A stretch of 40,146 nucleotides of DNA from an uncultured Peptoniphilaceae bacterium (GTDB lineage: Bacteria > Bacillota > Clostridia > Tissierellales > Peptoniphilaceae). Below the pieces are notes generated by a model. It searched no databases. It was given only the letters and a program-made list of their open reading frames with translations, and was not told where the DNA came from. The stretch is taken from contig CAZFWK010000001.1 of NCBI GenBank assembly GCA_964522555.1, positions 10,114 to 50,259 on the forward strand. Direction: 5' to 3'. Numbering within the stretch: position 1 is the stretch's first letter; every line of letters begins with the position of its first letter. Below are positions 1 through 40,146 of this stretch, piece after piece. The translations under genes were made by a program, and so were the position numbers.

Positions 1-1562
1 TATTCGACAACGCGGACTTTTTCTTCGTATGGATATTTCGCAAGCAGCTCTTCCAATTCTTCCGGCGAGTGGAACTGCCCCATGAATTCCACATTGTACG
101 CTTTGCAGAGTGCATCCATATCGAGTGGATCGTAGATGTCGGTCTCGGAGTAGCGTTGTTCGTTAAACAAGCCCTGCCATTGGCGTACCATCCCGAGTGA
201 GTTGTTGTTGAATACGACGACGAGCATCGGAATATTGTATTTCGATGCCGTGAGCATCTCATTGTGGTTCATTCGGAAGGAGCCGTCCCCTGTTACGAGA
301 ATGACCGCGTCATCCGGCGCACCGATCTTCGCGCCGAGTGCAGCTCCAACGCCGAATCCCATCGTACCCATACCCCCACTCGAAATGAAAGTGTTGGGGC
401 GTCTGGGACGCCAGTACATCATCGACCACATCTGGTGTTGGCCGACATCCGTAACCATCGTCGTGTTCTCAGGCATATACTCCTGCAGACGCTCGAGCAC
501 CATTCTCGGCGGGAAAAACTGATCTTCGGGTGCCGTAATGGCGTCCTTATCGAAGCTCGGCTTGGTAACCCCTTCGAGTTTGTCTGCGAGCTTGTTCAGC
601 ACCTCACTCAGGTCACCCAGAATTTGCACATGGGCATCGAGGTTTTTGTCGAACTCGGCTTTGTCGACGTCGATATGGATGATCTTCGCATCTTCCGTGA
701 AGCCTTGGCGATTGCCGATTGCGCGGTCCGAGAAACGAACGCCCGCTCCGATTACGACATCCGCGCCGTACACGAGAAGATTCGTCTCCTTTTGACCGTG
801 CATCCCGACCACGCCGTACGAAAGGGGATGCATGCGGTCGAAGCTACCCAGTCCCATGATCGAGTTGACCACGGGGATATTGCTCTGGATCGCAAGCCTT
901 CTAAGCGCTTCCGAGGCGCCTGCGCGAAGCACGCCGCCTCCCGCGTAGATGACGGGTTGTTTGGCATTTCGAATGAGATCGGCCGCTTCCTCGATCTGCG
1001 CTTCGTATTCAAACTGGCGCACATCCTTCGGGATCTTTCGCTTGCGATAGGTCGGGTCTTCGACCTCCGCCAAAAAGGCATCCTTCGTAATATCGACGAC
1101 GACCGGTCCTTTTCTGCCTTCATTTGCAAAATAGAATGCTTCCGCGATCGCTTCCCCGATTTCATTTGCATCGGTTACAAGCCGTGTATGCTTGGTGATC
1201 GCCATCGAGATTCCGGTCATGTCGACCTCTTGGAATGAGTTTTTATACAAGAAAGGTGTCGCAACTTGTCCCGTGATCACGACCATCGGGATCGAATCGG
1301 AATAGGCTGTCGCAATCCCCGTAATGGTGTTGGTCGCACCGGGGCCGGATGTTGCGATACATACCCCGGTCTTTCCGGTGCGTCTCGCATAGCCGTCTAC
1401 CGCGTGCGTGCCGCCTTGCTCGTGGCAAGAGCGGTAAACATCGAAGTAGTCTACTTGATATAGCGCATCAAACAAAGGGATCACCGCGCCGCCCGGATAG
1501 GCAAAAAGCATTTCTACGCCTTCTTCGCGTAGGCACTCCATTACAAATTGTGCGCCGTTCAT
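1..1562 (-). CDS. ilvB: acetolactate synthase (acetohydroxy-acid synthase) large subunit; the 3' end runs off the window
   Basis: My reverse-strand translation from the ATG at 1562 gives [34 protein letters not shown]...GPGATN. Further on it contains the ThDP motif [37 protein letters not shown]. The ATG overlaps the ilvD stop (ATGA). The ORF track does not list it because no stop lies inside the window. Confidence 0.9.
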
Positions 1563-3226
1563 TCCGCTCTCTCCTTCCGGTACACCGCTCCCAAGTCAGC
1601 CGAAGCAACGTGTTGGCGATATCTTGCCAAATAGCCGTCGGCCGGCTGTACATGCGGAACATGTCCTTCTCGTCGGCTCGCCCACTCTGCATCGCTCAGC
1701 TCTGCGTTGAGCGTGCCTTCGATCATATCGACATGAATCGTATCGCCATCTCGCAGAAGTCCGATCGGTCCGCCTTCCGCCGCTTCCGGCGAGACATGTC
1801 CGATGGCCGCACCACGGCTGCCGCCCGAAAAGCGACCGTCCGTGATCAGTGCGACGGTGGAGTCGAGCCCCATTCCGTTCAATGCGGAGGTCGGCGAAAG
1901 CATTTCCTTCATGCCCGGCCCGCCCTTCGGCCCTTCGTAGCGAATGATGATCGCGTCCCCCGGGACGATTTCTTTTCCGAGGATCGCCTTATAGGCGGTT
2001 GCTTCGTCGTCAAACACGCGAGCACGGAGGGTCTTTGCCAGCATTTCGGGAAGAACACCCGCTACCTTTACGACTGCACCGTTTGGTGCGATATTGCCGA
2101 ATAAGACTTTGATCCCTCCGACCGGTGAGTACGGGTTATCGATCGGACGGATGATCCCGCCCAAATACTTTCCTTTGATCCGCTCGCCAATCGGCTGGCC
2201 ATAAACGGTCATCGCATCCAGATTCAGTAAATCTTTCTTGCTAAGCTCTTCCATTACCCCGTAAATCCCGCCGCTATTCATGAGATCCTGCATATAGTAC
2301 GGGCCGGACGGGGAGAGCTTCGTGAGATTCGGCGTTCGCTTGCTGACCTCTTCGATTTGCTCAAGGGCAAGGCCCACGCCCGCCGCTTCCGCAACCGCCG
2401 TCAAGTGGAGGATGGTATTGGTGGAGCAGCCGAGAGCCATATCGACCGTCAGCGCATTTTCGAACGCTTTCGGCGTGAGAATATTGCTCGGACGAATGTC
2501 TTTTTCGACTAAGTCCATCACCCTACGACCCGCTTGCTTTGCCAGCATTTTGCGATTCGAATAAACCGCAGGGATCGTTCCGTTGCCTTCCAATCCCATG
2601 CCCAGCGCTTCCGTAATGCAGTTCATAGAGTTTGCGGTAAACATGCCCGCGCAAGAGCCGCAAGTCGGGCACGCCGAGTTTTCGATGTCGGTAAAGGTCT
2701 GATCATCGATCGCGTCGACCGTTCTCGCGCCGACCGCCTCGAAGCTCGAGATGAGGTCGACATTTTGGCCCGTCATGGTTCTTCCCGAAAGCATCGGCCC
2801 GCCGCTTACGATTACGGTGGGGATGTCGAGTTTGGCTGCAGCCATCAAGGCCGCCGGTACGGATTTATCGCAGTTCGGAATGATTACGAGCCCGTCAAAC
2901 GGATGCGCGCGCACCATCACCTCGATCGAGTCGACGATCAACTCACGTGAAGGCAGCGAATACCGCATGCCGTCGTGGTTCATGGCGATTCCGTCGCAAA
3001 CCGCGATTGCCGGAAATTCGAACGGTACACCGCCTCCGTCTCGCACGCCTTTCTTCACTTCTTCCGCTATTTCTCTTAAGTGGATGTGTCCGGGGACGAT
3101 CTCGTTGAACATATTGCAAACGCCGATAAACGGCTTGACCATATCTTCCCCATCTACCCCAAGGGCATGGAACAGCGCCCTATGCGGCGCCCGCTCCATG
3201 CCCTTTTTCATCGTATCACTACGCAT
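1559..3226 (-). CDS. ilvD: dihydroxy-acid dehydratase
   Basis: 555-aa ORF starting [23 protein letters not shown], with [12 protein letters not shown] and [24 protein letters not shown], which are typical IlvD/Edd family motifs. An RBS (AGGAGG) precedes the start. Confidence 0.95.
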
Positions 3227-3234
3227 GTGTCCTC

Positions 3235-4218
3235 CTATTTTTTGATGAAGGTCATCATCGAACGGAGCTTTTGTCCGGTCTCCACGATCGGATGCGCAAG
3301 CTCTTCTTCTTTTCTTCGGTTGTACATTGCTCTGCCGGTTTTATTTTCATCGATCCAAGTTTTCGCAAAGGTGCCGTCTTGGACTTCTTTGAGTACTTGT
3401 TTCATGGTTTCTCGTACGTGGCTGTCGATCACGCGTGGGCCGGTGTAGTAGTCGCCGAATTCAGCCGTGTCGGATACGGAGTAGCGCATGTTTTCGAAGC
3501 CGCCTTCGTAGATGAGGTCTACGATGAGCTTCATTTCATGTAAGCACTCGAAGTATGCGATCTCCGGTTGATAGCCCGCTTCGACTAAAGTATCGAAACC
3601 CGCTTTGATCAACTCCGTTACGCCGCCGCAAAGTACCGCTTGTTCACCGAAAAGGTCGGTTTCGGTTTCTTCTTGGAATGTAGTTTCGATTACGCCCGCT
3701 TTTAATGCGCCCAAGCCTTTCGCATAACCCAAAGCCAGGGATTTTGCATTGCCGGATGCATCTTGATAGATCGCGATCAACGCCGGTACGCCTTTGCCTT
3801 CTTCGTAGACTCTGCGTACGAGGTGCCCCGGTCCTTTCGGTGCCACCATAAAGACGTCGATAAATTCGGGAGGAGCGATTTGGTTAAACTGAATATTGAA
3901 GCCGTGTGCAAAAGCCAACGCTTGTCCTTCTCTTAGGAAAGGTGCGATTTGCGTGTCATACACTTCCTTTTGCTTCTCATCCGGAAGGAGCATCATCATA
4001 ACATCGGCGGTTTTTGCGCATTCGTCAACCGGTAAAACCGTAAGGCCGAGCTCTCTCGCTTTTTCGCAAGAAGCGGAATCCGGACGCAGTCCTACGACTA
4101 CATTGACACCGGAATCGCGTAAGTTAAGCGCATGTGCATGCCCTTGGCTGCCATAGCCTAAAATCGCAACAGTTTTACCTTGAAATACCCCTAAATCTCC
4201 GTCTTTTTCGTAATACAT
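3235..4218 (-). CDS. ilvC: ketol-acid reductoisomerase
   Basis: 327-aa ORF with MYYEKDGDL...[22 protein letters not shown] (Rossmann GxGxxG) and a class I KARI C-terminal domain. An AGGAGG RBS precedes the start. Confidence 0.95.
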
Positions 4219-4235
4219 TCCAATCCTCCTAAATT

Positions 4236-4433
4236 TTACAGTACGGTTACATCGGCTAATTTCATCAAATTAACCAAAGCTGTATGTTCTTTTTCTTCAT
4301 CCACGCAGATGGTGAGCAAAGTGTCCTTTAGTTCGAAACAACGTGCCTCTACATTCGTTCTGCGCAATACGCTGAGTACTCTCATGCAAGAGTCCATTCC
4401 TAGGGATAGTTCTGCTCTGATCGCTTTTTCCAT
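4236..4433 (-). CDS. small ACT-domain protein, IlvM/IlvN-like acetolactate synthase regulatory subunit (tentative)
   Basis: The listed ORF is 4236..4499. The internal ATG at 4433 is preceded by GGAGGAAG at proper spacing, and the longer form would run into the T-box terminator. The 65-aa product [35 protein letters not shown]...[13 protein letters not shown] resembles the short IlvM-type ACT fold. It is the first gene of the ilv operon. Confidence 0.5.
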
Positions 4434-4478
4434 TTTTTCTTCCTCCATAAATAATGATTTTTTTGAATGAATGGAAAT

Positions 4479-4745
4479 AAAAAAAATCTTCATCTCCAAT
4501 CCATTCCGGATTAGGGACGAAAGATTCTCCGCGGTACCACCCTAATTATGGCAATTGCCATCACTCAGGCCTATCAGCCTTAGTCCTGATAACGGGGACA
4601 TCCGTTTTCTTCTACCCTTTCGTTCGAAGAAACAGCCACAGAGTGATAGATTTTCCTTTGGAACTGTCGACTTTCACCTACAATCGACTCTCTGCGAGTT
4701 CACCGGTAAGGAGCATCCTCTCCGTGCAAGCCTTTCAAATACTTT
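4479..4745 (-). promoter_or_regulatory. T-box riboswitch leader of the ilv operon; candidate specifier AUC (Ile)
   Basis: The minus-strand RNA contains AGAGAG and GGTGAAAG Stem I elements and the T-box sequence AATTAGGGTGGTACCGCG (plus 4531..4547). These are followed by a terminator hairpin and a U8 run (plus A-run 4479..4486). The specifier loop reads ...AAAUCU-AUC-A just before the lower Stem I helix (CACGGAG / CUCUGUG). Confidence 0.85.
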
Positions 4746-4756
4746 TGTATGTGACC

Positions 4757-4785
4757 ATCTTAAAGCATAAATGAAACTGTGTCAA
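4757..4785 (-). promoter_or_regulatory. sigma-70-type promoter for the ilv leader
   Basis: Minus strand: TTGACA (4785..4780), a 17-nt spacer, then TAAGAT (4762..4757), immediately upstream of the T-box leader. Confidence 0.5.
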
Positions 4786-4844
4786 GCCTTTTCGATATTT
4801 TTTTCGTACAATAGCCGATTACACCAAAGTGATGCATTTCGTAC

Positions 4845-4896
4845 AAAAACCGATCCCCTTGCGCCATACGCATTTCGTCATCCACGCAAGGGGATC
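4845..4896 (-). terminator. rho-independent terminator after the lipoprotein gene
   Basis: 12-bp arms GATCCCCTTGCG / CGCAAGGGGATC (4852..4863 and 4885..4896), followed on the minus strand by GGTTTTTGT. Confidence 0.6.
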
Positions 4897-4904
4897 CTGT
4901 TCTT

Positions 4905-6326
4905 CTATCCGAACGACCCGTCCAAACTAAAATCGGGATTCTCGATCAGGTCGACCCAGTCGCCCGTCATCATGTCCATTTGGTACACGGTTCCGTCCGG
5001 TGCGATCGTATAGTAGAATTCTTGCGTAAAATTAAACTCGCCCGAGGTACCTAGGATGACATCCCGGCAAGTTACCCCTTCAATTGTGGATATTTCTTCG
5101 ATAACGACTGCGGTCATTCCGATCTCCATCATCTCTTTTGCCTTCGGTACGATCAAGGTGAGGTATTCGATCAGATCCTTCTCGCTAAAGAGGGAGGTAT
5201 CAAATTCACCCAGGATCGTATGGTCGGTTGGTTCATAGTTTTCCCATAATATATCGAATACAAACGGCTGCCCTTCTTCCGGTTCTCTGCCAAATAACAA
5301 GTCTCCCGACGACGGGTACAGGTGCAAATAGCCCGAAGAGTCCGTATCGATGAAATAGGATCCGGTTAAATTCTCCTGCAGTCCGGCTGCGTATTCCGAG
5401 TCCTCTTCGCCAAATAGATTCCATACGAGGTCGAGATTCAGATTCAGTATGCCGGGCTTTTCGCTGTCTTTCGCTTGTTCTGCAAAGGAGATCTCATATG
5501 TACCCTCATAGACTTCCGCTGCATCCGAATCCTTCCAACCGGTCATCCACTTTGCGTTGCCGTCTTCCATAAGGGTGAGGTAACCGTAGAAATTTTCGTT
5601 GCTGTCTTCTTCGGAACCATATATCGGGGTTATCCAACTCCATTGCGTCAAGAAATCATAGCGGATCGGGAAACGAAGGTCATAGCGAAGCCCCTTTTTA
5701 TCGGTAGCGTAAATGGTGTTTTCGCCGATTCCATCTTTTTCTTTTTCATACGTTAAGATGTCGACTTCATCGATCCAGTTTAACTTGCGAAACGTATAGA
5801 GTAGATCCGTGTCTTCCCCGATAAACGGATCGGCGATAAACTGTTCGAGACTTCCATCGTCCATTAAGAGTATGACAGTCGGGCAAAGGACCTCTCCCCA
5901 GCCGATGTTTCCGAATTCTTCGATCTGTCCGATGCAAGCATCCACAACGGTTCCTGAATGGGTTTGCACCGGGAACGGTCCTTCTTTCATCCAGGATTTG
6001 TCATACGCGCCGAAATCCTGGTTGTAAATCCCATATTTTACGTTCCAACGGTCCAGATGATACGTCAAAAGCGCCTCGCCATTTTTTATCTCGATGCTTA
6101 CTAGCCCATCCGCATCGGTGCGAACCGGATTCGGTTGCAGCCCTGTTTCTGCCGCTTCCGCTTTCGAAGCGTCCTGCGCGGGCGGTGCTTCGATCGGTTT
6201 CTGAGAAGTCAGCGTGTTTGCCGTCCCCTCCGTCGATTCATCGCCAAGTTTCGCCTCTTCATTACACGATACGAGAAAACCCGTAAGCAAGACGAGCACG
6301 GCGAGTAAAGCAGCAATTTTCCTCAT
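4905..6326 (-). CDS. hypothetical lipoprotein
   Basis: 473-aa ORF. The N-terminus MRKIAALLAVLVLLTGFLVSC has a signal peptide plus lipobox (LVSC). I recognise no catalytic motifs. Confidence 0.7.
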   Translation of the reverse strand: MRKIAALLAVLVLLTGFLVSCNEEAKLGDESTEGTANTLTSQKPIEAPPAQDASKAEAAETGLQPNPVRTDADGLVSIEIKNGEALLTYHLDRWNVKYGIYNQDFGAYDKSWMKEGPFPVQTHSGTVVDACIGQIEEFGNIGWGEVLCPTVILLMDDGSLEQFIADPFIGEDTDLLYTFRKLNWIDEVDILTYEKEKDGIGENTIYATDKKGLRYDLRFPIRYDFLTQWSWITPIYGSEEDSNENFYGYLTLMEDGNAKWMTGWKDSDAAEVYEGTYEISFAEQAKDSEKPGILNLNLDLVWNLFGEEDSEYAAGLQENLTGSYFIDTDSSGYLHLYPSSGDLLFGREPEEGQPFVFDILWENYEPTDHTILGEFDTSLFSEKDLIEYLTLIVPKAKEMMEIGMTAVVIEEISTIEGVTCRDVILGTSGEFNFTQEFYYTIAPDGTVYQMDMMTGDWVDLIENPDFSLDGSFG

Positions 6327-6494
6327 GATCCTTTCCTTTCTGACGTTTCAAAAGCAGTAGTCATCTCGATTGCTTGACAGACCGACAGATAACGATATCC
6401 TATCGAAGCAATGTGTAAACGGTCGATTTCTCAGACTAATTCCCTTTCTTGTATTATACCCATTTAACCAAAAAGAAGCGAGTCGAAGCGGTAC

Positions 6495-6529
6495 AAAAAG
6501 AGCTCTAACAAGTAGAAAGAGCTCTTTTT
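6495..6529. terminator. bidirectional-looking terminator hairpin
   Basis: AAAAAGAGCTCT (6495..6506) and AGAGCTCTTTTT (6518..6529) are perfectly complementary with an 11-nt loop. It lies downstream of the minus-strand gene ending at 6560. Confidence 0.6.
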
Positions 6530-6559
6530 ATCCGCTTCTATTTATCTTTTCGAGTATTC

Positions 6560-7087
6560 TCACTTCGTCCGCTGTTCGAGAATCGACTCCGCAATCGGAA
6601 CCGCGATCTCCTCCATCGCATGGGCTACGCCATACGGCGGGTCGACCTCGTAACGGAAGTCGTCGAGGTAGAAGATAATACTCCCATAATCCGAAAAAAG
6701 GACTTCATAACCTGCAATCTCCCCATTGGGAGCGAATTTGGCATATTCATCCTCAAACTTCGATTGATCCCGGCACCCTATATCCAAGCTATTCCAATGG
6801 CGAGAATTCTGTGGCGACGGATAGGCCGTGCTGATCTGATATCCGTTCACGTCATACCATGTCCTGGTAACCAAAGAAACCGTATAAGTGGTCTTCGAAT
6901 CCGGAAGCACTTCTTTTTTAGGCAAGAGTATCTTCGAGTTCCCCGCCATCTTCTTTGTCAACTCTTCGTAGCTGTCGACATCGTATTCCGGCTGAGGAAA
7001 TTTGGGTAGCGAAACCCAAATCAACACGAAAATCAGAAGCGGGATCACGACGATCGCTACTTTTGTGATCGGATGGTATTTTTTCAT
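6560..7087 (-). CDS. hypothetical membrane-anchored protein
   Basis: The listed ORF is 6560..7108. I prefer the ATG at 7087 (MKKYHPITKVAIVVIPLLIFVLIWV) because AGGAAGGG sits at RBS distance. It has a single N-terminal TM helix. Confidence 0.6.
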   Translation of the reverse strand: MKKYHPITKVAIVVIPLLIFVLIWVSLPKFPQPEYDVDSYEELTKKMAGNSKILLPKKEVLPDSKTTYTVSLVTRTWYDVNGYQISTAYPSPQNSRHWNSLDIGCRDQSKFEDEYAKFAPNGEIAGYEVLFSDYGSIIFYLDDFRYEVDPPYGVAHAMEEIAVPIAESILEQRTK

Positions 7088-7145
7088 ATCACCCTTCCTT
7101 TCTCGCAACGCAGACTCACCGATGCTGTTTCGAGGAGCATGTGTG

Positions 7146-7459
7146 CTACCCTTTACGAAAGCGCCTCGACCTCTTCATCCTTGCTCGCGCATAGTAAAGT
7201 ATGCAAACTGAACAGTTCCCGGCAAAAACGGCCGGTAAAGCGCTTTCAATCATCCATCGTTGCGACAGTATCCCCATTGCATCCAATTTCTTGGTCAACC
7301 GCGCAGAGCCGGAAAAATACCGTATTACGTATATCAGAAGCATGATCAAGACAGGAATCACCAAACCCGGAGCCAGTGATCCGACATCACCAACTTCTCC
7401 TGTGCTAGCAGCGTTGCAACTCCTGCTGAGAGTATAAGAAACATTAATACGACTTCCAT
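7146..7459 (-). pseudogene. possible frameshifted small two-TM membrane protein
   Basis: An ATG at 7459 with a GGAGG RBS opens MEVVLMFLILSAGVATLLAQEKLVMSDHWLRVW and stops at 7358. A different frame (listed ORF 7146..7364) continues with the hydrophobic VIPVLIMLLIYVIRYF... The two frames overlap around 7358..7364. Confidence 0.25.
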
Positions 7460-7563
7460 TTCTTACCTCCGTCTAATTCGGTGTTCTCTTTCATCCATCC
7501 TAAGTCCCTTACTCATTCGATACAGGCCGGTTTTGCAATTCTCTGATTATGCAATCATCGAGC

Positions 7564-7929
7564 CTATCTATCATTGTGATCCGCACTGTTTCTGTAGTTC
7601 CTTATTAGGAACATTCCAAAAATCGAAACGAGAATGATCGGCATTGGCAGAACTTGAAGTTGATGCCAAATACGGTATATGATAAATCCAAGATTCACTA
7701 TCATCAGTATCGGGTAGTTTGTTCTCTCAGTCGTGTCTAGTACTTTTCTCTTTTCATCCAACAAGCAGAAAAGGAGGATTCCAAATATCGCAAAAGCGAT
7801 CACCTGAAAAAAGATCAATCCGTACAGAAATCGAAACTTCTCTGCTACTTCTCTTTGGAAATACCGAAGGATTGGATCATATGAGATTGCAATTAGTTGG
7901 AGACTGAAAAGCAAAAGGTATTTTCTCAT
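7564..7929 (-). CDS. hypothetical multi-pass membrane protein
   Basis: 121-aa ORF with about 3 hydrophobic segments, in AT-rich sequence. No recognisable motif. Confidence 0.5.
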   Translation of the reverse strand: MRKYLLLFSLQLIAISYDPILRYFQREVAEKFRFLYGLIFFQVIAFAIFGILLFCLLDEKRKVLDTTERTNYPILMIVNLGFIIYRIWHQLQVLPMPIILVSIFGMFLIRNYRNSADHNDR

Positions 7930-8073
7930 TGAAACCTCACTTTCGTTACGTGAAAAATTAGGGAATAACGATCTTTTTGCGAAGTCTATCTACTGATCAA
8001 TAGCTGCGTTTCTCAGGGTAAACGACCAACTTGATCCACCTCTTGATAACGATATGGCTGTCGATGCAACTAT

Positions 8074-8766
8074 TTAGCATGGACTTGCATGCGTGGATAC
8101 TGGTCTCCAACTCGCTAATGGATATCTTGTCCAGCTTGTTGTTTTATTGCCAATTGTGTATGTTGTAGAAGCTTGCTGTCCACCTCCGGTATCCGCAGAT
8201 CCTATCTGTGCTAAAGTTACCTTTTGTGAAGTTACATAAACACCATTGCCGGAGTTAGTATAACCACCTGACGTTCTGAGCATCTTACAATATTTTTTAC
8301 CTCCTATAGTTACATAGCTATAATACACTGTACTATAGGCTTTAACCGTAATTGAAGTGTCCCATAGATATTCATATTGACTCCCACCAGTCGATCTAGC
8401 TACTTGTGAACTGATACTATTTCTTGAGAAAAGTCTGACGAAGATTATTTGATTCTTTAAATCGTCATTCTTTTTAGGGTCGGTATTAATAATACTCAGT
8501 ATGTCTTGAGAAAAGACTTCTTTACCATTTGATACACCCTCACTAACTTCATTTCCTACAAAACTATAGATTCCATCGCCATGAATTTTCATATTTGCCT
8601 TCGCGATAAAATCTGGATTTATCATCCGATTCTCTAAGAACATTTCTCTGTGTCTCAAATCATTGTTTTCAACTTTTTGATCCGATGCGTGTACGTTTGA
8701 CTGCATCAAAGCAACAATCCCAATCAGTAACAAAACTTGTTTAAAACAGAATACCCATTTTTTCAT
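8074..8766 (-). CDS. hypothetical secreted protein
   Basis: 230-aa ORF. MKKWVFCFKQVLLLIGIVALMQSNVHA-SD is a classical signal peptide. The C-terminal half is Ser/Thr/Gly/Tyr-rich and beta-like. An RBS AAGGGAG precedes the ATG. Confidence 0.6.
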   Translation of the reverse strand: MKKWVFCFKQVLLLIGIVALMQSNVHASDQKVENNDLRHREMFLENRMINPDFIAKANMKIHGDGIYSFVGNEVSEGVSNGKEVFSQDILSIINTDPKKNDDLKNQIIFVRLFSRNSISSQVARSTGGSQYEYLWDTSITVKAYSTVYYSYVTIGGKKYCKMLRTSGGYTNSGNGVYVTSQKVTLAQIGSADTGGGQQASTTYTIGNKTTSWTRYPLASWRPVSTHASPC

Positions 8767-8991
8767 AGCTGTACTCCCTTTCTTGGTTCAGCTCCATTGT
8801 TCTACGTTGTCTGACCTGCATTAGGTGAATAATAATCAACCTCCTTGTTTTGTAATTCCAATGACGTACAAGATTCTTTGGGATTTGTTTTCAAACTGCT
8901 GGTAAGCTCATTCTCGTTCACAATAGTGTACGCTCTTCCTTTTCGGCATAACGAAGAGGGAGTCGTATTCAATCAGGTCTAAAAAAGGTTG

Positions 8992-9168
8992 TCAGGTCAG
9001 ATTTAGGATGGTTTCCATAAGCTTGGTGAATGCTTTATCTTTTCCATCTGTAGTAATTAAGTCTTTCAGAAGTTCCGAATCTAGGGTAGTATTAAGTTGA
9101 GCCATAGCTTGCCCCCAGTTAGTTTTGTCTGGTAAACTTGTTATACCAAGAGCGAGCTTCTGGTTCAT
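8992..9168 (-). mobile_element. remnant of an IS256-family (mutator-type) transposase N-terminus
   Basis: A 58-codon ORF, below the ORF-track cutoff: MNQKLALGITSLPDKTNWGQAMAQLNTTLDSELLKDLITTDGKDKAFTKLMETILNLT*. The segment LNTTLDSELLKDL...KDKAFTKLMETILN resembles the characteristic N-terminal helix region of IS256-type transposases. The rest of the gene is absent. Confidence 0.4.
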
Positions 9169-9271
9169 TCTTTTTACACCATATATGGCCTTTTTCTTCG
9201 GTTACCGTTCTTGGTATGATAGCATACCTCCTTTTTAGTTATTTCAAAATCGGGAAACATAACTTTAATTT

Positions 9272-9700
9272 TTAATATTTCACCGATTTTGTGTATTTTG
9301 TAATTGTTTCGCCACTACATGTGATTACAGTACGTAATCGATAATTTACTCTAATCGATAGCGAATGTGAGGTGTTGATTGCCGCAGATCCATAACCGGT
9401 TTTGGAAAAAGTGTTAACATTTATCCATCCGCTAGAGGTATATCTTTGTAGGGTCGATACTAAGGTCAAATATCGACCACTATAGACAGCACCTTCAGCA
9501 TAAATAAGAGCTTTATCATTGCTTATATCCAAGTATCCGGAAACATTTTGGATATAAGTTGATGCTGGCAATACACCTGTGTAATCAAACCACTCCACCG
9601 GTTCACTGGATGCATATATGAGACGTGGTTTTGATTGAATAACCAAAGTCGCTAGCATGACTAAGAATAGGCCTTTTAGAATCTCTTTTTTTATTAACAT
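9272..9700 (-). CDS. hypothetical small secreted protein
   Basis: 142-aa ORF with a signal peptide (…LVMLATLVIQSKPRLIYA-SS). It sits directly downstream of the sigma/anti-sigma pair with a 33-nt gap and its own RBS. Confidence 0.6.
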   Translation of the reverse strand: MLIKKEILKGLFLVMLATLVIQSKPRLIYASSEPVEWFDYTGVLPASTYIQNVSGYLDISNDKALIYAEGAVYSGRYLTLVSTLQRYTSSGWINVNTFSKTGYGSAAINTSHSLSIRVNYRLRTVITCSGETITKYTKSVKY

Positions 9701-9733
9701 AGATATATTATTCTCCTTCCTGACATTCTGATC

Positions 9734-10450
9734 CTAACGTTCATACTTCACTTCAATTTTCTCAATAATCGCTCTAGTCTGTTCCCTTTCAAGATTAGAG
9801 TTTACAGTAATCACGATACCATTCACTTCCCAAATAACAGTAATGACATTGTTCTTTTTGTATTCATGCACCTCACTCCCCTTTAAATCATAAACATCAT
9901 ACTCGGCATCTTCAGAGTCTACTGCCCCTACATATCCTTCCGCGAAATAACCTCTTATTCTGATATAACTCGATTTGTTCTCGTACGACAATATCGATAA
10001 GTTGCCGTGATGGCTAGATTCTGTGATTGTAAATCCTTCAGGGATTTTGGATAATTCGATCTCAAATGACTTGGCTGTATCATAGGTGTTAGATGATTCA
10101 TCCAGAACCCAAGTAAATGAAGTATAACTATCAAGAACCTCAATAATAGCTGTATATATTCTATTGCCGATTGCAAAAGCTCTATCCGGACCTATCGCAA
10201 TCGAAAAGACTAGGAGAACAGCAGCAACGAAAGGAAGTGATCGTCTCAAAAAAGGCACAGTCTTATGCTTAGATTTCCCGTTTTTTTCATAATTATAGTC
10301 CTTCTCCTTGCTTCGTAACTCCAGAAATAAGCTATCCATCTTACTATTGAATTTCGGTGAGAAGACTTCATCATAATTTAGAGTTTTTGAATTGGCTTCT
10401 CTTCTTAGTAGAAGTTCCTTCGCATCTTCTTCCTTCCATTTCGATTTCAT
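9734..10450 (-). CDS. putative anti-sigma factor / DUF4367-like single-pass membrane protein
   Basis: 238 aa. It overlaps the sigma gene stop by 4 nt (ATGA). It has a charged N-terminal cytoplasmic part, one TM helix (LPFVAAVLLVFSIAIG), and an extracellular C-terminal domain ending ...VITVIWEVNGIVITVNSNLEREQTRAIIEKIE, which is typical of DUF4367 partners of ECF-like sigmas. Confidence 0.6.
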   Translation of the reverse strand: MKSKWKEEDAKELLLRREANSKTLNYDEVFSPKFNSKMDSLFLELRSKEKDYNYEKNGKSKHKTVPFLRRSLPFVAAVLLVFSIAIGPDRAFAIGNRIYTAIIEVLDSYTSFTWVLDESSNTYDTAKSFEIELSKIPEGFTITESSHHGNLSILSYENKSSYIRIRGYFAEGYVGAVDSEDAEYDVYDLKGSEVHEYKKNNVITVIWEVNGIVITVNSNLEREQTRAIIEKIEVKYER

Positions 10451-10959
10451 CGCTCATCCTCCTCGTGAACAGCCTTTCTAAGTTTTTCCAGTGCCCTTTC
10501 CATCCGTTTTCGTACCGTCGGTTCCGCTACTCCCATCATTTGTGCAATCTCTCGGTATGAATATCCGTCCAAAATTTTAAGGCGCACTAATTCAGCAGAT
10601 TTCTCATCAATTAGAGATAAATAGTACTCCGCACTTTCTGCACCATGCCATTCCGAGTAGTCATCCACGGCTTGTTCCTTTCGGAAAATATATAGCTCTT
10701 GTTCTTTGCTATTCTTTCTCCGATAATTTATGGCGATGCGCTGCGTGATTCGCCCGATATAGGCGCGGAGTGCAAATTCATTGTCGAGACGAATGTTAGA
10801 GTATTGTTCCCACAAAACAATCACTGTATCGTGAAGGATGTCCTGCACATTGCCTTCATCTCTCACAACGCGAAAGGCAATCGCACTCATATAAGTATGA
10901 TATTTATGATAAAGAAACTCGATCATGTCGGTTCTGGATTTCTTATCGAAGTCGGTCAC
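10447..10959 (-). CDS. ECF-type (sigma-70 family, group 4) RNA polymerase sigma factor
   Basis: 170 aa with a GTG start (an alternative ATG lies 11 codons in). Region 2-like VQDILHDTVIVLWEQY and a region 4 HTH (LDGYSYREIAQMMGVAEPTVRKRMERALEKLRK) are present. Confidence 0.85.
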   Translation of the reverse strand: MTDFDKKSRTDMIEFLYHKYHTYMSAIAFRVVRDEGNVQDILHDTVIVLWEQYSNIRLDNEFALRAYIGRITQRIAINYRRKNSKEQELYIFRKEQAVDDYSEWHGAESAEYYLSLIDEKSAELVRLKILDGYSYREIAQMMGVAEPTVRKRMERALEKLRKAVHEEDER

Positions 10960-11072
10960 AAGTCTATTGCTCCTTTCCGATCGAAATACTCCTCTTATCT
11001 ATACTTCGTTTCTGCCCACCGATTTGTGACAGTTTCGGACGAAAAAACGAATATTTTTTAAGTCTATTTGTT

Positions 11073-11107
11073 AAAAAAGGCAGAAGCTCCATACCGAGTC
11101 TTCTGCC
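11073..11107 (-). terminator. rho-independent terminator after the ABC module
   Basis: Minus strand: GGCAGAAG-ACTCGGTATGGAG-CTTCTGCC followed by TTTTTT. Confidence 0.7.
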
Positions 11108-11293
11108 TAATTCATGGGCTGTCTTTCCTGCTCTAATTTCTTACACTTCCGGATTACTTACCTACCGAGACAGTGATTGATACATCAGCAGAATCGCAAT
11201 CAAATCATCTTCATAATGGGGATAATTTCCTCTATTCTACCCTTCTCTTTCCACACCTCTGAACAATTTACCCGACGAGTTCCACTGTACTTA

Positions 11294-11938
11294 CTACTGT
11301 TTTACCCTCCCACGCTTCAGAGAAATCACGAAAATCAGGATCATAAAGACTCCCCACAAAATGCTGGTGAATGCGTGGTGGATGGATACTTGATCATAAA
11401 ATTCGTAGAGCCCATCCCTGTATGGATTCCACGGTAGCGTTTGAAAGAGGCGACCGAAACCGTGAACGAGCAAAAAAAGAATGGATGCAAACAATGTCCA
11501 GGTAATTTCTTTGGTCACATACATCGCAAAAAACCCCAGCCATCCGTACAGCCAGCAAAATAAAAAATAGCGAGCTACAAAGCCGATTCCTGCCGGACTA
11601 AAGGGTGCAAAGAAGACAAACGCCACTGCAAAACCGGTGATAGCGAAAAGAAGGATTAAGCCAATCGTTCTTGCAATCCACCAAATGGGTTTCGGGTGCC
11701 AATGGAAGTGAAGCTCTCCTCCTTGGGATGAGACCGCCTCTCGCAAAAAGAGTACAGGCCATACGCCTGCGAAGACCGGCATCACGTTACTCACGTACGA
11801 TAAGAGGGGCATAACTGGATACTCGGACCGGATGATAAAAAGCTGCAGCCATAACCAAAAAGGCGCAAAAAGGATCCCATAGAGGGGGATCCACTTCCAT
11901 TTGCCAAAAGTCTCAAAACAGAGTTTAATCTCACGCAT
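11294..11938 (-). CDS. hypothetical polytopic membrane protein (possible ABC-2-type permease partner)
   Basis: 214 aa with about 6 hydrophobic, Trp/Phe-rich segments. Its start overlaps the ABC ATPase stop by 8 nt. Confidence 0.55.
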   Translation of the reverse strand: MREIKLCFETFGKWKWIPLYGILFAPFWLWLQLFIIRSEYPVMPLLSYVSNVMPVFAGVWPVLFLREAVSSQGGELHFHWHPKPIWWIARTIGLILLFAITGFAVAFVFFAPFSPAGIGFVARYFLFCWLYGWLGFFAMYVTKEITWTLFASILFLLVHGFGRLFQTLPWNPYRDGLYEFYDQVSIHHAFTSILWGVFMILIFVISLKRGRVKQ

Positions 11939-12741
11939 TTTTGATCAGCGCCAGGTAAATGTCTTCAAGATTCGGTTCTACAAGAGATACCCCTTCAGGA
12001 AGCGGGTTGCCATAGATTCTGCAGATGAGTCCATTTTCTTCCGTTCGTACCTGCAAAACTTGTGCTTTTTCTTCCCATCTTGGAAGTGCTTCCGGTGCAA
12101 TTAGAATCTCTCCTATACAAGAATTCATTTGGCTTCGGAGTGCTTCTTTCGTTTCGTGAACCAATACCTTTCCCTGATGGAGGACCGCGATGGTTTTTCC
12201 AATATGGGCTACATCTTCGACGATATGGGTGGACAGGATGATACACCGATCCTGTCCCAATTCACCGATAAGGTTTCGAAGTTGCACCCGTTCTTTCGGG
12301 TCGAGTCCGACTGTCGGTTCATCCAGAAGGAGTGTTTTTGTATCTCCAACGAGCGCCTGGGCAATTCCCAGGCGACGAAGCATTCCACCGGAAAGATGCC
12401 TGACTCTTTTTCTTCTTTCATCGGTCAGATTGACCTGCGTAAGAACTGTCTCAATTTCTTCCTGGCGCGCTCCTTTAAGTAAGGTCACGTATTCGACAGC
12501 TTCTTCCACTGTCAATTCTTCCATCATCCGAAAGTGTTGCGGAAGATAGCCGGTAGCCTTTTGGCCACCCGCAATTTTCAGTTTTCCGGTCGCGGGGATG
12601 AGTCCCAAAACACAACGAAACAGGGTCGTCTTTCCCGCTCCGTTGGGTCCGAGCAGCCCATGTACTCCTTTTCCAAATTCCAGTGTGACCTGATCCAGTA
12701 CCTTTTTTCGATTTCGTCTCAGTGTTCAGTTTTATGTTCAT
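11931..12741 (-). CDS. ABC transporter ATP-binding protein (DrrA/ABC-2-type), reading frame broken near the N-terminus
   Basis: The frame that is open from 12725 to 11931 encodes KKVLDQVTLEFGKGVHGLLGPNGAGKTT (Walker A), LSGGMLRRLGIAQAL (signature) and LLLDEPTVGLD (Walker B). That frame has no ATG/GTG/TTG before the Walker A motif. A typical ATPase start, ATG-MNIKLN, is at 12741 but in a different frame. The listed ORF 11931..12608 starts after Walker A. Confidence 0.75.
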
Positions 12742-13635
12742 TTCTTCCCACTGAAACCGGGGTGACTCGTAGGGGATTTCTTCCCGGTCGTAATAAAATT
12801 CGTTATCTTTCTTCACCGGGGTGAGAACGAGATCTCCTTGACCCACCGTATATGAAATGGGACGCTGCATGGTTGTAATTCCCGTAGAGACGAGGACAAC
12901 ACCGAGTGCAGATAGCAATATGGCTTTTTTCTTCTGACTCTTAACAAATCCGCATATGGGAATCAGGCTGACCGCCAACCAAAAGAGTCGTTTGGACCAC
13001 TGGCCCATCGATAAATCAAATCCTTGCAGTGCATTAAACATCTTGTGCGCGCCAGGCAATCCAAAGTCGGGTGCTAAGGGCAGATCAACCGACAAGAGCT
13101 GGCCAACCGCAACAATCCAAGGTGCTCCTAAAGAGCCCAGAAAGAAACCGATCACGGCAGCCAGGAGATAGCCTTGTACGAGCGGCACTTTTCTGCCAAG
13201 AGCCCATCCAATATTTCCCCCGATGCACATGGGCAAGAAGTAGTATAAGAGTAGGGCGATAAGTGATTGACCTAAAATATGGACCGGATGATCGCTCCAA
13301 AAGTAGGCAAGTGTGGTCATCCCCATCATACAGAGCACGCAAAAAAGGAAAGCCAGATCTAAGGCAAAGGTCTGTGTCCAGATACGAGCTTCTTCTTTTT
13401 TGCAAAGACGAATCCATTCCTCCGCACCCGAAACCTTTTGGGAAGCTCCGAACCGATACCCCGAGAATACCGCCCAAAAGATTGCCAGCTGGTGTAAAAA
13501 TGTATACGCGTGAAAGACTGTGATACTCTCCAACCAAAGACCCAGTCCGGTGCTCAAAATGATGAGAATCACAAAAACGCGATTGATGATATCATTTCGA
13601 ATTCGCTTAAATTCCAGCTGTAATAGGGTGAACAT
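12475..13635 (-). CDS. polytopic membrane protein (ABC-2 permease-like); the ORF as it stands reads through into the ATPase gene out of frame
   Basis: An AAGGAGG RBS precedes the ATG at 13635. MFTLLQLEFKRIRNDIINRVFVILIIL... has multiple TM segments up to about 12830. After ...RFQWEE the same frame contains the ATPase-like start MNIKLN (12741) and then a low-complexity Arg/Gly-rich tail. That tail is the ATPase gene read in the wrong frame. Confidence 0.6.
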   Translation of the reverse strand: MFTLLQLEFKRIRNDIINRVFVILIILSTGLGLWLESITVFHAYTFLHQLAIFWAVFSGYRFGASQKVSGAEEWIRLCKKEEARIWTQTFALDLAFLFCVLCMMGMTTLAYFWSDHPVHILGQSLIALLLYYFLPMCIGGNIGWALGRKVPLVQGYLLAAVIGFFLGSLGAPWIVAVGQLLSVDLPLAPDFGLPGAHKMFNALQGFDLSMGQWSKRLFWLAVSLIPICGFVKSQKKKAILLSALGVVLVSTGITTMQRPISYTVGQGDLVLTPVKKDNEFYYDREEIPYESPRFQWEEMNIKLNTETKSKKGTGSGHTGIWKRSTWAARTQRSGKDDPVSLCFGTHPRDRKTENCGWPKGYRLSSATLSDDGRIDSGRSCRIRDLT

Positions 13636-13704
13636 AAATCCTCCTTGGGAAATGTCTATATTAGCAACGCTTACTTGCTTCCATTTTTACAGTGCGAACG
13701 AGTC

Positions 13705-14346
13705 TTAATCCCATAAAGTTCCTCGTCCACTGCATCCCTTCGTTTCAATATTCACCGGATCTAACTCCAAAAGATGAGACCCATAGACAAATGCAGGAAT
13801 TTTATATCTTGTGGAACGATTGTCACCCGGAACAACACGTAAGGCGTCCACTTCTATATCCAATGTAGTCAATTTTCGACGATGAATTAAAATTCCAAAC
13901 AACGCTCTAACAGAACTCGCGTCGTTATTTGATAAAAAAGCGAGGAATATCACAGTGAGCCGTCTCTCTCCGCACATTTGCATAGCTAGTGTTACCGTTG
14001 ACGTGCAAACTAATTGAATATTCTCTTGATCAAACGAACTGCACTCGCGTACGATCGCCATTGAACCCATAATAATCAGAACCACAGTCACTGTCTTGAG
14101 ATAATAACCCATCTTTGTCTTACAGTGATTATTGTCTAATGGGCTTACAAATGAATACAGCCCTGTAATAAGAACTAACATTTCTTTTACCAGATCCATT
14201 TTACCTGCTATTAACAGTACAGGTGCAATAAGTGCGAGCCTAAGTAAAGTTGCCTTGTATCCATAAACAGCAATTCGAAATTCTCTTTCATCAATCACAT
14301 GACCTATTTGAAAAGGTATGTACCTGTTAATAATCGGATTTTTCAT
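13705..14346 (-). CDS. AgrB-like membrane protein (putative autoinducer-peptide processing enzyme), divergent
   Basis: The listed ORF is 13705..14379; I prefer the ATG at 14346 (MKNPIINRY...). A gapless by-eye alignment with S. aureus AgrB (from memory) puts EFRIAVYGYK on QFLQVRLGMQ. It also puts the His of ...PLDNNHCKT exactly on AgrB His77 (same 45-residue spacing from the conserved Gly). About 4-5 TM segments. Confidence 0.45.
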   Translation of the reverse strand: MKNPIINRYIPFQIGHVIDEREFRIAVYGYKATLLRLALIAPVLLIAGKMDLVKEMLVLITGLYSFVSPLDNNHCKTKMGYYLKTVTVVLIIMGSMAIVRECSSFDQENIQLVCTSTVTLAMQMCGERRLTVIFLAFLSNNDASSVRALFGILIHRRKLTTLDIEVDALRVVPGDNRSTRYKIPAFVYGSHLLELDPVNIETKGCSGRGTLWD

Positions 14347-14473
14347 TTTCCAACATCTGTCGAATATGGAGTCTCTCATCGTCTTTAAACCAGATCAAAA
14401 AGCTACCGCTATGAACTTCTAACGAGGCAAGTAAGATCCCTAAACTTAGGAATGCTCTTGCAATAGTTTTCAT
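14327..14473 (-). CDS. 48-aa AgrD-like autoinducing-peptide precursor candidate (not in the ORF track)
   Basis: AAGGAGG (14487..14481), a 7-nt spacer, then the ATG at 14473. Product: MKTIARAFLSLGILLASLEVHSGSFLIWFKDDERLHIRQMLENEKSDY. It has an amphipathic N-terminal leader, a hydrophobic core SFLIWF and an acidic/charged C-terminal tail. It overlaps the AgrB-like gene start by 20 nt. Confidence 0.45.
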   Translation of the reverse strand: MKTIARAFLSLGILLASLEVHSGSFLIWFKDDERLHIRQMLENEKSDY

Positions 14474-14492
14474 CTACACACCTCCTTGTATG

Positions 14493-14544
14493 ATCATATG
14501 GTACCATGAGATAAGCAACAAGAGACAATTCATGTCTAAACGGT
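14493..14544 (-). promoter_or_regulatory. sigma-70-type promoter for the peptide/AgrB-like/ABC unit, with one LytTR-consensus-like 9-mer upstream
   Basis: Minus strand: TTGTTG (14521..14516), a 17-nt spacer, then TATGAT (14498..14493). ACCGTTTAG (14544..14536) fits the published LytTR site pattern [TA][AC][CA]GTTN[AG][TG]. I found no convincing second repeat. Confidence 0.4.
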
Positions 14545-14589
14545 GGTTATTTTTGATTTATCTATATTGAGTAAATTTCATCGTTATAT

Positions 14590-15813
14590 TTATGGTATTT
14601 TAACGGTAGTACGATAGGTGTTGCCCCCAATCTGAATCGATAGATTCCCGTCATGTTTTTCAACGATTCGCTTCACGCTTTTCAGCCCGATCCCCCTGTT
14701 GGGATCTTTGCTACTATTTATTAACTTATCTTCGACCCACCTATTTTCGATTTGGATTGTGACCATCTGTGGAGTTTGTTTCATCTTGATTACCAGTATT
14801 CTCTCTTCAATGGACACTTGAAGTAACGCGTTCATCGCATTGTCCAAAAGATTTCCGATCAAAACAGCTGTATCCGTTGCATCCATTGGGATTGTTTTCG
14901 CGACACGCATATCGATCTGCAAATTTTCCGGGTAGAACATCGATGGATCAATTTTTTTATTCATCAATAGATTGACTCGTTCATTTTCACTGTAGTTATG
15001 AAACTTATGATTATCTACACCTTCTAATAGTTCTTGGATTTTTTCTGTTCGTTCTGATTCTTGGATTGCTAAGAGCCCCAATAACATATTGCTTATATCA
15101 TGTTTATACCTTCGAATTTCGCTTTCATAATGCGCGAATTGTTTATAGTATTGCTCCTGCGCTTCCAATCTTAAAGCCAACTCAAAGGTGCGCTTTTCGC
15201 TCGTATATTGTCTTGTCGAAAACTCAAAAGCAATAAACACCAAGACCGAAAGCAGCAAAAGCATCATCTCTTGAAAGAACCATCGCAAAGTTGGTAGTTC
15301 AGGTGCGTTTACATCGGGAGAAAATAAAAACACATAGCTGGTTATGAGTGCCCATACTAATCCCATAACGAACTGCAATCGATTCGGGATGATTTCTTCT
15401 GACCTTTTATGTTTGACTATGATGATTTGGATAATAACAATACGTAACAACGAGGAGGTGAAGCCGTGAAAATAATAATTCGATAGCATGTCCTGCCCAA
15501 GTAAGTTAAAGATCTGAAAGAGAACAAGCTCAAATGCCATCGAAAGACCGATTAAAGCAATGATATACTGAACTCGCTTTTTCCAATGTCCTTCAAATAG
15601 AAAACTAATCCCCAATAACAAAAGTGTCATTGCAATACTGTTTGCTATAGGATTTCGCCATACATTTATATAAATGAGTCCAAAATATAGACATACCGTG
15701 ATAAATGCAACTCGAATGAAAGGAAATCGAGTCTCTCCTAAATACATGGTAAAGTACCGAAAGATAATGTAAAACTCTGCTAAGTTGTTCACGCTGTGAA
15801 ATAGAAGTTCCAA
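14590..15813 (-). CDS. AgrC/ComD-like (HPK10, GHKL) sensor histidine kinase
   Basis: 407 aa with a TTG start after GGAGGAG. The N-terminal half has about 6 TM helices. H-box RRYKHDISNML, N-box IGNLLDNAMNAL and G-box NRGIGLKSVKRIVEKHDG are present. Confidence 0.85.
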   Translation of the reverse strand: MELLFHSVNNLAEFYIIFRYFTMYLGETRFPFIRVAFITVCLYFGLIYINVWRNPIANSIAMTLLLLGISFLFEGHWKKRVQYIIALIGLSMAFELVLFQIFNLLGQDMLSNYYFHGFTSSLLRIVIIQIIIVKHKRSEEIIPNRLQFVMGLVWALITSYVFLFSPDVNAPELPTLRWFFQEMMLLLLSVLVFIAFEFSTRQYTSEKRTFELALRLEAQEQYYKQFAHYESEIRRYKHDISNMLLGLLAIQESERTEKIQELLEGVDNHKFHNYSENERVNLLMNKKIDPSMFYPENLQIDMRVAKTIPMDATDTAVLIGNLLDNAMNALLQVSIEERILVIKMKQTPQMVTIQIENRWVEDKLINSSKDPNRGIGLKSVKRIVEKHDGNLSIQIGGNTYRTTVKIP

Positions 15814-15826
15814 TAAATCTCCTCCT

Positions 15827-16546
15827 CTAGTAATATGCAGTGAATGCCTTTCTTAGATGCTTGACCCCTTCTTCGCTAGCTTCTAGGTCACGACCGTCCC
15901 TGAGTCGTACAATAATCTTGAAAGTGGGGTCTATTTGGGGGACAATTCTAGATACATGAGACACTTGAACATATGTGCTTCGATTAATTTTGATAAATAG
16001 ATTCGCATCTCCGATTCTATTGACGATACTTTTAAGGCTTTCTGTAGATTCGAATAAATCTCCATCCAGCGTATGAAGTACACTTTTTCTCGATTCTCTT
16101 TCAATCGATACGATTTCGTCAATTAAGAGAACTATTTTTTGATGGTTTTCGATTATTTCTAAAGACCGTCTTGGACCTGATTTCTTTTTGAGTACCTCGC
16201 GTAAAACCGATTCGAGCTCCTCTCTATCAATGGGCTTAAGAAGATAGTCCAGAGGGTGCGCTTTGTAGCCTTCCAATGCAAATTCTCGATGCGAGGTAAC
16301 AAAAACAATTTCGCTTTGATGGTTCGTCTCTCGGATTCCCTTCGCAATAGTAATGCCATCCTCTCCGGGCATTTCGATATCCAGAAGATACAGGTCATAT
16401 TCGCTAACCGTTCTTTTTCGATCTAGCACATTAGCATTACTAAAATCATGAATCATTAGCGATTCAATTGGGAGGATTTCTTTTATAAGACATCGTATTT
16501 GGGTGCGGAAGACTTCTTCGTCATCCAGAATTGCAATGCGTAGCAT
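15827..16546 (-). CDS. LytTR-family response regulator (AgrA-like)
   Basis: The listed ORF extends to 16669, but the ATG at 16546 follows AGGGGGAA and gives the canonical receiver start MLRIAILDDEE...LLDIEMPGEDG...LLKP. The C-terminal LytTR domain reads IVLLIDEIVSIERESRKSVLHT...FIKINRSTYVQVSHV. Confidence 0.9.
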   Translation of the reverse strand: MLRIAILDDEEVFRTQIRCLIKEILPIESLMIHDFSNANVLDRKRTVSEYDLYLLDIEMPGEDGITIAKGIRETNHQSEIVFVTSHREFALEGYKAHPLDYLLKPIDREELESVLREVLKKKSGPRRSLEIIENHQKIVLLIDEIVSIERESRKSVLHTLDGDLFESTESLKSIVNRIGDANLFIKINRSTYVQVSHVSRIVPQIDPTFKIIVRLRDGRDLEASEEGVKHLRKAFTAYY

Positions 16547-16734
16547 GATATTCCCCCTAGATAATTTTTGATCCGAAAACACTACTGCTAGTATATCACA
16601 GTAACCCGATAAGAATTTCCCGCTAGAATTCCAATTCTTCCTATAACTATTTAATTCACATATTTCCATAAAAAGAAGCCGTACTTTTTCCGTGTTAATT
16701 CTTGGAAAGAGTTCGGCTTCATTCGAAATATTTA

Positions 16735-16977
16735 CTATCCTCCGCCCAGTGAGCGAAGGATTAGGATATGATCCCCCTCCTCAAGCGTATCGCCTGGCGA
16801 TAGGGGTTGTGATTGTCGTAGTACTGTATACAAGTTTGCCTTGTCGTCCCATAGGGTGCCCTTTTCGAAGAGTTGGGACAGCAATTCTTGGACGGTCGCA
16901 TGGTCGGCGAGCGTTTCTTCCGATTGTCGGTTTTTCGCACTTGCCATAATACCCAGGCATTTTACGGAGACTTTCAT
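16735..16977 (-). CDS. MoaD/ThiS-family ubiquitin-like sulfur-carrier protein
   Basis: 80 aa ending ...ILILRSLGGG (C-terminal Gly-Gly). Its start overlaps the AOR stop (ATGA). Confidence 0.7.
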   Translation of the reverse strand: MKVSVKCLGIMASAKNRQSEETLADHATVQELLSQLFEKGTLWDDKANLYTVLRQSQPLSPGDTLEEGDHILILRSLGGG

Positions 16978-18827
16978 TTTTTGTATAAGTCGGCTTTGAC
17001 CTCTTCCAGTCCTCCGATCTCGTCCAGGAATTTTTCCGTGGGGACGCCGGTGTCCGGGTCGTATCCCATGGTTTCGAAGAAATTCCTTGCCAAGAGCTTT
17101 GTGTCGATGTCGACTCCTTCAAGCGGGCCACTTTCTAGCGGAGGGTGTCCGACTGCGCGTTCTGACATCGTCATATCTTTCGGATAAATCCCCTCTCTTA
17201 GATTGAATGCGTGGCGCAGCGTGTAGATCCGTTTGCCTGTGTTGTTGTATTCTTCCGTTGATCGTACTCTTCCGGTAATCGCTTGATTCAGAAGCTCGTC
17301 GATCCCGGGTGGCGCGCAATATGCCGCAAAGAAGCACAGCCCGCTGCAGTTTAGCATTTCGATATGCGCCACGCTTGCGACGTCCGCATCGCCTGTATTT
17401 TCGTAAATGTATTTGGACGGGTCGCTTGATAGCATCTGCGTAAATCCGGCGCCTCCCTTTACATGCCTTCCCGGGCTCGGGTCGTATTGATAGGTTCTGG
17501 CGACACCCGGTGCAAAGCGCGCGTCGTGCATCGGAAGCTCGATTCCCGAGGCGGTTTGCAGATACTCTTCCCCTTTTCCAAAGTGTTTGGCGGCGTAGGC
17601 GGATCCGTTCGCCATAATTGCGCCGACGCCTTCACATGCAGCCATCTTTTCCGTAATGGCGACGATGGCTTCCGCGTTCCCCCATGTAAGGTCTATCCCG
17701 TCGAGCTCCTCTTTCGATAACATGCCGTTTTCGTAGCACTCCATCGCCCAAGCGACGGTCATCCCGGCTGAGATCGTGTCAAACCCGGCGCGATTTCAGA
17801 TTTCGTTGCACTTTAGCATCGCGTGTTCGTTGCCGTTTAGGATGGTGGAGCCGAATGCGGCCGCGGTCTCGTATTCGGGGCGTTCCGTCTCTTTCATCGG
17901 CCAGGGGCCGTCATTCACCTCGTATGTTGCACCGCAGCCTAAAGGACAATTGGCGCAGTTGTATTTTTTCTTCTTATAGCGGTCGAGGTTCATCGCCGAA
18001 AAACGCTCCGCGCTTTCCTCCCCGTAATCGGAAATGCCTACGCCTTGCCAGTTTTTCACAGGGGAATCTCCGCTTAAGGCGGATGCCGCCGTCATCGCAC
18101 CGGTTCCGTACTCGCCAAATGCGAGGGCCATGTCTCCCGTCTTTACGACCTCGACAATGCCTTTGTTCAGTTCCGTAATGCGGTCTTCGTCGTCGACTTC
18201 GATTTTCCCGGTTCCGTATACGACAACCGCTTTCAGCTTTTTCGAACCCATCACAGCACCCAAACCGCCCCTCGCCGGAGCTCGATGCCCGTCGTTGATC
18301 GGGCAGGAGATCAGCGACTCCTGTTCACCCGGCTTTCCGATCGCCATCACGCGCGCTTTCGGCTGTTCGACTTCGTCTTTCAAGATCGGGATGATCTCTT
18401 TGCAGTCGATCCCTGCAAGATGTGAGGCTTCTCGAATTTCCGCTTCTCCTTCGTGGATCCACAGATACACCGGTTTTTCGGAGATCCCCGAAATAAACAC
18501 GCCGTCGAAGCCCGCCTTTTTCAGCTCGGGGCCGATATAGCCTCCGGAGTTGGCGTCGTTCCACCCTCCGGTAACGGGCGATTTACAAACGACCGCGTAT
18601 CTTCCGCTGAAGAAACTCCGCGTTCCCGTGGTCGGTCCCGTCACGATTCCGAAGATATTGTCCGGTCCCAAGGGGTCTGCCCCGGCTGGCATTCTGTCGT
18701 ACAATACTTTCGCTCCGATCCCGTAACCGCCGACATACTTTCTCGTCCACTCCTCCGGTAGCGCCTCTTTCGTGATCGCTCCTGTCGTCAGGTCTACAAA
18801 CAATAACTGTCCCGCATACCCTTTCAT
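16974..18827 (-). CDS. aldehyde:ferredoxin oxidoreductase (tungstopterin AOR family), interrupted by a single in-frame TGA at 17796..17798
   Basis: The two listed ORFs (17796..18935 and 16974..17762) are in the same frame. The joined reading is ...HAMLKCNEI-TGA-NRAGFDTISAGMTVAWAMECYENG.... The N-terminus MKGYAGQLLFVDLTTG (ATG 18827 after AAAGGAG), the 4Fe-4S motif CANCPLGC, and the GFDTIS and MLNCSGLC motifs are AOR hallmarks. Confidence 0.85.
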
Positions 18828-18852
18828 TTTGCTTCTCCTTTCATGATTGGGA

Positions 18853-18974
18853 CGCAAAAAAAGCCATGCGCGTCCCTTGGGGCACATGACTCCTTTCCGA
18901 ACACGGGAGGCGAGCGGATTGCTCCACTCACCCATAGTCCGGCATAACCTTTCAGGCTAAGCCGAATCGGAGTA
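18853..18974 (-). promoter_or_regulatory. Moco/Tuco-type riboswitch candidate with intrinsic terminator
   Basis: The minus-strand RNA is ACUCCGAUUCGGCUUAGCCUGAAAGGUUAUGCCGG...GCUCGCCUCCCGUGUUCGGAAAGGAGU. P1 is ACUCC/GGAGU, and the GCCUCCC and GGAAAGGAG elements are as I recall them for the Moco motif. A hairpin CAUGUGCCCCAAGGGACGCGCAUGGC plus U7 follows (18853..18888). It sits upstream of the AOR and MoaD-like genes. Confidence 0.6.
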
Positions 18975-18983
18975 GTGTGTTGT

Positions 18984-19012
18984 ATTATACTATAGTTTAA
19001 CACTATATTCAA
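18984..19012 (-). promoter_or_regulatory. sigma-70-type promoter for the riboswitch/AOR unit
   Basis: Minus strand: TTGAAT (19012..19007), a 17-nt spacer, then TATAAT (18989..18984). Confidence 0.55.
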
Positions 19013-19020
19013 TCTCTTCA

Positions 19021-19058
19021 AAAAAATCGAGAGCCTCTCTTCCATGGAGGCTCTCGAT
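19021..19058 (-). terminator. rho-independent terminator ending the leu operon transcript
   Basis: Minus strand: TCGAGAGCCTC-CATGGAAGA-GAGGCTCTCGA followed by TTTTTTT. Confidence 0.7.
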
Positions 19059-19068
19059 GCAGAAAACA

Positions 19069-19887
19069 TTATCTTTTAATTTTTAGCCAGGGTCTCTCGT
19101 AGTCCCAGTTCAGCTCGACTTCACAGTCGTAAAGCTCCGCCAAGATCGTTTCGGTTACGATCTCTTTTTTCGGCCCGCTCGCTTTCATGATCCCTTCATC
19201 CAAAATGGCGACATGGGTGATAAAGGGGAGGATCTCCTCCAAATTGTGCGTCACATAGAGCACCGTTTTGTCGGACCCTTCGACTCGCGCCTCGAGCGCT
19301 TGCAGGAGTGACTCTCTTTCTTTGATATCCAAGCTTGTGCAGGGCTCGTCCAACACGAGAAGTTCGGACGGATTCATAAGCGCGCGTGCGACAAGTGTCC
19401 TTCTCCTCTCGCCCTCCGAAAGGGTCGCGAATCGCTTCTCGGCGAGGTGCGTCAGGTGAAAGTCTGCCAGCATGGCTTCCGTTTGCAGAAGGTCTTCCCG
19501 GTCGGGATTATCGTAAAGCCCGATGGTGAGGAACTTTCCGCTCGTCACGATATCCCGTACCGTCATTCCATATAGTGTCGAGAGATAATTGTGTAGGGTT
19601 GATGACACAAAACTGGTCCTCTTTCGGATTTCCTCCCAGGGTGTCTTTCCGAAGGTTTTTCCGAATACTTCCACAGAGCCGGTCGTGGGGTACGTAAGGG
19701 CGGGAATCATGCTAAGTAGGGTAGACTTACCCGACCCGTTTCGCCCCAAGAGCACCCACCGCTCATTCTTCTCGATTGCCCAATTCACGCCCGTTAAGAT
19801 TGGCCTGCCGTCCCGACGAAAGGTGACATTTTCGAAGCGGACGCTAGTTGCGTACGGCTTCATAGACCAATCGTCCCATTTCGGCAC
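19069..19887 (-). CDS. orphan ABC-type ATPase (ModF/YlmA-like), no adjacent permease
   Basis: Walker [12 protein letters not shown], signature [15 protein letters not shown] and Walker B LLVLDEP are present. The start is uncertain (GTG 19887 or ATG 19863); both overlap the leuB 3' end. Confidence 0.7.
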
Positions 19888-20920
19888 ATCCGATCACGGG
19901 TTCTCCCGCACTCGCGATGTCTTTTGTGCGAGCGCCACCGTCCAGCACCTTTACGACGGCTGCTTCGATCGCGCGCGCTTCCTCTTCCAGTTTGAAAGAA
20001 TAGCGCATCATCATCGCGACGGAAAGGATCGTCCCCAAGGGGTTGGCGATGTCTTTTCCGGCAATGTCGGGTGCGGAGCCGTGGATCGGCTCGTATAGGT
20101 GGATCCCTTCCGTTCCCAGGCTGATCGAAGGTAGCATCCCGATGGAGCCTGTGATCATCGAGGCTTCGTCGGAGAGAATGTCGCCGAAGATATTGTTCGT
20201 CAGGATGACATCGAATTGTGCCGGATTTCTCACCAATTGCATCGCACAATTGTCGACATACATGGTTTCGAGTGTAATCTCCGGGTAGTCCTCGTGGATT
20301 TCTTCCACGACGGTACGCCACAACTTGGAGGTGTCCAGCACATTGGCTTTATCGACCAGCGTCACTTTCTTTCTCCTTGCGGTAGCTGAATCAAAAGCGA
20401 CGAGTGCAATGCGCGCGATTTCTTCTTCGTTGTATTCTTCGATATCGTAAGCGGACCGGAGGCCGTTTTTTACCGATGTCTCGCGTGCGCCGAAGTAGAT
20501 CCCGCCGATCAGCTCCCGTACGACGAGAAGGTCGACCCCGGATTCTACGATTTCATTCTTTAGGGGACTCGCCGACTTTAATGCGGCGTAGACGGTCGCC
20601 GGGCGGAGATTGGCGTAGAGCTCCAAGCTCTTTCGGAGCCTGAGGAGGCCCTTTTCCGGTCGAATCTGTGGGTCGACCGCATCCCATTTGGGTCCGCCTA
20701 CGGCGCCCAAGAGCACGGCGTCCGCGCCTTTGCAAGCCTCGATCGTGGCTGCCGGCAGCGGATTGTTGTACGCGTCGATTGCGACGCCGCCCAAAAGCGC
20801 CGTGGTCGTCTCGAAGGTATGCCCAAAGCGTTCTTCGATCCCTTTCAGGACGAGGGTCGCCTGGTTTACAATTTCCGTCCCGATTCCGTCTCCTGGTAAG
20901 AGGGTAATCTTAGCTCGCAT
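19844..20920 (-). CDS. leuB: 3-isopropylmalate dehydrogenase
   Basis: 358 aa with [22 protein letters not shown], and [23 protein letters not shown]...[14 protein letters not shown]. Confidence 0.95.
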
Positions 20921-21518
20921 AGCGGTCCAACTTTCTGAGATAGGCCGGCCGATTTTTTTCGTATTCTTCGATTTTTGCTCGATGCTTTAAGGTGAGGTCG
21001 ATCGCATCGGCCCCTTCCAGAAGTCTTGCTTTCCAACTTTCTTCGATCGCAAAGGGGATCACGATTCCGTCAGCGATGACCTTTTGCGACGGCAGATCGA
21101 TCTCGATCGTCGTATCTGCGGGAAGGCTTGCGATCCACACTCTCTCTTCTTTCGACATGACGATCGGCAGATGCCCGTTGTTTAGCCAGTTCATATAGAA
21201 GATCGGAGAGTAAGAACCCGCGATGACGACCTCGATCCCATAGTCCTGCAGCGCCCAAGCCGCATGCTCTCGGGAAGACCCGCAGCCGAAATTGTCGCCC
21301 GCGATCAGGATGTTCGCTCCCTGATACTTCGCTTGATTCAGTGCGAAGTCCGGGATCGGCTTCCCGCTTTCATCGTAGCGCCAAGGGTCAAAAAGGGAGT
21401 CGGCAAATCCGGTTTTCTCCGTGCTTTTTAAATACTGCTTCGGGATGAGGGTGTCGGTGTCGATATTGTCCACCAGGATGGGTACCGCTCGACCCGTGAT
21501 CTTTTCAAATGCTTTCAT
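20910..21518 (-). CDS. leuD: 3-isopropylmalate dehydratase small subunit
   Basis: 202 aa with [15 protein letters not shown] and [18 protein letters not shown]. Confidence 0.95.
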
Positions 21519-22895
21519 TTACGCCTCCCTGCTGTCTTTGAATCGGCCGTGAATGGCTGCTAATGCCGCCATCGCCGGGCTCACAAGGTGGGTTCTCGCG
21601 TCTTTTCCTTGTCTGCCTTCGAAGTTTCGGTTGGAAGTCGAGGCGCAGTGTGCATACGCCGGCACCTTATCGGGGTTCATGCCCAAACAGCTCGAGCAGC
21701 CCGCTTCACGCCATTCGAAGCCCGCATTTTTGAAGATCTCCGCAATCCCCGAGGCTTCGCACGCGCGTTTTACCGCGTCCGACCCGGGTACTGCGATCGC
21801 GGTTACGCTCTCGTGCACCTTTTTCCCCTTTAAGACTTCCGCTGCAATCGCAAAGTCGGAGTAGCGTCCGTTGGTACAAGAGCCCATAAATACATGCGTC
21901 ACCGGAATGTCGGCAGGGGTTTGTCCCGGTTTTAGGTCCATATAAGCATAGGCATTTTTATCGTTTTCGTCGCGGATTTCGGGAAAAGCTTCGCCAAAGG
22001 ACACGACTTGCCCGAGATTGGTTCCCCATGTGATTTGCGGCGCAAGATCGGTAATGTCCATCTCCAAGACCTGGTCATAGTCCGATTCGCTGTCCGTGTA
22101 AAGCGTCTTCCAATCGGCTATTGCCGCTTCGAAATCTTCCTCTGCTGGCGCATAGCGCTTCCCCCGCACATAGTCGAAGGTCTCTTGGTCGGGTTTCACC
22201 AATCCGAACTTTGCTCCGGCTTCGATCGCCATATTGCAGAGCGTCATGCGCTCGTCCATCGTGAGGGCTTCGATCGGCTCTCCGAAAAATTCCATCGCGT
22301 AGCCTGCACCGAGATTGTTTCCGAATTTTCCGATTAGCCCCAAGATCATATCCTTTGCGTACACGCCTTTGGGAAGTGTTCCGGTGAACCTTACTCCTAA
22401 GTTTTTCGGTTTGTTTTGCCAGATGGTTTGCGTCGCGAAGACATGTTCCACTTCGCTCGTTCCGATACCGCATGCAATCGCGCCGAATGCGCCGTGTGTC
22501 GCGGTATGGGAGTCGCCGCACACGACGACTTTCCCCGGTTGCGAGATGCCCAGCTCCGGCCCCATCATATGGATGATCGCGTTGTCGGGGCTGTCCATGT
22601 CGAAGAGGACGACGCCGAATTCCTCGCAATTCGCGCGAAGAGCGTCAAGCTGTGCTTTCGATACTTTGTCTTTTATGTCTGCACGATCCGCTTTAATGGT
22701 CGGCGTATTGTGGTCCATGGTGGCATAGGTGAGGTCCGGGCGACGAAGCGGGCGGTTGGCCAGCTTGAGTCCCGAAAACGCCTGGGGCGAGGTTACTTCA
22801 TGAATGAGGTGCGCATCGACATACAGGAGTTGCGCCTCGCCTGCTTCTCCTGCGATTACATGTCGGTCCCAAATTTTATCGAATAAAGTTGCCAA
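21519..22895 (-). CDS. leuC: 3-isopropylmalate dehydratase large subunit
   Basis: 458 aa of the aconitase family, with [27 protein letters not shown] and GSCTNGR...CSSCLGMN cluster ligands. Confidence 0.95.
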
Positions 22896-24410
22896 TTATG
22901 CCTCCTTCCTTCCTGCTCTCGTATGCATATGATTGATTGCATTGATATAGGCCAAAATACTCGATTTGATGATGTCGGTGCTCAAGCCCTTTCCGGAATA
23001 CGTCTTTCCGCCGGCTTCGAGCTTTACGACGGTCTCTCCGACCGCGTCTTTTCCTTGTGTAACGGAGTAGATCGAGAAGTCCTTCAGCTTGACCTCTTCT
23101 CCCGTAATCTTTGCCATCGCATCGAATGCAGCGTCGATCGGACCTTTTCCGGTCCCGATATTTTCGACCATTTCATCTTGGACCTGCACTTTGATGATCG
23201 TTTTCGCGTCTTTACCTTCGCTGGTCGCGGTTTGATAGTCTACGAGCACGATTCCGTCTTCCACTTCAGAGTACGCGCCGATGACCAATGCTTCGATATC
23301 TTTATCGTAGACGGTCTTCTTTTCGTCTGCGAGTTCTTTAAACTTCACAAACAACGCGTTGAGCTCTTCGCTGCTCACTTCGTAACCGAGGTCGTTTAAA
23401 CGGTCCTTGAGCGCGTGCTTCCCGGAGTGCTTTCCTAATACCATCATATTTTCTTTGAGTCCGACGGATTCCGGTGTCATGATCTCGTAAGTGGTCTTTT
23501 CTTTCAAAACCCCGTGCTGATGGATGCCGGCTTCATGCGCAAATGCGTTTACGCCGACGATCGCCTTATGCGGTTGCACGCGAACCCCTGTGATTTGCGA
23601 AAGCAAAGTGGAGGAACGCATGATCTCGGTCGTTACGATATTGGTGTCTTGCTTGTAGTAGTCTTGTCTGGTCTTAAGCGCCATGACGATCTCTTCCATC
23701 GCGGCATTTCCGGCGCGTTCGCCGATCCCGTTGACGGTACACTCTACTTGCGTCGCTCCTGCGAGGACCGCAGAAAGGGAGTTCGCTACCGCCATCCCGA
23801 GGTCGTTATGGCAGTGCACGGAGATCACGGCTTTGTCGATATTGGGGGTGTTTTCTTTGACCGCCCGGATGAACTCGTAATATTCCTGCGGGGTCGTATA
23901 CCCTACGGTGTCGGGCAGGTTGATTGTAGTGGCACCGGCATCGATGACGCCTTCGATCACGCGATACAAAAACGGGAGTTCCGATCGCGACGCATCTTCG
24001 CACGAAAATTCGATATTCGGGCAAAGTGATCTCGCGTGCTTGACCGCTTCCACGGCTCTTTCATACACTTGATCCTCGGTCATTTCCAGCTTGTACTTCA
24101 TGTGGATGGGCGATGTCGCCAAAAAGACGTGGATCATCGGGCTTTCCGCATACTTCAGCGCTTCGTAAGCCGTATCGATATCGCCTTTGACGGACCTTGC
24201 AAGGGACGCGACCGTGCTGTTTTTTACGACCTTCGCCACTTCCGAAACGGATTCGAAATCGCCTTTCGACGAAATCGCGAAGCCCGCTTCAATGATGTCT
24301 ACGCCCATGCGCTCCAGTTGCTTGGCCATTTGGATCTTCTCGTTCAAGTGCATCGAACAGCCGGGGGATTGCTCCCCATCTCGTAATGTGGTGTCAAAAA
24401 TTCGAATCAT
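22896..24410 (-). CDS. leuA: 2-isopropylmalate synthase
   Basis: 504 aa with [17 protein letters not shown] and [17 protein letters not shown], plus a C-terminal LeuA regulatory domain. Confidence 0.95.
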
Positions 24411-24429
24411 CTTTTCCTCTCCTTTTCAT

Positions 24430-24645
24430 AAAAAAAGCCCCTGCATTGCAGGGACGTGTTTACACGCGGTACCACCCAAATTGCATGAAATTCATGCCAC
24501 TCGTCATGGATAAGGGCATGACCCCCGCTTGCCTACCGATTCAGCAAACGCGCAGAGAAAGGAGTAGATTTTGCTTAATTGACCGGCTCGCACCTTCCGC
24601 CGGCTCTCTGAACAACGCCACAAAACCGCTTTTCTCTCTTGCAAA
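24430..24645 (-). promoter_or_regulatory. T-box riboswitch (leuA-proximal copy); candidate specifier CUC (Leu)
   Basis: Minus-strand RNA has CAGAGAG...GGAAGGTGCGAG Stem I elements and a specifier region AAAAUCUA-CUC-C. The T-box sequence AATTTGGGTGGTACCGCG is at plus 24465..24482. The terminator is GTCCCTGCAATGCAGGGGC plus U7. Confidence 0.8.
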
Positions 24646-24648
24646 TAC

Positions 24649-24860
24649 AAAAAGTCCCTGAGTTTCCTCAGGGACGAATTACCGCGTTACCACCCAAATT
24701 GACTGCACAGCAGTCCTCTTCTCCTATCGTTAACGGGACGAACCGTCCACCCCTACAAAATTCAGGGTGAAAGCCGGAAAATGAGTAGCTTCTCGCTTTG
24801 CCACAGGCTCGCACCGACCGCCTGCTCTCTTTAGACTCTACGTAAAGCGCTTTTTCCGAT
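24649..24860 (-). promoter_or_regulatory. T-box riboswitch (distal copy, in tandem); candidate specifier CUC (Leu)
   Basis: Minus-strand RNA has AAAGAGAG...GGTCGGTGCGAG. The lower Stem I is GGAAAA/UUUUCC, with the specifier loop ending GCUA-CUC-A. The T-box sequence AATTTGGGTGGTAACGCG is at plus 24683..24700. The terminator is GTCCCTGAGGAAACTCAGGGAC plus U5. Confidence 0.8.
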
Positions 24861-24885
24861 TGCTGTAAAATCGAACTTAAGTGAA

Positions 24886-24914
24886 AGTATAACCCATGTT
24901 CGCAAAAAAGTAAA
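24886..24914 (-). promoter_or_regulatory. possible promoter of the leu leader
   Basis: Minus strand: TTTACT (24914..24909), a 17-nt spacer, then TATACT (24891..24886). The -35 element is weak. Confidence 0.35.
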
Positions 24915-24952
24915 GCATATTTACAACAATCGGTTCATCTTGGTCGCAAACG

Positions 24953-24976
24953 TTGGAATTCTAATAGTTCCAAGAA
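24953..24976. repeat. hairpin-forming 24-nt repeat, copy A
   Basis: TTGGAATTCTAATAGTTCCAAGAA, versus copy B TTGGAACTCTAGTAGTTCCAAGAA (22/24 identical), in direct orientation 257 bp apart. Each copy contains the inverted arms TTGGAA / TTCCAA. Confidence 0.8.
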
Positions 24977-25209
24977 GAGTGATGACAAATCTGTCGTTCA
25001 TGTATATATATTTCAAACTAAGTATAGGAAGAATTGTAGAGTCAGTGGCGGAATCAGGGGATGTCCATAAGTGCGACTCTGAGGCTAGTCCTCACCTTCT
25101 TCTCTATCGATCGAGAGGACGAAGGCGAGGTGGAGCGCGTTGGACTCCCCTGATGGAGTCACGATTTATGCAAAACCATTCAGTTCATTTGACTTTGTCT
25201 ACAGGTTGA

Positions 25210-25233
25210 TTGGAACTCTAGTAGTTCCAAGAA
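25210..25233. repeat. hairpin-forming 24-nt repeat, copy B (overlaps the last codons and stop of the 25218..25832 gene)
   Basis: See copy A. The arms here are TTGGAACT / AGTTCCAA (8 bp). Confidence 0.8.
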
Positions 25234-25832
25234 ACTCGCATTTGCGTTTCGGAATTGATTTCGATTCTAAGCCAATTGTTGTAAGCGATGACCGGGCCTC
25301 CGGTAAAGCCTTGGATCAACTGCACCTCTCCGATCGCCGTCGCATTTAGTCCATCGATTGCGGTAGCTCGCACGATATACGGTTCCGCTTTCGTCACGGT
25401 TGCGCCGCCTACGCGATACGTAAGCGAGTGTACCGATACGATCTCGTAGTCCTTCCAATCGACGGTATAAGTGATTCCGCAAAGCTCCGTACAGTGGCTC
25501 GGGGTTAAGGTAGCCGTGCCGCCGATCTTGCCGTCGGTCCAATCGCATTTGCCTTGTGCGCAGAGCTCCCCTTCATCCAGCTTATGTACAGGGAGAAGAT
25601 TGAGCGCAACTACTTCGGTGTCCGTCTGATAGACGATATTCTCGCCTTCTTTCAGATCCTGCGGATTGATCGTGGCGGTTCTCACTTTCCCCGCCTCATC
25701 CTCTTCGATCGACGCTACGACCGCATGCGGTTCTTCCTTAGGGGGGCGCTCCTCTGTAAGGCCGGTTTGCCAGAGTCCAATCCAAGCGAAACCCAACAGC
25801 GTCAAGACCATCGCTCCGATTCTCTTTTTCAT
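25218..25832 (-). CDS. hypothetical exported / membrane-anchored protein
   Basis: The listed ORF starts at GTG 25853, but AAAGGAGAAG is positioned for the ATG at 25832 (MKKRIGAMVLTLLGFAWIGLW). It has an N-terminal signal or anchor. No known motif. Confidence 0.6.
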   Translation of the reverse strand: MKKRIGAMVLTLLGFAWIGLWQTGLTEERPPKEEPHAVVASIEEDEAGKVRTATINPQDLKEGENIVYQTDTEVVALNLLPVHKLDEGELCAQGKCDWTDGKIGGTATLTPSHCTELCGITYTVDWKDYEIVSVHSLTYRVGGATVTKAEPYIVRATAIDGLNATAIGEVQLIQGFTGGPVIAYNNWLRIEINSETQMRVSWNY

Positions 25833-26074
25833 CTTCTTCTCCTTTCTTTTCACTTTGCTCTTTCAAAGCATAGTATATAAATATGGTATATTGCAAACGT
25901 TTACTTTCAGCTTGTTCAACTCCCATTCCCGCGTCGAATTCGAGTATTCGCCCGAGAATTGTTAAACTGCTGACTATGAGGTACGTGATGTAGGGACTTT
26001 GGAAGTTCTACTTCTATCATACCCTATGTTCCTAAGAAATGCACATGATTCGTAAAAAACTATTGCAAGAAAAA

Positions 26075-26096
26075 GAAAGGGCAAAATCTGCCCCTT
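26075..26096 (-). terminator. terminator hairpin, copy 1 (with U-rich tail on the minus strand)
   Basis: Minus strand: AAGGGGCAGATTTTGCCCTTTC followed by TTTTTCTT. It is a near-identical copy of 26246..26267. Confidence 0.6.
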
Positions 26097-26245
26097 CCCA
26101 GACTGTAGACAAACAAAGTAATTTCTTGAGATTGAGTGAAGGAGAGACCGGTGTACCCCTTGAGGCCATATCTTGGCCGAGCGGTCCGTGAGCGTGCCGA
26201 AAGGGGTATTCCGGACTCGACTGAACGGACTTTGTCATCACTCTG

Positions 26246-26267
26246 GAAAGGGCAAAATCTGCCCTTT
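26246..26267 (-). terminator. terminator-like hairpin, copy 2, directly after the MATE gene stop
   Basis: Minus strand: AAAGGGCAGATTTTGCCCTTTC, 4 nt after the stop at 26272. There is no extended U tail beyond the stem. Confidence 0.5.
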
Positions 26268-26271
26268 CGTA

Positions 26272-27633
26272 TTATCGAAGACTGATATATTTCCATTTGC
26301 CTGAACGCATGCGCCATGTGATCAGAATCCAGCGAATCAGCTGGTCGAAGATCAACGCAATCCATGCGCCCGTAAGCCCCATCTGTAGCACATTCACCAG
26401 CCCCCACGCCGCCACATTCCGCACGACCAATACGCCGATCCCGGTCGACACCAGAGTCCACATGGTATCCCCCGCTCCTCGAAGGCCTCCCGCCAAGATG
26501 AACTGCGAGGATTGGAAGGGTTGGATAAAGGCAATGATCTTGAGCACGCCGGAAGCGAGCAAGATGATTTCCGGGTCGCTTGTGTAGAGCCGCATGATGG
26601 TCGGGCTGAAGAAAAAGAAGCCCAATGCCACAAAGATCGACAGGATAACGCCGTAGTTCTTCGACTCTAGGATATAGCGCTCGGCTAAGTCCGGGTCATC
26701 CATCCCGAGGGAGCGCCCGGTCAGAGTGGATGCAGCGGTCCCGAATGCTTGCCCGATCGTAAACGACAACATCAGGATATTGAGTGAAAGTTGATGCGTC
26801 GCATATACGGTAGTTCCCAATCCCGCTACGGTGCGAACATAGAGTAAGATCCCGACTCGAAACAGCACTTGCTCGATCGCCGCCGGCACCCCAATTTTTA
26901 CCAGATTGTACAGGATATTGCGGTCGAAGGCGAACTGCATGCGACTTAACTTTACCTTTTGCTTTCCCGCCAACAAGTATCGCATCGCCAGCACAAAGGC
27001 TACGATCTGAGAACATGCGGTCGAGATCCCGGCTCCGGTGACACCCAGTCTGGGGAAACCGAAGAGCCCGTAAATGAGAATGGCATTCCCGACAACATTA
27101 ACCGCATTGGCGACCAGATTGATGCGCATCGGGCTTTTCGTATCTTGCGCACCTCGCATCGCGGCGAAGACCGCGAAGTTGATCGCTTGGAATGTAAACC
27201 CGATGATGACGACCTGAAAGTACATCCGCCCGACTTGGATCGTGTCCTGCTCGGCTCCAATAAACCGCATAATCGCGTCGGTATTCAAGAATCCGAAGAT
27301 CGTAATCGGAATGGCGATAAACGCAAGTGTCAGGATCAATATATGGCGAAGTACCGACTCGATCTTGTCGTCTCTTCCGGCGCCAATATACCGCGCAATC
27401 ATGGCGGTCGCCCCGGTCGTGAGTGCGCTGGCAAGCGACAATCCGATAAATAAATACTGATTCGTAATCCCGATGGCTGCGATCGAAGCAGTGATCCCCG
27501 CTCCCGTCCCCGAGTTGCCCAGCATGATCATGTCGACCATACCGAACAAAGTTCCCATTACCAATTCCAGCAAAACCGGCATCGCGATCGCAAATATGAC
27601 TTTCCTACGTTTTGCAACGGTCTGCTCCAACAC
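26272..27633 (-). CDS. MATE-family multidrug/sodium efflux transporter
   Basis: 453 aa and 12-TM-like. The N-terminus IFAIAMPVLLELVMGTLFGMVDMIMLG and the repeat-half motif are typical of NorM/DinF MATE proteins. GTG start after AGGGGGG. Confidence 0.9.
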   Translation of the reverse strand: MLEQTVAKRRKVIFAIAMPVLLELVMGTLFGMVDMIMLGNSGTGAGITASIAAIGITNQYLFIGLSLASALTTGATAMIARYIGAGRDDKIESVLRHILILTLAFIAIPITIFGFLNTDAIMRFIGAEQDTIQVGRMYFQVVIIGFTFQAINFAVFAAMRGAQDTKSPMRINLVANAVNVVGNAILIYGLFGFPRLGVTGAGISTACSQIVAFVLAMRYLLAGKQKVKLSRMQFAFDRNILYNLVKIGVPAAIEQVLFRVGILLYVRTVAGLGTTVYATHQLSLNILMLSFTIGQAFGTAASTLTGRSLGMDDPDLAERYILESKNYGVILSIFVALGFFFFSPTIMRLYTSDPEIILLASGVLKIIAFIQPFQSSQFILAGGLRGAGDTMWTLVSTGIGVLVVRNVAAWGLVNVLQMGLTGAWIALIFDQLIRWILITWRMRSGKWKYISLR

Positions 27634-27663
27634 CCCACCCCCCTATTGAAATAAAGCGCAAAG

Positions 27664-27696
27664 AAAAAGCGGCGGCAAGATCTTCTCACCGCCGCC
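27664..27696 (-). terminator. rho-independent terminator after pgm
   Basis: Minus strand: GCGGCGG-TGAGAAGATCTTG-CCGCCGC followed by TTTTT. Confidence 0.7.
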
Positions 27697-27704
27697 TTTC
27701 TGCA

Positions 27705-29399
27705 TTATTGTATTGAATCCACTTTCTTCATGATGCTCTCTTCCATTTCGACCAACGCTTTTGCCGAATTCTCTCTTGAGTCGGCGCAGGCGTACATGTA
27801 GAATTTGATCTTCGGCTCGGTGCCGGATGGCCTTACCGCATACCAGCTACCGTCCTCATGCACGTATTTTAGCACATTTGACCGACCGATACCATAGTCT
27901 TCGAGCTTATAGTCATATACTTTCTTAAGCGGTGAACCGTTAATGGTTTGCAGCGGGTTCTTTCTGAAATCGTCCATAATGCGGCCGATGACCTGTTGCC
28001 CGTCCGAGCCTTCCTTTACAAGCGAGATCAGATTCTCCGAAAAGTACCCGTATTCGTTGAAGAGGTATTCCAGTACATCGAGTACCGTCTTTCCGTATTT
28101 CTTGGCAAGCCCGGCCATTTCAGCGATCAGCATCGCCGACATGACGGCGTCTTTGTCGCGTACATAAGTGCCGTAAGAATAGCCGATGCTCTCCTCGTAT
28201 CCGAAGATGAATTCGTCATCTCCGCCGTTTTTGTCGATATCGTTGGCGATCGCGTAAATGTTTTTAAAGCCCGTCAGTACATCGAGCATTTTAACCCCGT
28301 ATCCTTCGGCGATGCGCGTAGACAGATCGCCTGTCACGATCGATTTGACGATCACGCCGTTTTCGGGGAGTTTGTTTTGGCTTTTCAGATTCGAAAGGAT
28401 GTGGTTCACTAAAAGCGCGCCGATTTGGTTGCCGTTTAGGAAGACATAATTGCCGTCTCGATCCAGCACTTCCATCGCGATCCGGTCGGCGTCGGGGTCG
28501 GTTGCCATCAAAATTTCCGCTTTCGTTTCATGGCCGAGCACTTCCGCTTGCGCAAATGCTTTCGGATCTTCCGGATTCGGGTACCCTACGCTTGCGAAGT
28601 CCGGATCCGGCATTTCTTGTTCTTTGACGATGTGTACATTGTCGAACCCTCTTCTCTTGAGGATTTCCTGTACGAATGTGTTACCCGTTCCGTTTAGCGC
28701 CGAGTATACGATGCTCACGCTTTTGTCGATCTCATCGGTGACGATTCGCTTTTCGATCTCCGCCAGATACGATTCGACGATGTCGTTTCCTACCATGCGA
28801 ATAAGGCCCTTCTCGATCCCTTCTTCCAGGCTCATCGAAGGAATCTCACCATAATTTTGGAGAGAGTCGATCCCTTCTCCGATACGATCCGCGATGTCGT
28901 CTAAGATCTGCGATCCCTCTTCCCAATACGCCTTGTAGCCATTGTACTCTTTTGGGTTATGCGATGCCGTGATCATGACCCCTGCTTGCGTTCCCAGTCG
29001 TCTGACCGCATAGGAGAGTAGCGGGGTCGGGGTGATTTGATCGAACAGATACACTTTAATGCCGCATCCTGCGAGCACTTCCGCCGTGATTTGCGCAAAC
29101 TCGGGCGACATATGCCGTACATCGTACCCGATGACGACGCCTCTGGCTTTACCGGTGTCGCCTTCTTGTGCGACCGCCTGAGCCAAGCCGTAGCTTGCTT
29201 CCGATACAGTGTAGCGATTCATCCGGTTCGTTCCCGCGCCGATGACGCCTCGAAGCCCTGCGGTCCCGAATGATAATTTTTGATAAAAACGATCCTCGAT
29301 CTCCGCTTCGTTTCCTTCCAGTGCCTTCAGTTCCGCTTTGGTCGCGTCGTCGATATACGGCGCTTCCATCCACAATTTGTACGTCTCTAGATAGCTCAT
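27705..29399 (-). CDS. pgcA: phosphoglucomutase (alpha-D-phosphohexomutase family, PgcA-like)
   Basis: 564 aa with the active-site loop MITASHNPKEYNGYK, the Mg site ATDPDADR, and the sugar-binding GYEESIGY. Confidence 0.9.
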   Translation of the reverse strand: MSYLETYKLWMEAPYIDDATKAELKALEGNEAEIEDRFYQKLSFGTAGLRGVIGAGTNRMNRYTVSEASYGLAQAVAQEGDTGKARGVVIGYDVRHMSPEFAQITAEVLAGCGIKVYLFDQITPTPLLSYAVRRLGTQAGVMITASHNPKEYNGYKAYWEEGSQILDDIADRIGEGIDSLQNYGEIPSMSLEEGIEKGLIRMVGNDIVESYLAEIEKRIVTDEIDKSVSIVYSALNGTGNTFVQEILKRRGFDNVHIVKEQEMPDPDFASVGYPNPEDPKAFAQAEVLGHETKAEILMATDPDADRIAMEVLDRDGNYVFLNGNQIGALLVNHILSNLKSQNKLPENGVIVKSIVTGDLSTRIAEGYGVKMLDVLTGFKNIYAIANDIDKNGGDDEFIFGYEESIGYSYGTYVRDKDAVMSAMLIAEMAGLAKKYGKTVLDVLEYLFNEYGYFSENLISLVKEGSDGQQVIGRIMDDFRKNPLQTINGSPLKKVYDYKLEDYGIGRSNVLKYVHEDGSWYAVRPSGTEPKIKFYMYACADSRENSAKALVEMEESIMKKVDSIQ

Positions 29400-29409
29400 G
29401 GCTTCCCTC

Positions 29410-30039
29410 CTATGTGAAATAATATAGTCCTCGATAGAGTGAAAATCGATTCACCCATTCGGTCAAACTGTATTCTCTTTTATACCCCCAATTGGAGGTG
29501 ATGATCGTCGTTTCTCCGTTATCTTCTTTCCGGATGCCGGTGATCGTGACCCAATGGTTGTTGAGGTCGGGGATCTTCGTATTCCATGTAATCAATAGCA
29601 CGGGTGACTGATAGACCATGCCGCTTTTGATATACTGCTCCACATTGGCCTGTGTCCATCGCCAGTTTGCATTGTTGAGGTGAAGCGAAACCCCCTTGGA
29701 CTTGGCGTAGTTTTGCAGCCCCCTGCCGATCATACCCAAGCTCACTATGCCGGCAATCGTAGGCTTCACAAATTGCATGATGTCAAGCATCACCATCGTA
29801 AAGGTCTCTTGATCGGGGACGGGGTGAGGAAAGAGCGCGTCGTAGCCGATTTTCGTGCGCGATAAATATAAGCACACATTGGCGAGTGCCGCCAATCCGC
29901 AGGATCGGTCGGCCAGTGGTTTCTTGATCTGCCCGTATTCCGATAACCAGGATTGCCTACCGCCATACCAATTGGGCGAGATCTTCATAAATTCATCGTC
30001 CAAATTCCATCCGGGCAGAGCCAGCGGCACATTATTCAT
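29410..30039 (-). CDS. hypothetical papain-fold / peptidase C39-like protein
   Basis: 209 aa. The candidate nucleophile context is DRSCGLAALANVCLY, and a downstream His lies in NNHWVTITG. This Cys...His arrangement resembles C39-like/BtrH-N-type domains. The assignment is by eye only. Confidence 0.45.
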   Translation of the reverse strand: MNNVPLALPGWNLDDEFMKISPNWYGGRQSWLSEYGQIKKPLADRSCGLAALANVCLYLSRTKIGYDALFPHPVPDQETFTMVMLDIMQFVKPTIAGIVSLGMIGRGLQNYAKSKGVSLHLNNANWRWTQANVEQYIKSGMVYQSPVLLITWNTKIPDLNNHWVTITGIRKEDNGETTIITSNWGYKREYSLTEWVNRFSLYRGLYYFT

Positions 30040-31891
30040 CCTTTCTTACCCGTATGCGGTACACAAAAGAACTTTTTGGCGCACACTCAAATCCGGAGTT
30101 AAAGATCTTGCGATGGCAAATCCCGTGTTCTCCGAAGATCATGGTGGACTCATAGGTGCCTTTCGGGAACGAAAACGTGTATGGAGTCGTTCCGACATTG
30201 TGGAGGATCCAAAGATAATCCTCCTTTTCCGCAATTTCCATCCCGACCACTTCATCCGGTAAACCTTGCAAGAGCCGTACATTCGCGCGGATTTGATCGG
30301 CCGAGTAGCGGGAAAAGACCCCGGTCATCTTTCGGAAGGTGATGCAGTCTTTCACATAATGGTTCAGCTTTGTGTGTTTATTTTTCCGGTCCCACCGAAT
30401 GCCGTTGATACTTAACGGCGCGTTGTAGGAGTTGTGGTTCATCTTTTTGCTTCGTTGGAATTCATTTCCGGCGTGGAAAAACGGAATTCCAAAGCTCATC
30501 ATCGTCATGGAAAACAAAAGTTTACAATTCGGTATTTCGAGTTCTTCGTCTCCTGATGTGATCGCCAGCTTGTCTGCGATGATCAGGTTATCATGGCTAT
30601 TAAAGTAATTGATGCTCTCCGAAGGCTCCGCTGTAATTCCCCGATGCGTCTTATTATAGGCAATACTGCCCAGCATACCCGTTTCCACTCGACTTTTTAG
30701 ATGAGAGGCTCCTTGCACATACCCCAAGGTAGCGTCGTCGTTGCCACCGCGCAGCGCTTCTCTAAATTCATCGTTGAAAATCCCGAATCCGCGGTTTTGC
30801 TGTGTGCCTTTTAGCGTCAACCGGCTCGCGTCGAGGGCACTTCCAAGTGCTGCCCAAGGCTCTCCGTAGAGTAAGGTATCGGGGAAGATCTGGCGCGTTT
30901 CCTTTACGATTTGTTCGACCGTTTCGGTATCGATCAATGCCATCAGGTCGAAGCGAAACCCGTCGATTTTGTATTCTTCCATCCAGTACTTTAGCGAGTC
31001 GAGGATAAACTTCCTTCCCATCGGCAGTTCCGAGGAGAATTCATTTCCGCAGCCCGACCCGTTTGAGAAGTTGCCGTCCGGGGTCCGCCTGTGGAAGTAG
31101 CCCGGTGCGAGCATTTCGAAGTTGGAGTCAAACGCTCTGAAGGTATGGTTGTACACGACATCCAGCACGACCGAGAGTCCTCTTTCGTGCAGCGCCATGA
31201 TCATCTTCTTGAGTTCGTAGATCCGGAGTACGGGATCGGACGGATCCGATGCATAGGATCCTTCCGGTGCATTAAAGTGCTCGGGGTCGTAACCCCAGTT
31301 GTAGTTATTGTCGTCAAAAAAGTACTCATTTTCTTCCAACACGGTAATAAAGTCGTTGATCGGGAGCAAGTGCACATGCGTGACACCGAGTTCCGATAAG
31401 TGGTCGAGCCCGGTTGCCGCTCCGTCGAATTTCGTACCGACCTCGGTGAGCCCCAAATATTTCCCGCGATATGCGCCGCCTGAACTGATGTCTCCTGTGA
31501 AGTCCTTGACATGCAACTCGTATATAACCGCATCTTGCGGTTTATTCGCGGGCCTTTTGTGCTCTTCCCATCCGGTCGGGTTGGTTCGACTTAAGTCGAT
31601 CACGGCAGATCTTGTGCTGTTCATCGAAAGTGAGACGCTGTAGGGGTCCGTTACAGCGACCTGTTCGTTCACCAAGTAGAGGTAAAACCACCCGTGCCAG
31701 TCCCCGTTGATGGTTGCCGAGTGCGTACCATCCGCATCCGCATTCATCGGGACTTCTTTTCTTCTGATGTCGGTCGGTTTCTTATAGAGAAGGACGCTGA
31801 CCGTCTCTGCGAGCGGTGCGTACACGCGAAAGATCGTCCTTTGTTTCGTGCAGTGCGCGCCCAACCGACCCTCGGCTACCGGCCATCGCAT
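30032..31891 (-). CDS. pulA: type I pullulanase / glycogen debranching enzyme (GH13)
   Basis: 619 aa with GH13 regions VVLDVVYNHT, GFRFDLMA, YGEPW and NYFNSHDN, plus an N-terminal FRVYAP CBM48-like start. Confidence 0.85.
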   Translation of the reverse strand: MRWPVAEGRLGAHCTKQRTIFRVYAPLAETVSVLLYKKPTDIRRKEVPMNADADGTHSATINGDWHGWFYLYLVNEQVAVTDPYSVSLSMNSTRSAVIDLSRTNPTGWEEHKRPANKPQDAVIYELHVKDFTGDISSGGAYRGKYLGLTEVGTKFDGAATGLDHLSELGVTHVHLLPINDFITVLEENEYFFDDNNYNWGYDPEHFNAPEGSYASDPSDPVLRIYELKKMIMALHERGLSVVLDVVYNHTFRAFDSNFEMLAPGYFHRRTPDGNFSNGSGCGNEFSSELPMGRKFILDSLKYWMEEYKIDGFRFDLMALIDTETVEQIVKETRQIFPDTLLYGEPWAALGSALDASRLTLKGTQQNRGFGIFNDEFREALRGGNDDATLGYVQGASHLKSRVETGMLGSIAYNKTHRGITAEPSESINYFNSHDNLIIADKLAITSGDEELEIPNCKLLFSMTMMSFGIPFFHAGNEFQRSKKMNHNSYNAPLSINGIRWDRKNKHTKLNHYVKDCITFRKMTGVFSRYSADQIRANVRLLQGLPDEVVGMEIAEKEDYLWILHNVGTTPYTFSFPKGTYESTMIFGEHGICHRKIFNSGFECAPKSSFVYRIRVRKDE

Positions 31892-34089
31892 GGTAACAGA
31901 ATCCTTTCTTTCTCATTTGCCAACTTCCACATCCGCTGTTGGTCCGTAGCGCGGCTCAAATTCCAAGCGTCTCCATTAAAATACGACCTCGTCAATTTTG
32001 ACATCTTCTCGTGGTAGTCGTAGAAGCTTCCCAGCACGTGGAAACCGTCTTGGTAATCTTCCAATACTTTTTGAATCGTCCGAACGTCGAACGCCAGATC
32101 CGCTTTATGATCTGCCAAGAAGCGCAGCGCTTCCAGTCCTTTTGCGTGCGATCCGTTCTCCTCCGTAAAGAGGGTGATCCCGCCCGGCGCGACCAACAAA
32201 TCTGCGATTTTTTGCGTATATCCGTGTGAAGAAGCCATGACGGCGGATCCGTGCAAAAGCGCGTCCGACAAGTTGACCGGGATGGTCGCTTGTGACGGCA
32301 TGCGCAGGGGTTGGAACACGTCCGATGCGAACAACAACATACGCTCGACTTCGACGTCGAAGTTTTCGATAAAGACGATGCGCAATTTGTTTTGAATAAG
32401 CGTATCGCGCAAAAGCCATTTGCTGTACGCGTTAATCAAGTGCACGACCTCAGTTGCCATCTGATAATCCGGGTATGCTTTGCCACCGAAGAAAAAGGTG
32501 GTTTCCGGGATGTCCAGATGGGGCGTCGTCAAGAGTTGTTGGTGAAGCCTTGCTATATGAAGGATGATCAACAGCTGGCGGTTATTCTCATGGAAATTCC
32601 CGATATTCACGCTGTAAATCGAATTTTCGTTGATAACGGTCGAGTGATATTCTCGCAGGTACTCTGCGAGATTCTTTTTATTTTTGAACTTGATCTCGGC
32701 AAGCGCCTCGGGTTCGACCCTTCCCGATTCAAGACAGGAATACGTAAGCGGATTGTAGTGCTTCAAGTTCATCCGACTGGGCGCGATGAATGGCAAGATC
32801 TTAACTTTTGCTTTCGCCGCTTCACTTTCAAATCCCATACGTTTTTCAAAAAACTCCTTGTGCGAACTCGAAAAGACGCACAGCGATCGGCAAAAGTAAG
32901 CCGCGATATTATAGAAATGGACCTGTTCATTGCGGAAAATGCTGCGGATCGGTTGCTTCTGCCCTTCCCATACCGGGCTGTTTTGCTTCGCATACTCATC
33001 CATCTTTTGTAAATACGGCATGAGATGCGGGATCGTCTCCTCCATCATTGGGACGGACCAAGCCTCAAATGCTTCATCCGTTAAGATCTGGTTTCCGTAG
33101 CAGCAAGTATCTTGCACGAATAAAACGGCATTTTCGAAAGTATAAAAGTACTTTTCCATCAGCACGCAGATCATCTCGGGGATCCCGAGGATCGGGTGGA
33201 TTTCGTTGATGTAAATTCGGATCGGTTCCGGGTTCGGGTCTGAGAAATACTGTGAGAGTATATCTTGTACGGTCGCCGATGCGAAGAAGTACTCTTGCAT
33301 CAAGCGCAACTTTTTCCCGGGTTCATTGGTTTCGGCAGGATATAAAAATTCGACCAACGACCTTGCGTCGAGCGCCTGCACATAGGCTTTCACATACTCG
33401 CCTTCTTTAAAATGGGTTTCGTCGATCGAGTGCGACTCTTCCACATCCCATAGTCTTACGAAGTGGATTCGATCACAAAACTCCGTAAACACCGGAAAGT
33501 CGATCGCGGTTGCGATCACCGTCGCATCTTTGAACCGGACGGGATACCTTCGATCCGCCCAGATCTCCCATGGGTACAACGCTCCGCTTCTTTCCGCGAC
33601 GACCGATTCCACTTGTTGATTATCGATAATCTGCTGTCGGAAAAACCCGCTTCGATACCGCAGTCCGTAGCCCATCCAAGCTTCTTCGCCGGTAAGGGAC
33701 TCAATCATCCAAGCGGCGCCGAATCTGCCGAGCGTTCCATAACCGAGCTTCGGGGATTCTTCGTTTTTGATCAGGCCCTCGTAGGTCGAGCCCATCAGTT
33801 TTGCGAGTTCTTCGAGCTGCTTCGTCATGTGGAGCGCGAAGCCGCGTCGTCTCGTTTGTTGGCCAAAAGAGTATTCGAAGCTTAGAAAAAAGCGACTCGG
33901 CTTCTTGTGCCAAGGCGCGTTCTTCCAGGCTTCTCCAACACATTGCCCAACATATTCGGTTAGAATATCGTATTTTTGCGTTTCGCTGAGATCTTTCGGA
34001 AGCGCAAGAAATCGCCTGGCTGCCGTATCGTCGATAAAACGTTGCAATACGGCAGTTTCGGCGTTTTGATTAAGCTTTGTAGAGTTCAT
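31876..34089 (-). CDS. GT35 glycogen/maltodextrin phosphorylase homologue with degenerate active-site motifs
   Basis: The listed ORF extends to 34272 across the glgA 3' end; I prefer the ATG at 34089 (MNSTKLNQ...). Family signatures present: GYGTLGRFGAAWMIESL (cf. GNGGLGRLAACFLDS), YGLRYRSGFFRQ and FFFGGKAYPDYQMA. The PLP region EASGTGNMK is replaced by SQATIPVNLS, and YTNHT is replaced by YGNQI. Confidence 0.8.
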   Translation of the reverse strand: MNSTKLNQNAETAVLQRFIDDTAARRFLALPKDLSETQKYDILTEYVGQCVGEAWKNAPWHKKPSRFFLSFEYSFGQQTRRRGFALHMTKQLEELAKLMGSTYEGLIKNEESPKLGYGTLGRFGAAWMIESLTGEEAWMGYGLRYRSGFFRQQIIDNQQVESVVAERSGALYPWEIWADRRYPVRFKDATVIATAIDFPVFTEFCDRIHFVRLWDVEESHSIDETHFKEGEYVKAYVQALDARSLVEFLYPAETNEPGKKLRLMQEYFFASATVQDILSQYFSDPNPEPIRIYINEIHPILGIPEMICVLMEKYFYTFENAVLFVQDTCCYGNQILTDEAFEAWSVPMMEETIPHLMPYLQKMDEYAKQNSPVWEGQKQPIRSIFRNEQVHFYNIAAYFCRSLCVFSSSHKEFFEKRMGFESEAAKAKVKILPFIAPSRMNLKHYNPLTYSCLESGRVEPEALAEIKFKNKKNLAEYLREYHSTVINENSIYSVNIGNFHENNRQLLIILHIARLHQQLLTTPHLDIPETTFFFGGKAYPDYQMATEVVHLINAYSKWLLRDTLIQNKLRIVFIENFDVEVERMLLFASDVFQPLRMPSQATIPVNLSDALLHGSAVMASSHGYTQKIADLLVAPGGITLFTEENGSHAKGLEALRFLADHKADLAFDVRTIQKVLEDYQDGFHVLGSFYDYHEKMSKLTRSYFNGDAWNLSRATDQQRMWKLANEKERILLPCDGR

Positions 34090-35500
34090 AGACTTCCTTA
34101 TACAGTTTTCCGGATCTTTCCCAACTGTTGTCTGATGCCATTGCATTCTTTTGTATATGTGCGAACACATCCGGCTGGCGGTAATAGTACACGGCTCTTC
34201 TGATCGTATGAAGCAGATCATGTGCGTTGATATTGTGGAACGAGAATCCGTTTCCTTCGCCCGTGTACTCATTGTACGAAAGAACCGTATCCTTTAAGCC
34301 CCCCGTCTCTCTTACGATCGGCAGTGTGCCGTAGCGCATGGAGATCATTTGCGAGATCCCGCAGGCTTCGTATAAGGACGGCATGAGGTACAAGTCCGAT
34401 GCCGCATAGATCATATGCGATTCGGCGTCGGAGTAGTAATTTCTAAAGGAGAACTTGTCCGGATATCGCCATGCGAAGTAATGGAATGACTCCTCATATT
34501 GTTCTTCGCCGGTTCCCAGCACCACGATTTGGATGTCGTCTTGCAAGAGTTGATCCAAGATATAGTTGATCAAGTCGAGCCCTTTAGCTTCCACCAAGCG
34601 GCTCACGATCGAAATCATCGGGGTGTCTTCACTTACGGGAAGCCCGTATTTTTCTTGCAGGATCAGTTTATTGATCGTCTTATCCTTTAAGGTCAATGCG
34701 GAGTAGTTTTTGGGGATGTCCGGATCCGTTTCCGGATTCCATACGTCATAGTCGATTCCATTGGTGATCCCGTGCAGTTTGTAATTATACTGCCTGAGCA
34801 GACCGTCGAGCTGTTCCCCGTAGTAGGGGTCCTGGATTTCCTTGGAATACGAATCGCTCACCGTCGTAACGCCGTTTGCAAACACGATACCGGCTTTCAT
34901 GAAGTTGACTGAGTCGTAGAACTTCACCGCATCGTCGTTAAAATAAAACGGAGAAAGGCCGGCCAATGTCCCCAGCACATCCGCCGGGAACACGCCTTGA
35001 TACTTGAGATTGTGGATGGTGAACACCGTTCGGATCGATTGATAATAGGGGTCCCCTCTTCGGAAATCTTCCACGAAGACATTGACCATCCCACTGTGCC
35101 AGTCGTTCGAATGGATGATGTCCGGCTTCCAATCGATTAGCTTCGGAAGCATTGCAACGGCTTTCGAGAAAAAGATAAAGCGCTCCGCATCATCCTCTTC
35201 GCCGTAAACGAGCGGGCGATTAAAATAAAACTGGCTGTCCAGGAAATAGACGGTTACCCCTTCCCATACAAGAGAAAAGATCCCGCAATATTGGTGTCTC
35301 CAGTCCATGTCGACATAAAAGTATCCGACATACTCCATCATGCTGCGGTATGTGTCGGGAATCTTACCGAAAAGCGGCAATACCAGCCTGGTTTCGATCC
35401 CCTCTTCGATCAATCTCTTCGGCAGGGAGCCCGCTACATCCGCGAGCCCTCCCGTTTTAATAAATGGATGCGCCTCTGACGCTACATATAAGACTTTCAT
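34070..35500 (-). CDS. glgA: glycogen synthase (ADP-glucose type, GT5)
   Basis: 476 aa with MKVLYVASEAHPFIKTGGLADVAGSLPK, which is the canonical KTGGL motif. Confidence 0.95.
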   Translation of the reverse strand: MKVLYVASEAHPFIKTGGLADVAGSLPKRLIEEGIETRLVLPLFGKIPDTYRSMMEYVGYFYVDMDWRHQYCGIFSLVWEGVTVYFLDSQFYFNRPLVYGEEDDAERFIFFSKAVAMLPKLIDWKPDIIHSNDWHSGMVNVFVEDFRRGDPYYQSIRTVFTIHNLKYQGVFPADVLGTLAGLSPFYFNDDAVKFYDSVNFMKAGIVFANGVTTVSDSYSKEIQDPYYGEQLDGLLRQYNYKLHGITNGIDYDVWNPETDPDIPKNYSALTLKDKTINKLILQEKYGLPVSEDTPMISIVSRLVEAKGLDLINYILDQLLQDDIQIVVLGTGEEQYEESFHYFAWRYPDKFSFRNYYSDAESHMIYAASDLYLMPSLYEACGISQMISMRYGTLPIVRETGGLKDTVLSYNEYTGEGNGFSFHNINAHDLLHTIRRAVYYYRQPDVFAHIQKNAMASDNSWERSGKLYKEVYELYKA

Positions 35501-35502
35501 GT

Positions 35503-36615
35503 CTACCTCTTAATGATCTGGCGTTTACCGATCGTGTACGGGTTGGTCGGCGAGCCGACTAAGGATACACCTTCCTTGACAATGGTGTCTTTATCGAGTA
35601 TCGAGTTGATTACGACCGCGTCGTTTTCGATGACGGCACCTTCCATAATGATGCTGTTTTTCACGATGGCGTTCTTTCCGACCTGAACCCCTCTAAATAC
35701 GATGGATTGCACGACCGTTCCGTCGATAATGCAGCCGTTCGCCAATAGCGAGTTTTCGACGCGCGCATTGGTGTAGTACATGCTCGAAGGTTCGTCTTTG
35801 CTCTTCGTCAGAATCGTGCCGTTTGTCGCAAACATTTCGACAAAGCTATCTCGATTCAACAGTTCCATATTTGCATCCAGATACGAGTTGATGTCTCGAA
35901 TCAGGGCAACGCGACCGGAGTACGCGTACGTTTGCACTTTGTAACGGTCCTTATCCTTCAAAATGGCCGCCTTTAAAGAATCCGTGTCGTCGTTTTCGAG
36001 GGAGGCCTTTACCATATCGACGAATACGCTTTTCTTGATAAAGCCCATTCCGATATACATATGGAAAGTGTCTTGTGTTCCCAGATTGATCCCTATATTG
36101 CGTAAAGTGTGGTCGTCGTTTAGCGTCATTTTATCGTAGTTCAGATACTTGCCTTCTTTATCGTCTATCGTTTTGTAGATTAGCGTGATGTCCGCATCTT
36201 CCGATTTGTGTTGTTTGTACGCTTCTTTGATGTCGATCTTGGAGAGCGTCATCGGGTCGACGAAAAAGACATGCTCTTCTTTATTTTCTTCATAGAAGTT
36301 AAGCGAATCGTAAAAATTCACCATTTCATCCGAACGATTAAATTTCTTGCTATAGGCTGCGGGAAAGAACGATAAACCGCCAAATCTTCGGTTGAGGTCC
36401 CAAGCTTTCCCGTTTCCGATATGGTCAATCGTCGAGCGAAGCATGCTACCCGCATAGAGCGCGACATTGTCGATATCGTTGTTTGTGATCGTAGAAAGAG
36501 CAAAGTCGATCAGTCTGTATCTGCATCCAAAGGGAAGCATATAAGCCGGTCTGGACGCTGTCAAAGAACCGAAGTCACCCTCACCGTTCATGATAATGCC
36601 AATGATATTTTCCAT
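35503..36615 (-). CDS. glgD: glucose-1-phosphate adenylyltransferase, GlgD regulatory subunit
   Basis: 370 aa, homologous to GlgC but lacking the GGxGxRL motif (it has ...SLTASRPAYMLPFGCRYRLIDFALS). A left-handed beta-helix C-terminus is present. It is positioned between glgC and glgA. Confidence 0.85.
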   Translation of the reverse strand: MENIIGIIMNGEGDFGSLTASRPAYMLPFGCRYRLIDFALSTITNNDIDNVALYAGSMLRSTIDHIGNGKAWDLNRRFGGLSFFPAAYSKKFNRSDEMVNFYDSLNFYEENKEEHVFFVDPMTLSKIDIKEAYKQHKSEDADITLIYKTIDDKEGKYLNYDKMTLNDDHTLRNIGINLGTQDTFHMYIGMGFIKKSVFVDMVKASLENDDTDSLKAAILKDKDRYKVQTYAYSGRVALIRDINSYLDANMELLNRDSFVEMFATNGTILTKSKDEPSSMYYTNARVENSLLANGCIIDGTVVQSIVFRGVQVGKNAIVKNSIIMEGAVIENDAVVINSILDKDTIVKEGVSLVGSPTNPYTIGKRQIIKR

Positions 36616-36623
36616 AGTATCCC

Positions 36624-37766
36624 CTACTCTTTCGTGATTTCGTCTTCGGTTACAAGATAGATGCCGTCTTTATCTTCCTCTTCTTGGCCGATTCTCGCAT
36701 CACCCGCTACCACTACGCCTTCGAGTGTGATCGCACGGTTTACTTTCGCTCCGGATTTGATCACGCAGTCGGATAAAATGACGGAGTTCTTGACTTCCGC
36801 TCCTTCTTCCACTCGTACGGAAGAGAACAGAATGCTGTTTTCCACAGCACCCTCGATGACACAACCTTCATTGATCATGGAGTGCTTTACATTGGCTCCC
36901 GCTGCGATAAACTGTGGCGGCAGATTCTTGGACTTCGTGTAAATACGCCAGTCGTCGTCATACAGCTTCAGTGCATTGTTCGGGTCGAGCAGGTCCATAT
37001 TCGACTCCCAGAAGCTTCCGACCGTTCCCACGTCTTTCCAATAGCCGTCGAATCTCCATGCAAACATCTTCTTGCCGTCGTGCAGCATCATCGGGAGTAC
37101 GTTTTTGCCAAAGTCGTGGTCGGATTCGCTGTTTCCTTCATCTTTGAAGAGTGCCGCGCGAAGCTCGGACCATGTGAACATATAGATCCCCATGGACGCA
37201 AGATTGTTCTTCGGTTCAGCCGGCTTTTCGTCAAACTCTACCACTTGGTCATTATCGTCCGTATTGAGGATCCCGAAGCGAGATGCCTCAGCCCACTCTA
37301 CTTCGATAACGGCGATGGTGCAGTCCGCTCCTTTTTCGAGGTGATAGTCGAGCATGGCGTCGTAATCCATTTTGTAGATATGGTCTCCGGATAGGATCAG
37401 CACGTATTCGGGATTCACTTCATCCAAGTAGTCGATGTTTTCGAATATCGCATTTGCTGTGCCGGTAAACCATCGTCCGCCTACTTCCCCTGCAAACGGA
37501 GAAAGTACTCTCAGACCGCCTTTGTTTTTGTCGTAGTCCCATGCCGCACCGATGCCCAAGTGCTCGTTGAGTAAAAGCGGCTTGTATTGCGTCAAAACGG
37601 CGACGTCACGAATGTTTGAGTTCGCACAGTTACTGAGTCCGAAATCGATAATCCGATACTTTCCGCCAAACGGTACAGCGGGTTTTGCGACCTTCTTCGT
37701 CAATGCCTTCAGCCTGGATCCTTGGCCACCCGCTAACAGCATGGCGACCACCTTACCTTTCTTCAT
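36624..37766 (-). CDS. glgC: glucose-1-phosphate adenylyltransferase
   Basis: 380 aa with [40 protein letters not shown]. Confidence 0.95.
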
Positions 37767-37767
37767 A

Positions 37768-39699
37768 CTACACCTCCTTGTTTTTTTTCGGGACCGGCTT
37801 CTTAGGCGTCTTCAGCCGGATCCACATGGCTCCGAAAGGCGGCAGATCCACTTCGATCGAGTAAGGCTTGCCGTTTCTCGGGTTTTCACTTGCTCTGTAA
37901 TAGGTATTTCTAGGCGTTTCCCCGCCGAACTTCGTCATGTCGGTATTGAGCACTACGGAATAGTTCCCGAGTGAATCAACGCCGAGCGGGTAAATTGGGC
38001 GCGGAACCGAGGTAAAGTTGTACACACACAGTAATTTGTTTCCGTCCGAATCGATTCGGTTAAAGGCGATGATGCTTTCTTGGTGATTATCGACATCGAC
38101 CCACTCGTATCCGTCATAGGAAGTGTCTTCTTCAAATAGTGGTTCGGTTTTTCGGTACGTGTCGTTTAGCGTGGCGACATAAGTTTTCATCTTGTGGTGT
38201 AGTTCATATTCCAACAAGTGCCAATCGAGCGAATCCCATTCATCCCATTCGATAAACTGGCCGTATTCTCCACCCATAAAGACCAGCTTTTTACCCGGGT
38301 GGGCGTACATATAGGCGTATAGGAGTCTGAGTTGTGCGAACTTCTGCTCGTAGGTACCGGGCATTTTGTCCAGCAGAGACTTCTTCCCGTGCACGACCTC
38401 GTCGTGGCTGAGCGGTAAGATATAGTTCTCCGAGAAGCAATATGTGATGGTAAAAGTGAGAAGATTGTGGTGATCCTTTCGGAATAGCGGATCCATTTCC
38501 ATATACTTCAGGATATCGTGCATCCAACCCATATTCCACTTGTAATTGAAACCGAGTCCACCCGTGTCGGTCGGCGCGGTAACCAGTGGCCATGCGGTCG
38601 ATTCTTCGGCGATCATCAGACTGTCCGGGAAATATCGGAAAACGGTCTCGTTCAATTTCCGCAAGAATTTGATCGCGTCGACATTTTCGCGTCCGCCCAT
38701 GTCGTTCTTCAGGTCTTTTCCGGTAAAGTCGAGATAGAGCATATACGCGATCGCGTCGACTCTGAGCCCGTCGATATGGAACATTTTTTGCCAAAAAATC
38801 GCATTCGAGATTAAGAAACTCACGACTTCGGGTTTCGAGTAATCGAAGTTTAGCGTCCCCCATTGGTTGTTTTCGGCTTTATAGGAGTCGAACCATTCGA
38901 AACAGTCTGTCCCGTCGAATCGAGCAAGTCCAAAATCATCCTTGCAAAAATGGACAGGTACCCAGTCTAAAATCACACCGATACCGGCTTGATGCATCTT
39001 GTCGACAAAATACATGAGATCCTTAGGCTCTCCAAATCGAGAAGTTGCCGCGTAGTAGCCCGTCACTTGGTAACCCCATGACCCGTCGAAAGGAAATTCT
39101 GTGATTGGCATCAATTCCACATGCGTGTACTTCATTTCCTTCAGATAGACAACCAATTCATCCGCGATCTCTCGATAAGTGAGTAGGGAACCGTTCTCAT
39201 TCTTTTTCCACGACAATAAGTTCATCTCGTAGATCGACATCGGATTGACATAACTGTCATGAAGTTTTTGACGGTTTTGCCACCTCTTGTCATTCCATTC
39301 GTACCCACTCAGATCATAAATTTTCGAGGCAGATTTCGGCCTCACTTCCGCGTAAAAAGCAAATGGATCCGCCTTATAGCGTATTTCGCCCGAAGGTGCT
39401 ACAATCCGATACTTATAAGCGTCATGTTGCTTCGCGCTTTTTACCGCGATATGCCACACCCCGCTGTTTTGTATGCGTTGTAGCGGTAAATTGAATTCGT
39501 GCCATTCATTGAAGTCACCTGTAAGGTTCACATATTGCGCGCGCGGTGCCCATACGACGAATCGAATGTACTCTTCCCCTTCAATTTCTACCGGGTGCGC
39601 TCCGAAGAAATCATACGCTTCAAAAAAATTCCCTTCGTGAAACAAATTCGCCCAGTAAGCCCCCTCCACGGGATAAATAAAATCAATACCTAATTGCAT
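37768..39699 (-). CDS. glgB: 1,4-alpha-glucan branching enzyme
   Basis: 643 aa with GH13_9 motifs [19 protein letters not shown] and ESTAWP, plus a CBM48 N-terminus. RBS AGGAGG. Confidence 0.95.
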
Positions 39700-39776
39700 T
39701 CATTTTCCTCCTGATTGCACATTCTCTCCTCTTATCTCTATATATCTACCCTTTTTTTGCCAATTATCCTTCTCTC

Positions 39777-39785
39777 ATTATAGCA
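39777..39785 (-). promoter_or_regulatory. extended -10 element (TGCTATAAT), candidate glg operon promoter
   Basis: The minus strand reads CACGTGCTATAATGAG about 80 nt upstream of glgB. There is no good -35 element. Confidence 0.4.
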
Positions 39786-39940
39786 CGTGTTGTGTAGAGC
39801 ATGTAGTAGGCAATCGTTAATTCGACGTTATCATTGTTCTTGCCTCTGAAAATGTGCGAAAGTTTTTTTCTAATCTTATTAATTATATACTATTAACGCA
39901 AGGAAGCACATCCTCCCTTTCGTTCATCCCACTGCAAACG

Positions 39941-39968
39941 TGCAAATTCAGCGGAAACATGGTATAAT
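39941..39968 (+). promoter_or_regulatory. promoter of the tmRNA gene
   Basis: TGCAAA (39941..39946), a 16-nt spacer, then TATAAT (39963..39968). The mature 5' end, GGGGGCG, starts 9 nt downstream. Confidence 0.55.
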
Positions 39969-39976
39969 AAGAGCAC

Positions 39977-40146
39977 GGGGGCGAATATGGTTTCGACGGG
40001 GATGTTGAAGCAGGAGTAGCGAGTCGTAGACTCCAAACTACGTTAAAAGTGGAACACTAAATTAAACGCAGAAGATAACAACTTCGCATTCGCGGCTTAA
40101 TGCCGCTGTCTCCCTCACTTTCCCGTAGGGTGAGCTGAGGCATCAA
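39977..40146 (+). ncRNA. ssrA: tmRNA (ssrA), 5' portion; continues beyond the window
   Basis: GGGGGCGAATATGGTTTCGACGGGG is the acceptor/TLD 5' half. The tag reading frame GCA GAA GAT AAC AAC TTC GCA TTC GCG GCT TAA (40068..40100) encodes AEDNNFAFAA*. Confidence 0.9.

Follow-up and report, generated by a model that had tools for sequence, protein, structure and literature searches.

A very divergent and apparently partly pseudogenised agr-type cassette in an uncultured Peptoniphilaceae bacterium

Organisation of the locus

The locus lies on the minus strand of the window, by which is meant the whole stretch of 40,146 nt analysed from an uncultured Peptoniphilaceae bacterium (GCA_964522555.1, CAZFWK010000001.1:10114-50259). 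It consists, in this order, of genes for a LytTR regulator and a GHKL/HPK10 kinase, a 116-nt spacer, a 48-codon ORF, an overlapping membrane ORF and a membrane/ABC/membrane set (Table 1). ORF translation recovered every ORF of the preliminary description, with the gene order and coordinates given there. The AT-rich character ascribed to the cassette was likewise confirmed: positions 13705..16546 have 38% GC versus 51-54% in the flanks, and an excess of AT over the flanks is seen for the cassette in three different genomic contexts.

Table 1. Features of the cassette (window positions) and the metagenomic comparison locus L019
Feature	Position	Strand	Basis
LytTR-family response regulator, 239 aa from ATG at 16546	15827..16546	-	Response_reg + LytTR (Pfam)
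AgrC/HPK10-type membrane histidine kinase, 407 aa, TTG start, intact in the window allele	14590..15813	-	HATPase_c_5
116-nt spacer	14474..14589	-	Weak sigma-70-like pair, RBS, candidate LytTR half-site
AgrD-like precursor ORF, 48 codons, MKTIARAFLSLGILLASLEVHSGSFLIWFKDDERLHIRQMLENEKSDY	14327..14473	-	Homologues at the same position in related loci
AgrB-derived part of chimeric ORF (whole ORF 13705..14346 or 14379; 213/224 aa)	13987..14346	-	phmmer relatives, hhalign
3' part of chimeric ORF, probable remnant of a small secreted protein gene	13705..13926	-	tblastn to L016 sec129
Truncated permease-like membrane ORF, 386 aa	12475..13635	-	Weak collinear similarity to L016 663-aa protein
ABC ATPase coding sequence, Walker A GPNGAGKT	11931..12731	-	Pfam ABC_tran + AAA_21
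214-aa membrane protein, putative second permease subunit, overlaps ATPase stop	11294..11938	-	Hydrophobic segments
L019, RR-HK-AgrD-AgrB, transposases on flanks	ENA ERZ21563605 contig_12402

The first gene encodes a LytTR-family regulator, as had been proposed, with Pfam matches to Response_reg (64.6 bits, E 1e-17) and LytTR (39.5 bits, E 6.5e-10) and 41% identity to the regulator of L016, a collinear locus in a Peptoniphilaceae MAG. Its assignment as an AgrA orthologue was considered and rejected. The REC + LytTR architecture is present, but the protein differs from S. aureus AgrA in scoring 32 bits against the NCBIfam AgrA equivalog NF046049, for a cut-off of 400, and its top NCBIfam match is LytR (83.7 bits, cut-off 375), so that it is a LytTR regulator which is AgrA-like in architecture only. 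The second gene product had been described as a six-transmembrane GHKL kinase; it matches Pfam HATPase_c_5 (66 bits, E 3e-18) and holds six hydrophobic segments within residues 29-201. Its H-box (H238-D239..N242) is invariant in the kinase alignment, and it is 36-39% identical to the kinases of the related loci L011, L012 and L016, all of which stand in the same gene order.

The spacer had been credited with a promoter of its own. The hexamers TTGTTG (14521..14516) and TATGAT (14498..14493) are present, with the 17-nt gap, but they agree with the consensus at 8 of 12 positions and lie under the scan threshold. The strong RBS noted for the 48-codon ORF is found as AAGGAGG at 14487..14481, 7 nt 5' of the ATG at 14473, and the permease ORF is also preceded by a good RBS. 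A candidate LytTR half-site, ACCGTTTAG, lies in the spacer at 14544..14536. The element CCGTTT[AG][AG][AT]C..GAATT is common to the spacer and the upstream regions of L011 and L015b, but its two occurrences in the window do not exceed the number due to chance (0.98). The division into separate sensor and peptide units holds in L012 and L016, where a terminator stands 3' of the kinase gene and the peptide gene has a conserved extended -10 in front of it; unlike these two loci, the window spacer contains no terminator according to the scan. Between the peptide unit and the ABC set, where none had been expected, nothing terminator-like was found by the scan of the minus strand from 14473 to 11938.

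Precursor ORF and AgrB-like ORF

The overlap reported between the 48-codon ORF and the next gene amounts to 20 nt when the latter is read from the ATG at 14346. Gene-neighbourhood comparison shows the small ORF to be conserved in five related loci (L011, L012/L013, L016 and L015, the last with two copies), where the homologues take the corresponding place; the precursor also overlaps the AgrB-like gene in L011, L015 and L016, while a canonical precursor is found in L019. The L016 peptide matches that of the window with 45% identity (tblastn, E 3.8e-5), and G12, E19, W28, D31, E33 and L41 are invariant in the precursor alignment. None of the six family peptides matches the AgrD or cyclic-lactone autoinducer models of Pfam and NCBIfam at E<=10. 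On inspection of the alignment, the precursor has the tripartite shape of AgrD that is also seen in S. aureus, namely a short core between a hydrophobic/amphipathic leader and a charged, acidic follower, the last (FKDDERLHIRQMLENEKSDY) having six acidic and four basic residues. Pro is common in clostridial follower peptides; here it is present in L012 and L015 and absent in the window. The position four residues ahead of the Trp (W-4) is Ser in the window, L011 and L012, and Lys, Ala or Gly in L016 and both L015 copies, a comparison of ring position 1 that depends on an inferred cleavage site.

For the overlapping membrane ORF, the preliminary description had proposed an AgrB-like protein and had named the lack of a significant AgrB hit for 13705..14346 as grounds against it. 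When the 213/224-aa ORF is searched directly against profiles, neither Pfam (E<=0.1) nor NCBIfam (E<=1) yields an AgrB match, and the assignment rests on transitive homology through its relatives. A phmmer search over 1.8 billion proteins with the window ORF returned only P0122 (1e-7), P0123 (2e-5) and P0124 (4e-5), which together with P0125 from L011 are all its known relatives. P0123 and P0124 pass the gathering threshold of the Pfam AgrB family (PF04647, 23 bits) with 36 and 37.9 bits; P0122 reaches 16.9 bits, and P0125 has no Pfam AgrB match at E<=10.

The active-site cysteine of S. aureus AgrB is C84; H77 is likewise needed for proteolysis (PMC10196373). By hhalign, a His of the window ORF falls on H77 and a Tyr on C84, with a weak score (E 0.029, probability 1.7%). 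This His (H85 in the 224-aa numbering, codon 14127..14125) is invariant in all seven sequences aligned by MAFFT and hhalign, the S. aureus and L019 AgrB proteins included, and the seven-residue spacing of the S. aureus dyad is reproduced in the relatives. At the position of the catalytic cysteine, the window has Tyr (TAT, 14106..14104), and the six other sequences, S. aureus included, all have Cys. The TAT codon is one step from TGT. The window protein also has a Cys adjoining the conserved His, at H+1, which might stand in for the catalytic residue; neither of the two Cys positions is strictly invariant among the five family members. Two further residues on which the peptidase activity of S. 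aureus AgrB depends, R70 and G75, are not conserved in the window subfamily: the window ORF has Val and Asn in these two columns, and P0122-P0125 have no Arg or Gly in either, while the AgrB of L019 keeps Arg at R70 and has a GG pair directly before the His.

The relatives align to the N-terminal ~130 residues of the window ORF only, and no hydrophobic segment occurs beyond residue ~115. A complete AgrB of about 170-190 aa was therefore rejected as a description of this ORF, residues 152-224 coming from another gene. Residues 59-129 of sec129, a small secreted protein encoded at L016 6579..6968, match window positions 13926..13708 in the frame of the AgrB-like ORF (tblastn, E 1.4e-5); the C-terminal 52-71 residues of sec129 are matched by the last ~55-70 of the window ORF. 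The local alignment of sec129 with the ORF tail scores 72, versus 22.9 +/- 4.0 for shuffled sequences, none of 5000 of which reaches 72, and both proteins end in ...GC[ST]G[RK]G[TE]LWD-stop. As this tail is homologous to the C-terminus of the L016 secreted protein, it is taken to be a remnant fused in frame.

ABC module and population variants

The permease-like ORF weakly resembles the N-terminal membrane region of the 663-aa L016 protein, and also a membrane protein of L015, and lacks about 330 residues of C-terminal domain compared with L016. Three-frame translation shows that its last ~85 codons cross the start of the ABC ATPase gene out of frame. The coding sequence of the predicted ATPase is present, but no ATG, GTG or TTG lies 5' of its Walker A motif and its frame differs from that of the upstream ORF; it is 42% identical to the L016 ATPase from residue 6 of the latter on, the alignment starting at an in-frame stop. 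Its only Pfam matches are those of Table 1, the top NCBIfam matches being of GldA, DrrA and lantibiotic-protection ABC types. The 214-aa protein takes the position of a 211-aa membrane protein of L016, to which it has no detectable sequence similarity. The proposed coupling of the peptide unit to a transporter is thus borne out in so far as the ABC module recurs in one other lineage, L016 being fully collinear, but the transporter of the window itself is disrupted.

Independent Logan assemblies from different samples, all of at least 99.85% identity, show how these features vary. The regulator gene and the precursor ORF are intact across all assemblies. In the kinase gene, a 1-nt deletion at 15790 (codon 8) leads to a stop at codon 11 in seven of nine Logan contigs; codon 8 is intact in the window, L002 and L004, the last of which has a deletion at 14598. 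An extra 1-nt insertion at 12036 in the ATPase is found in L001. That the lesions are assembly or sequencing artefacts is scarcely conceivable: single-base indels are typical of sequencing errors, but these lie outside homopolymers, the chimeric ORF is identical in all ten Logan assemblies and the truncated ATPase in each of the eight that span the permease/ATPase junction, and the proteins are also found on an NCBI contig. Since the intact ancestral layout is defined by one fully intact comparator only, L016, the short permease and the fused ORF could be lineage variants rather than lesions. Moreover, the ATPase and the chimeric ORF retain open frames of 264 and 224 codons in AT-rich DNA, and therefore the lesions would be recent or some product would still be made.

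Relation to known systems and interpretation

The gene order of the cassette, which had been thought novel, is known from other loci, namely agr2 of Clostridioides difficile R20291 and L019. The former is agrA, agrC, agrD, agrB, described as the reverse of S. aureus agrBDCA (PMC3754575), and has the same parts, i.e., a LytTR regulator, a HPK10-type kinase, a precursor of ~46-48 aa and an AgrB-type membrane protein. It has no detectable close sequence relationship to the window locus, however, and differs from it in several respects: the window AgrB-like ORF is below the Pfam threshold, lacks the catalytic Cys and is chimeric, the predicted ring position of the precursor is Ser rather than Cys, and the locus is linked to an ABC module. 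While a single transcript is reported as probable for C. difficile agr2, relatives of the window locus have a terminator 3' of the kinase gene. L019 shares the order as well as the overlap of precursor and AgrB genes, and its kinase is a more distant relative of the window kinase (P0009, E 8e-19). The D-E of its precursor, 3-4 residues past the predicted ring, can be compared with D31 and E33 of the window peptide, 3 and 5 residues past the Trp. Unlike the window, L019 has a canonical AgrD core with Cys (CWYVM), an AgrB that passes PF04647 and has the GGxH...C motif, and no ABC module. With S. aureus agrBDCA, the window shares the four-component logic, although the gene order is reversed. In fsr of Enterococcus faecalis (FsrB/FsrD), to which the locus can be likened by description alone, the signal GBAP is a Ser-derived lactone and not a thiolactone, with a ring of nine residues; its regulator gene comes first, as in the window, but its order is A-B-D-C, unlike that of the window.

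On sequence grounds, the region is a very divergent member of the known agr-type peptide-signalling clusters and appears partly pseudogenised. The agr-like reading given earlier is therefore upheld as regards the type of cassette, but not as regards an intact system or a new layout. It is probable that the locus represents a divergent subfamily of agr-type cassettes, AT-rich and horizontally mobile, and is present in this genome as a decaying, signal-mute remnant. The intact layout would be that of L016, in which a LytTR regulator and a HPK10 kinase, with a terminator behind them, are followed by a promoter, a ~50-aa precursor and, overlapping it, an AgrB-like membrane endopeptidase; next come a small secreted protein, the large permease, the ABC ATPase and another permease. 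If the system works as agr does, the precursor would be cut after the conserved Trp by the AgrB-like enzyme to give a short peptide, nominally a Ser-Phe-Leu-Ile-Trp lactone in the window lineage, which would be sensed by the kinase; the regulator would then switch on the peptide operon along with the ABC exporter and the secreted protein. In the genome studied here, the arm for production and output appears broken. In addition to the Tyr in place of the catalytic Cys, a deletion would have removed the 3' end of the AgrB-like gene and fused the ORF to the tail of the secreted-protein gene, and a second lesion would have taken away the greater part of the large permease, leaving an ATPase that has no start codon and is out of frame; in most sampled populations the kinase frameshift is present as well. 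The regulator, the precursor ORF and, in the window allele, the kinase are still intact. With both the peptide-processing enzyme and the linked transporter broken, the locus, judged from its genes, is most likely what is left of a decaying system rather than a working architecture of a new kind, and would function at best as a listener.

An intact A-C / D-B system, in which the 48-aa precursor is made into a cyclic SFLIW(F) lactone by the 213-aa protein, with the ABC module serving export or immunity, is quite unlikely. It would agree with the open state of every ORF, the RBSs of the small ORF and the permease ORF, the conserved small ORF, in which the window, L011 and L012 have Ser four residues ahead of the invariant Trp, the Cys next to the conserved His and the collinearity with L016, ABC module included; against it stand the Tyr that the window alone has at the catalytic position, the foreign C-terminus of that ORF, the state of the ATPase, the kinase frameshift in seven of nine assemblies and the occurrence of the A-C-D-B order at other loci. 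The frameshift, in most population samples, also argues against selection for sensing, and hence against the view that peptide production is dead while regulator and kinase persist as a means of eavesdropping on the peptide of related strains or species, like an agr 'cheater' or orphan receptor. Such a role is unlikely, as target genes are not identifiable and the downstream output genes are broken too, although the regulator and precursor ORF are intact in all assemblies, kinase codon 8 is intact in the window and two assemblies, and a LytTR-like element is still retained upstream.

A LytTR-regulated bacteriocin or toxin cassette of the ComDE/BlpRH/Pln-like kind, with the small ORF as toxin or pheromone, the membrane ORF as immunity protein and the ABC set as exporter, is very improbable. 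The double-glycine variant of this alternative, raised earlier, in which a GG-leader peptide goes with an ABC exporter bearing a C39 peptidase domain at its N-terminus, finds no support in the translation of the 48-aa ORF, which has no GG motif and hence no such leader, or in the stand-alone ATPase of ~265 aa, for which no peptidase domain match is found in Pfam or NCBIfam. The resemblance of the ATPase to DrrA and lantibiotic-protection types, the small secreted protein of unknown function downstream in L015 and L016 and the lack of a direct AgrB profile match for the membrane ORF would fit such a cassette; two relatives of that ORF, however, pass the Pfam AgrB threshold, the His/Cys dyad is in register with AgrB, and the tripartite shape of AgrD, acidic follower included, is seen in the precursor.

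Beyond the reading as a decaying remnant, it is possible, if rather doubtful, that the window copy belongs to a so far unnamed AgrB/AgrD subfamily in which some peptides are linear or otherwise cyclised, as the Lys, Ala or Gly at the ring Cys/Ser position in half of the known precursors would imply, and in which the operon is hard-wired to a secreted protein and an unusual ABC exporter, the system being lost here. If so, the window would show a system midway through its loss from a species, with the production genes going first and the sensor next. The AgrB-like enzymes of this subfamily are without the GGxH/R70 signature, and its precursors follow the consensus G-[IV]-[ILV]-L-A-x-[ILV]-E-V-x(3-4)-x-[FY]-[FIV]-W-[FYH]-x-D-x-E.

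Relatives of the AgrB-like protein and its precursor

All the minus-strand ORFs of the preliminary description can be found at the places described (Table), and the cassette is, as had been claimed, AT-richer than its surroundings, with a GC content of 38% (13705..16546) against 51-54% in the flanks. Judged by its 32 bits against an AgrA model whose cut-off is 400, the window regulator is not an AgrA orthologue.

Table. Features of the window cassette, of related loci and of the AT-rich island. Searches of L016 proteins against the window are tblastn.
Locus	Feature	Position	Strand	Description
Window	Regulator	15827..16546	-	239 aa; Response_reg 64.6 bits, LytTR 39.5 bits
Window	Kinase	14590..15813	-	407 aa; HATPase_c_5 GHKL domain, 66 bits; six hydrophobic segments, residues 29-201
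Window	Spacer	14474..14589	-	116 nt
Window	TTGTTG	14521..14516	-	in spacer; 17-nt gap to TATGAT
Window	TATGAT	14498..14493	-	in spacer
Window	AAGGAGG	14487..14481	-	in spacer, 7 nt 5' of ATG at 14473
Window	Small ORF	14327..14473	-	48 codons; 20-nt overlap with next ORF's ATG at 14346
Window	ECF sigma factor	10447..10959		AT-rich island
Window	DUF4367 partner of ECF sigma factor	9734..10450		AT-rich island
Window	Predicted secreted, lipoprotein or membrane ORFs	4905..6326, 6560..7108, 8074..8766, 9272..9700		AT-rich island; no Pfam family
L016	Regulator	3760..4485		to window regulator gene, 41% identity, 2.6e-54
L016	Kinase	4482..5714		to window kinase gene, 36% identity, 2e-75
L016	Precursor	5838..5999		53 aa; Ala, Gly or Lys at W-4; to window small ORF, 45% identity, E 3.8e-5
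L016	AgrB-like	5986..6507		173 aa; about equal to P0122; residues 6-108 to 14295..13987, 6e-14
L016	Secreted protein	6579..6968		129 aa; residues 59-129 to 13926..13708, 1.4e-5
L016	Membrane protein	6989..8980		663 aa; residues 57-183 to 13503..13123, 0.003
L016	ABC ATPase	8967..9791		from residue 6 to 12731..11952, 42% identity, 8e-60
L016	Membrane protein	9788..10423		211 aa
L015	Precursor	258..401		Ala, Gly or Lys at W-4
L015	Precursor	1224..1367		Ala, Gly or Lys at W-4

Regarding the membrane ORF at 13705..14346 (213 aa, or 224 aa when read from 14379), the proposed AgrB identity finds no direct profile match, the 224-aa form having none in Pfam at E<=0.1 and none to NCBIfam AgrB, but it stands through relatives that pass Pfam AgrB. 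A word-indexed homologue search returned only the ORF itself, and the family alignment as query added none. When 1.84 billion representatives were searched exhaustively with phmmer, three relatives emerged, namely P0122 (1e-7), P0123 (2e-5) and P0124 (4e-5), to which BLASTP adds P0125, the protein of the related locus L011 (2e-9). With a Pfam AgrB gathering threshold of 23 bits, P0123 (36) and P0124 (37.9) lie above and P0122 (16.9) below. Among solved structures, a PDB sequence search with the 224-aa ORF gave no relative, the family profile only a chance match (E 0.16), and S. aureus AgrB nothing useful, leaving no solved AgrB for fold comparison. The S. aureus sequence used here is confirmed as AgrB at 114.6 bits. 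Its hhalign alignment with the family is weak (E 0.029) and exact in register, the family motif H-C-x-T-R-x-x-C falling on H77-A-P-S-S-F-W-C84. In AgrB, C84 is the active-site cysteine, and activity also needs H77, R70 and G75 (PMC10196373). The His is invariant in an alignment of seq­uences numbering seven, including the Pfam-positive AgrB of the related locus L019, and a Cys is found at H+7 in six of the seven; the exception is the window, with a Tyr whose codon (TAT, 14106..14104) is one transition from TGT. By this comparison, the ORF is AgrB-derived yet devoid of one defining catalytic feature.

The small ORF is real. It is kept in related loci, the order regulator, kinase, small ORF recurring in L011, L012/L013 and L016; the kinases P0003, P0004 and that of L016 share 36-39% identity with the window kinase, and L015 holds two more copies of the small ORF beside a Pfam-positive AgrB. 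The kinase relatives P0006 and P0007 were uninformative, as their neighbourhoods lack AgrB and contain genes for a glycosyltransferase and YfhO. In the alignment of six precursor peptides G12, E19, W28, D31, E33 and L41 are invariant, and none of the six matches the Pfam or NCBIfam AgrD or cyclic-lactone models. An AgrB/AgrD subfamily of this kind would escape profile searches used alone, and such misses bear on peptide-signalling surveys in uncultured Clostridia and Peptoniphilaceae.

The precursor layout is AgrD-like, with a hydrophobic leader, a short core with terminal Trp and a charged follower. The position W-4, which is Cys in canonical AgrD, is Ser in the precursors of the window, L011 and L012, and Ala, Gly or Lys in others (Table). 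As predicted from their sequences, the precursors of L015, where two paralogues accompany a single AgrB, and of L016 cannot yield a standard 5-residue (thio)lactone. Many AIP families are known from large-scale mining of human microbiomes (PMC11953309), and AIPs with Ser-lactone and lactam chemistry have been described (PMC8251862). In the canonical relative from L019 (...SACWYVM-GQDELP), D-E lie 3-4 residues past the ring, and D31 of the window peptide lies 3 residues past W28; this shared spacing supports a putative cleavage after the Trp.

Collinearity, known architectures and upstream regions

The most complete comparison is offered by the intact locus L016, from a MAG labelled uncultured Peptoniphilaceae bacterium, which was the one locus found by a GTDB scan with the family alignment A1, the only successful collection scan; a GTDB scan with the kinase alone, and JGI metagenome scans with the AgrB-like and with the kinase alignment, gave no locus. 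The tblastn matches of its proteins to the window are collinear (Table). Linkage to the ABC genes is common to the window and L016, partial in L015 (where the secreted protein is present and the membrane protein is similar), and not found in L011 and L019. A small secreted protein of 125-129 aa is encoded 3' of the AgrB-like gene in L016 and L015 (1660..2037), with a remnant in the window (13705..13926); it has a signal peptide, no significant Pfam family and, at its end, the motif G-x-x-G-x-[LI]-W, and is a possible regulated output of the cassettes.

The preliminary description had presented the layout as a non-canonical, probably undescribed agr architecture. This attractive claim of novelty has to be corrected: the A-C-D-B order with overlapping precursor and AgrB genes has previously been described in C. 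difficile and is also seen in metagenomes. L019 shares this order with the window, but its overlapping AgrD is canonical and its AgrB Pfam-positive. The locus is a divergent, partly pseudogenised member of the agr kind, and its architecture is not novel. The L019 cassette lies between transposase genes of the IS3 and IS66 types (1701..2896 and 6433..7088), which is consistent with mobility of such cassettes.

With regard to transcription, the TTGTTG-17-TATGAT pair claimed as a spacer promoter is present, but it agrees with the consensus at only 8 of 12 positions and was not reported by a promoter scan; alone, it is weak evidence for a promoter. The claimed absence of a terminator between the peptide gene and the ABC module held, no terminator-like site being found on the minus strand from 14473 to 11938. 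In L012 (2384..2504) and L016 (5715..5837), an identical-looking intrinsic terminator (GTCGCGTTTCGAACGCGAC followed by T6) lies 3' of the kinase gene and a conserved extended -10 (TGTTATACT or TGCTATAGT) 5' of the precursor gene. The extended -10 TGTTATACT is found in the same place in L011 and L015b. Terminator and extended -10 together mark the two-unit A-C/D-B organisation as a predicted family trait; the window has neither. When the six upstream regions were analysed by k-mer motif discovery, the main motif to emerge was the extended -10 TGTTATACT, absent from the window. Another element, CCGTTT[AG][AG][AT]C..GAATT, is shared by the window (14544..14526), L011 and L015b, in each case 5' of the precursor, and its first nine bases match the LytTR consensus. 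Because LytTR 9-mers are not enriched in the window (2 matches against 0.98 expected), it is a candidate binding site only.

Lesions in the window copy

The match to the L016 secreted protein sits in the AgrB-like ORF's own reading frame, both share the C-terminus ...LDP....GC[ST]G[RK]G[TE]LWD-stop, and local alignment of the ORF tail with the secreted protein reaches a score of 72, where 5000 shuffles give 22.9 +/- 4.0 and none is as high. These observations mark the ORF as chimeric, with a putative AgrB part to about residue 131 and a secreted-protein part from about residue 152. A deletion of about 300-340 nt, its junction approximate, would have taken the 3' end of AgrB together with the 5' part of the secreted-protein gene and the intergenic region separating the two. 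A frameshift was considered as the origin of the non-membrane C-terminal half and rejected: the other two frames have no hydrophobic continuation, and the secreted-protein homology explains it instead.

Further along, the permease-like ORF, at 386 aa, is shorter than its L016 counterpart (663 aa), the alignment being confined to the membrane part, and it overruns the ATPase start out of frame. An in-frame stop marks the beginning of the ATPase frame, which includes GPNGAGKT, and no start codon (ATG, GTG or TTG) is found 5' of Walker A. Possible causes are a 1-nt frameshift past the ATG at 12740, 'MNIKLN' being the ATPase start, or one deletion of about 1 kb from the permease extracellular domain to about ATPase codon 6. 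Comparison with L015 suggests that 'MNIKLN' (12740) may belong to the permease extracellular domain, so that a single deletion of about 1 kb could account for the shortness of the permease as well as for the missing ATPase start. The identical chimeric ORF occurs in all ten independent Logan assemblies of the window species, each at >=99.85% identity, and the same truncated ATPase in all eight that span the permease/ATPase junction; this recurrence rules out an assembly artefact.

Probable origin and loss of the cassette, and its surroundings

We consider it fairly probable that a horizontally acquired agr-type cassette is being lost in the window species; in each of three different genomes, the cassette is richer in AT than the flanking DNA. 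Normally, the AgrB-like enzyme of the family would yield a short peptide ending in Trp, which the HPK10 kinase and LytTR regulator would sense, driving the secreted protein and the ABC exporter. In the window species, production and output genes would already be dead and the kinase on its way; we infer peptide chemistry, regulation and loss of function alike. An intact functional system could point to the preserved gene order, and would have to accommodate the fused and startless genes. A listener-only remnant could point to the window allele at 15790, which is intact and ancestral; against it would count a 1-nt deletion at this position (kinase codon 8, GTGAAC to GTAAC) in 7 of 9 contigs, leading to a stop at codon 11. 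Other lesions that segregate are a 1-nt deletion at 14598, in the kinase 3' end, in the assembly L004 and an extra base at 12036, in the ABC ATPase, in L001. A bacteriocin cassette outside the agr kind, with a double-glycine peptide, has no support: the peptide is without a GG leader and the ATPase without a peptidase domain match.

Loss of the acquired cassette would make the window a natural example of stepwise agr-type decay, through replacement of the catalytic Cys by Tyr, two gene-fusing deletions (the second being one of the two options) and a segregating kinase frameshift. Agr-defective variants are well known in staphylococci and form a parallel. If the intact relatives do function, the known chemistry of AgrB products would be widened by their precursors, which contain Ser or have no nucleophile; the biological consequence for the window itself is probably small.

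Regarding the surroundings, the aldehyde ferredoxin oxidoreductase (AFOR) gene on the minus strand has a single in-frame TGA (17796..17798, between LKCNEI and NRAGFDTISAG) separating ORFs 17796..18935 and 16974..17762, in the alignment column where solved AORs (9g7j NMLCNEYGIDTIT, 1aor NHMCDELGLDTIS) have a conserved Cys. The TGA is a candidate for a selenocysteine codon, the alternative being a nonsense mutation (TGY to TGA). The gene is called split in every Logan contig spanning the TGA (L001-L006), and folding of the RNA 3' of it does not surpass that of shuffled sequence (z -0.02). Directly 3' of the AFOR gene, an 80-aa ORF (16735..16977, minus strand) has no Pfam match at E<=1e-5 and ends in ...ILILRSLGGG, its C-terminal Gly-Gly suggesting a MoaD/ThiS-like sulfur-carrier protein. 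The AT-rich island (42% GC overall) reaches well past the agr-like genes, over about 4220..11000 of the window (Table), and is flanked by ilvC (3235..4218) and the AFOR/leu genes.

Follow-up and report, generated by a model that had tools for sequence, protein, structure and literature searches.

The small open reading frame (ORF) at positions 14327..14473, on the minus strand of the window (the whole stretch of DNA that was analysed, 40,146 nucleotides), raises the question of whether a peptide that contains no cysteine can be the precursor of an agr-type quorum-sensing signal, and whether a serine takes the place of the cysteine that closes the ring. The initial annotation had proposed such a peptide, with an AgrD-like organisation and Ser as the ring-forming residue.

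The ORF was found to start with the ATG at 14473-14471 and to end with the TAA at 14329-14327, and its 48 codons encode the product MKTIARAFLSLGILLASLEVHSGSFLIWFKDDERLHIRQMLENEKSDY. The product contained five Ser residues and no Cys. A Shine-Dalgarno sequence, AAGGAGG (14481..14487, minus strand), was present 7 nucleotides from the ATG, with TGTGTAG as the spacer, so that the frame, its ribosome-binding site and its lack of Cys were exactly as first described. Pairs of this kind, counted as a match of at least 6 nucleotides to the Shine-Dalgarno core with an ATG 4-10 nucleotides downstream, occurred 14 times in the 40-kb window when both strands were counted, and ORFs of at least 200 aa began at 11 of these sites. 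Residues 1-20 of the peptide were hydrophobic (mean H 0.41) with a moderate helical moment (muH 0.31), whereas the muH of S. aureus AgrD was 0.52. The leader had been called amphipathic; its hydrophobic character was confirmed, but its amphipathicity was only moderate. The tail, from residue 30 onwards, contained abundant D, E, K and R residues. A leader, a short core and an acidic tail make up the three-part layout of AgrD (PMC10482373), and the window peptide was found to match this layout, as had been claimed for it.

The genes of the locus were arranged, in minus-strand order, as LytTR regulator, kinase, small ORF, AgrB-like gene, 386-aa membrane-protein ORF, ABC ATPase gene and 214-aa membrane protein. 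The LytTR-family response regulator (15827..16546, minus strand, 239 aa) contained the Pfam domains Response_reg (PF00072) and LytTR (PF04397). The sensor histidine kinase (14590..15813, minus strand, 407 aa) was of the AgrC/HPK10 type, contained the HATPase_c_5 domain (PF14501, E = 3e-18) and was intact in the window. An agr-type two-component module, consisting of an HPK10-type kinase and a LytTR regulator, is present in the locus. The order of regulator, kinase, peptide and AgrB-like gene, with the stop codon of the peptide overlapping the start of the AgrB-like gene, agreed with an agr-type setting.

With the AgrB-like protein as the query, an exhaustive phmmer search found three remote relatives, P0003, P0004 and P0005 (E = 1e-7 to 4e-5). 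The loci of the relatives belong to two lineages, one made up of L011 (an uncultured Peptoniphilaceae MAG), L012 and L013 and the other of L014-L017; together with the window, the family is known from three lineages of uncultured Bacillota only. Exhaustive searches of proteins, genomes, metagenomes, viruses, plasmids and phages brought up no further lineage with the cassette. Word-indexed protein searches with the peptide and the AgrB-like protein retrieved nothing but the queries, and an alignment-based rerun added none. The metagenome scan with the AgrB-like alignment gave no match, and that with the kinase alignment gave three kinases at 22% identity, in loci without an AgrB-like gene or a related peptide; the viral-contig scan and tblastn against plasmids and phages gave no relatives. 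The window kinase was 36-38% identical to the kinases of L011 and L015, and the window regulator was 41% identical to theirs. Since the kinases and regulators of the three lineages are mutually 36-41% identical, the lineages are deep relatives of each other.

In the relatives, the cassette contained the LytTR regulator, the kinase, the small ORF and the AgrB-like gene. Four further genes followed, for a secreted protein (129-132 aa), a large membrane protein (645-663 aa), the ABC ATPase (274-282 aa) and a smaller membrane protein (211-213 aa). Homologous small ORFs of 47-53 aa were present in both other lineages at the same position, after the kinase and overlapping the AgrB-like start, and the interruption or absence in syntenic loci that had been named as a refutation was not observed, nor did any other of the refutations named apply. 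Their products were MKGKITHYILKFGLLLAMLEVSLPKKYIWFEDTESDETRQRLHMIKERDHAER, MIKRFSHAVIRLGVVQVMTEGKLPAKYFWHLDPETDNVEYLLRDEDK and MIKKLLLAVIRFGVILAVIEVSLPGKYFWYTDPETDKIRHLLRHGYK. Every peptide gene of the relatives possessed a Shine-Dalgarno sequence of its own and overlapped the AgrB-like start by 14-20 nucleotides, and L014-L017 contained a second, paralogous small ORF 3' of the AgrB-like gene. In the alignment of the five peptides, the window peptide showed no internal gaps against its relatives across the leader, the core and the proximal tail, and the residues M1, G12, E19, W28, D31, E33 and L41 were invariant. A leave-one-out profile built from the three relatives only was compared with 941 ORFs of the window, and the small ORF scored 25.4 bits (E = 4.4e-7), followed by the next ORF with 6.2 bits; the best of 2000 shuffles reached 6.7 bits. 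The bias towards synonymous substitution that had been proposed as a check was observed in all peptide comparisons, where pN was below pS (for instance, pN 0.34 and pS 0.66 between L011 and L015B). On these comparisons, the small ORF is judged to be a real, conserved gene.

The ring residue is a separate matter. The column of Ser24, five residues before the invariant Trp, contained S/K/K/A/G in the five peptides; the column of Ser22 contained S/L/L/L/L and column 21 contained H/S/S/K/S. No column of the alignment contained a conserved Cys, Ser or Thr, and Cys was found in 0 of the 5 peptides. The proposal that Ser forms the ring was therefore not upheld, because the family shares no nucleophile in any column, and a ring could not be closed by Ala or Gly. 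Between the two other lineages, the core LPxKY[I/F]W was conserved, and the window has SGSFLIW in its place; together with D31 and E33, the core forms the most conserved stretch of the peptide family. A double-glycine pheromone of the ComC/BlpC type was ruled out, as the alignment contained no conserved GG, GA or GS.

The window peptide had no Pfam or NCBIfam match at E up to 1, and none of the five family peptides matched the AgrD models (PF05931, TIGR04223) at E up to 10. Alignment to the AgrD family models, which had been suggested as a check of the claim, thus placed neither the window peptide nor its relatives in that family. The product of the small ORF is outside the curated AgrD family, with no model match and without the defining ring residue. 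By function and context the ORF is very probably AgrD-like, judging from its size, its layout, its coupling to an AgrB-family gene and the AgrC/AgrA-type pair beside it. A literature search on Cys-free AgrD precursors had no yield.

The AgrB-like membrane-protein ORF (13705..14346, minus strand) encodes 213 aa from the ATG at 14346 and was recognised by its phmmer links and alignments. Its ATG sits within the small ORF, and its start overlaps the last 20 nucleotides of that ORF. Against the Pfam AgrB model (PF04647), the window protein scored 11.9 bits (E = 0.15), where the gathering threshold is 23 bits; the relatives P0004 and P0005 passed with 36 and 37.9 bits, and P0003 scored 16.9 bits. 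Because its own score is below the Pfam threshold, the assignment of the window protein is transitive, via P0003-P0005, and the protein would be a remote homologue of AgrB. The S. aureus AgrB used as reference scored 114.6 bits over the full Pfam AgrB model, with H77 and C84 in place. These two residues, His77 and Cys84, are the invariant catalytic dyad of AgrB homologues (PMC10482373).

The His of this dyad was kept in the window protein (His74, equivalent to S. aureus H77) and was invariant across the alignments of the window, its relatives and S. aureus AgrB. The column of the catalytic Cys (S. aureus C84, seven residues after the His) contained Cys in P0003, P0004, P0005 and S. aureus, whereas the window alone contained Tyr (Tyr81, codon TAT, 14104..14106, minus strand). 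The motif around this column was HCKTKMGYYLKT in the window and HCETRIRCYLKT in the relatives. The TAT codon is one transition away from TGT, and Tyr81 was present in 5 of 5 protein variants of the population. A second, clade-specific Cys directly after the His (motif HC, Cys75) was kept in the window protein; if Cys75 were the nucleophile, the substitution by Tyr81 might be tolerable. The AlphaFold2 model of the window protein contained six helices and was poor (mean pLDDT 45.5), and no AgrB homologue was found in the PDB.

The 3' end of the AgrB-like ORF was also altered. Its last 48 codons (13708..13851, minus strand) were found to be homologous to the C-terminus of the 129/132-aa secreted protein of the relatives. 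In hhalign, positions 83-129 of that family aligned with residues 166-213 of the ORF (probability 87.7%, E = 3.5e-6), and both reached the C-terminus; BLASTP of the fused tail against the secreted protein gave E = 0.007. This homology to a protein that is separate in the relatives indicates that a deletion fused the AgrB-like gene to the remnant of its downstream neighbour.

The next two genes of the cassette departed from their relatives as well. The membrane-protein ORF (12475..13635, minus strand, 386 aa) corresponded over about 300 residues to the N-terminal part of the 645-663-aa protein of the relatives; the C-terminal half of that protein was absent, and past the matching part the ORF continues into the ABC gene in a different reading frame. 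Instead of the result of a deletion, the short protein may be a form particular to this lineage. The ABC ATPase gene (11931..12741, minus strand), analysed by tblastn, three-frame translation and the DNA sequence itself, contained a frameshift near codon 7. The ATG and MNIKLN were in one frame, and TLRRNRKK...GLLGPNGAGKTTL, with the Walker A motif, was in another, behind three stops. In L013 and L015, the ABC ATPase was intact (274-282 aa). The window ABC protein showed the ATPase domain only, with no sign of a C39-peptidase transporter.

The same locus was examined in the population. Ten Logan contigs encoding the window peptide matched the window at 99.9% identity, and 29 contigs carried an identical peptide; the diversity of only about 0.1% makes these contigs powerless on the question of selection. 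The sole SNP in the small ORF was 14336 C>T in L008, which is synonymous in the peptide and changes Pro4 of the AgrB-like protein to Leu, a single event without statistical weight. In the kinase gene, a G was deleted at 15790 in L001 and L008, at a site that is not a homopolymer, and the resulting frameshift runs into a stop at codon 11, with the loss of an N-terminus that all three lineages share without change. Shortened kinases were common, with forms of 385, 355, 346 and 295 aa in the kinase cluster. The lesions of the AgrB-like and ABC genes were fixed on all contigs seen, and kinase null alleles segregate. Agr-defective variants of S. aureus are a known case in which loss-of-function quorum-sensing alleles segregate within a species. 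The segregating kinase frameshifts and the damaged production arm of the window species resemble them, whereas the AgrB-like and ABC lesions are fixed on all contigs seen and include deletions.

The reading that we favour, with a probability of about 0.55, is that the small ORF is a real gene, encoding the precursor in a divergent, Cys-free cassette of the agr type, and that the production and export arm of this cassette is broken in this genome, the peptide probably being made but not matured. In the intact copies of the relatives, the hydrophobic leader would keep the precursor at the membrane, and the His/Cys dyad of the AgrB-like protein would cut off the acidic tail beside Trp28, an invariant residue; this is the site of cleavage that we infer. 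The invariant residues D31, E33 and L41 may be recognised in the removal of the tail, and the AgrB-like gene is presumed to be translationally coupled to the peptide gene. The freed core, with the consensus LPxKY[I/F]W, would then be exported and detected by the kinase. As neither Cys nor Ser is conserved, a canonical five-residue (thio)lactone is probably not what is made.

In the window genome itself, the change of Cys to Tyr, the fusion of the AgrB-like gene, the truncation of the membrane protein and the frameshift of the ABC gene suggest that the peptide is most likely not matured. A mature cyclic product is unlikely here, given the Tyr at the position of the catalytic Cys and the further lesions of the cassette. 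The peptide would be an intact remnant in a decaying locus and not a working Ser-lactone autoinducer, a loss of function that we read from the lesions. For the window copy, the best description is a degenerate member of a divergent family of agr-type cassettes.

Beyond this reading, we offer tentatively, and with considerable doubt, the idea of a Cys-free AgrBD branch with the enzyme motif HC.T+..CY.KT. Such a branch might make a product other than a (thio)lactone from LPxKY[I/F]W cores, such as a lactam derived from Lys or a peptide that stays linear, within an eight-gene cassette that has its own secreted protein and an ABC-type membrane module. The window copy, with Tyr for Cys in the enzyme and Ser/Phe for Pro/Lys in the core, might then be a relic in decay, or else a variant that has been re-tooled.

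The family was compared with the staphylococcal agrBDCA system (PF05931/PF04647, TIGR04223). Both contain a precursor of 40-50 aa with a hydrophobic leader, a short core and an acidic tail; in both, the precursor gene adjoins a gene for an AgrB-family membrane protein, putatively polytopic in the window family, with a catalytic His, and an HPK10 kinase and a LytTR regulator are present in the locus. The tail residues E33 and L41 of the window family, 8 apart, loosely recall E34 and L41 of AgrD, 7 apart, which are needed for its processing (PMC10482373). The gene order differs, being regulator-kinase-D-B with D overlapping B in the window family and B-D-C-A in staphylococci. Unlike staphylococcal AgrD, the peptides of the window family contain no Cys and no conserved Ser, match no model, and have the core as the most conserved part between lineages, not as the most variable. 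The AgrB-like proteins of the clade differ from staphylococcal AgrB by the HC...C motif and a length of 173-178 aa, and four more conserved genes follow downstream; the window protein itself has Tyr at the position of Cys84.

A first alternative to the favoured reading is that no cyclisation of the AgrB type takes place, and that the peptide is either a linear secreted pheromone, only cleaved or exported by the ABC transporter, or a small membrane-anchored modulator of the kinase. Such a role would agree with the lack of a conserved ring nucleophile in the family, and the conservation of LPxKY[I/F]W together with D31 and E33 would suit a recognition motif. The hydrophobic N-terminal segment with its moderate amphipathicity points the same way, as does the presence of a conserved ABC ATPase and of membrane proteins in the cassette. 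Linear peptides are used by the HPK10/LytTR systems ComCDE and BlpCHR. However, the overlap of the small ORF with an AgrB-family gene in all three lineages argues for a pair of enzyme and substrate, and the conserved double-glycine motif is absent. The window ABC protein, besides, shows no domain other than the ATPase and is frameshifted anyway. We consider this alternative unlikely.

Still less probable is a working Ser-lactone quorum-sensing system, in which the AgrB-like enzyme, with Cys75 next to the His as the nucleophile, would make the ring S24-F-L-I-W28 that activates the kinase-regulator pair. The precedents that had been named for it were found in the literature. Ser-lactone autoinducing peptides (AIPs) are documented for S. 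pseudintermedius (RIPT[STGFF]), C. difficile agr2 (NSA[SSWVA]) and GBAP (PMC12312760), and the L. plantarum AIP CVGIW, made from LamD558 of lamBDCA, ends in I-W as does ...FLIW of the window (PMC12312760, PMC12405376). The Ser of the window peptide stands five residues ahead of the invariant Trp, the His and the adjacent Cys75 are kept in the AgrB-like protein, and the window has undamaged ORFs for the peptide, the kinase and the regulator. The AgrD of S. pseudintermedius/intermedius, Agr2 of C. difficile and FsrD/GBAP of E. faecalis, the last with a ring of 9 residues, likewise have a ring nucleophile that is not Cys. In these systems, the Ser is at a fixed position of the ring and AgrB/FsrB keeps the catalytic Cys, whereas in the window family the Ser24 column varies, no other Ser or Cys column replaces it, and the window enzyme has lost the Cys that all relatives keep. 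C. difficile agr1 and L. plantarum lamBDCA use Cys, which the window peptide lacks. S. aureus AgrB failed to process an AgrD containing Ser (PMC10482373), so the use of Ser requires an adapted and active enzyme, and the 3' end of the window's AgrB-like gene is a fusion or a truncation. The frameshifted ABC ATPase and the kinase null alleles that segregate in the population also speak against a working system.

A chance open frame in the 5' untranslated region of the downstream membrane-protein gene is highly improbable: the ORF is short, many chance ORFs of 30-60 aa occur in the window and no curated family is matched, but its length and position are conserved across lineages with only 36-41% kinase/regulator identity, and the leave-one-out profile, the strong Shine-Dalgarno sequence and the excess of pS over pN all point to a gene.

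Ser-lactone AIPs and the order of D before B are already known, the latter from C. difficile agr1 (agrD1B1), and hence are not new here (PMC12312760). Genome mining for AIPs relies on the Pfam AgrB model (PF04647) and the TIGR04223 AgrD model (PMC12180512). It presumes a Cys or Ser as the ring residue, and a cassette of the window type slips past both filters because its precursors match no AgrD model and contain no Cys, and because 2 of the 4 AgrB-like proteins are below the Pfam threshold. Should the intact relatives prove active, enzymes of the AgrB type would be able to make a class of product that has not yet been described. Clostridial AIPs were an earlier surprise of this kind, when they proved to be homodetic cyclopeptides (PMC8251862). 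The window copy, with fixed lesions in production and export, segregating kinase nulls and an intact precursor ORF, appears as a quorum-sensing locus in decay; a small ORF whose ribosome-binding site is perfect may thus only look functional.

The spacer between the kinase gene and the small ORF was 116 nucleotides long. A promoter had been proposed at 14493..14544, but the consensus scan, at its 9-of-12 threshold, gave no sigma-70-like match on the minus strand there or elsewhere in the 116-nucleotide spacer. Read by eye, the best -10-like hexamer of this interval was TATGAT at 14498-14493, which looks unfit as a promoter of the small ORF because it is only 5 nucleotides upstream of the Shine-Dalgarno sequence, too short a spacing. 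A search for LytTR operators upstream of the small ORF found a single 9-nucleotide repeat pair with a spacing of 63 nucleotides, one copy of which was within the kinase gene, and the repeat scan found no upstream motif common to the window and L011 or L014.

At the other end of the locus, the 214-aa membrane protein (11294..11938, minus strand) was assigned as the final gene of the conserved cassette by synteny only, the order being that of L013 and L015; its sequence gave no significant match. Elsewhere, a SECIS search at the AOR TGA gave a hairpin no better than those of shuffled sequences. An ECF sigma factor and a DUF4367 protein were found next after the 214-aa membrane protein in the minus-strand order.

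The L015 contig, which belongs to one of the deep lineages sharing the cassette, was found to contain two paralogous precursor genes, located on either side of the AgrB-like gene (nucleotides 9871–10014 and 10837–10980), and the same arrangement was present in L014, L016, and L017. The paralogue pepA contained KLPAKYFWHLDPE and pepB contained SLPGKYFWYTDPE; comparison of pepA with pepB in the L015 lineage gave a pS of 0.33 and a pN of 0.23. The population variants of the L011-type peptide (protein cluster P0023–P0028) contained the invariant core SLPKKYIWFEDTESDE. The only substitutions found in this cluster were L16V in the leader and R39I and E52K in the tail, and one allele was cut to 39 amino acids.

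Among the conserved products of the cassette is a secreted protein of approximately 130 amino acids, encoded at nucleotides 6579–6968 of L011 and 11252–11650 of L015; in the window, the region homologous to its C-terminus was found at 13708–13851, the last 48 codons of the AgrB-like ORF. The protein terminated in a G-x-x-G-x-(L/I)-W motif. The protein gave a weak, sub-threshold match to PF24801 (FNIII-like), with an E-value of 6e-4.

Frameshift alleles of the AgrC-like kinase gene (minus strand) were segregating in the population. In the conspecific contigs L001 and L008, a G was deleted in GCGTGAAC at window position 15790 (minus strand), resulting in a stop at codon 11, and in L010 an A was deleted at codon 405 (window position 14601), resulting in a form of 416 amino acids. 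Kinases of 385, 355, 346, and 295 amino acids were also present in the 90% identity cluster.

An inverted repeat of 20 nucleotides (85% complementary, loop of 12 nucleotides) was present at window 16672–16723, between the gene encoding 80 amino acids (16735–16977) and the response-regulator gene. The repeat looks like a terminator, and if so, the regulator would be the first gene in the transcription unit of the cassette. Two lineages carried a gene pair encoding an ECF sigma factor and a DUF4367 protein (putative anti-sigma) adjacent to the cassette. In the window this pair was located downstream of the cassette (9734–10959, minus strand); in L015 it was located upstream (1740–3007) and was accompanied by another ABC module. 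The identity between these genes of the window and L015 was only 26–29%.

The aldehyde:ferredoxin oxidoreductase (AOR) gene (window 16974–18935, minus strand) was immediately preceded by a Moco/tungsten riboswitch (RF01055, 51.7 bits; 18874–18984, minus strand). The gene was interrupted by an in-frame TGA at 17796–17798 (minus strand; LKCNEI*NRAGFD). In L002, one contig of the same species, this site contained TGC (Cys) and the gene was intact, encoding 617 amino acids. Either a nonsense allele is segregating at this site, or the two codons represent a Sec/Cys pair; SECIS support for the TGA was not found, the downstream hairpin being no better than shuffles (z = −0.02).

The window also contained three T-box leaders (4510–4737, 24447–24648, and 24667–24869; all minus strand), of which two were arranged in tandem. 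A tmRNA gene (39977–40146, plus strand) was represented only by its 5′ part, being truncated by the window end. These elements are consistent with a Bacillota genome.

What the first reader, a model, noticed from the sequence alone, without database searches (positions are those of the whole stretch)
13705..14346. AgrB-like protein keeps the catalytic His position but has Tyr at the catalytic Cys position, with Cys displaced to His+1
A gapless by-eye alignment with S. aureus AgrB (recalled sequence ...QFLQVRLGMQ...LIRRHAHGAHAPSSFWC...) matches the conserved Gly (VYGYK vs RLGMQ). Exactly 45 residues later it matches the His corresponding to His77.

At the position of Cys84 (His+7) this protein has Tyr (NNH-CKTKMG-Y), and a Cys sits immediately after the His. 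AgrB His77/Cys84 are the established catalytic residues for AgrD cleavage and acyl-enzyme formation.

A shifted or replaced nucleophile, paired with a Cys-free substrate peptide, could indicate altered chemistry. It could equally mean an inactive relic. The protein also has a C-terminal soluble extension of about 60 aa that is absent from S. aureus AgrB.
Basis: partly seen in the sequence, partly recalled or inferred. Interest (0 to 1): 0.65.

Follow-up and report, generated by a model that had tools for sequence, protein, structure and literature searches.

The report
Decayed AgrB-like peptidase gene remnant
This gene is a damaged copy of a rare, very divergent relative of the AgrB peptide-signal-processing enzyme: it has lost the catalytic cysteine by one base change and its tail is a fragment of the neighbouring gene, so it most likely no longer makes a signal.

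Summary
A profile-profile alignment against eight annotated AgrB proteins is gapless over 82 columns. It places window His74 on S. aureus His77, Tyr81 on the catalytic Cys84, and Cys75 on Ala78.

The interpretation needs revising. An exhaustive search of 1.84 billion representative proteins found only three relatives, and a neighbouring-peptide search added a fourth. All four carry H-C-x-T-R-x-x-C-Y. So the Cys next to His is a subfamily trait. The canonical Cys is ancestral and was lost here by a single TGT-to-TAT change.

The "60-aa soluble extension" is not an AgrB domain. Residues 141-213 are homologous to the C-terminal 71 residues of a small secreted protein that relatives encode just downstream of agrB (tblastn E 1.7e-6; z 14.8 against shuffles). 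The AgrB part keeps only three strong transmembrane segments, against six in relatives. The ABC ATPase two genes downstream is frameshifted at about codon 7.

The best reading is a recently decayed signal-production arm beside an intact-looking sensor kinase and LytTR regulator.

The subfamily itself is new. Its precursor peptides lack Cys in every lineage and carry Lys, Ser or (here) Phe at the predicted ring-forming position.

The parts
13987..14346 (-). AgrB-homologous part of the ORF (residues 1-120; TM1-TM3 plus a weakly hydrophobic TM4 equivalent). Contains Gly29, His74, Cys75 and Tyr81.
   Evidence: blastp to P0006 covers residues 18-120 at 33% identity, E 2e-15. hhalign to canonical AgrBs is gapless over residues 16-97. 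Hydropathy.
14104..14127 (-). Active-site motif H-C-K-T-K-M-G-Y. His74 = 14125-14127 (CAC), Cys75 = 14122-14124 (TGT), Tyr81 = 14104-14106 (TAT) at the position of the catalytic Cys84 of S. aureus AgrB.
   Evidence: Direct reading. Alignments. The relative in L011 has TGT at this codon.
13927..13986 (-). Junction segment (residues 121-140, AMQMCGERRLTVIFLAFLSN). It could be a remnant of AgrB TM5 or of the downstream gene's signal peptide. No Shine-Dalgarno sequence precedes the internal ATGs.
13705..13926 (-). Residues 141-213 plus the stop codon. This is the 3' fragment of a homologue of the ~130-aa signal-peptide-bearing protein that relatives encode just downstream of agrB-like. It ends ...LDPVNIETKGCSGRGTLWD*.
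   Evidence: tblastn of L8_129 residues 59-129 gives 32% identity, E 1.7e-6, in the same frame as the AgrB part. Smith-Waterman score 83 against 23.4 +/- 4.0 for shuffles, 0 of 2000 reaching it. No signal against the AgrB C-termini of relatives.
14327..14473 (-). 48-aa Cys-free AgrD-like precursor peptide, MKTIARAFLSLGILLASLEVHSGSFLIWFKDDERLHIRQMLENEKSDY. It has a strong AGGAGG ribosome-binding site and overlaps the AgrB-like start by 20 nt.
   Evidence: Homologous peptides lie next to every relative. Pfam and NCBIfam AgrD models do not recognise it.
14590..15813 (-). AgrC-type sensor histidine kinase (407 aa, GHKL HATPase_c_5). Full length relative to homologues.
   Evidence: Pfam E 3e-18. 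36-40% identity end to end with the kinases of L007 and L012.
15827..16546 (-). LytTR-family response regulator (239 aa). Full length relative to homologues.
   Evidence: Pfam Response_reg plus LytTR. 41-42% identity over 233 aa with the regulators of L007 and L012.
12742..13635 (-). Multi-pass membrane protein ORF of about 298 aa with no stop codon of its own. It runs in frame into the ATPase start and then out of frame to 12475, which produces the listed 386-aa ORF. Homologues in relatives are 645-648 aa.
11931..12741 (-). ABC transporter ATPase gene with a frameshift at about 12723. ATG at 12741-12739 encodes MNIKLN; the rest (TLRRNRKKVLDQVTLEFGKGVHGLLGPNGAGKTT...) is in another frame that has a TGA immediately upstream.
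   Evidence: tblastn to L8_ABC gives 42% identity over 264 aa with an in-frame stop at alignment position 2. DNA read directly. The same broken gene calls appear in six metagenome contigs.
11294..11938 (-). 214-aa membrane protein, positional equivalent of the 211-213-aa membrane proteins that end the relatives' loci. No detectable sequence similarity.

Best explanation
**What it is.** The ORF is a recently decayed, chimeric remnant of an AgrB-type membrane peptidase gene from a rare, very divergent agr-like locus.

**The intact locus type.** In relatives the gene order is: LytTR regulator, AgrC-like kinase, Cys-free ~50-aa precursor peptide, six-TM AgrB-like protein with the motif H-C-x-T-R-x-x-C-Y, ~130-aa secreted protein, ~645-aa membrane protein, ABC ATPase, ~212-aa membrane protein.

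**What changed in the window lineage (shown).**
1. The codon for the canonical nucleophile changed from TGT to TAT (Cys to Tyr).
2. The 3' end of agrB-like (at least TM6) and the 5' part of the downstream secreted-protein gene are missing. The two remnants are fused in frame, which produces the 'soluble extension'.
3. The ABC ATPase gene is frameshifted at about codon 7, and the preceding membrane-protein ORF has no stop of its own.

**What I infer.**
- The protein can no longer form the acyl-enzyme thioester that AgrB uses to remove the C-terminal tail of its precursor and cyclise it.
- So this locus no longer produces or exports its own peptide signal.
- The kinase and regulator are full length and may still work as a listening-only module.
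- The loss is recent. The ORF is still open, the other subfamily-invariant residues are intact, and the AgrB part is not unusually diverged.
For: - **Register and loss of Cys.** hhalign is gapless and places Y81 on C84. His77 and Cys84 are invariant in the 8 annotated AgrBs. PMC10482373 describes them as the catalytic dyad that forms the acyl-enzyme thioester.
- **Relatives keep the Cys.** P0006, P0007, P0008 and the L012 protein all have Cys at His+7 as well as Cys at His+1. The relative in L011 uses TGT where the window has TAT.
- **Chimeric tail.** tblastn gives E 1.7e-6 in the same frame. The shuffle test gives z 14.8, and there is no similarity to AgrB C-termini. The tail keeps the natural ...LWD* end, and the 69-nt spacer to the next gene compares with 65 nt in L008.
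- **Topology.** The window protein has three strong hydrophobic segments, against six in P0006 and P0007.
- **Structure model.** AlphaFold2 gives pLDDT about 30 for residues 124-213.
- **ATPase frameshift.** Seen by tblastn and by direct reading, and present in six independent metagenome contigs.
- **Intact architecture elsewhere.** The full locus is seen in two lineages, L008/L010 and L016.
- **Precursor peptide.** The window peptide has Phe at the predicted ring-forming position, where relatives have Lys or Ser.
Against: - The ORF is uninterrupted over 213 codons in roughly 40% GC DNA.
- All other subfamily-invariant residues are retained: G29, P42, I46, L63, H74, C75, T77, Y82, K84 and T85.
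- Its AgrB part is 33-39% identical to relatives. That is no more diverged than they are from each other, at 25-30%. There is therefore no sign of long neutral drift.
- Translational coupling to the peptide gene and the peptide's strong ribosome-binding site are intact.
- A 94-95-aa 'mini-AgrB' that ends after TM3 shows dN/dS of about 0.3 between two lineages. Loss of the C-terminal helices may therefore not abolish function in this subfamily.
- Cys75 is invariant and could in principle serve as the nucleophile.
- Too few SNPs exist among the available contigs to measure selection.
- No expression or biochemical data are available.
Confidence: 0.6

Rival explanations
1. The protein is still an active peptidase with a shifted nucleophile. 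Cys75, next to His74, attacks the precursor in place of the lost His+7 Cys. The product from the Cys-free peptide is linear or Ser-linked.
For: - Cys at His+1 is invariant in all five subfamily sequences, whereas canonical AgrBs have Ala or Leu there.
- The rest of the motif and the N-terminal half are well conserved.
- The ORF is open and translationally coupled to the peptide gene.
- A three-TM mini form appears to be under purifying selection elsewhere.
Against: - Every other lineage also keeps the His+7 Cys, so both cysteines are normally required or at least retained.
- Adjacent residues rarely form a working dyad.
- The same locus carries two further lesions: the chimeric tail and the ATPase frameshift.
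- The peptide has also lost the Lys/Ser at the predicted ring position.
Confidence: 0.17
2. It is a catalytically dead pseudoenzyme kept for a non-catalytic role. Possible roles are binding or sequestering the precursor peptide, or acting as a membrane partner for the kinase.
For: The ORF is open, the non-nucleophile motif residues are conserved, and the divergence is normal. The kinase and regulator appear full length.
Against: - There is no precedent in the agr literature I read.
- The partial beta-rich tail and the missing TM helices look like accidents of deletion rather than design.
- The contigs available all come from one near-clonal species (at least 99.86% identical), so retention over time is not shown.
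Confidence: 0.13
3. It is not related to AgrB at all, and the match is a chance similarity between hydrophobic membrane helices.
For: The window protein alone scores only 11.9 bits on PF04647 (E 0.15, below the cut-off of 23) and 3 bits on my canonical HMM. The C-terminal AgrB motifs (Y-x-P...T...P) are absent.
Against: - The link holds transitively. The window protein matches P0006, P0007 and P0008 at E 1e-7 to 4e-5 against 1.84 billion sequences. P0007 and P0008 pass Pfam's AgrB threshold.
- hhalign gives E 1.5e-5, with His and Cys columns coinciding without gaps.
- The genomic context is agr-like: a small peptide, a HATPase_c_5 kinase and a LytTR regulator.
Confidence: 0.03

Closest known systems
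AgrB (Pfam PF04647), the integral-membrane cysteine peptidase/macrocyclase of staphylococcal and clostridial agr quorum-sensing loci
   Same: - The N-terminal half (TM1-TM3) is homologous, with a gapless register to S. aureus AgrB.
- The conserved Gly and the catalytic His are in place.
- The gene sits next to a ~48-aa tripartite precursor peptide, an AgrC-type GHKL kinase and a LytTR regulator.
   Different: - Tyr replaces the catalytic Cys84 equivalent.
- Cys replaces Ala at His+1.
- The canonical invariants R70 and G75 and the C-terminal Y-x-P...T...P...P motif are absent.
- There are only three strong TM segments.
- The C-terminus is a fragment of another gene.
- Gene order is regulator-kinase-peptide-agrB rather than agrBDCA.
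- The locus continues into an ABC transporter module.
The H-C-x-T-R-x-x-C-Y AgrB-like subfamily found here (P0006 and the L012 protein from a Peptoniphilaceae MAG, GCA_964510345.1; P0007 and P0008 from metagenomes)
   Same: - 33-39% identity over the N-terminal 70-103 residues.
- The same invariant residues (H, C at +1, T, Y, K, T).
- Homologous Cys-free peptides, kinases, regulators and ABC ATPase in the same order.
   Different: - Relatives keep Cys at His+7.
- P0006 and P0007 have six hydrophobic segments and their own stop codon.
- In relatives the downstream ~130-aa secreted protein is a separate, complete gene with a signal peptide.
- Their ATPase genes are intact.
AgrD precursors and (thio)lactone autoinducing peptides, including the Ser-lactone of S. 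intermedius
   Same: The window peptide has the same three parts in the same size range: an amphipathic N-terminal leader, a short hydrophobic core and a charged C-terminal tail with an acidic residue at the predicted +2 position.
   Different: - No Cys occurs in any family member.
- The predicted ring position holds Lys (three peptides), Ser (one peptide type, seen in L011 and L012) or Phe (window).
- The canonical E-P-K-x-P-x-x-L tail motif is absent.
- Pfam and NCBIfam AgrD models do not match.
Naturally occurring agr-defective variants (own knowledge: loss-of-function agr alleles arise often in S. aureus)
   Same: Disabling point, frameshift or deletion mutations lie in a quorum-sensing locus that otherwise looks recently functional. 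Related loci here show similar damage: the regulator is split in L013-L015, and L001 has a 1-nt deletion at the kinase 5' end.
   Different: Here the lesions cluster in the signal-production and export genes rather than in the kinase or regulator. They appear fixed in all sampled contigs of the species.

Membership tests
AgrB family (PF04647) | Scores at or above Pfam's gathering threshold on the AgrB HMM | tested here: not met
   11.9 bits, E 0.15, against a cut-off of 23. Relatives P0007 (36.0) and P0008 (37.9) pass; P0006 (16.9) does not.
AgrB family (PF04647) | Detectable homology to bona fide AgrBs by profile-profile comparison | tested here: met
   hhalign of the subfamily against 8 annotated AgrBs: probability 79%, E 1.5e-5, 82 gapless columns covering TM1-TM3 only. 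An HMM of canonical AgrBs hits the relatives at E about 1e-6 in a small database.
AgrB family (PF04647) | Catalytic His (S. aureus His77) | tested here: met
   His74 aligns to His77. It is invariant in both alignments.
AgrB family (PF04647) | Catalytic Cys nucleophile (S. aureus Cys84) | tested here: not met
   Tyr81 (TAT) occupies the column. Cys is invariant in the 8 canonical AgrBs and present in all 4 subfamily relatives.
AgrB family (PF04647) | Other residues invariant in canonical AgrBs: R70, G75, Y123, P125, T128, P132, P180 | tested here: not met
   None has an equivalent in the window protein. R70 and G75 are also absent in the relatives, and the C-terminal motif region has no detectable counterpart.
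AgrB family (PF04647) | Six-transmembrane-helix topology (model cited in PMC10482373) | tested here: not met
   A Kyte-Doolittle scan finds three strong segments in the window protein and six in P0006 and P0007. The AlphaFold2 model is too poor to add anything (pLDDT 45).
AgrB family (PF04647) | agr-type genomic context: adjacent small precursor peptide, AgrC-type kinase, LytTR regulator | tested here: met
AgrB family (PF04647) | Cleaves the C-terminal tail of the precursor and cyclises it | not testable with these tools
   This needs a co-expression and mass-spectrometry assay.
AgrD / cyclic lactone autoinducer peptide family (the neighbouring 48-aa peptide) | Matches the AgrD sequence models and has Cys (or Ser) five residues before the cleavage site | tested here: not met
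   No Pfam or NCBIfam hit for any of the five family peptides. There is no Cys. The predicted ring position is Phe in the window peptide, with Ser one residue earlier. The cleavage site is inferred by analogy, not measured.
Decayed gene / pseudogene | Loss of an essential residue plus structural disruption relative to intact homologues, with collateral damage in the same operon | tested here: met
   Cys to Tyr, chimeric tail, lost TM segments and ATPase frameshift.
Decayed gene / pseudogene | Relaxed selection (dN/dS near 1, accelerated divergence, or internal stops) | tested here: inconclusive
   There are no internal stops. Divergence from relatives is not elevated. Only three variable sites occur in the ORF among the available sequences.

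The most novel reading that the evidence does not exclude
The H-C...C AgrB-like subfamily may process Cys-free precursors by chemistry not yet described for agr systems. One possibility is capture of the acyl-enzyme by the conserved Lys side chain at ring position 1, giving a side-chain macrolactam (K-Y-[IF]-W-x). Another is capture by Ser, giving a lactone. The invariant Cys next to His would take part in catalysis. On that reading the window's Tyr81 variant could still be active through Cys75, which would make it a natural shifted-nucleophile AgrB.
Probability: 0.1. Interest if true: 0.8.

Novelty: new variant of a known kind. Interest (0 to 1): 0.4.

Why it matters
**The window gene itself.** The result is mostly deflationary. 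A striking active-site anomaly is explained by ordinary gene decay, and the 'extra domain' is a deletion scar.

**What remains interesting.** The gene points to a very rare branch of the agr world. I found only five AgrB-like lineages in total, using two searches. One was an exhaustive search of 1.84 billion sequences that represent about 15 billion proteins. The other was a search for neighbouring peptides.

In this branch no precursor peptide contains the cysteine that defines autoinducing-peptide chemistry. The enzyme carries an invariant His-Cys pair in addition to the canonical Cys.

If the intact relatives are active, they would extend AgrB-type macrocyclases beyond thiolactone and lactone products. 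The window's natural Cys-to-Tyr allele, together with the Y81C revertant, would be a ready-made control pair for testing which cysteine does the work.

It is also another example of a bacterium losing signal production while keeping the receptor.

Tried and rejected
- **Word-indexed protein search.** With the protein alone and with a 4-sequence profile, it returned only the query cluster and two of the relatives already found.
- **PDB sequence searches.** With the protein and with the profile, there was no AgrB-like hit.
- **Genome scans (GTDB representatives).** The protein alone found nothing. The profile found only the Peptoniphilaceae MAG.
- **JGI metagenome scan.** Nothing found.
- **Phage collection.** tblastn with P0007 gave no match.
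- **AlphaFold2.** With the 4-sequence alignment it gave pLDDT 45.5 and pTM 0.28. That is too poor for fold search or for active-site geometry, so I ran no fold search.
- **Hidden frameshift in the AgrB C-terminal half.** The three-frame translation shows no alternative hydrophobic frame. Rejected.
- **Tail as a diverged AgrB C-terminus.** MAFFT hinted at this. The shuffle test showed no similarity to the AgrB C-termini (z below 1) but z 14.8 to the downstream-gene family. Rejected.
- **The window peptide's odd core as decay.** Only partly supported. L011 and L012 have a similar 'SGSSFIWY' core, so there is a genuine Ser-type sub-clade.
- **dN/dS within the species.** Only 7-15 SNPs per 11 kb, which is too few.
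- **LytTR-type direct repeats.** I searched upstream of the peptide and regulator genes and found none in the window. The promoter and terminator consensus scan was uninformative.
- **SECIS-like hairpin after the AOR TGA.** No better than shuffles.
- **Literature.** Searches for Cys-free or Lys-lactam AgrD systems found nothing that matches.
Full report
**1. What is at the coordinates**

The finding's coordinates (13705-14346) are a minus-strand ORF of 213 codons plus a stop. A longer 224-codon version starts at 14379. Relatives start at the equivalent of 14346.

The minus-strand gene order is:
- LytTR response regulator, 15827-16546
- AgrC-type GHKL histidine kinase, 14590-15813
- 48-aa Cys-free peptide, 14327-14473
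- the AgrB-like ORF
- a multi-pass membrane ORF, listed as 12475-13635
- an ABC ATPase, 11931-12741
- a 214-aa membrane protein, 11294-11938

The block lies in a low-GC stretch (37-46%) between flanks of 50-55% GC. The same locus, at least 99.86% identical, occurs on six independently assembled metagenome contigs.

**2. Checking the observation**

The active-site stretch reads D-N-N-H-C-K-T-K-M-G-Y-Y-L-K-T. His74 is at 14125-14127, Cys75 at 14122-14124 and Tyr81 at 14104-14106.

On its own the protein is only a sub-threshold Pfam AgrB match: 11.9 bits, E 0.15, against a cut-off of 23. That match is gapless.

To test the register with real sequences I fetched eight annotated agrB genes from plasmid records: S. 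aureus, Clostridium estertheticum, C. taeniosporum and Latilactobacillus curvatus. In their alignment His77 and Cys84 are invariant, and His+1 is Ala or Leu.

A profile-profile comparison of the window's subfamily against these eight gave probability 79%, E 1.5e-5 and 82 gapless columns. Window residue n aligns with S. aureus residue n+3. So Gly29=Gly32, His74=His77, Cys75=Ala78 and Tyr81=Cys84.

The review PMC10482373 describes Cys84 and His77 as the catalytic dyad that forms the acyl-enzyme thioester.

**3. Relatives, and what they say about the His-Cys pair**

The word-indexed search found only the query's own cluster, five near-identical sequences. An exhaustive phmmer search of 1.84 billion representatives found just three true relatives:
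- P0006, 173 aa, E 1e-7
- P0007, 178 aa
- P0008, 94 aa

A fourth, a 95-aa protein in L012, turned up through its neighbouring peptide. P0007 and P0008 pass Pfam's AgrB threshold with 36 and 38 bits. That anchors the group to the AgrB family transitively.

All four relatives read H-C-x-T-R-x-x-C-Y-[LIM]-K-T. They have Cys at His+1 and also Cys at His+7. The His+1 Cys is therefore a conserved trait of the subfamily, not a displaced nucleophile.

The window's Tyr is a derived loss of the canonical Cys. The L011 relative has GGA TGT TAC where the window has GGT TAT TAT, a single G-to-A transition.

**4. The C-terminal extension is a piece of the next gene**

Two relatives have long contexts: L008/L010 from a Peptoniphilaceae MAG, and L016. 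In both, the agrB-like gene (173-178 aa, six hydrophobic segments) is followed by a separate gene for a ~130-aa protein with a signal peptide. After that come a ~645-aa membrane protein, an ABC ATPase and a ~212-aa membrane protein.

Evidence that the window's tail comes from that downstream gene:
- tblastn of the L008 129-aa protein against the whole window hits 13926-13708, in the same frame as the AgrB part.
- The hit covers residues 59-129 of that protein, through its natural ...G-C-x-G-x-G-x-L-W-D stop. It has 32% identity and E 1.7e-6.
- A shuffle test gives a Smith-Waterman score of 83 against 23.4 +/- 4.0, with 0 of 2000 shuffles reaching it.
- The tail shows no similarity to the C-terminal parts of P0006 or P0007 (z below 1).

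The window ORF therefore has three parts:
- an AgrB part, residues 1-120, aligned to P0006 residues 6-108
- a 20-residue junction of ambiguous origin, either a TM5 remnant or a signal-peptide remnant, with no ribosome-binding site before its internal ATGs
- 73 residues of the downstream gene

The window protein has only three strong hydrophobic segments. The AlphaFold2 model, although poor overall, drops to pLDDT of about 30 from residue 124 onward.

**5. Collateral damage in the operon**

The ABC ATPase aligns to the L008 ATPase over 264 residues at 42% identity, but with an in-frame stop at the second aligned position.

Reading the DNA shows ATG AAC ATA AAA CTG AAC (MNIKLN) at 12741-12724 in one frame. 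The continuation, T-L-R-R-N-R-K-K-V-L-D-Q-V-T-L-E-F-G-K-G-V-H-G-L-L-G-P-N-G-A-G-K-T-T, is in another frame. That frame carries TGA, TAA and TGA just upstream. This is a frameshift at about codon 7, consistent with a 2-nt loss in AAC-ACA-CTG.

The upstream membrane ORF has no stop of its own and runs through this point. That is why the listing shows a 386-aa ORF. Its homologues are 645-648 aa, and similarity is confined to the N-terminal membrane part.

All six metagenome contigs show the same broken gene calls.

The kinase and regulator, in contrast, align end to end with their homologues at 36-42% identity. One contig (L001) has a 1-nt deletion near the kinase 5' end.

**6. The peptides**

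Every lineage has a homologous 47-53-aa peptide just upstream of, and overlapping, the agrB-like gene. None contains Cys. Pfam and NCBIfam AgrD models do not recognise them.

They do have the AgrD layout of amphipathic leader, hydrophobic core and charged tail. Trp28, Asp31 and Glu33 are invariant.

In AgrDs annotated next to the canonical agrBs, the ring Cys lies 5-6 residues before a tail that carries an acidic residue at +2. If the invariant Asp31 is taken as +2 (an inference), cleavage would follow residue 29. Ring position 1 would then be:
- Lys in three peptides (LP-x-K-Y-[IF]-W-x)
- Ser in the L011/L012 type (SGSSFIWY)
- Phe in the window (SGSFLIWF), with Ser one residue earlier

The papers I read describe Cys, rarely Ser, and homodetic lactams that arise from thiolactones. 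I found nothing on Lys-linked or Cys-free agr peptides.

**7. Weighing the explanations**

*For decay:*
- the lost nucleophile
- the deletion scar
- the lost helices
- the neighbouring frameshift
- the missing side-chain nucleophile in the peptide

*Against long-standing decay:*
- The ORF is open.
- Every other subfamily-invariant residue is kept.
- The AgrB part is 33-39% identical to relatives, which are only 25-30% identical to each other.

So either the damage is recent or the protein is still constrained.

A further caution concerns the 94-95-aa forms in L011 and L012. They end after TM3 yet show dN/dS of about 0.31 (17 synonymous against 23 non-synonymous differences). Three helices may therefore suffice in this subfamily. 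That locus also shows decay in some strains, where the regulator is split in L013-L015.

My estimates are:
- recently decayed, non-functional production arm: 0.6
- active enzyme using Cys75: about 0.17
- retained pseudoenzyme: about 0.13
- not AgrB-related: about 0.03

**8. Comparison with the known, and novelty**

The window protein descends from the AgrB family. It fails several defining features of a working AgrB: the catalytic Cys, the Pfam threshold, the C-terminal invariant motif and the six-helix topology. I therefore file it as an AgrB-derived remnant, not as an AgrB.

The subfamily it belongs to is a new variant of the agr kind. It differs in several ways:
- the gene order is regulator-kinase-peptide-agrB
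- it carries an H-C...C motif
- it lacks R70 and G75 and the Y-x-P...T...P motif
- its precursors are Cys-free
- it has an attached secreted-protein and ABC-transporter module

It is also extremely rare in public data.

The window gene on its own is of modest interest. The family it reveals, and the natural Cys-to-Tyr allele as a test reagent, raise the score somewhat.

Noticed in passing
window 12700-12745 (minus strand): The ABC ATPase gene is frameshifted at about codon 7. MNIKLN is in one frame, and the Walker A motif and the rest are in another frame with stops just upstream. The preceding membrane-protein ORF has no stop of its own and runs through this point. The same state is seen in six metagenome contigs.
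   Followed up: yes
window 17796-17798 (minus strand), inside the aldehyde:ferredoxin oxidoreductase gene 16974-18935: The AOR gene is split by a single in-frame TGA (...KCNEI-TGA-NRAGFDTIS...). Contig L002 has TGC (Cys) there and an intact 617-aa gene. The window and five other contigs have TGA. The downstream RNA folds no better than shuffles (z -0.02), so there is no SECIS-like signal. It is probably a nonsense polymorphism, but a Sec/Cys pair is not fully excluded.
   Followed up: partly
L008 56-217, L009 258-401 and 1224-1367, L016 8035-8178 and 9001-9144: Relatives' precursor peptides share the core L-P-x-K-Y-[IF]-W-[FHY] followed by an acidic tail, and have no Cys. The conserved Lys sits where AgrD has its ring Cys. 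This suggests a Lys-linked lactam or a linear signal. L016 carries two such peptide genes flanking the agrB-like gene.
   Followed up: partly
L012 8141-8428 and L011 152-436: A 94-95-aa 'mini-AgrB' ends right after TM3 and keeps both His and both Cys residues. dN/dS is about 0.31 between the two versions. Nucleotide homology between L011 and L012 stops at the end of this gene. In L013-L015 the adjacent response regulator is split into two ORFs.
   Followed up: partly
L010 and L012 (both from MAG GCA_964510345.1, uncultured Peptoniphilaceae): One genome carries two paralogous loci of this rare family, a Lys-type locus and a Ser-type locus. Each is a low-GC block (38-42%) between flanks of 50-55% GC, the same pattern as in the window.
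   Followed up: no
L001 (equivalent to window ~15790): One metagenome contig has a 1-nt deletion near the 5' end of the histidine kinase gene. The kinase is then called as 385 aa instead of 407 aa.
   Followed up: partly
window 9734-10959 (minus strand): An ECF sigma factor (170 aa) and a DUF4367 protein (238 aa, a likely anti-sigma partner) lie just downstream of the locus. A diverged pair (26-30% identity) lies next to the related locus in L016.
   Followed up: no
window 16735-16977 (minus strand): An 80-aa ORF ending in ...SLGGG sits directly downstream of the AOR gene. The C-terminal Gly-Gly suggests a MoaD/ThiS-type sulfur-carrier protein. It has no Pfam hit on record in the contig listings.
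   Followed up: no
window 7000-17000: GC content drops to 37-46% against 50-55% in the flanks. This is consistent with a horizontally acquired block that includes the agr-like locus.
   Followed up: no
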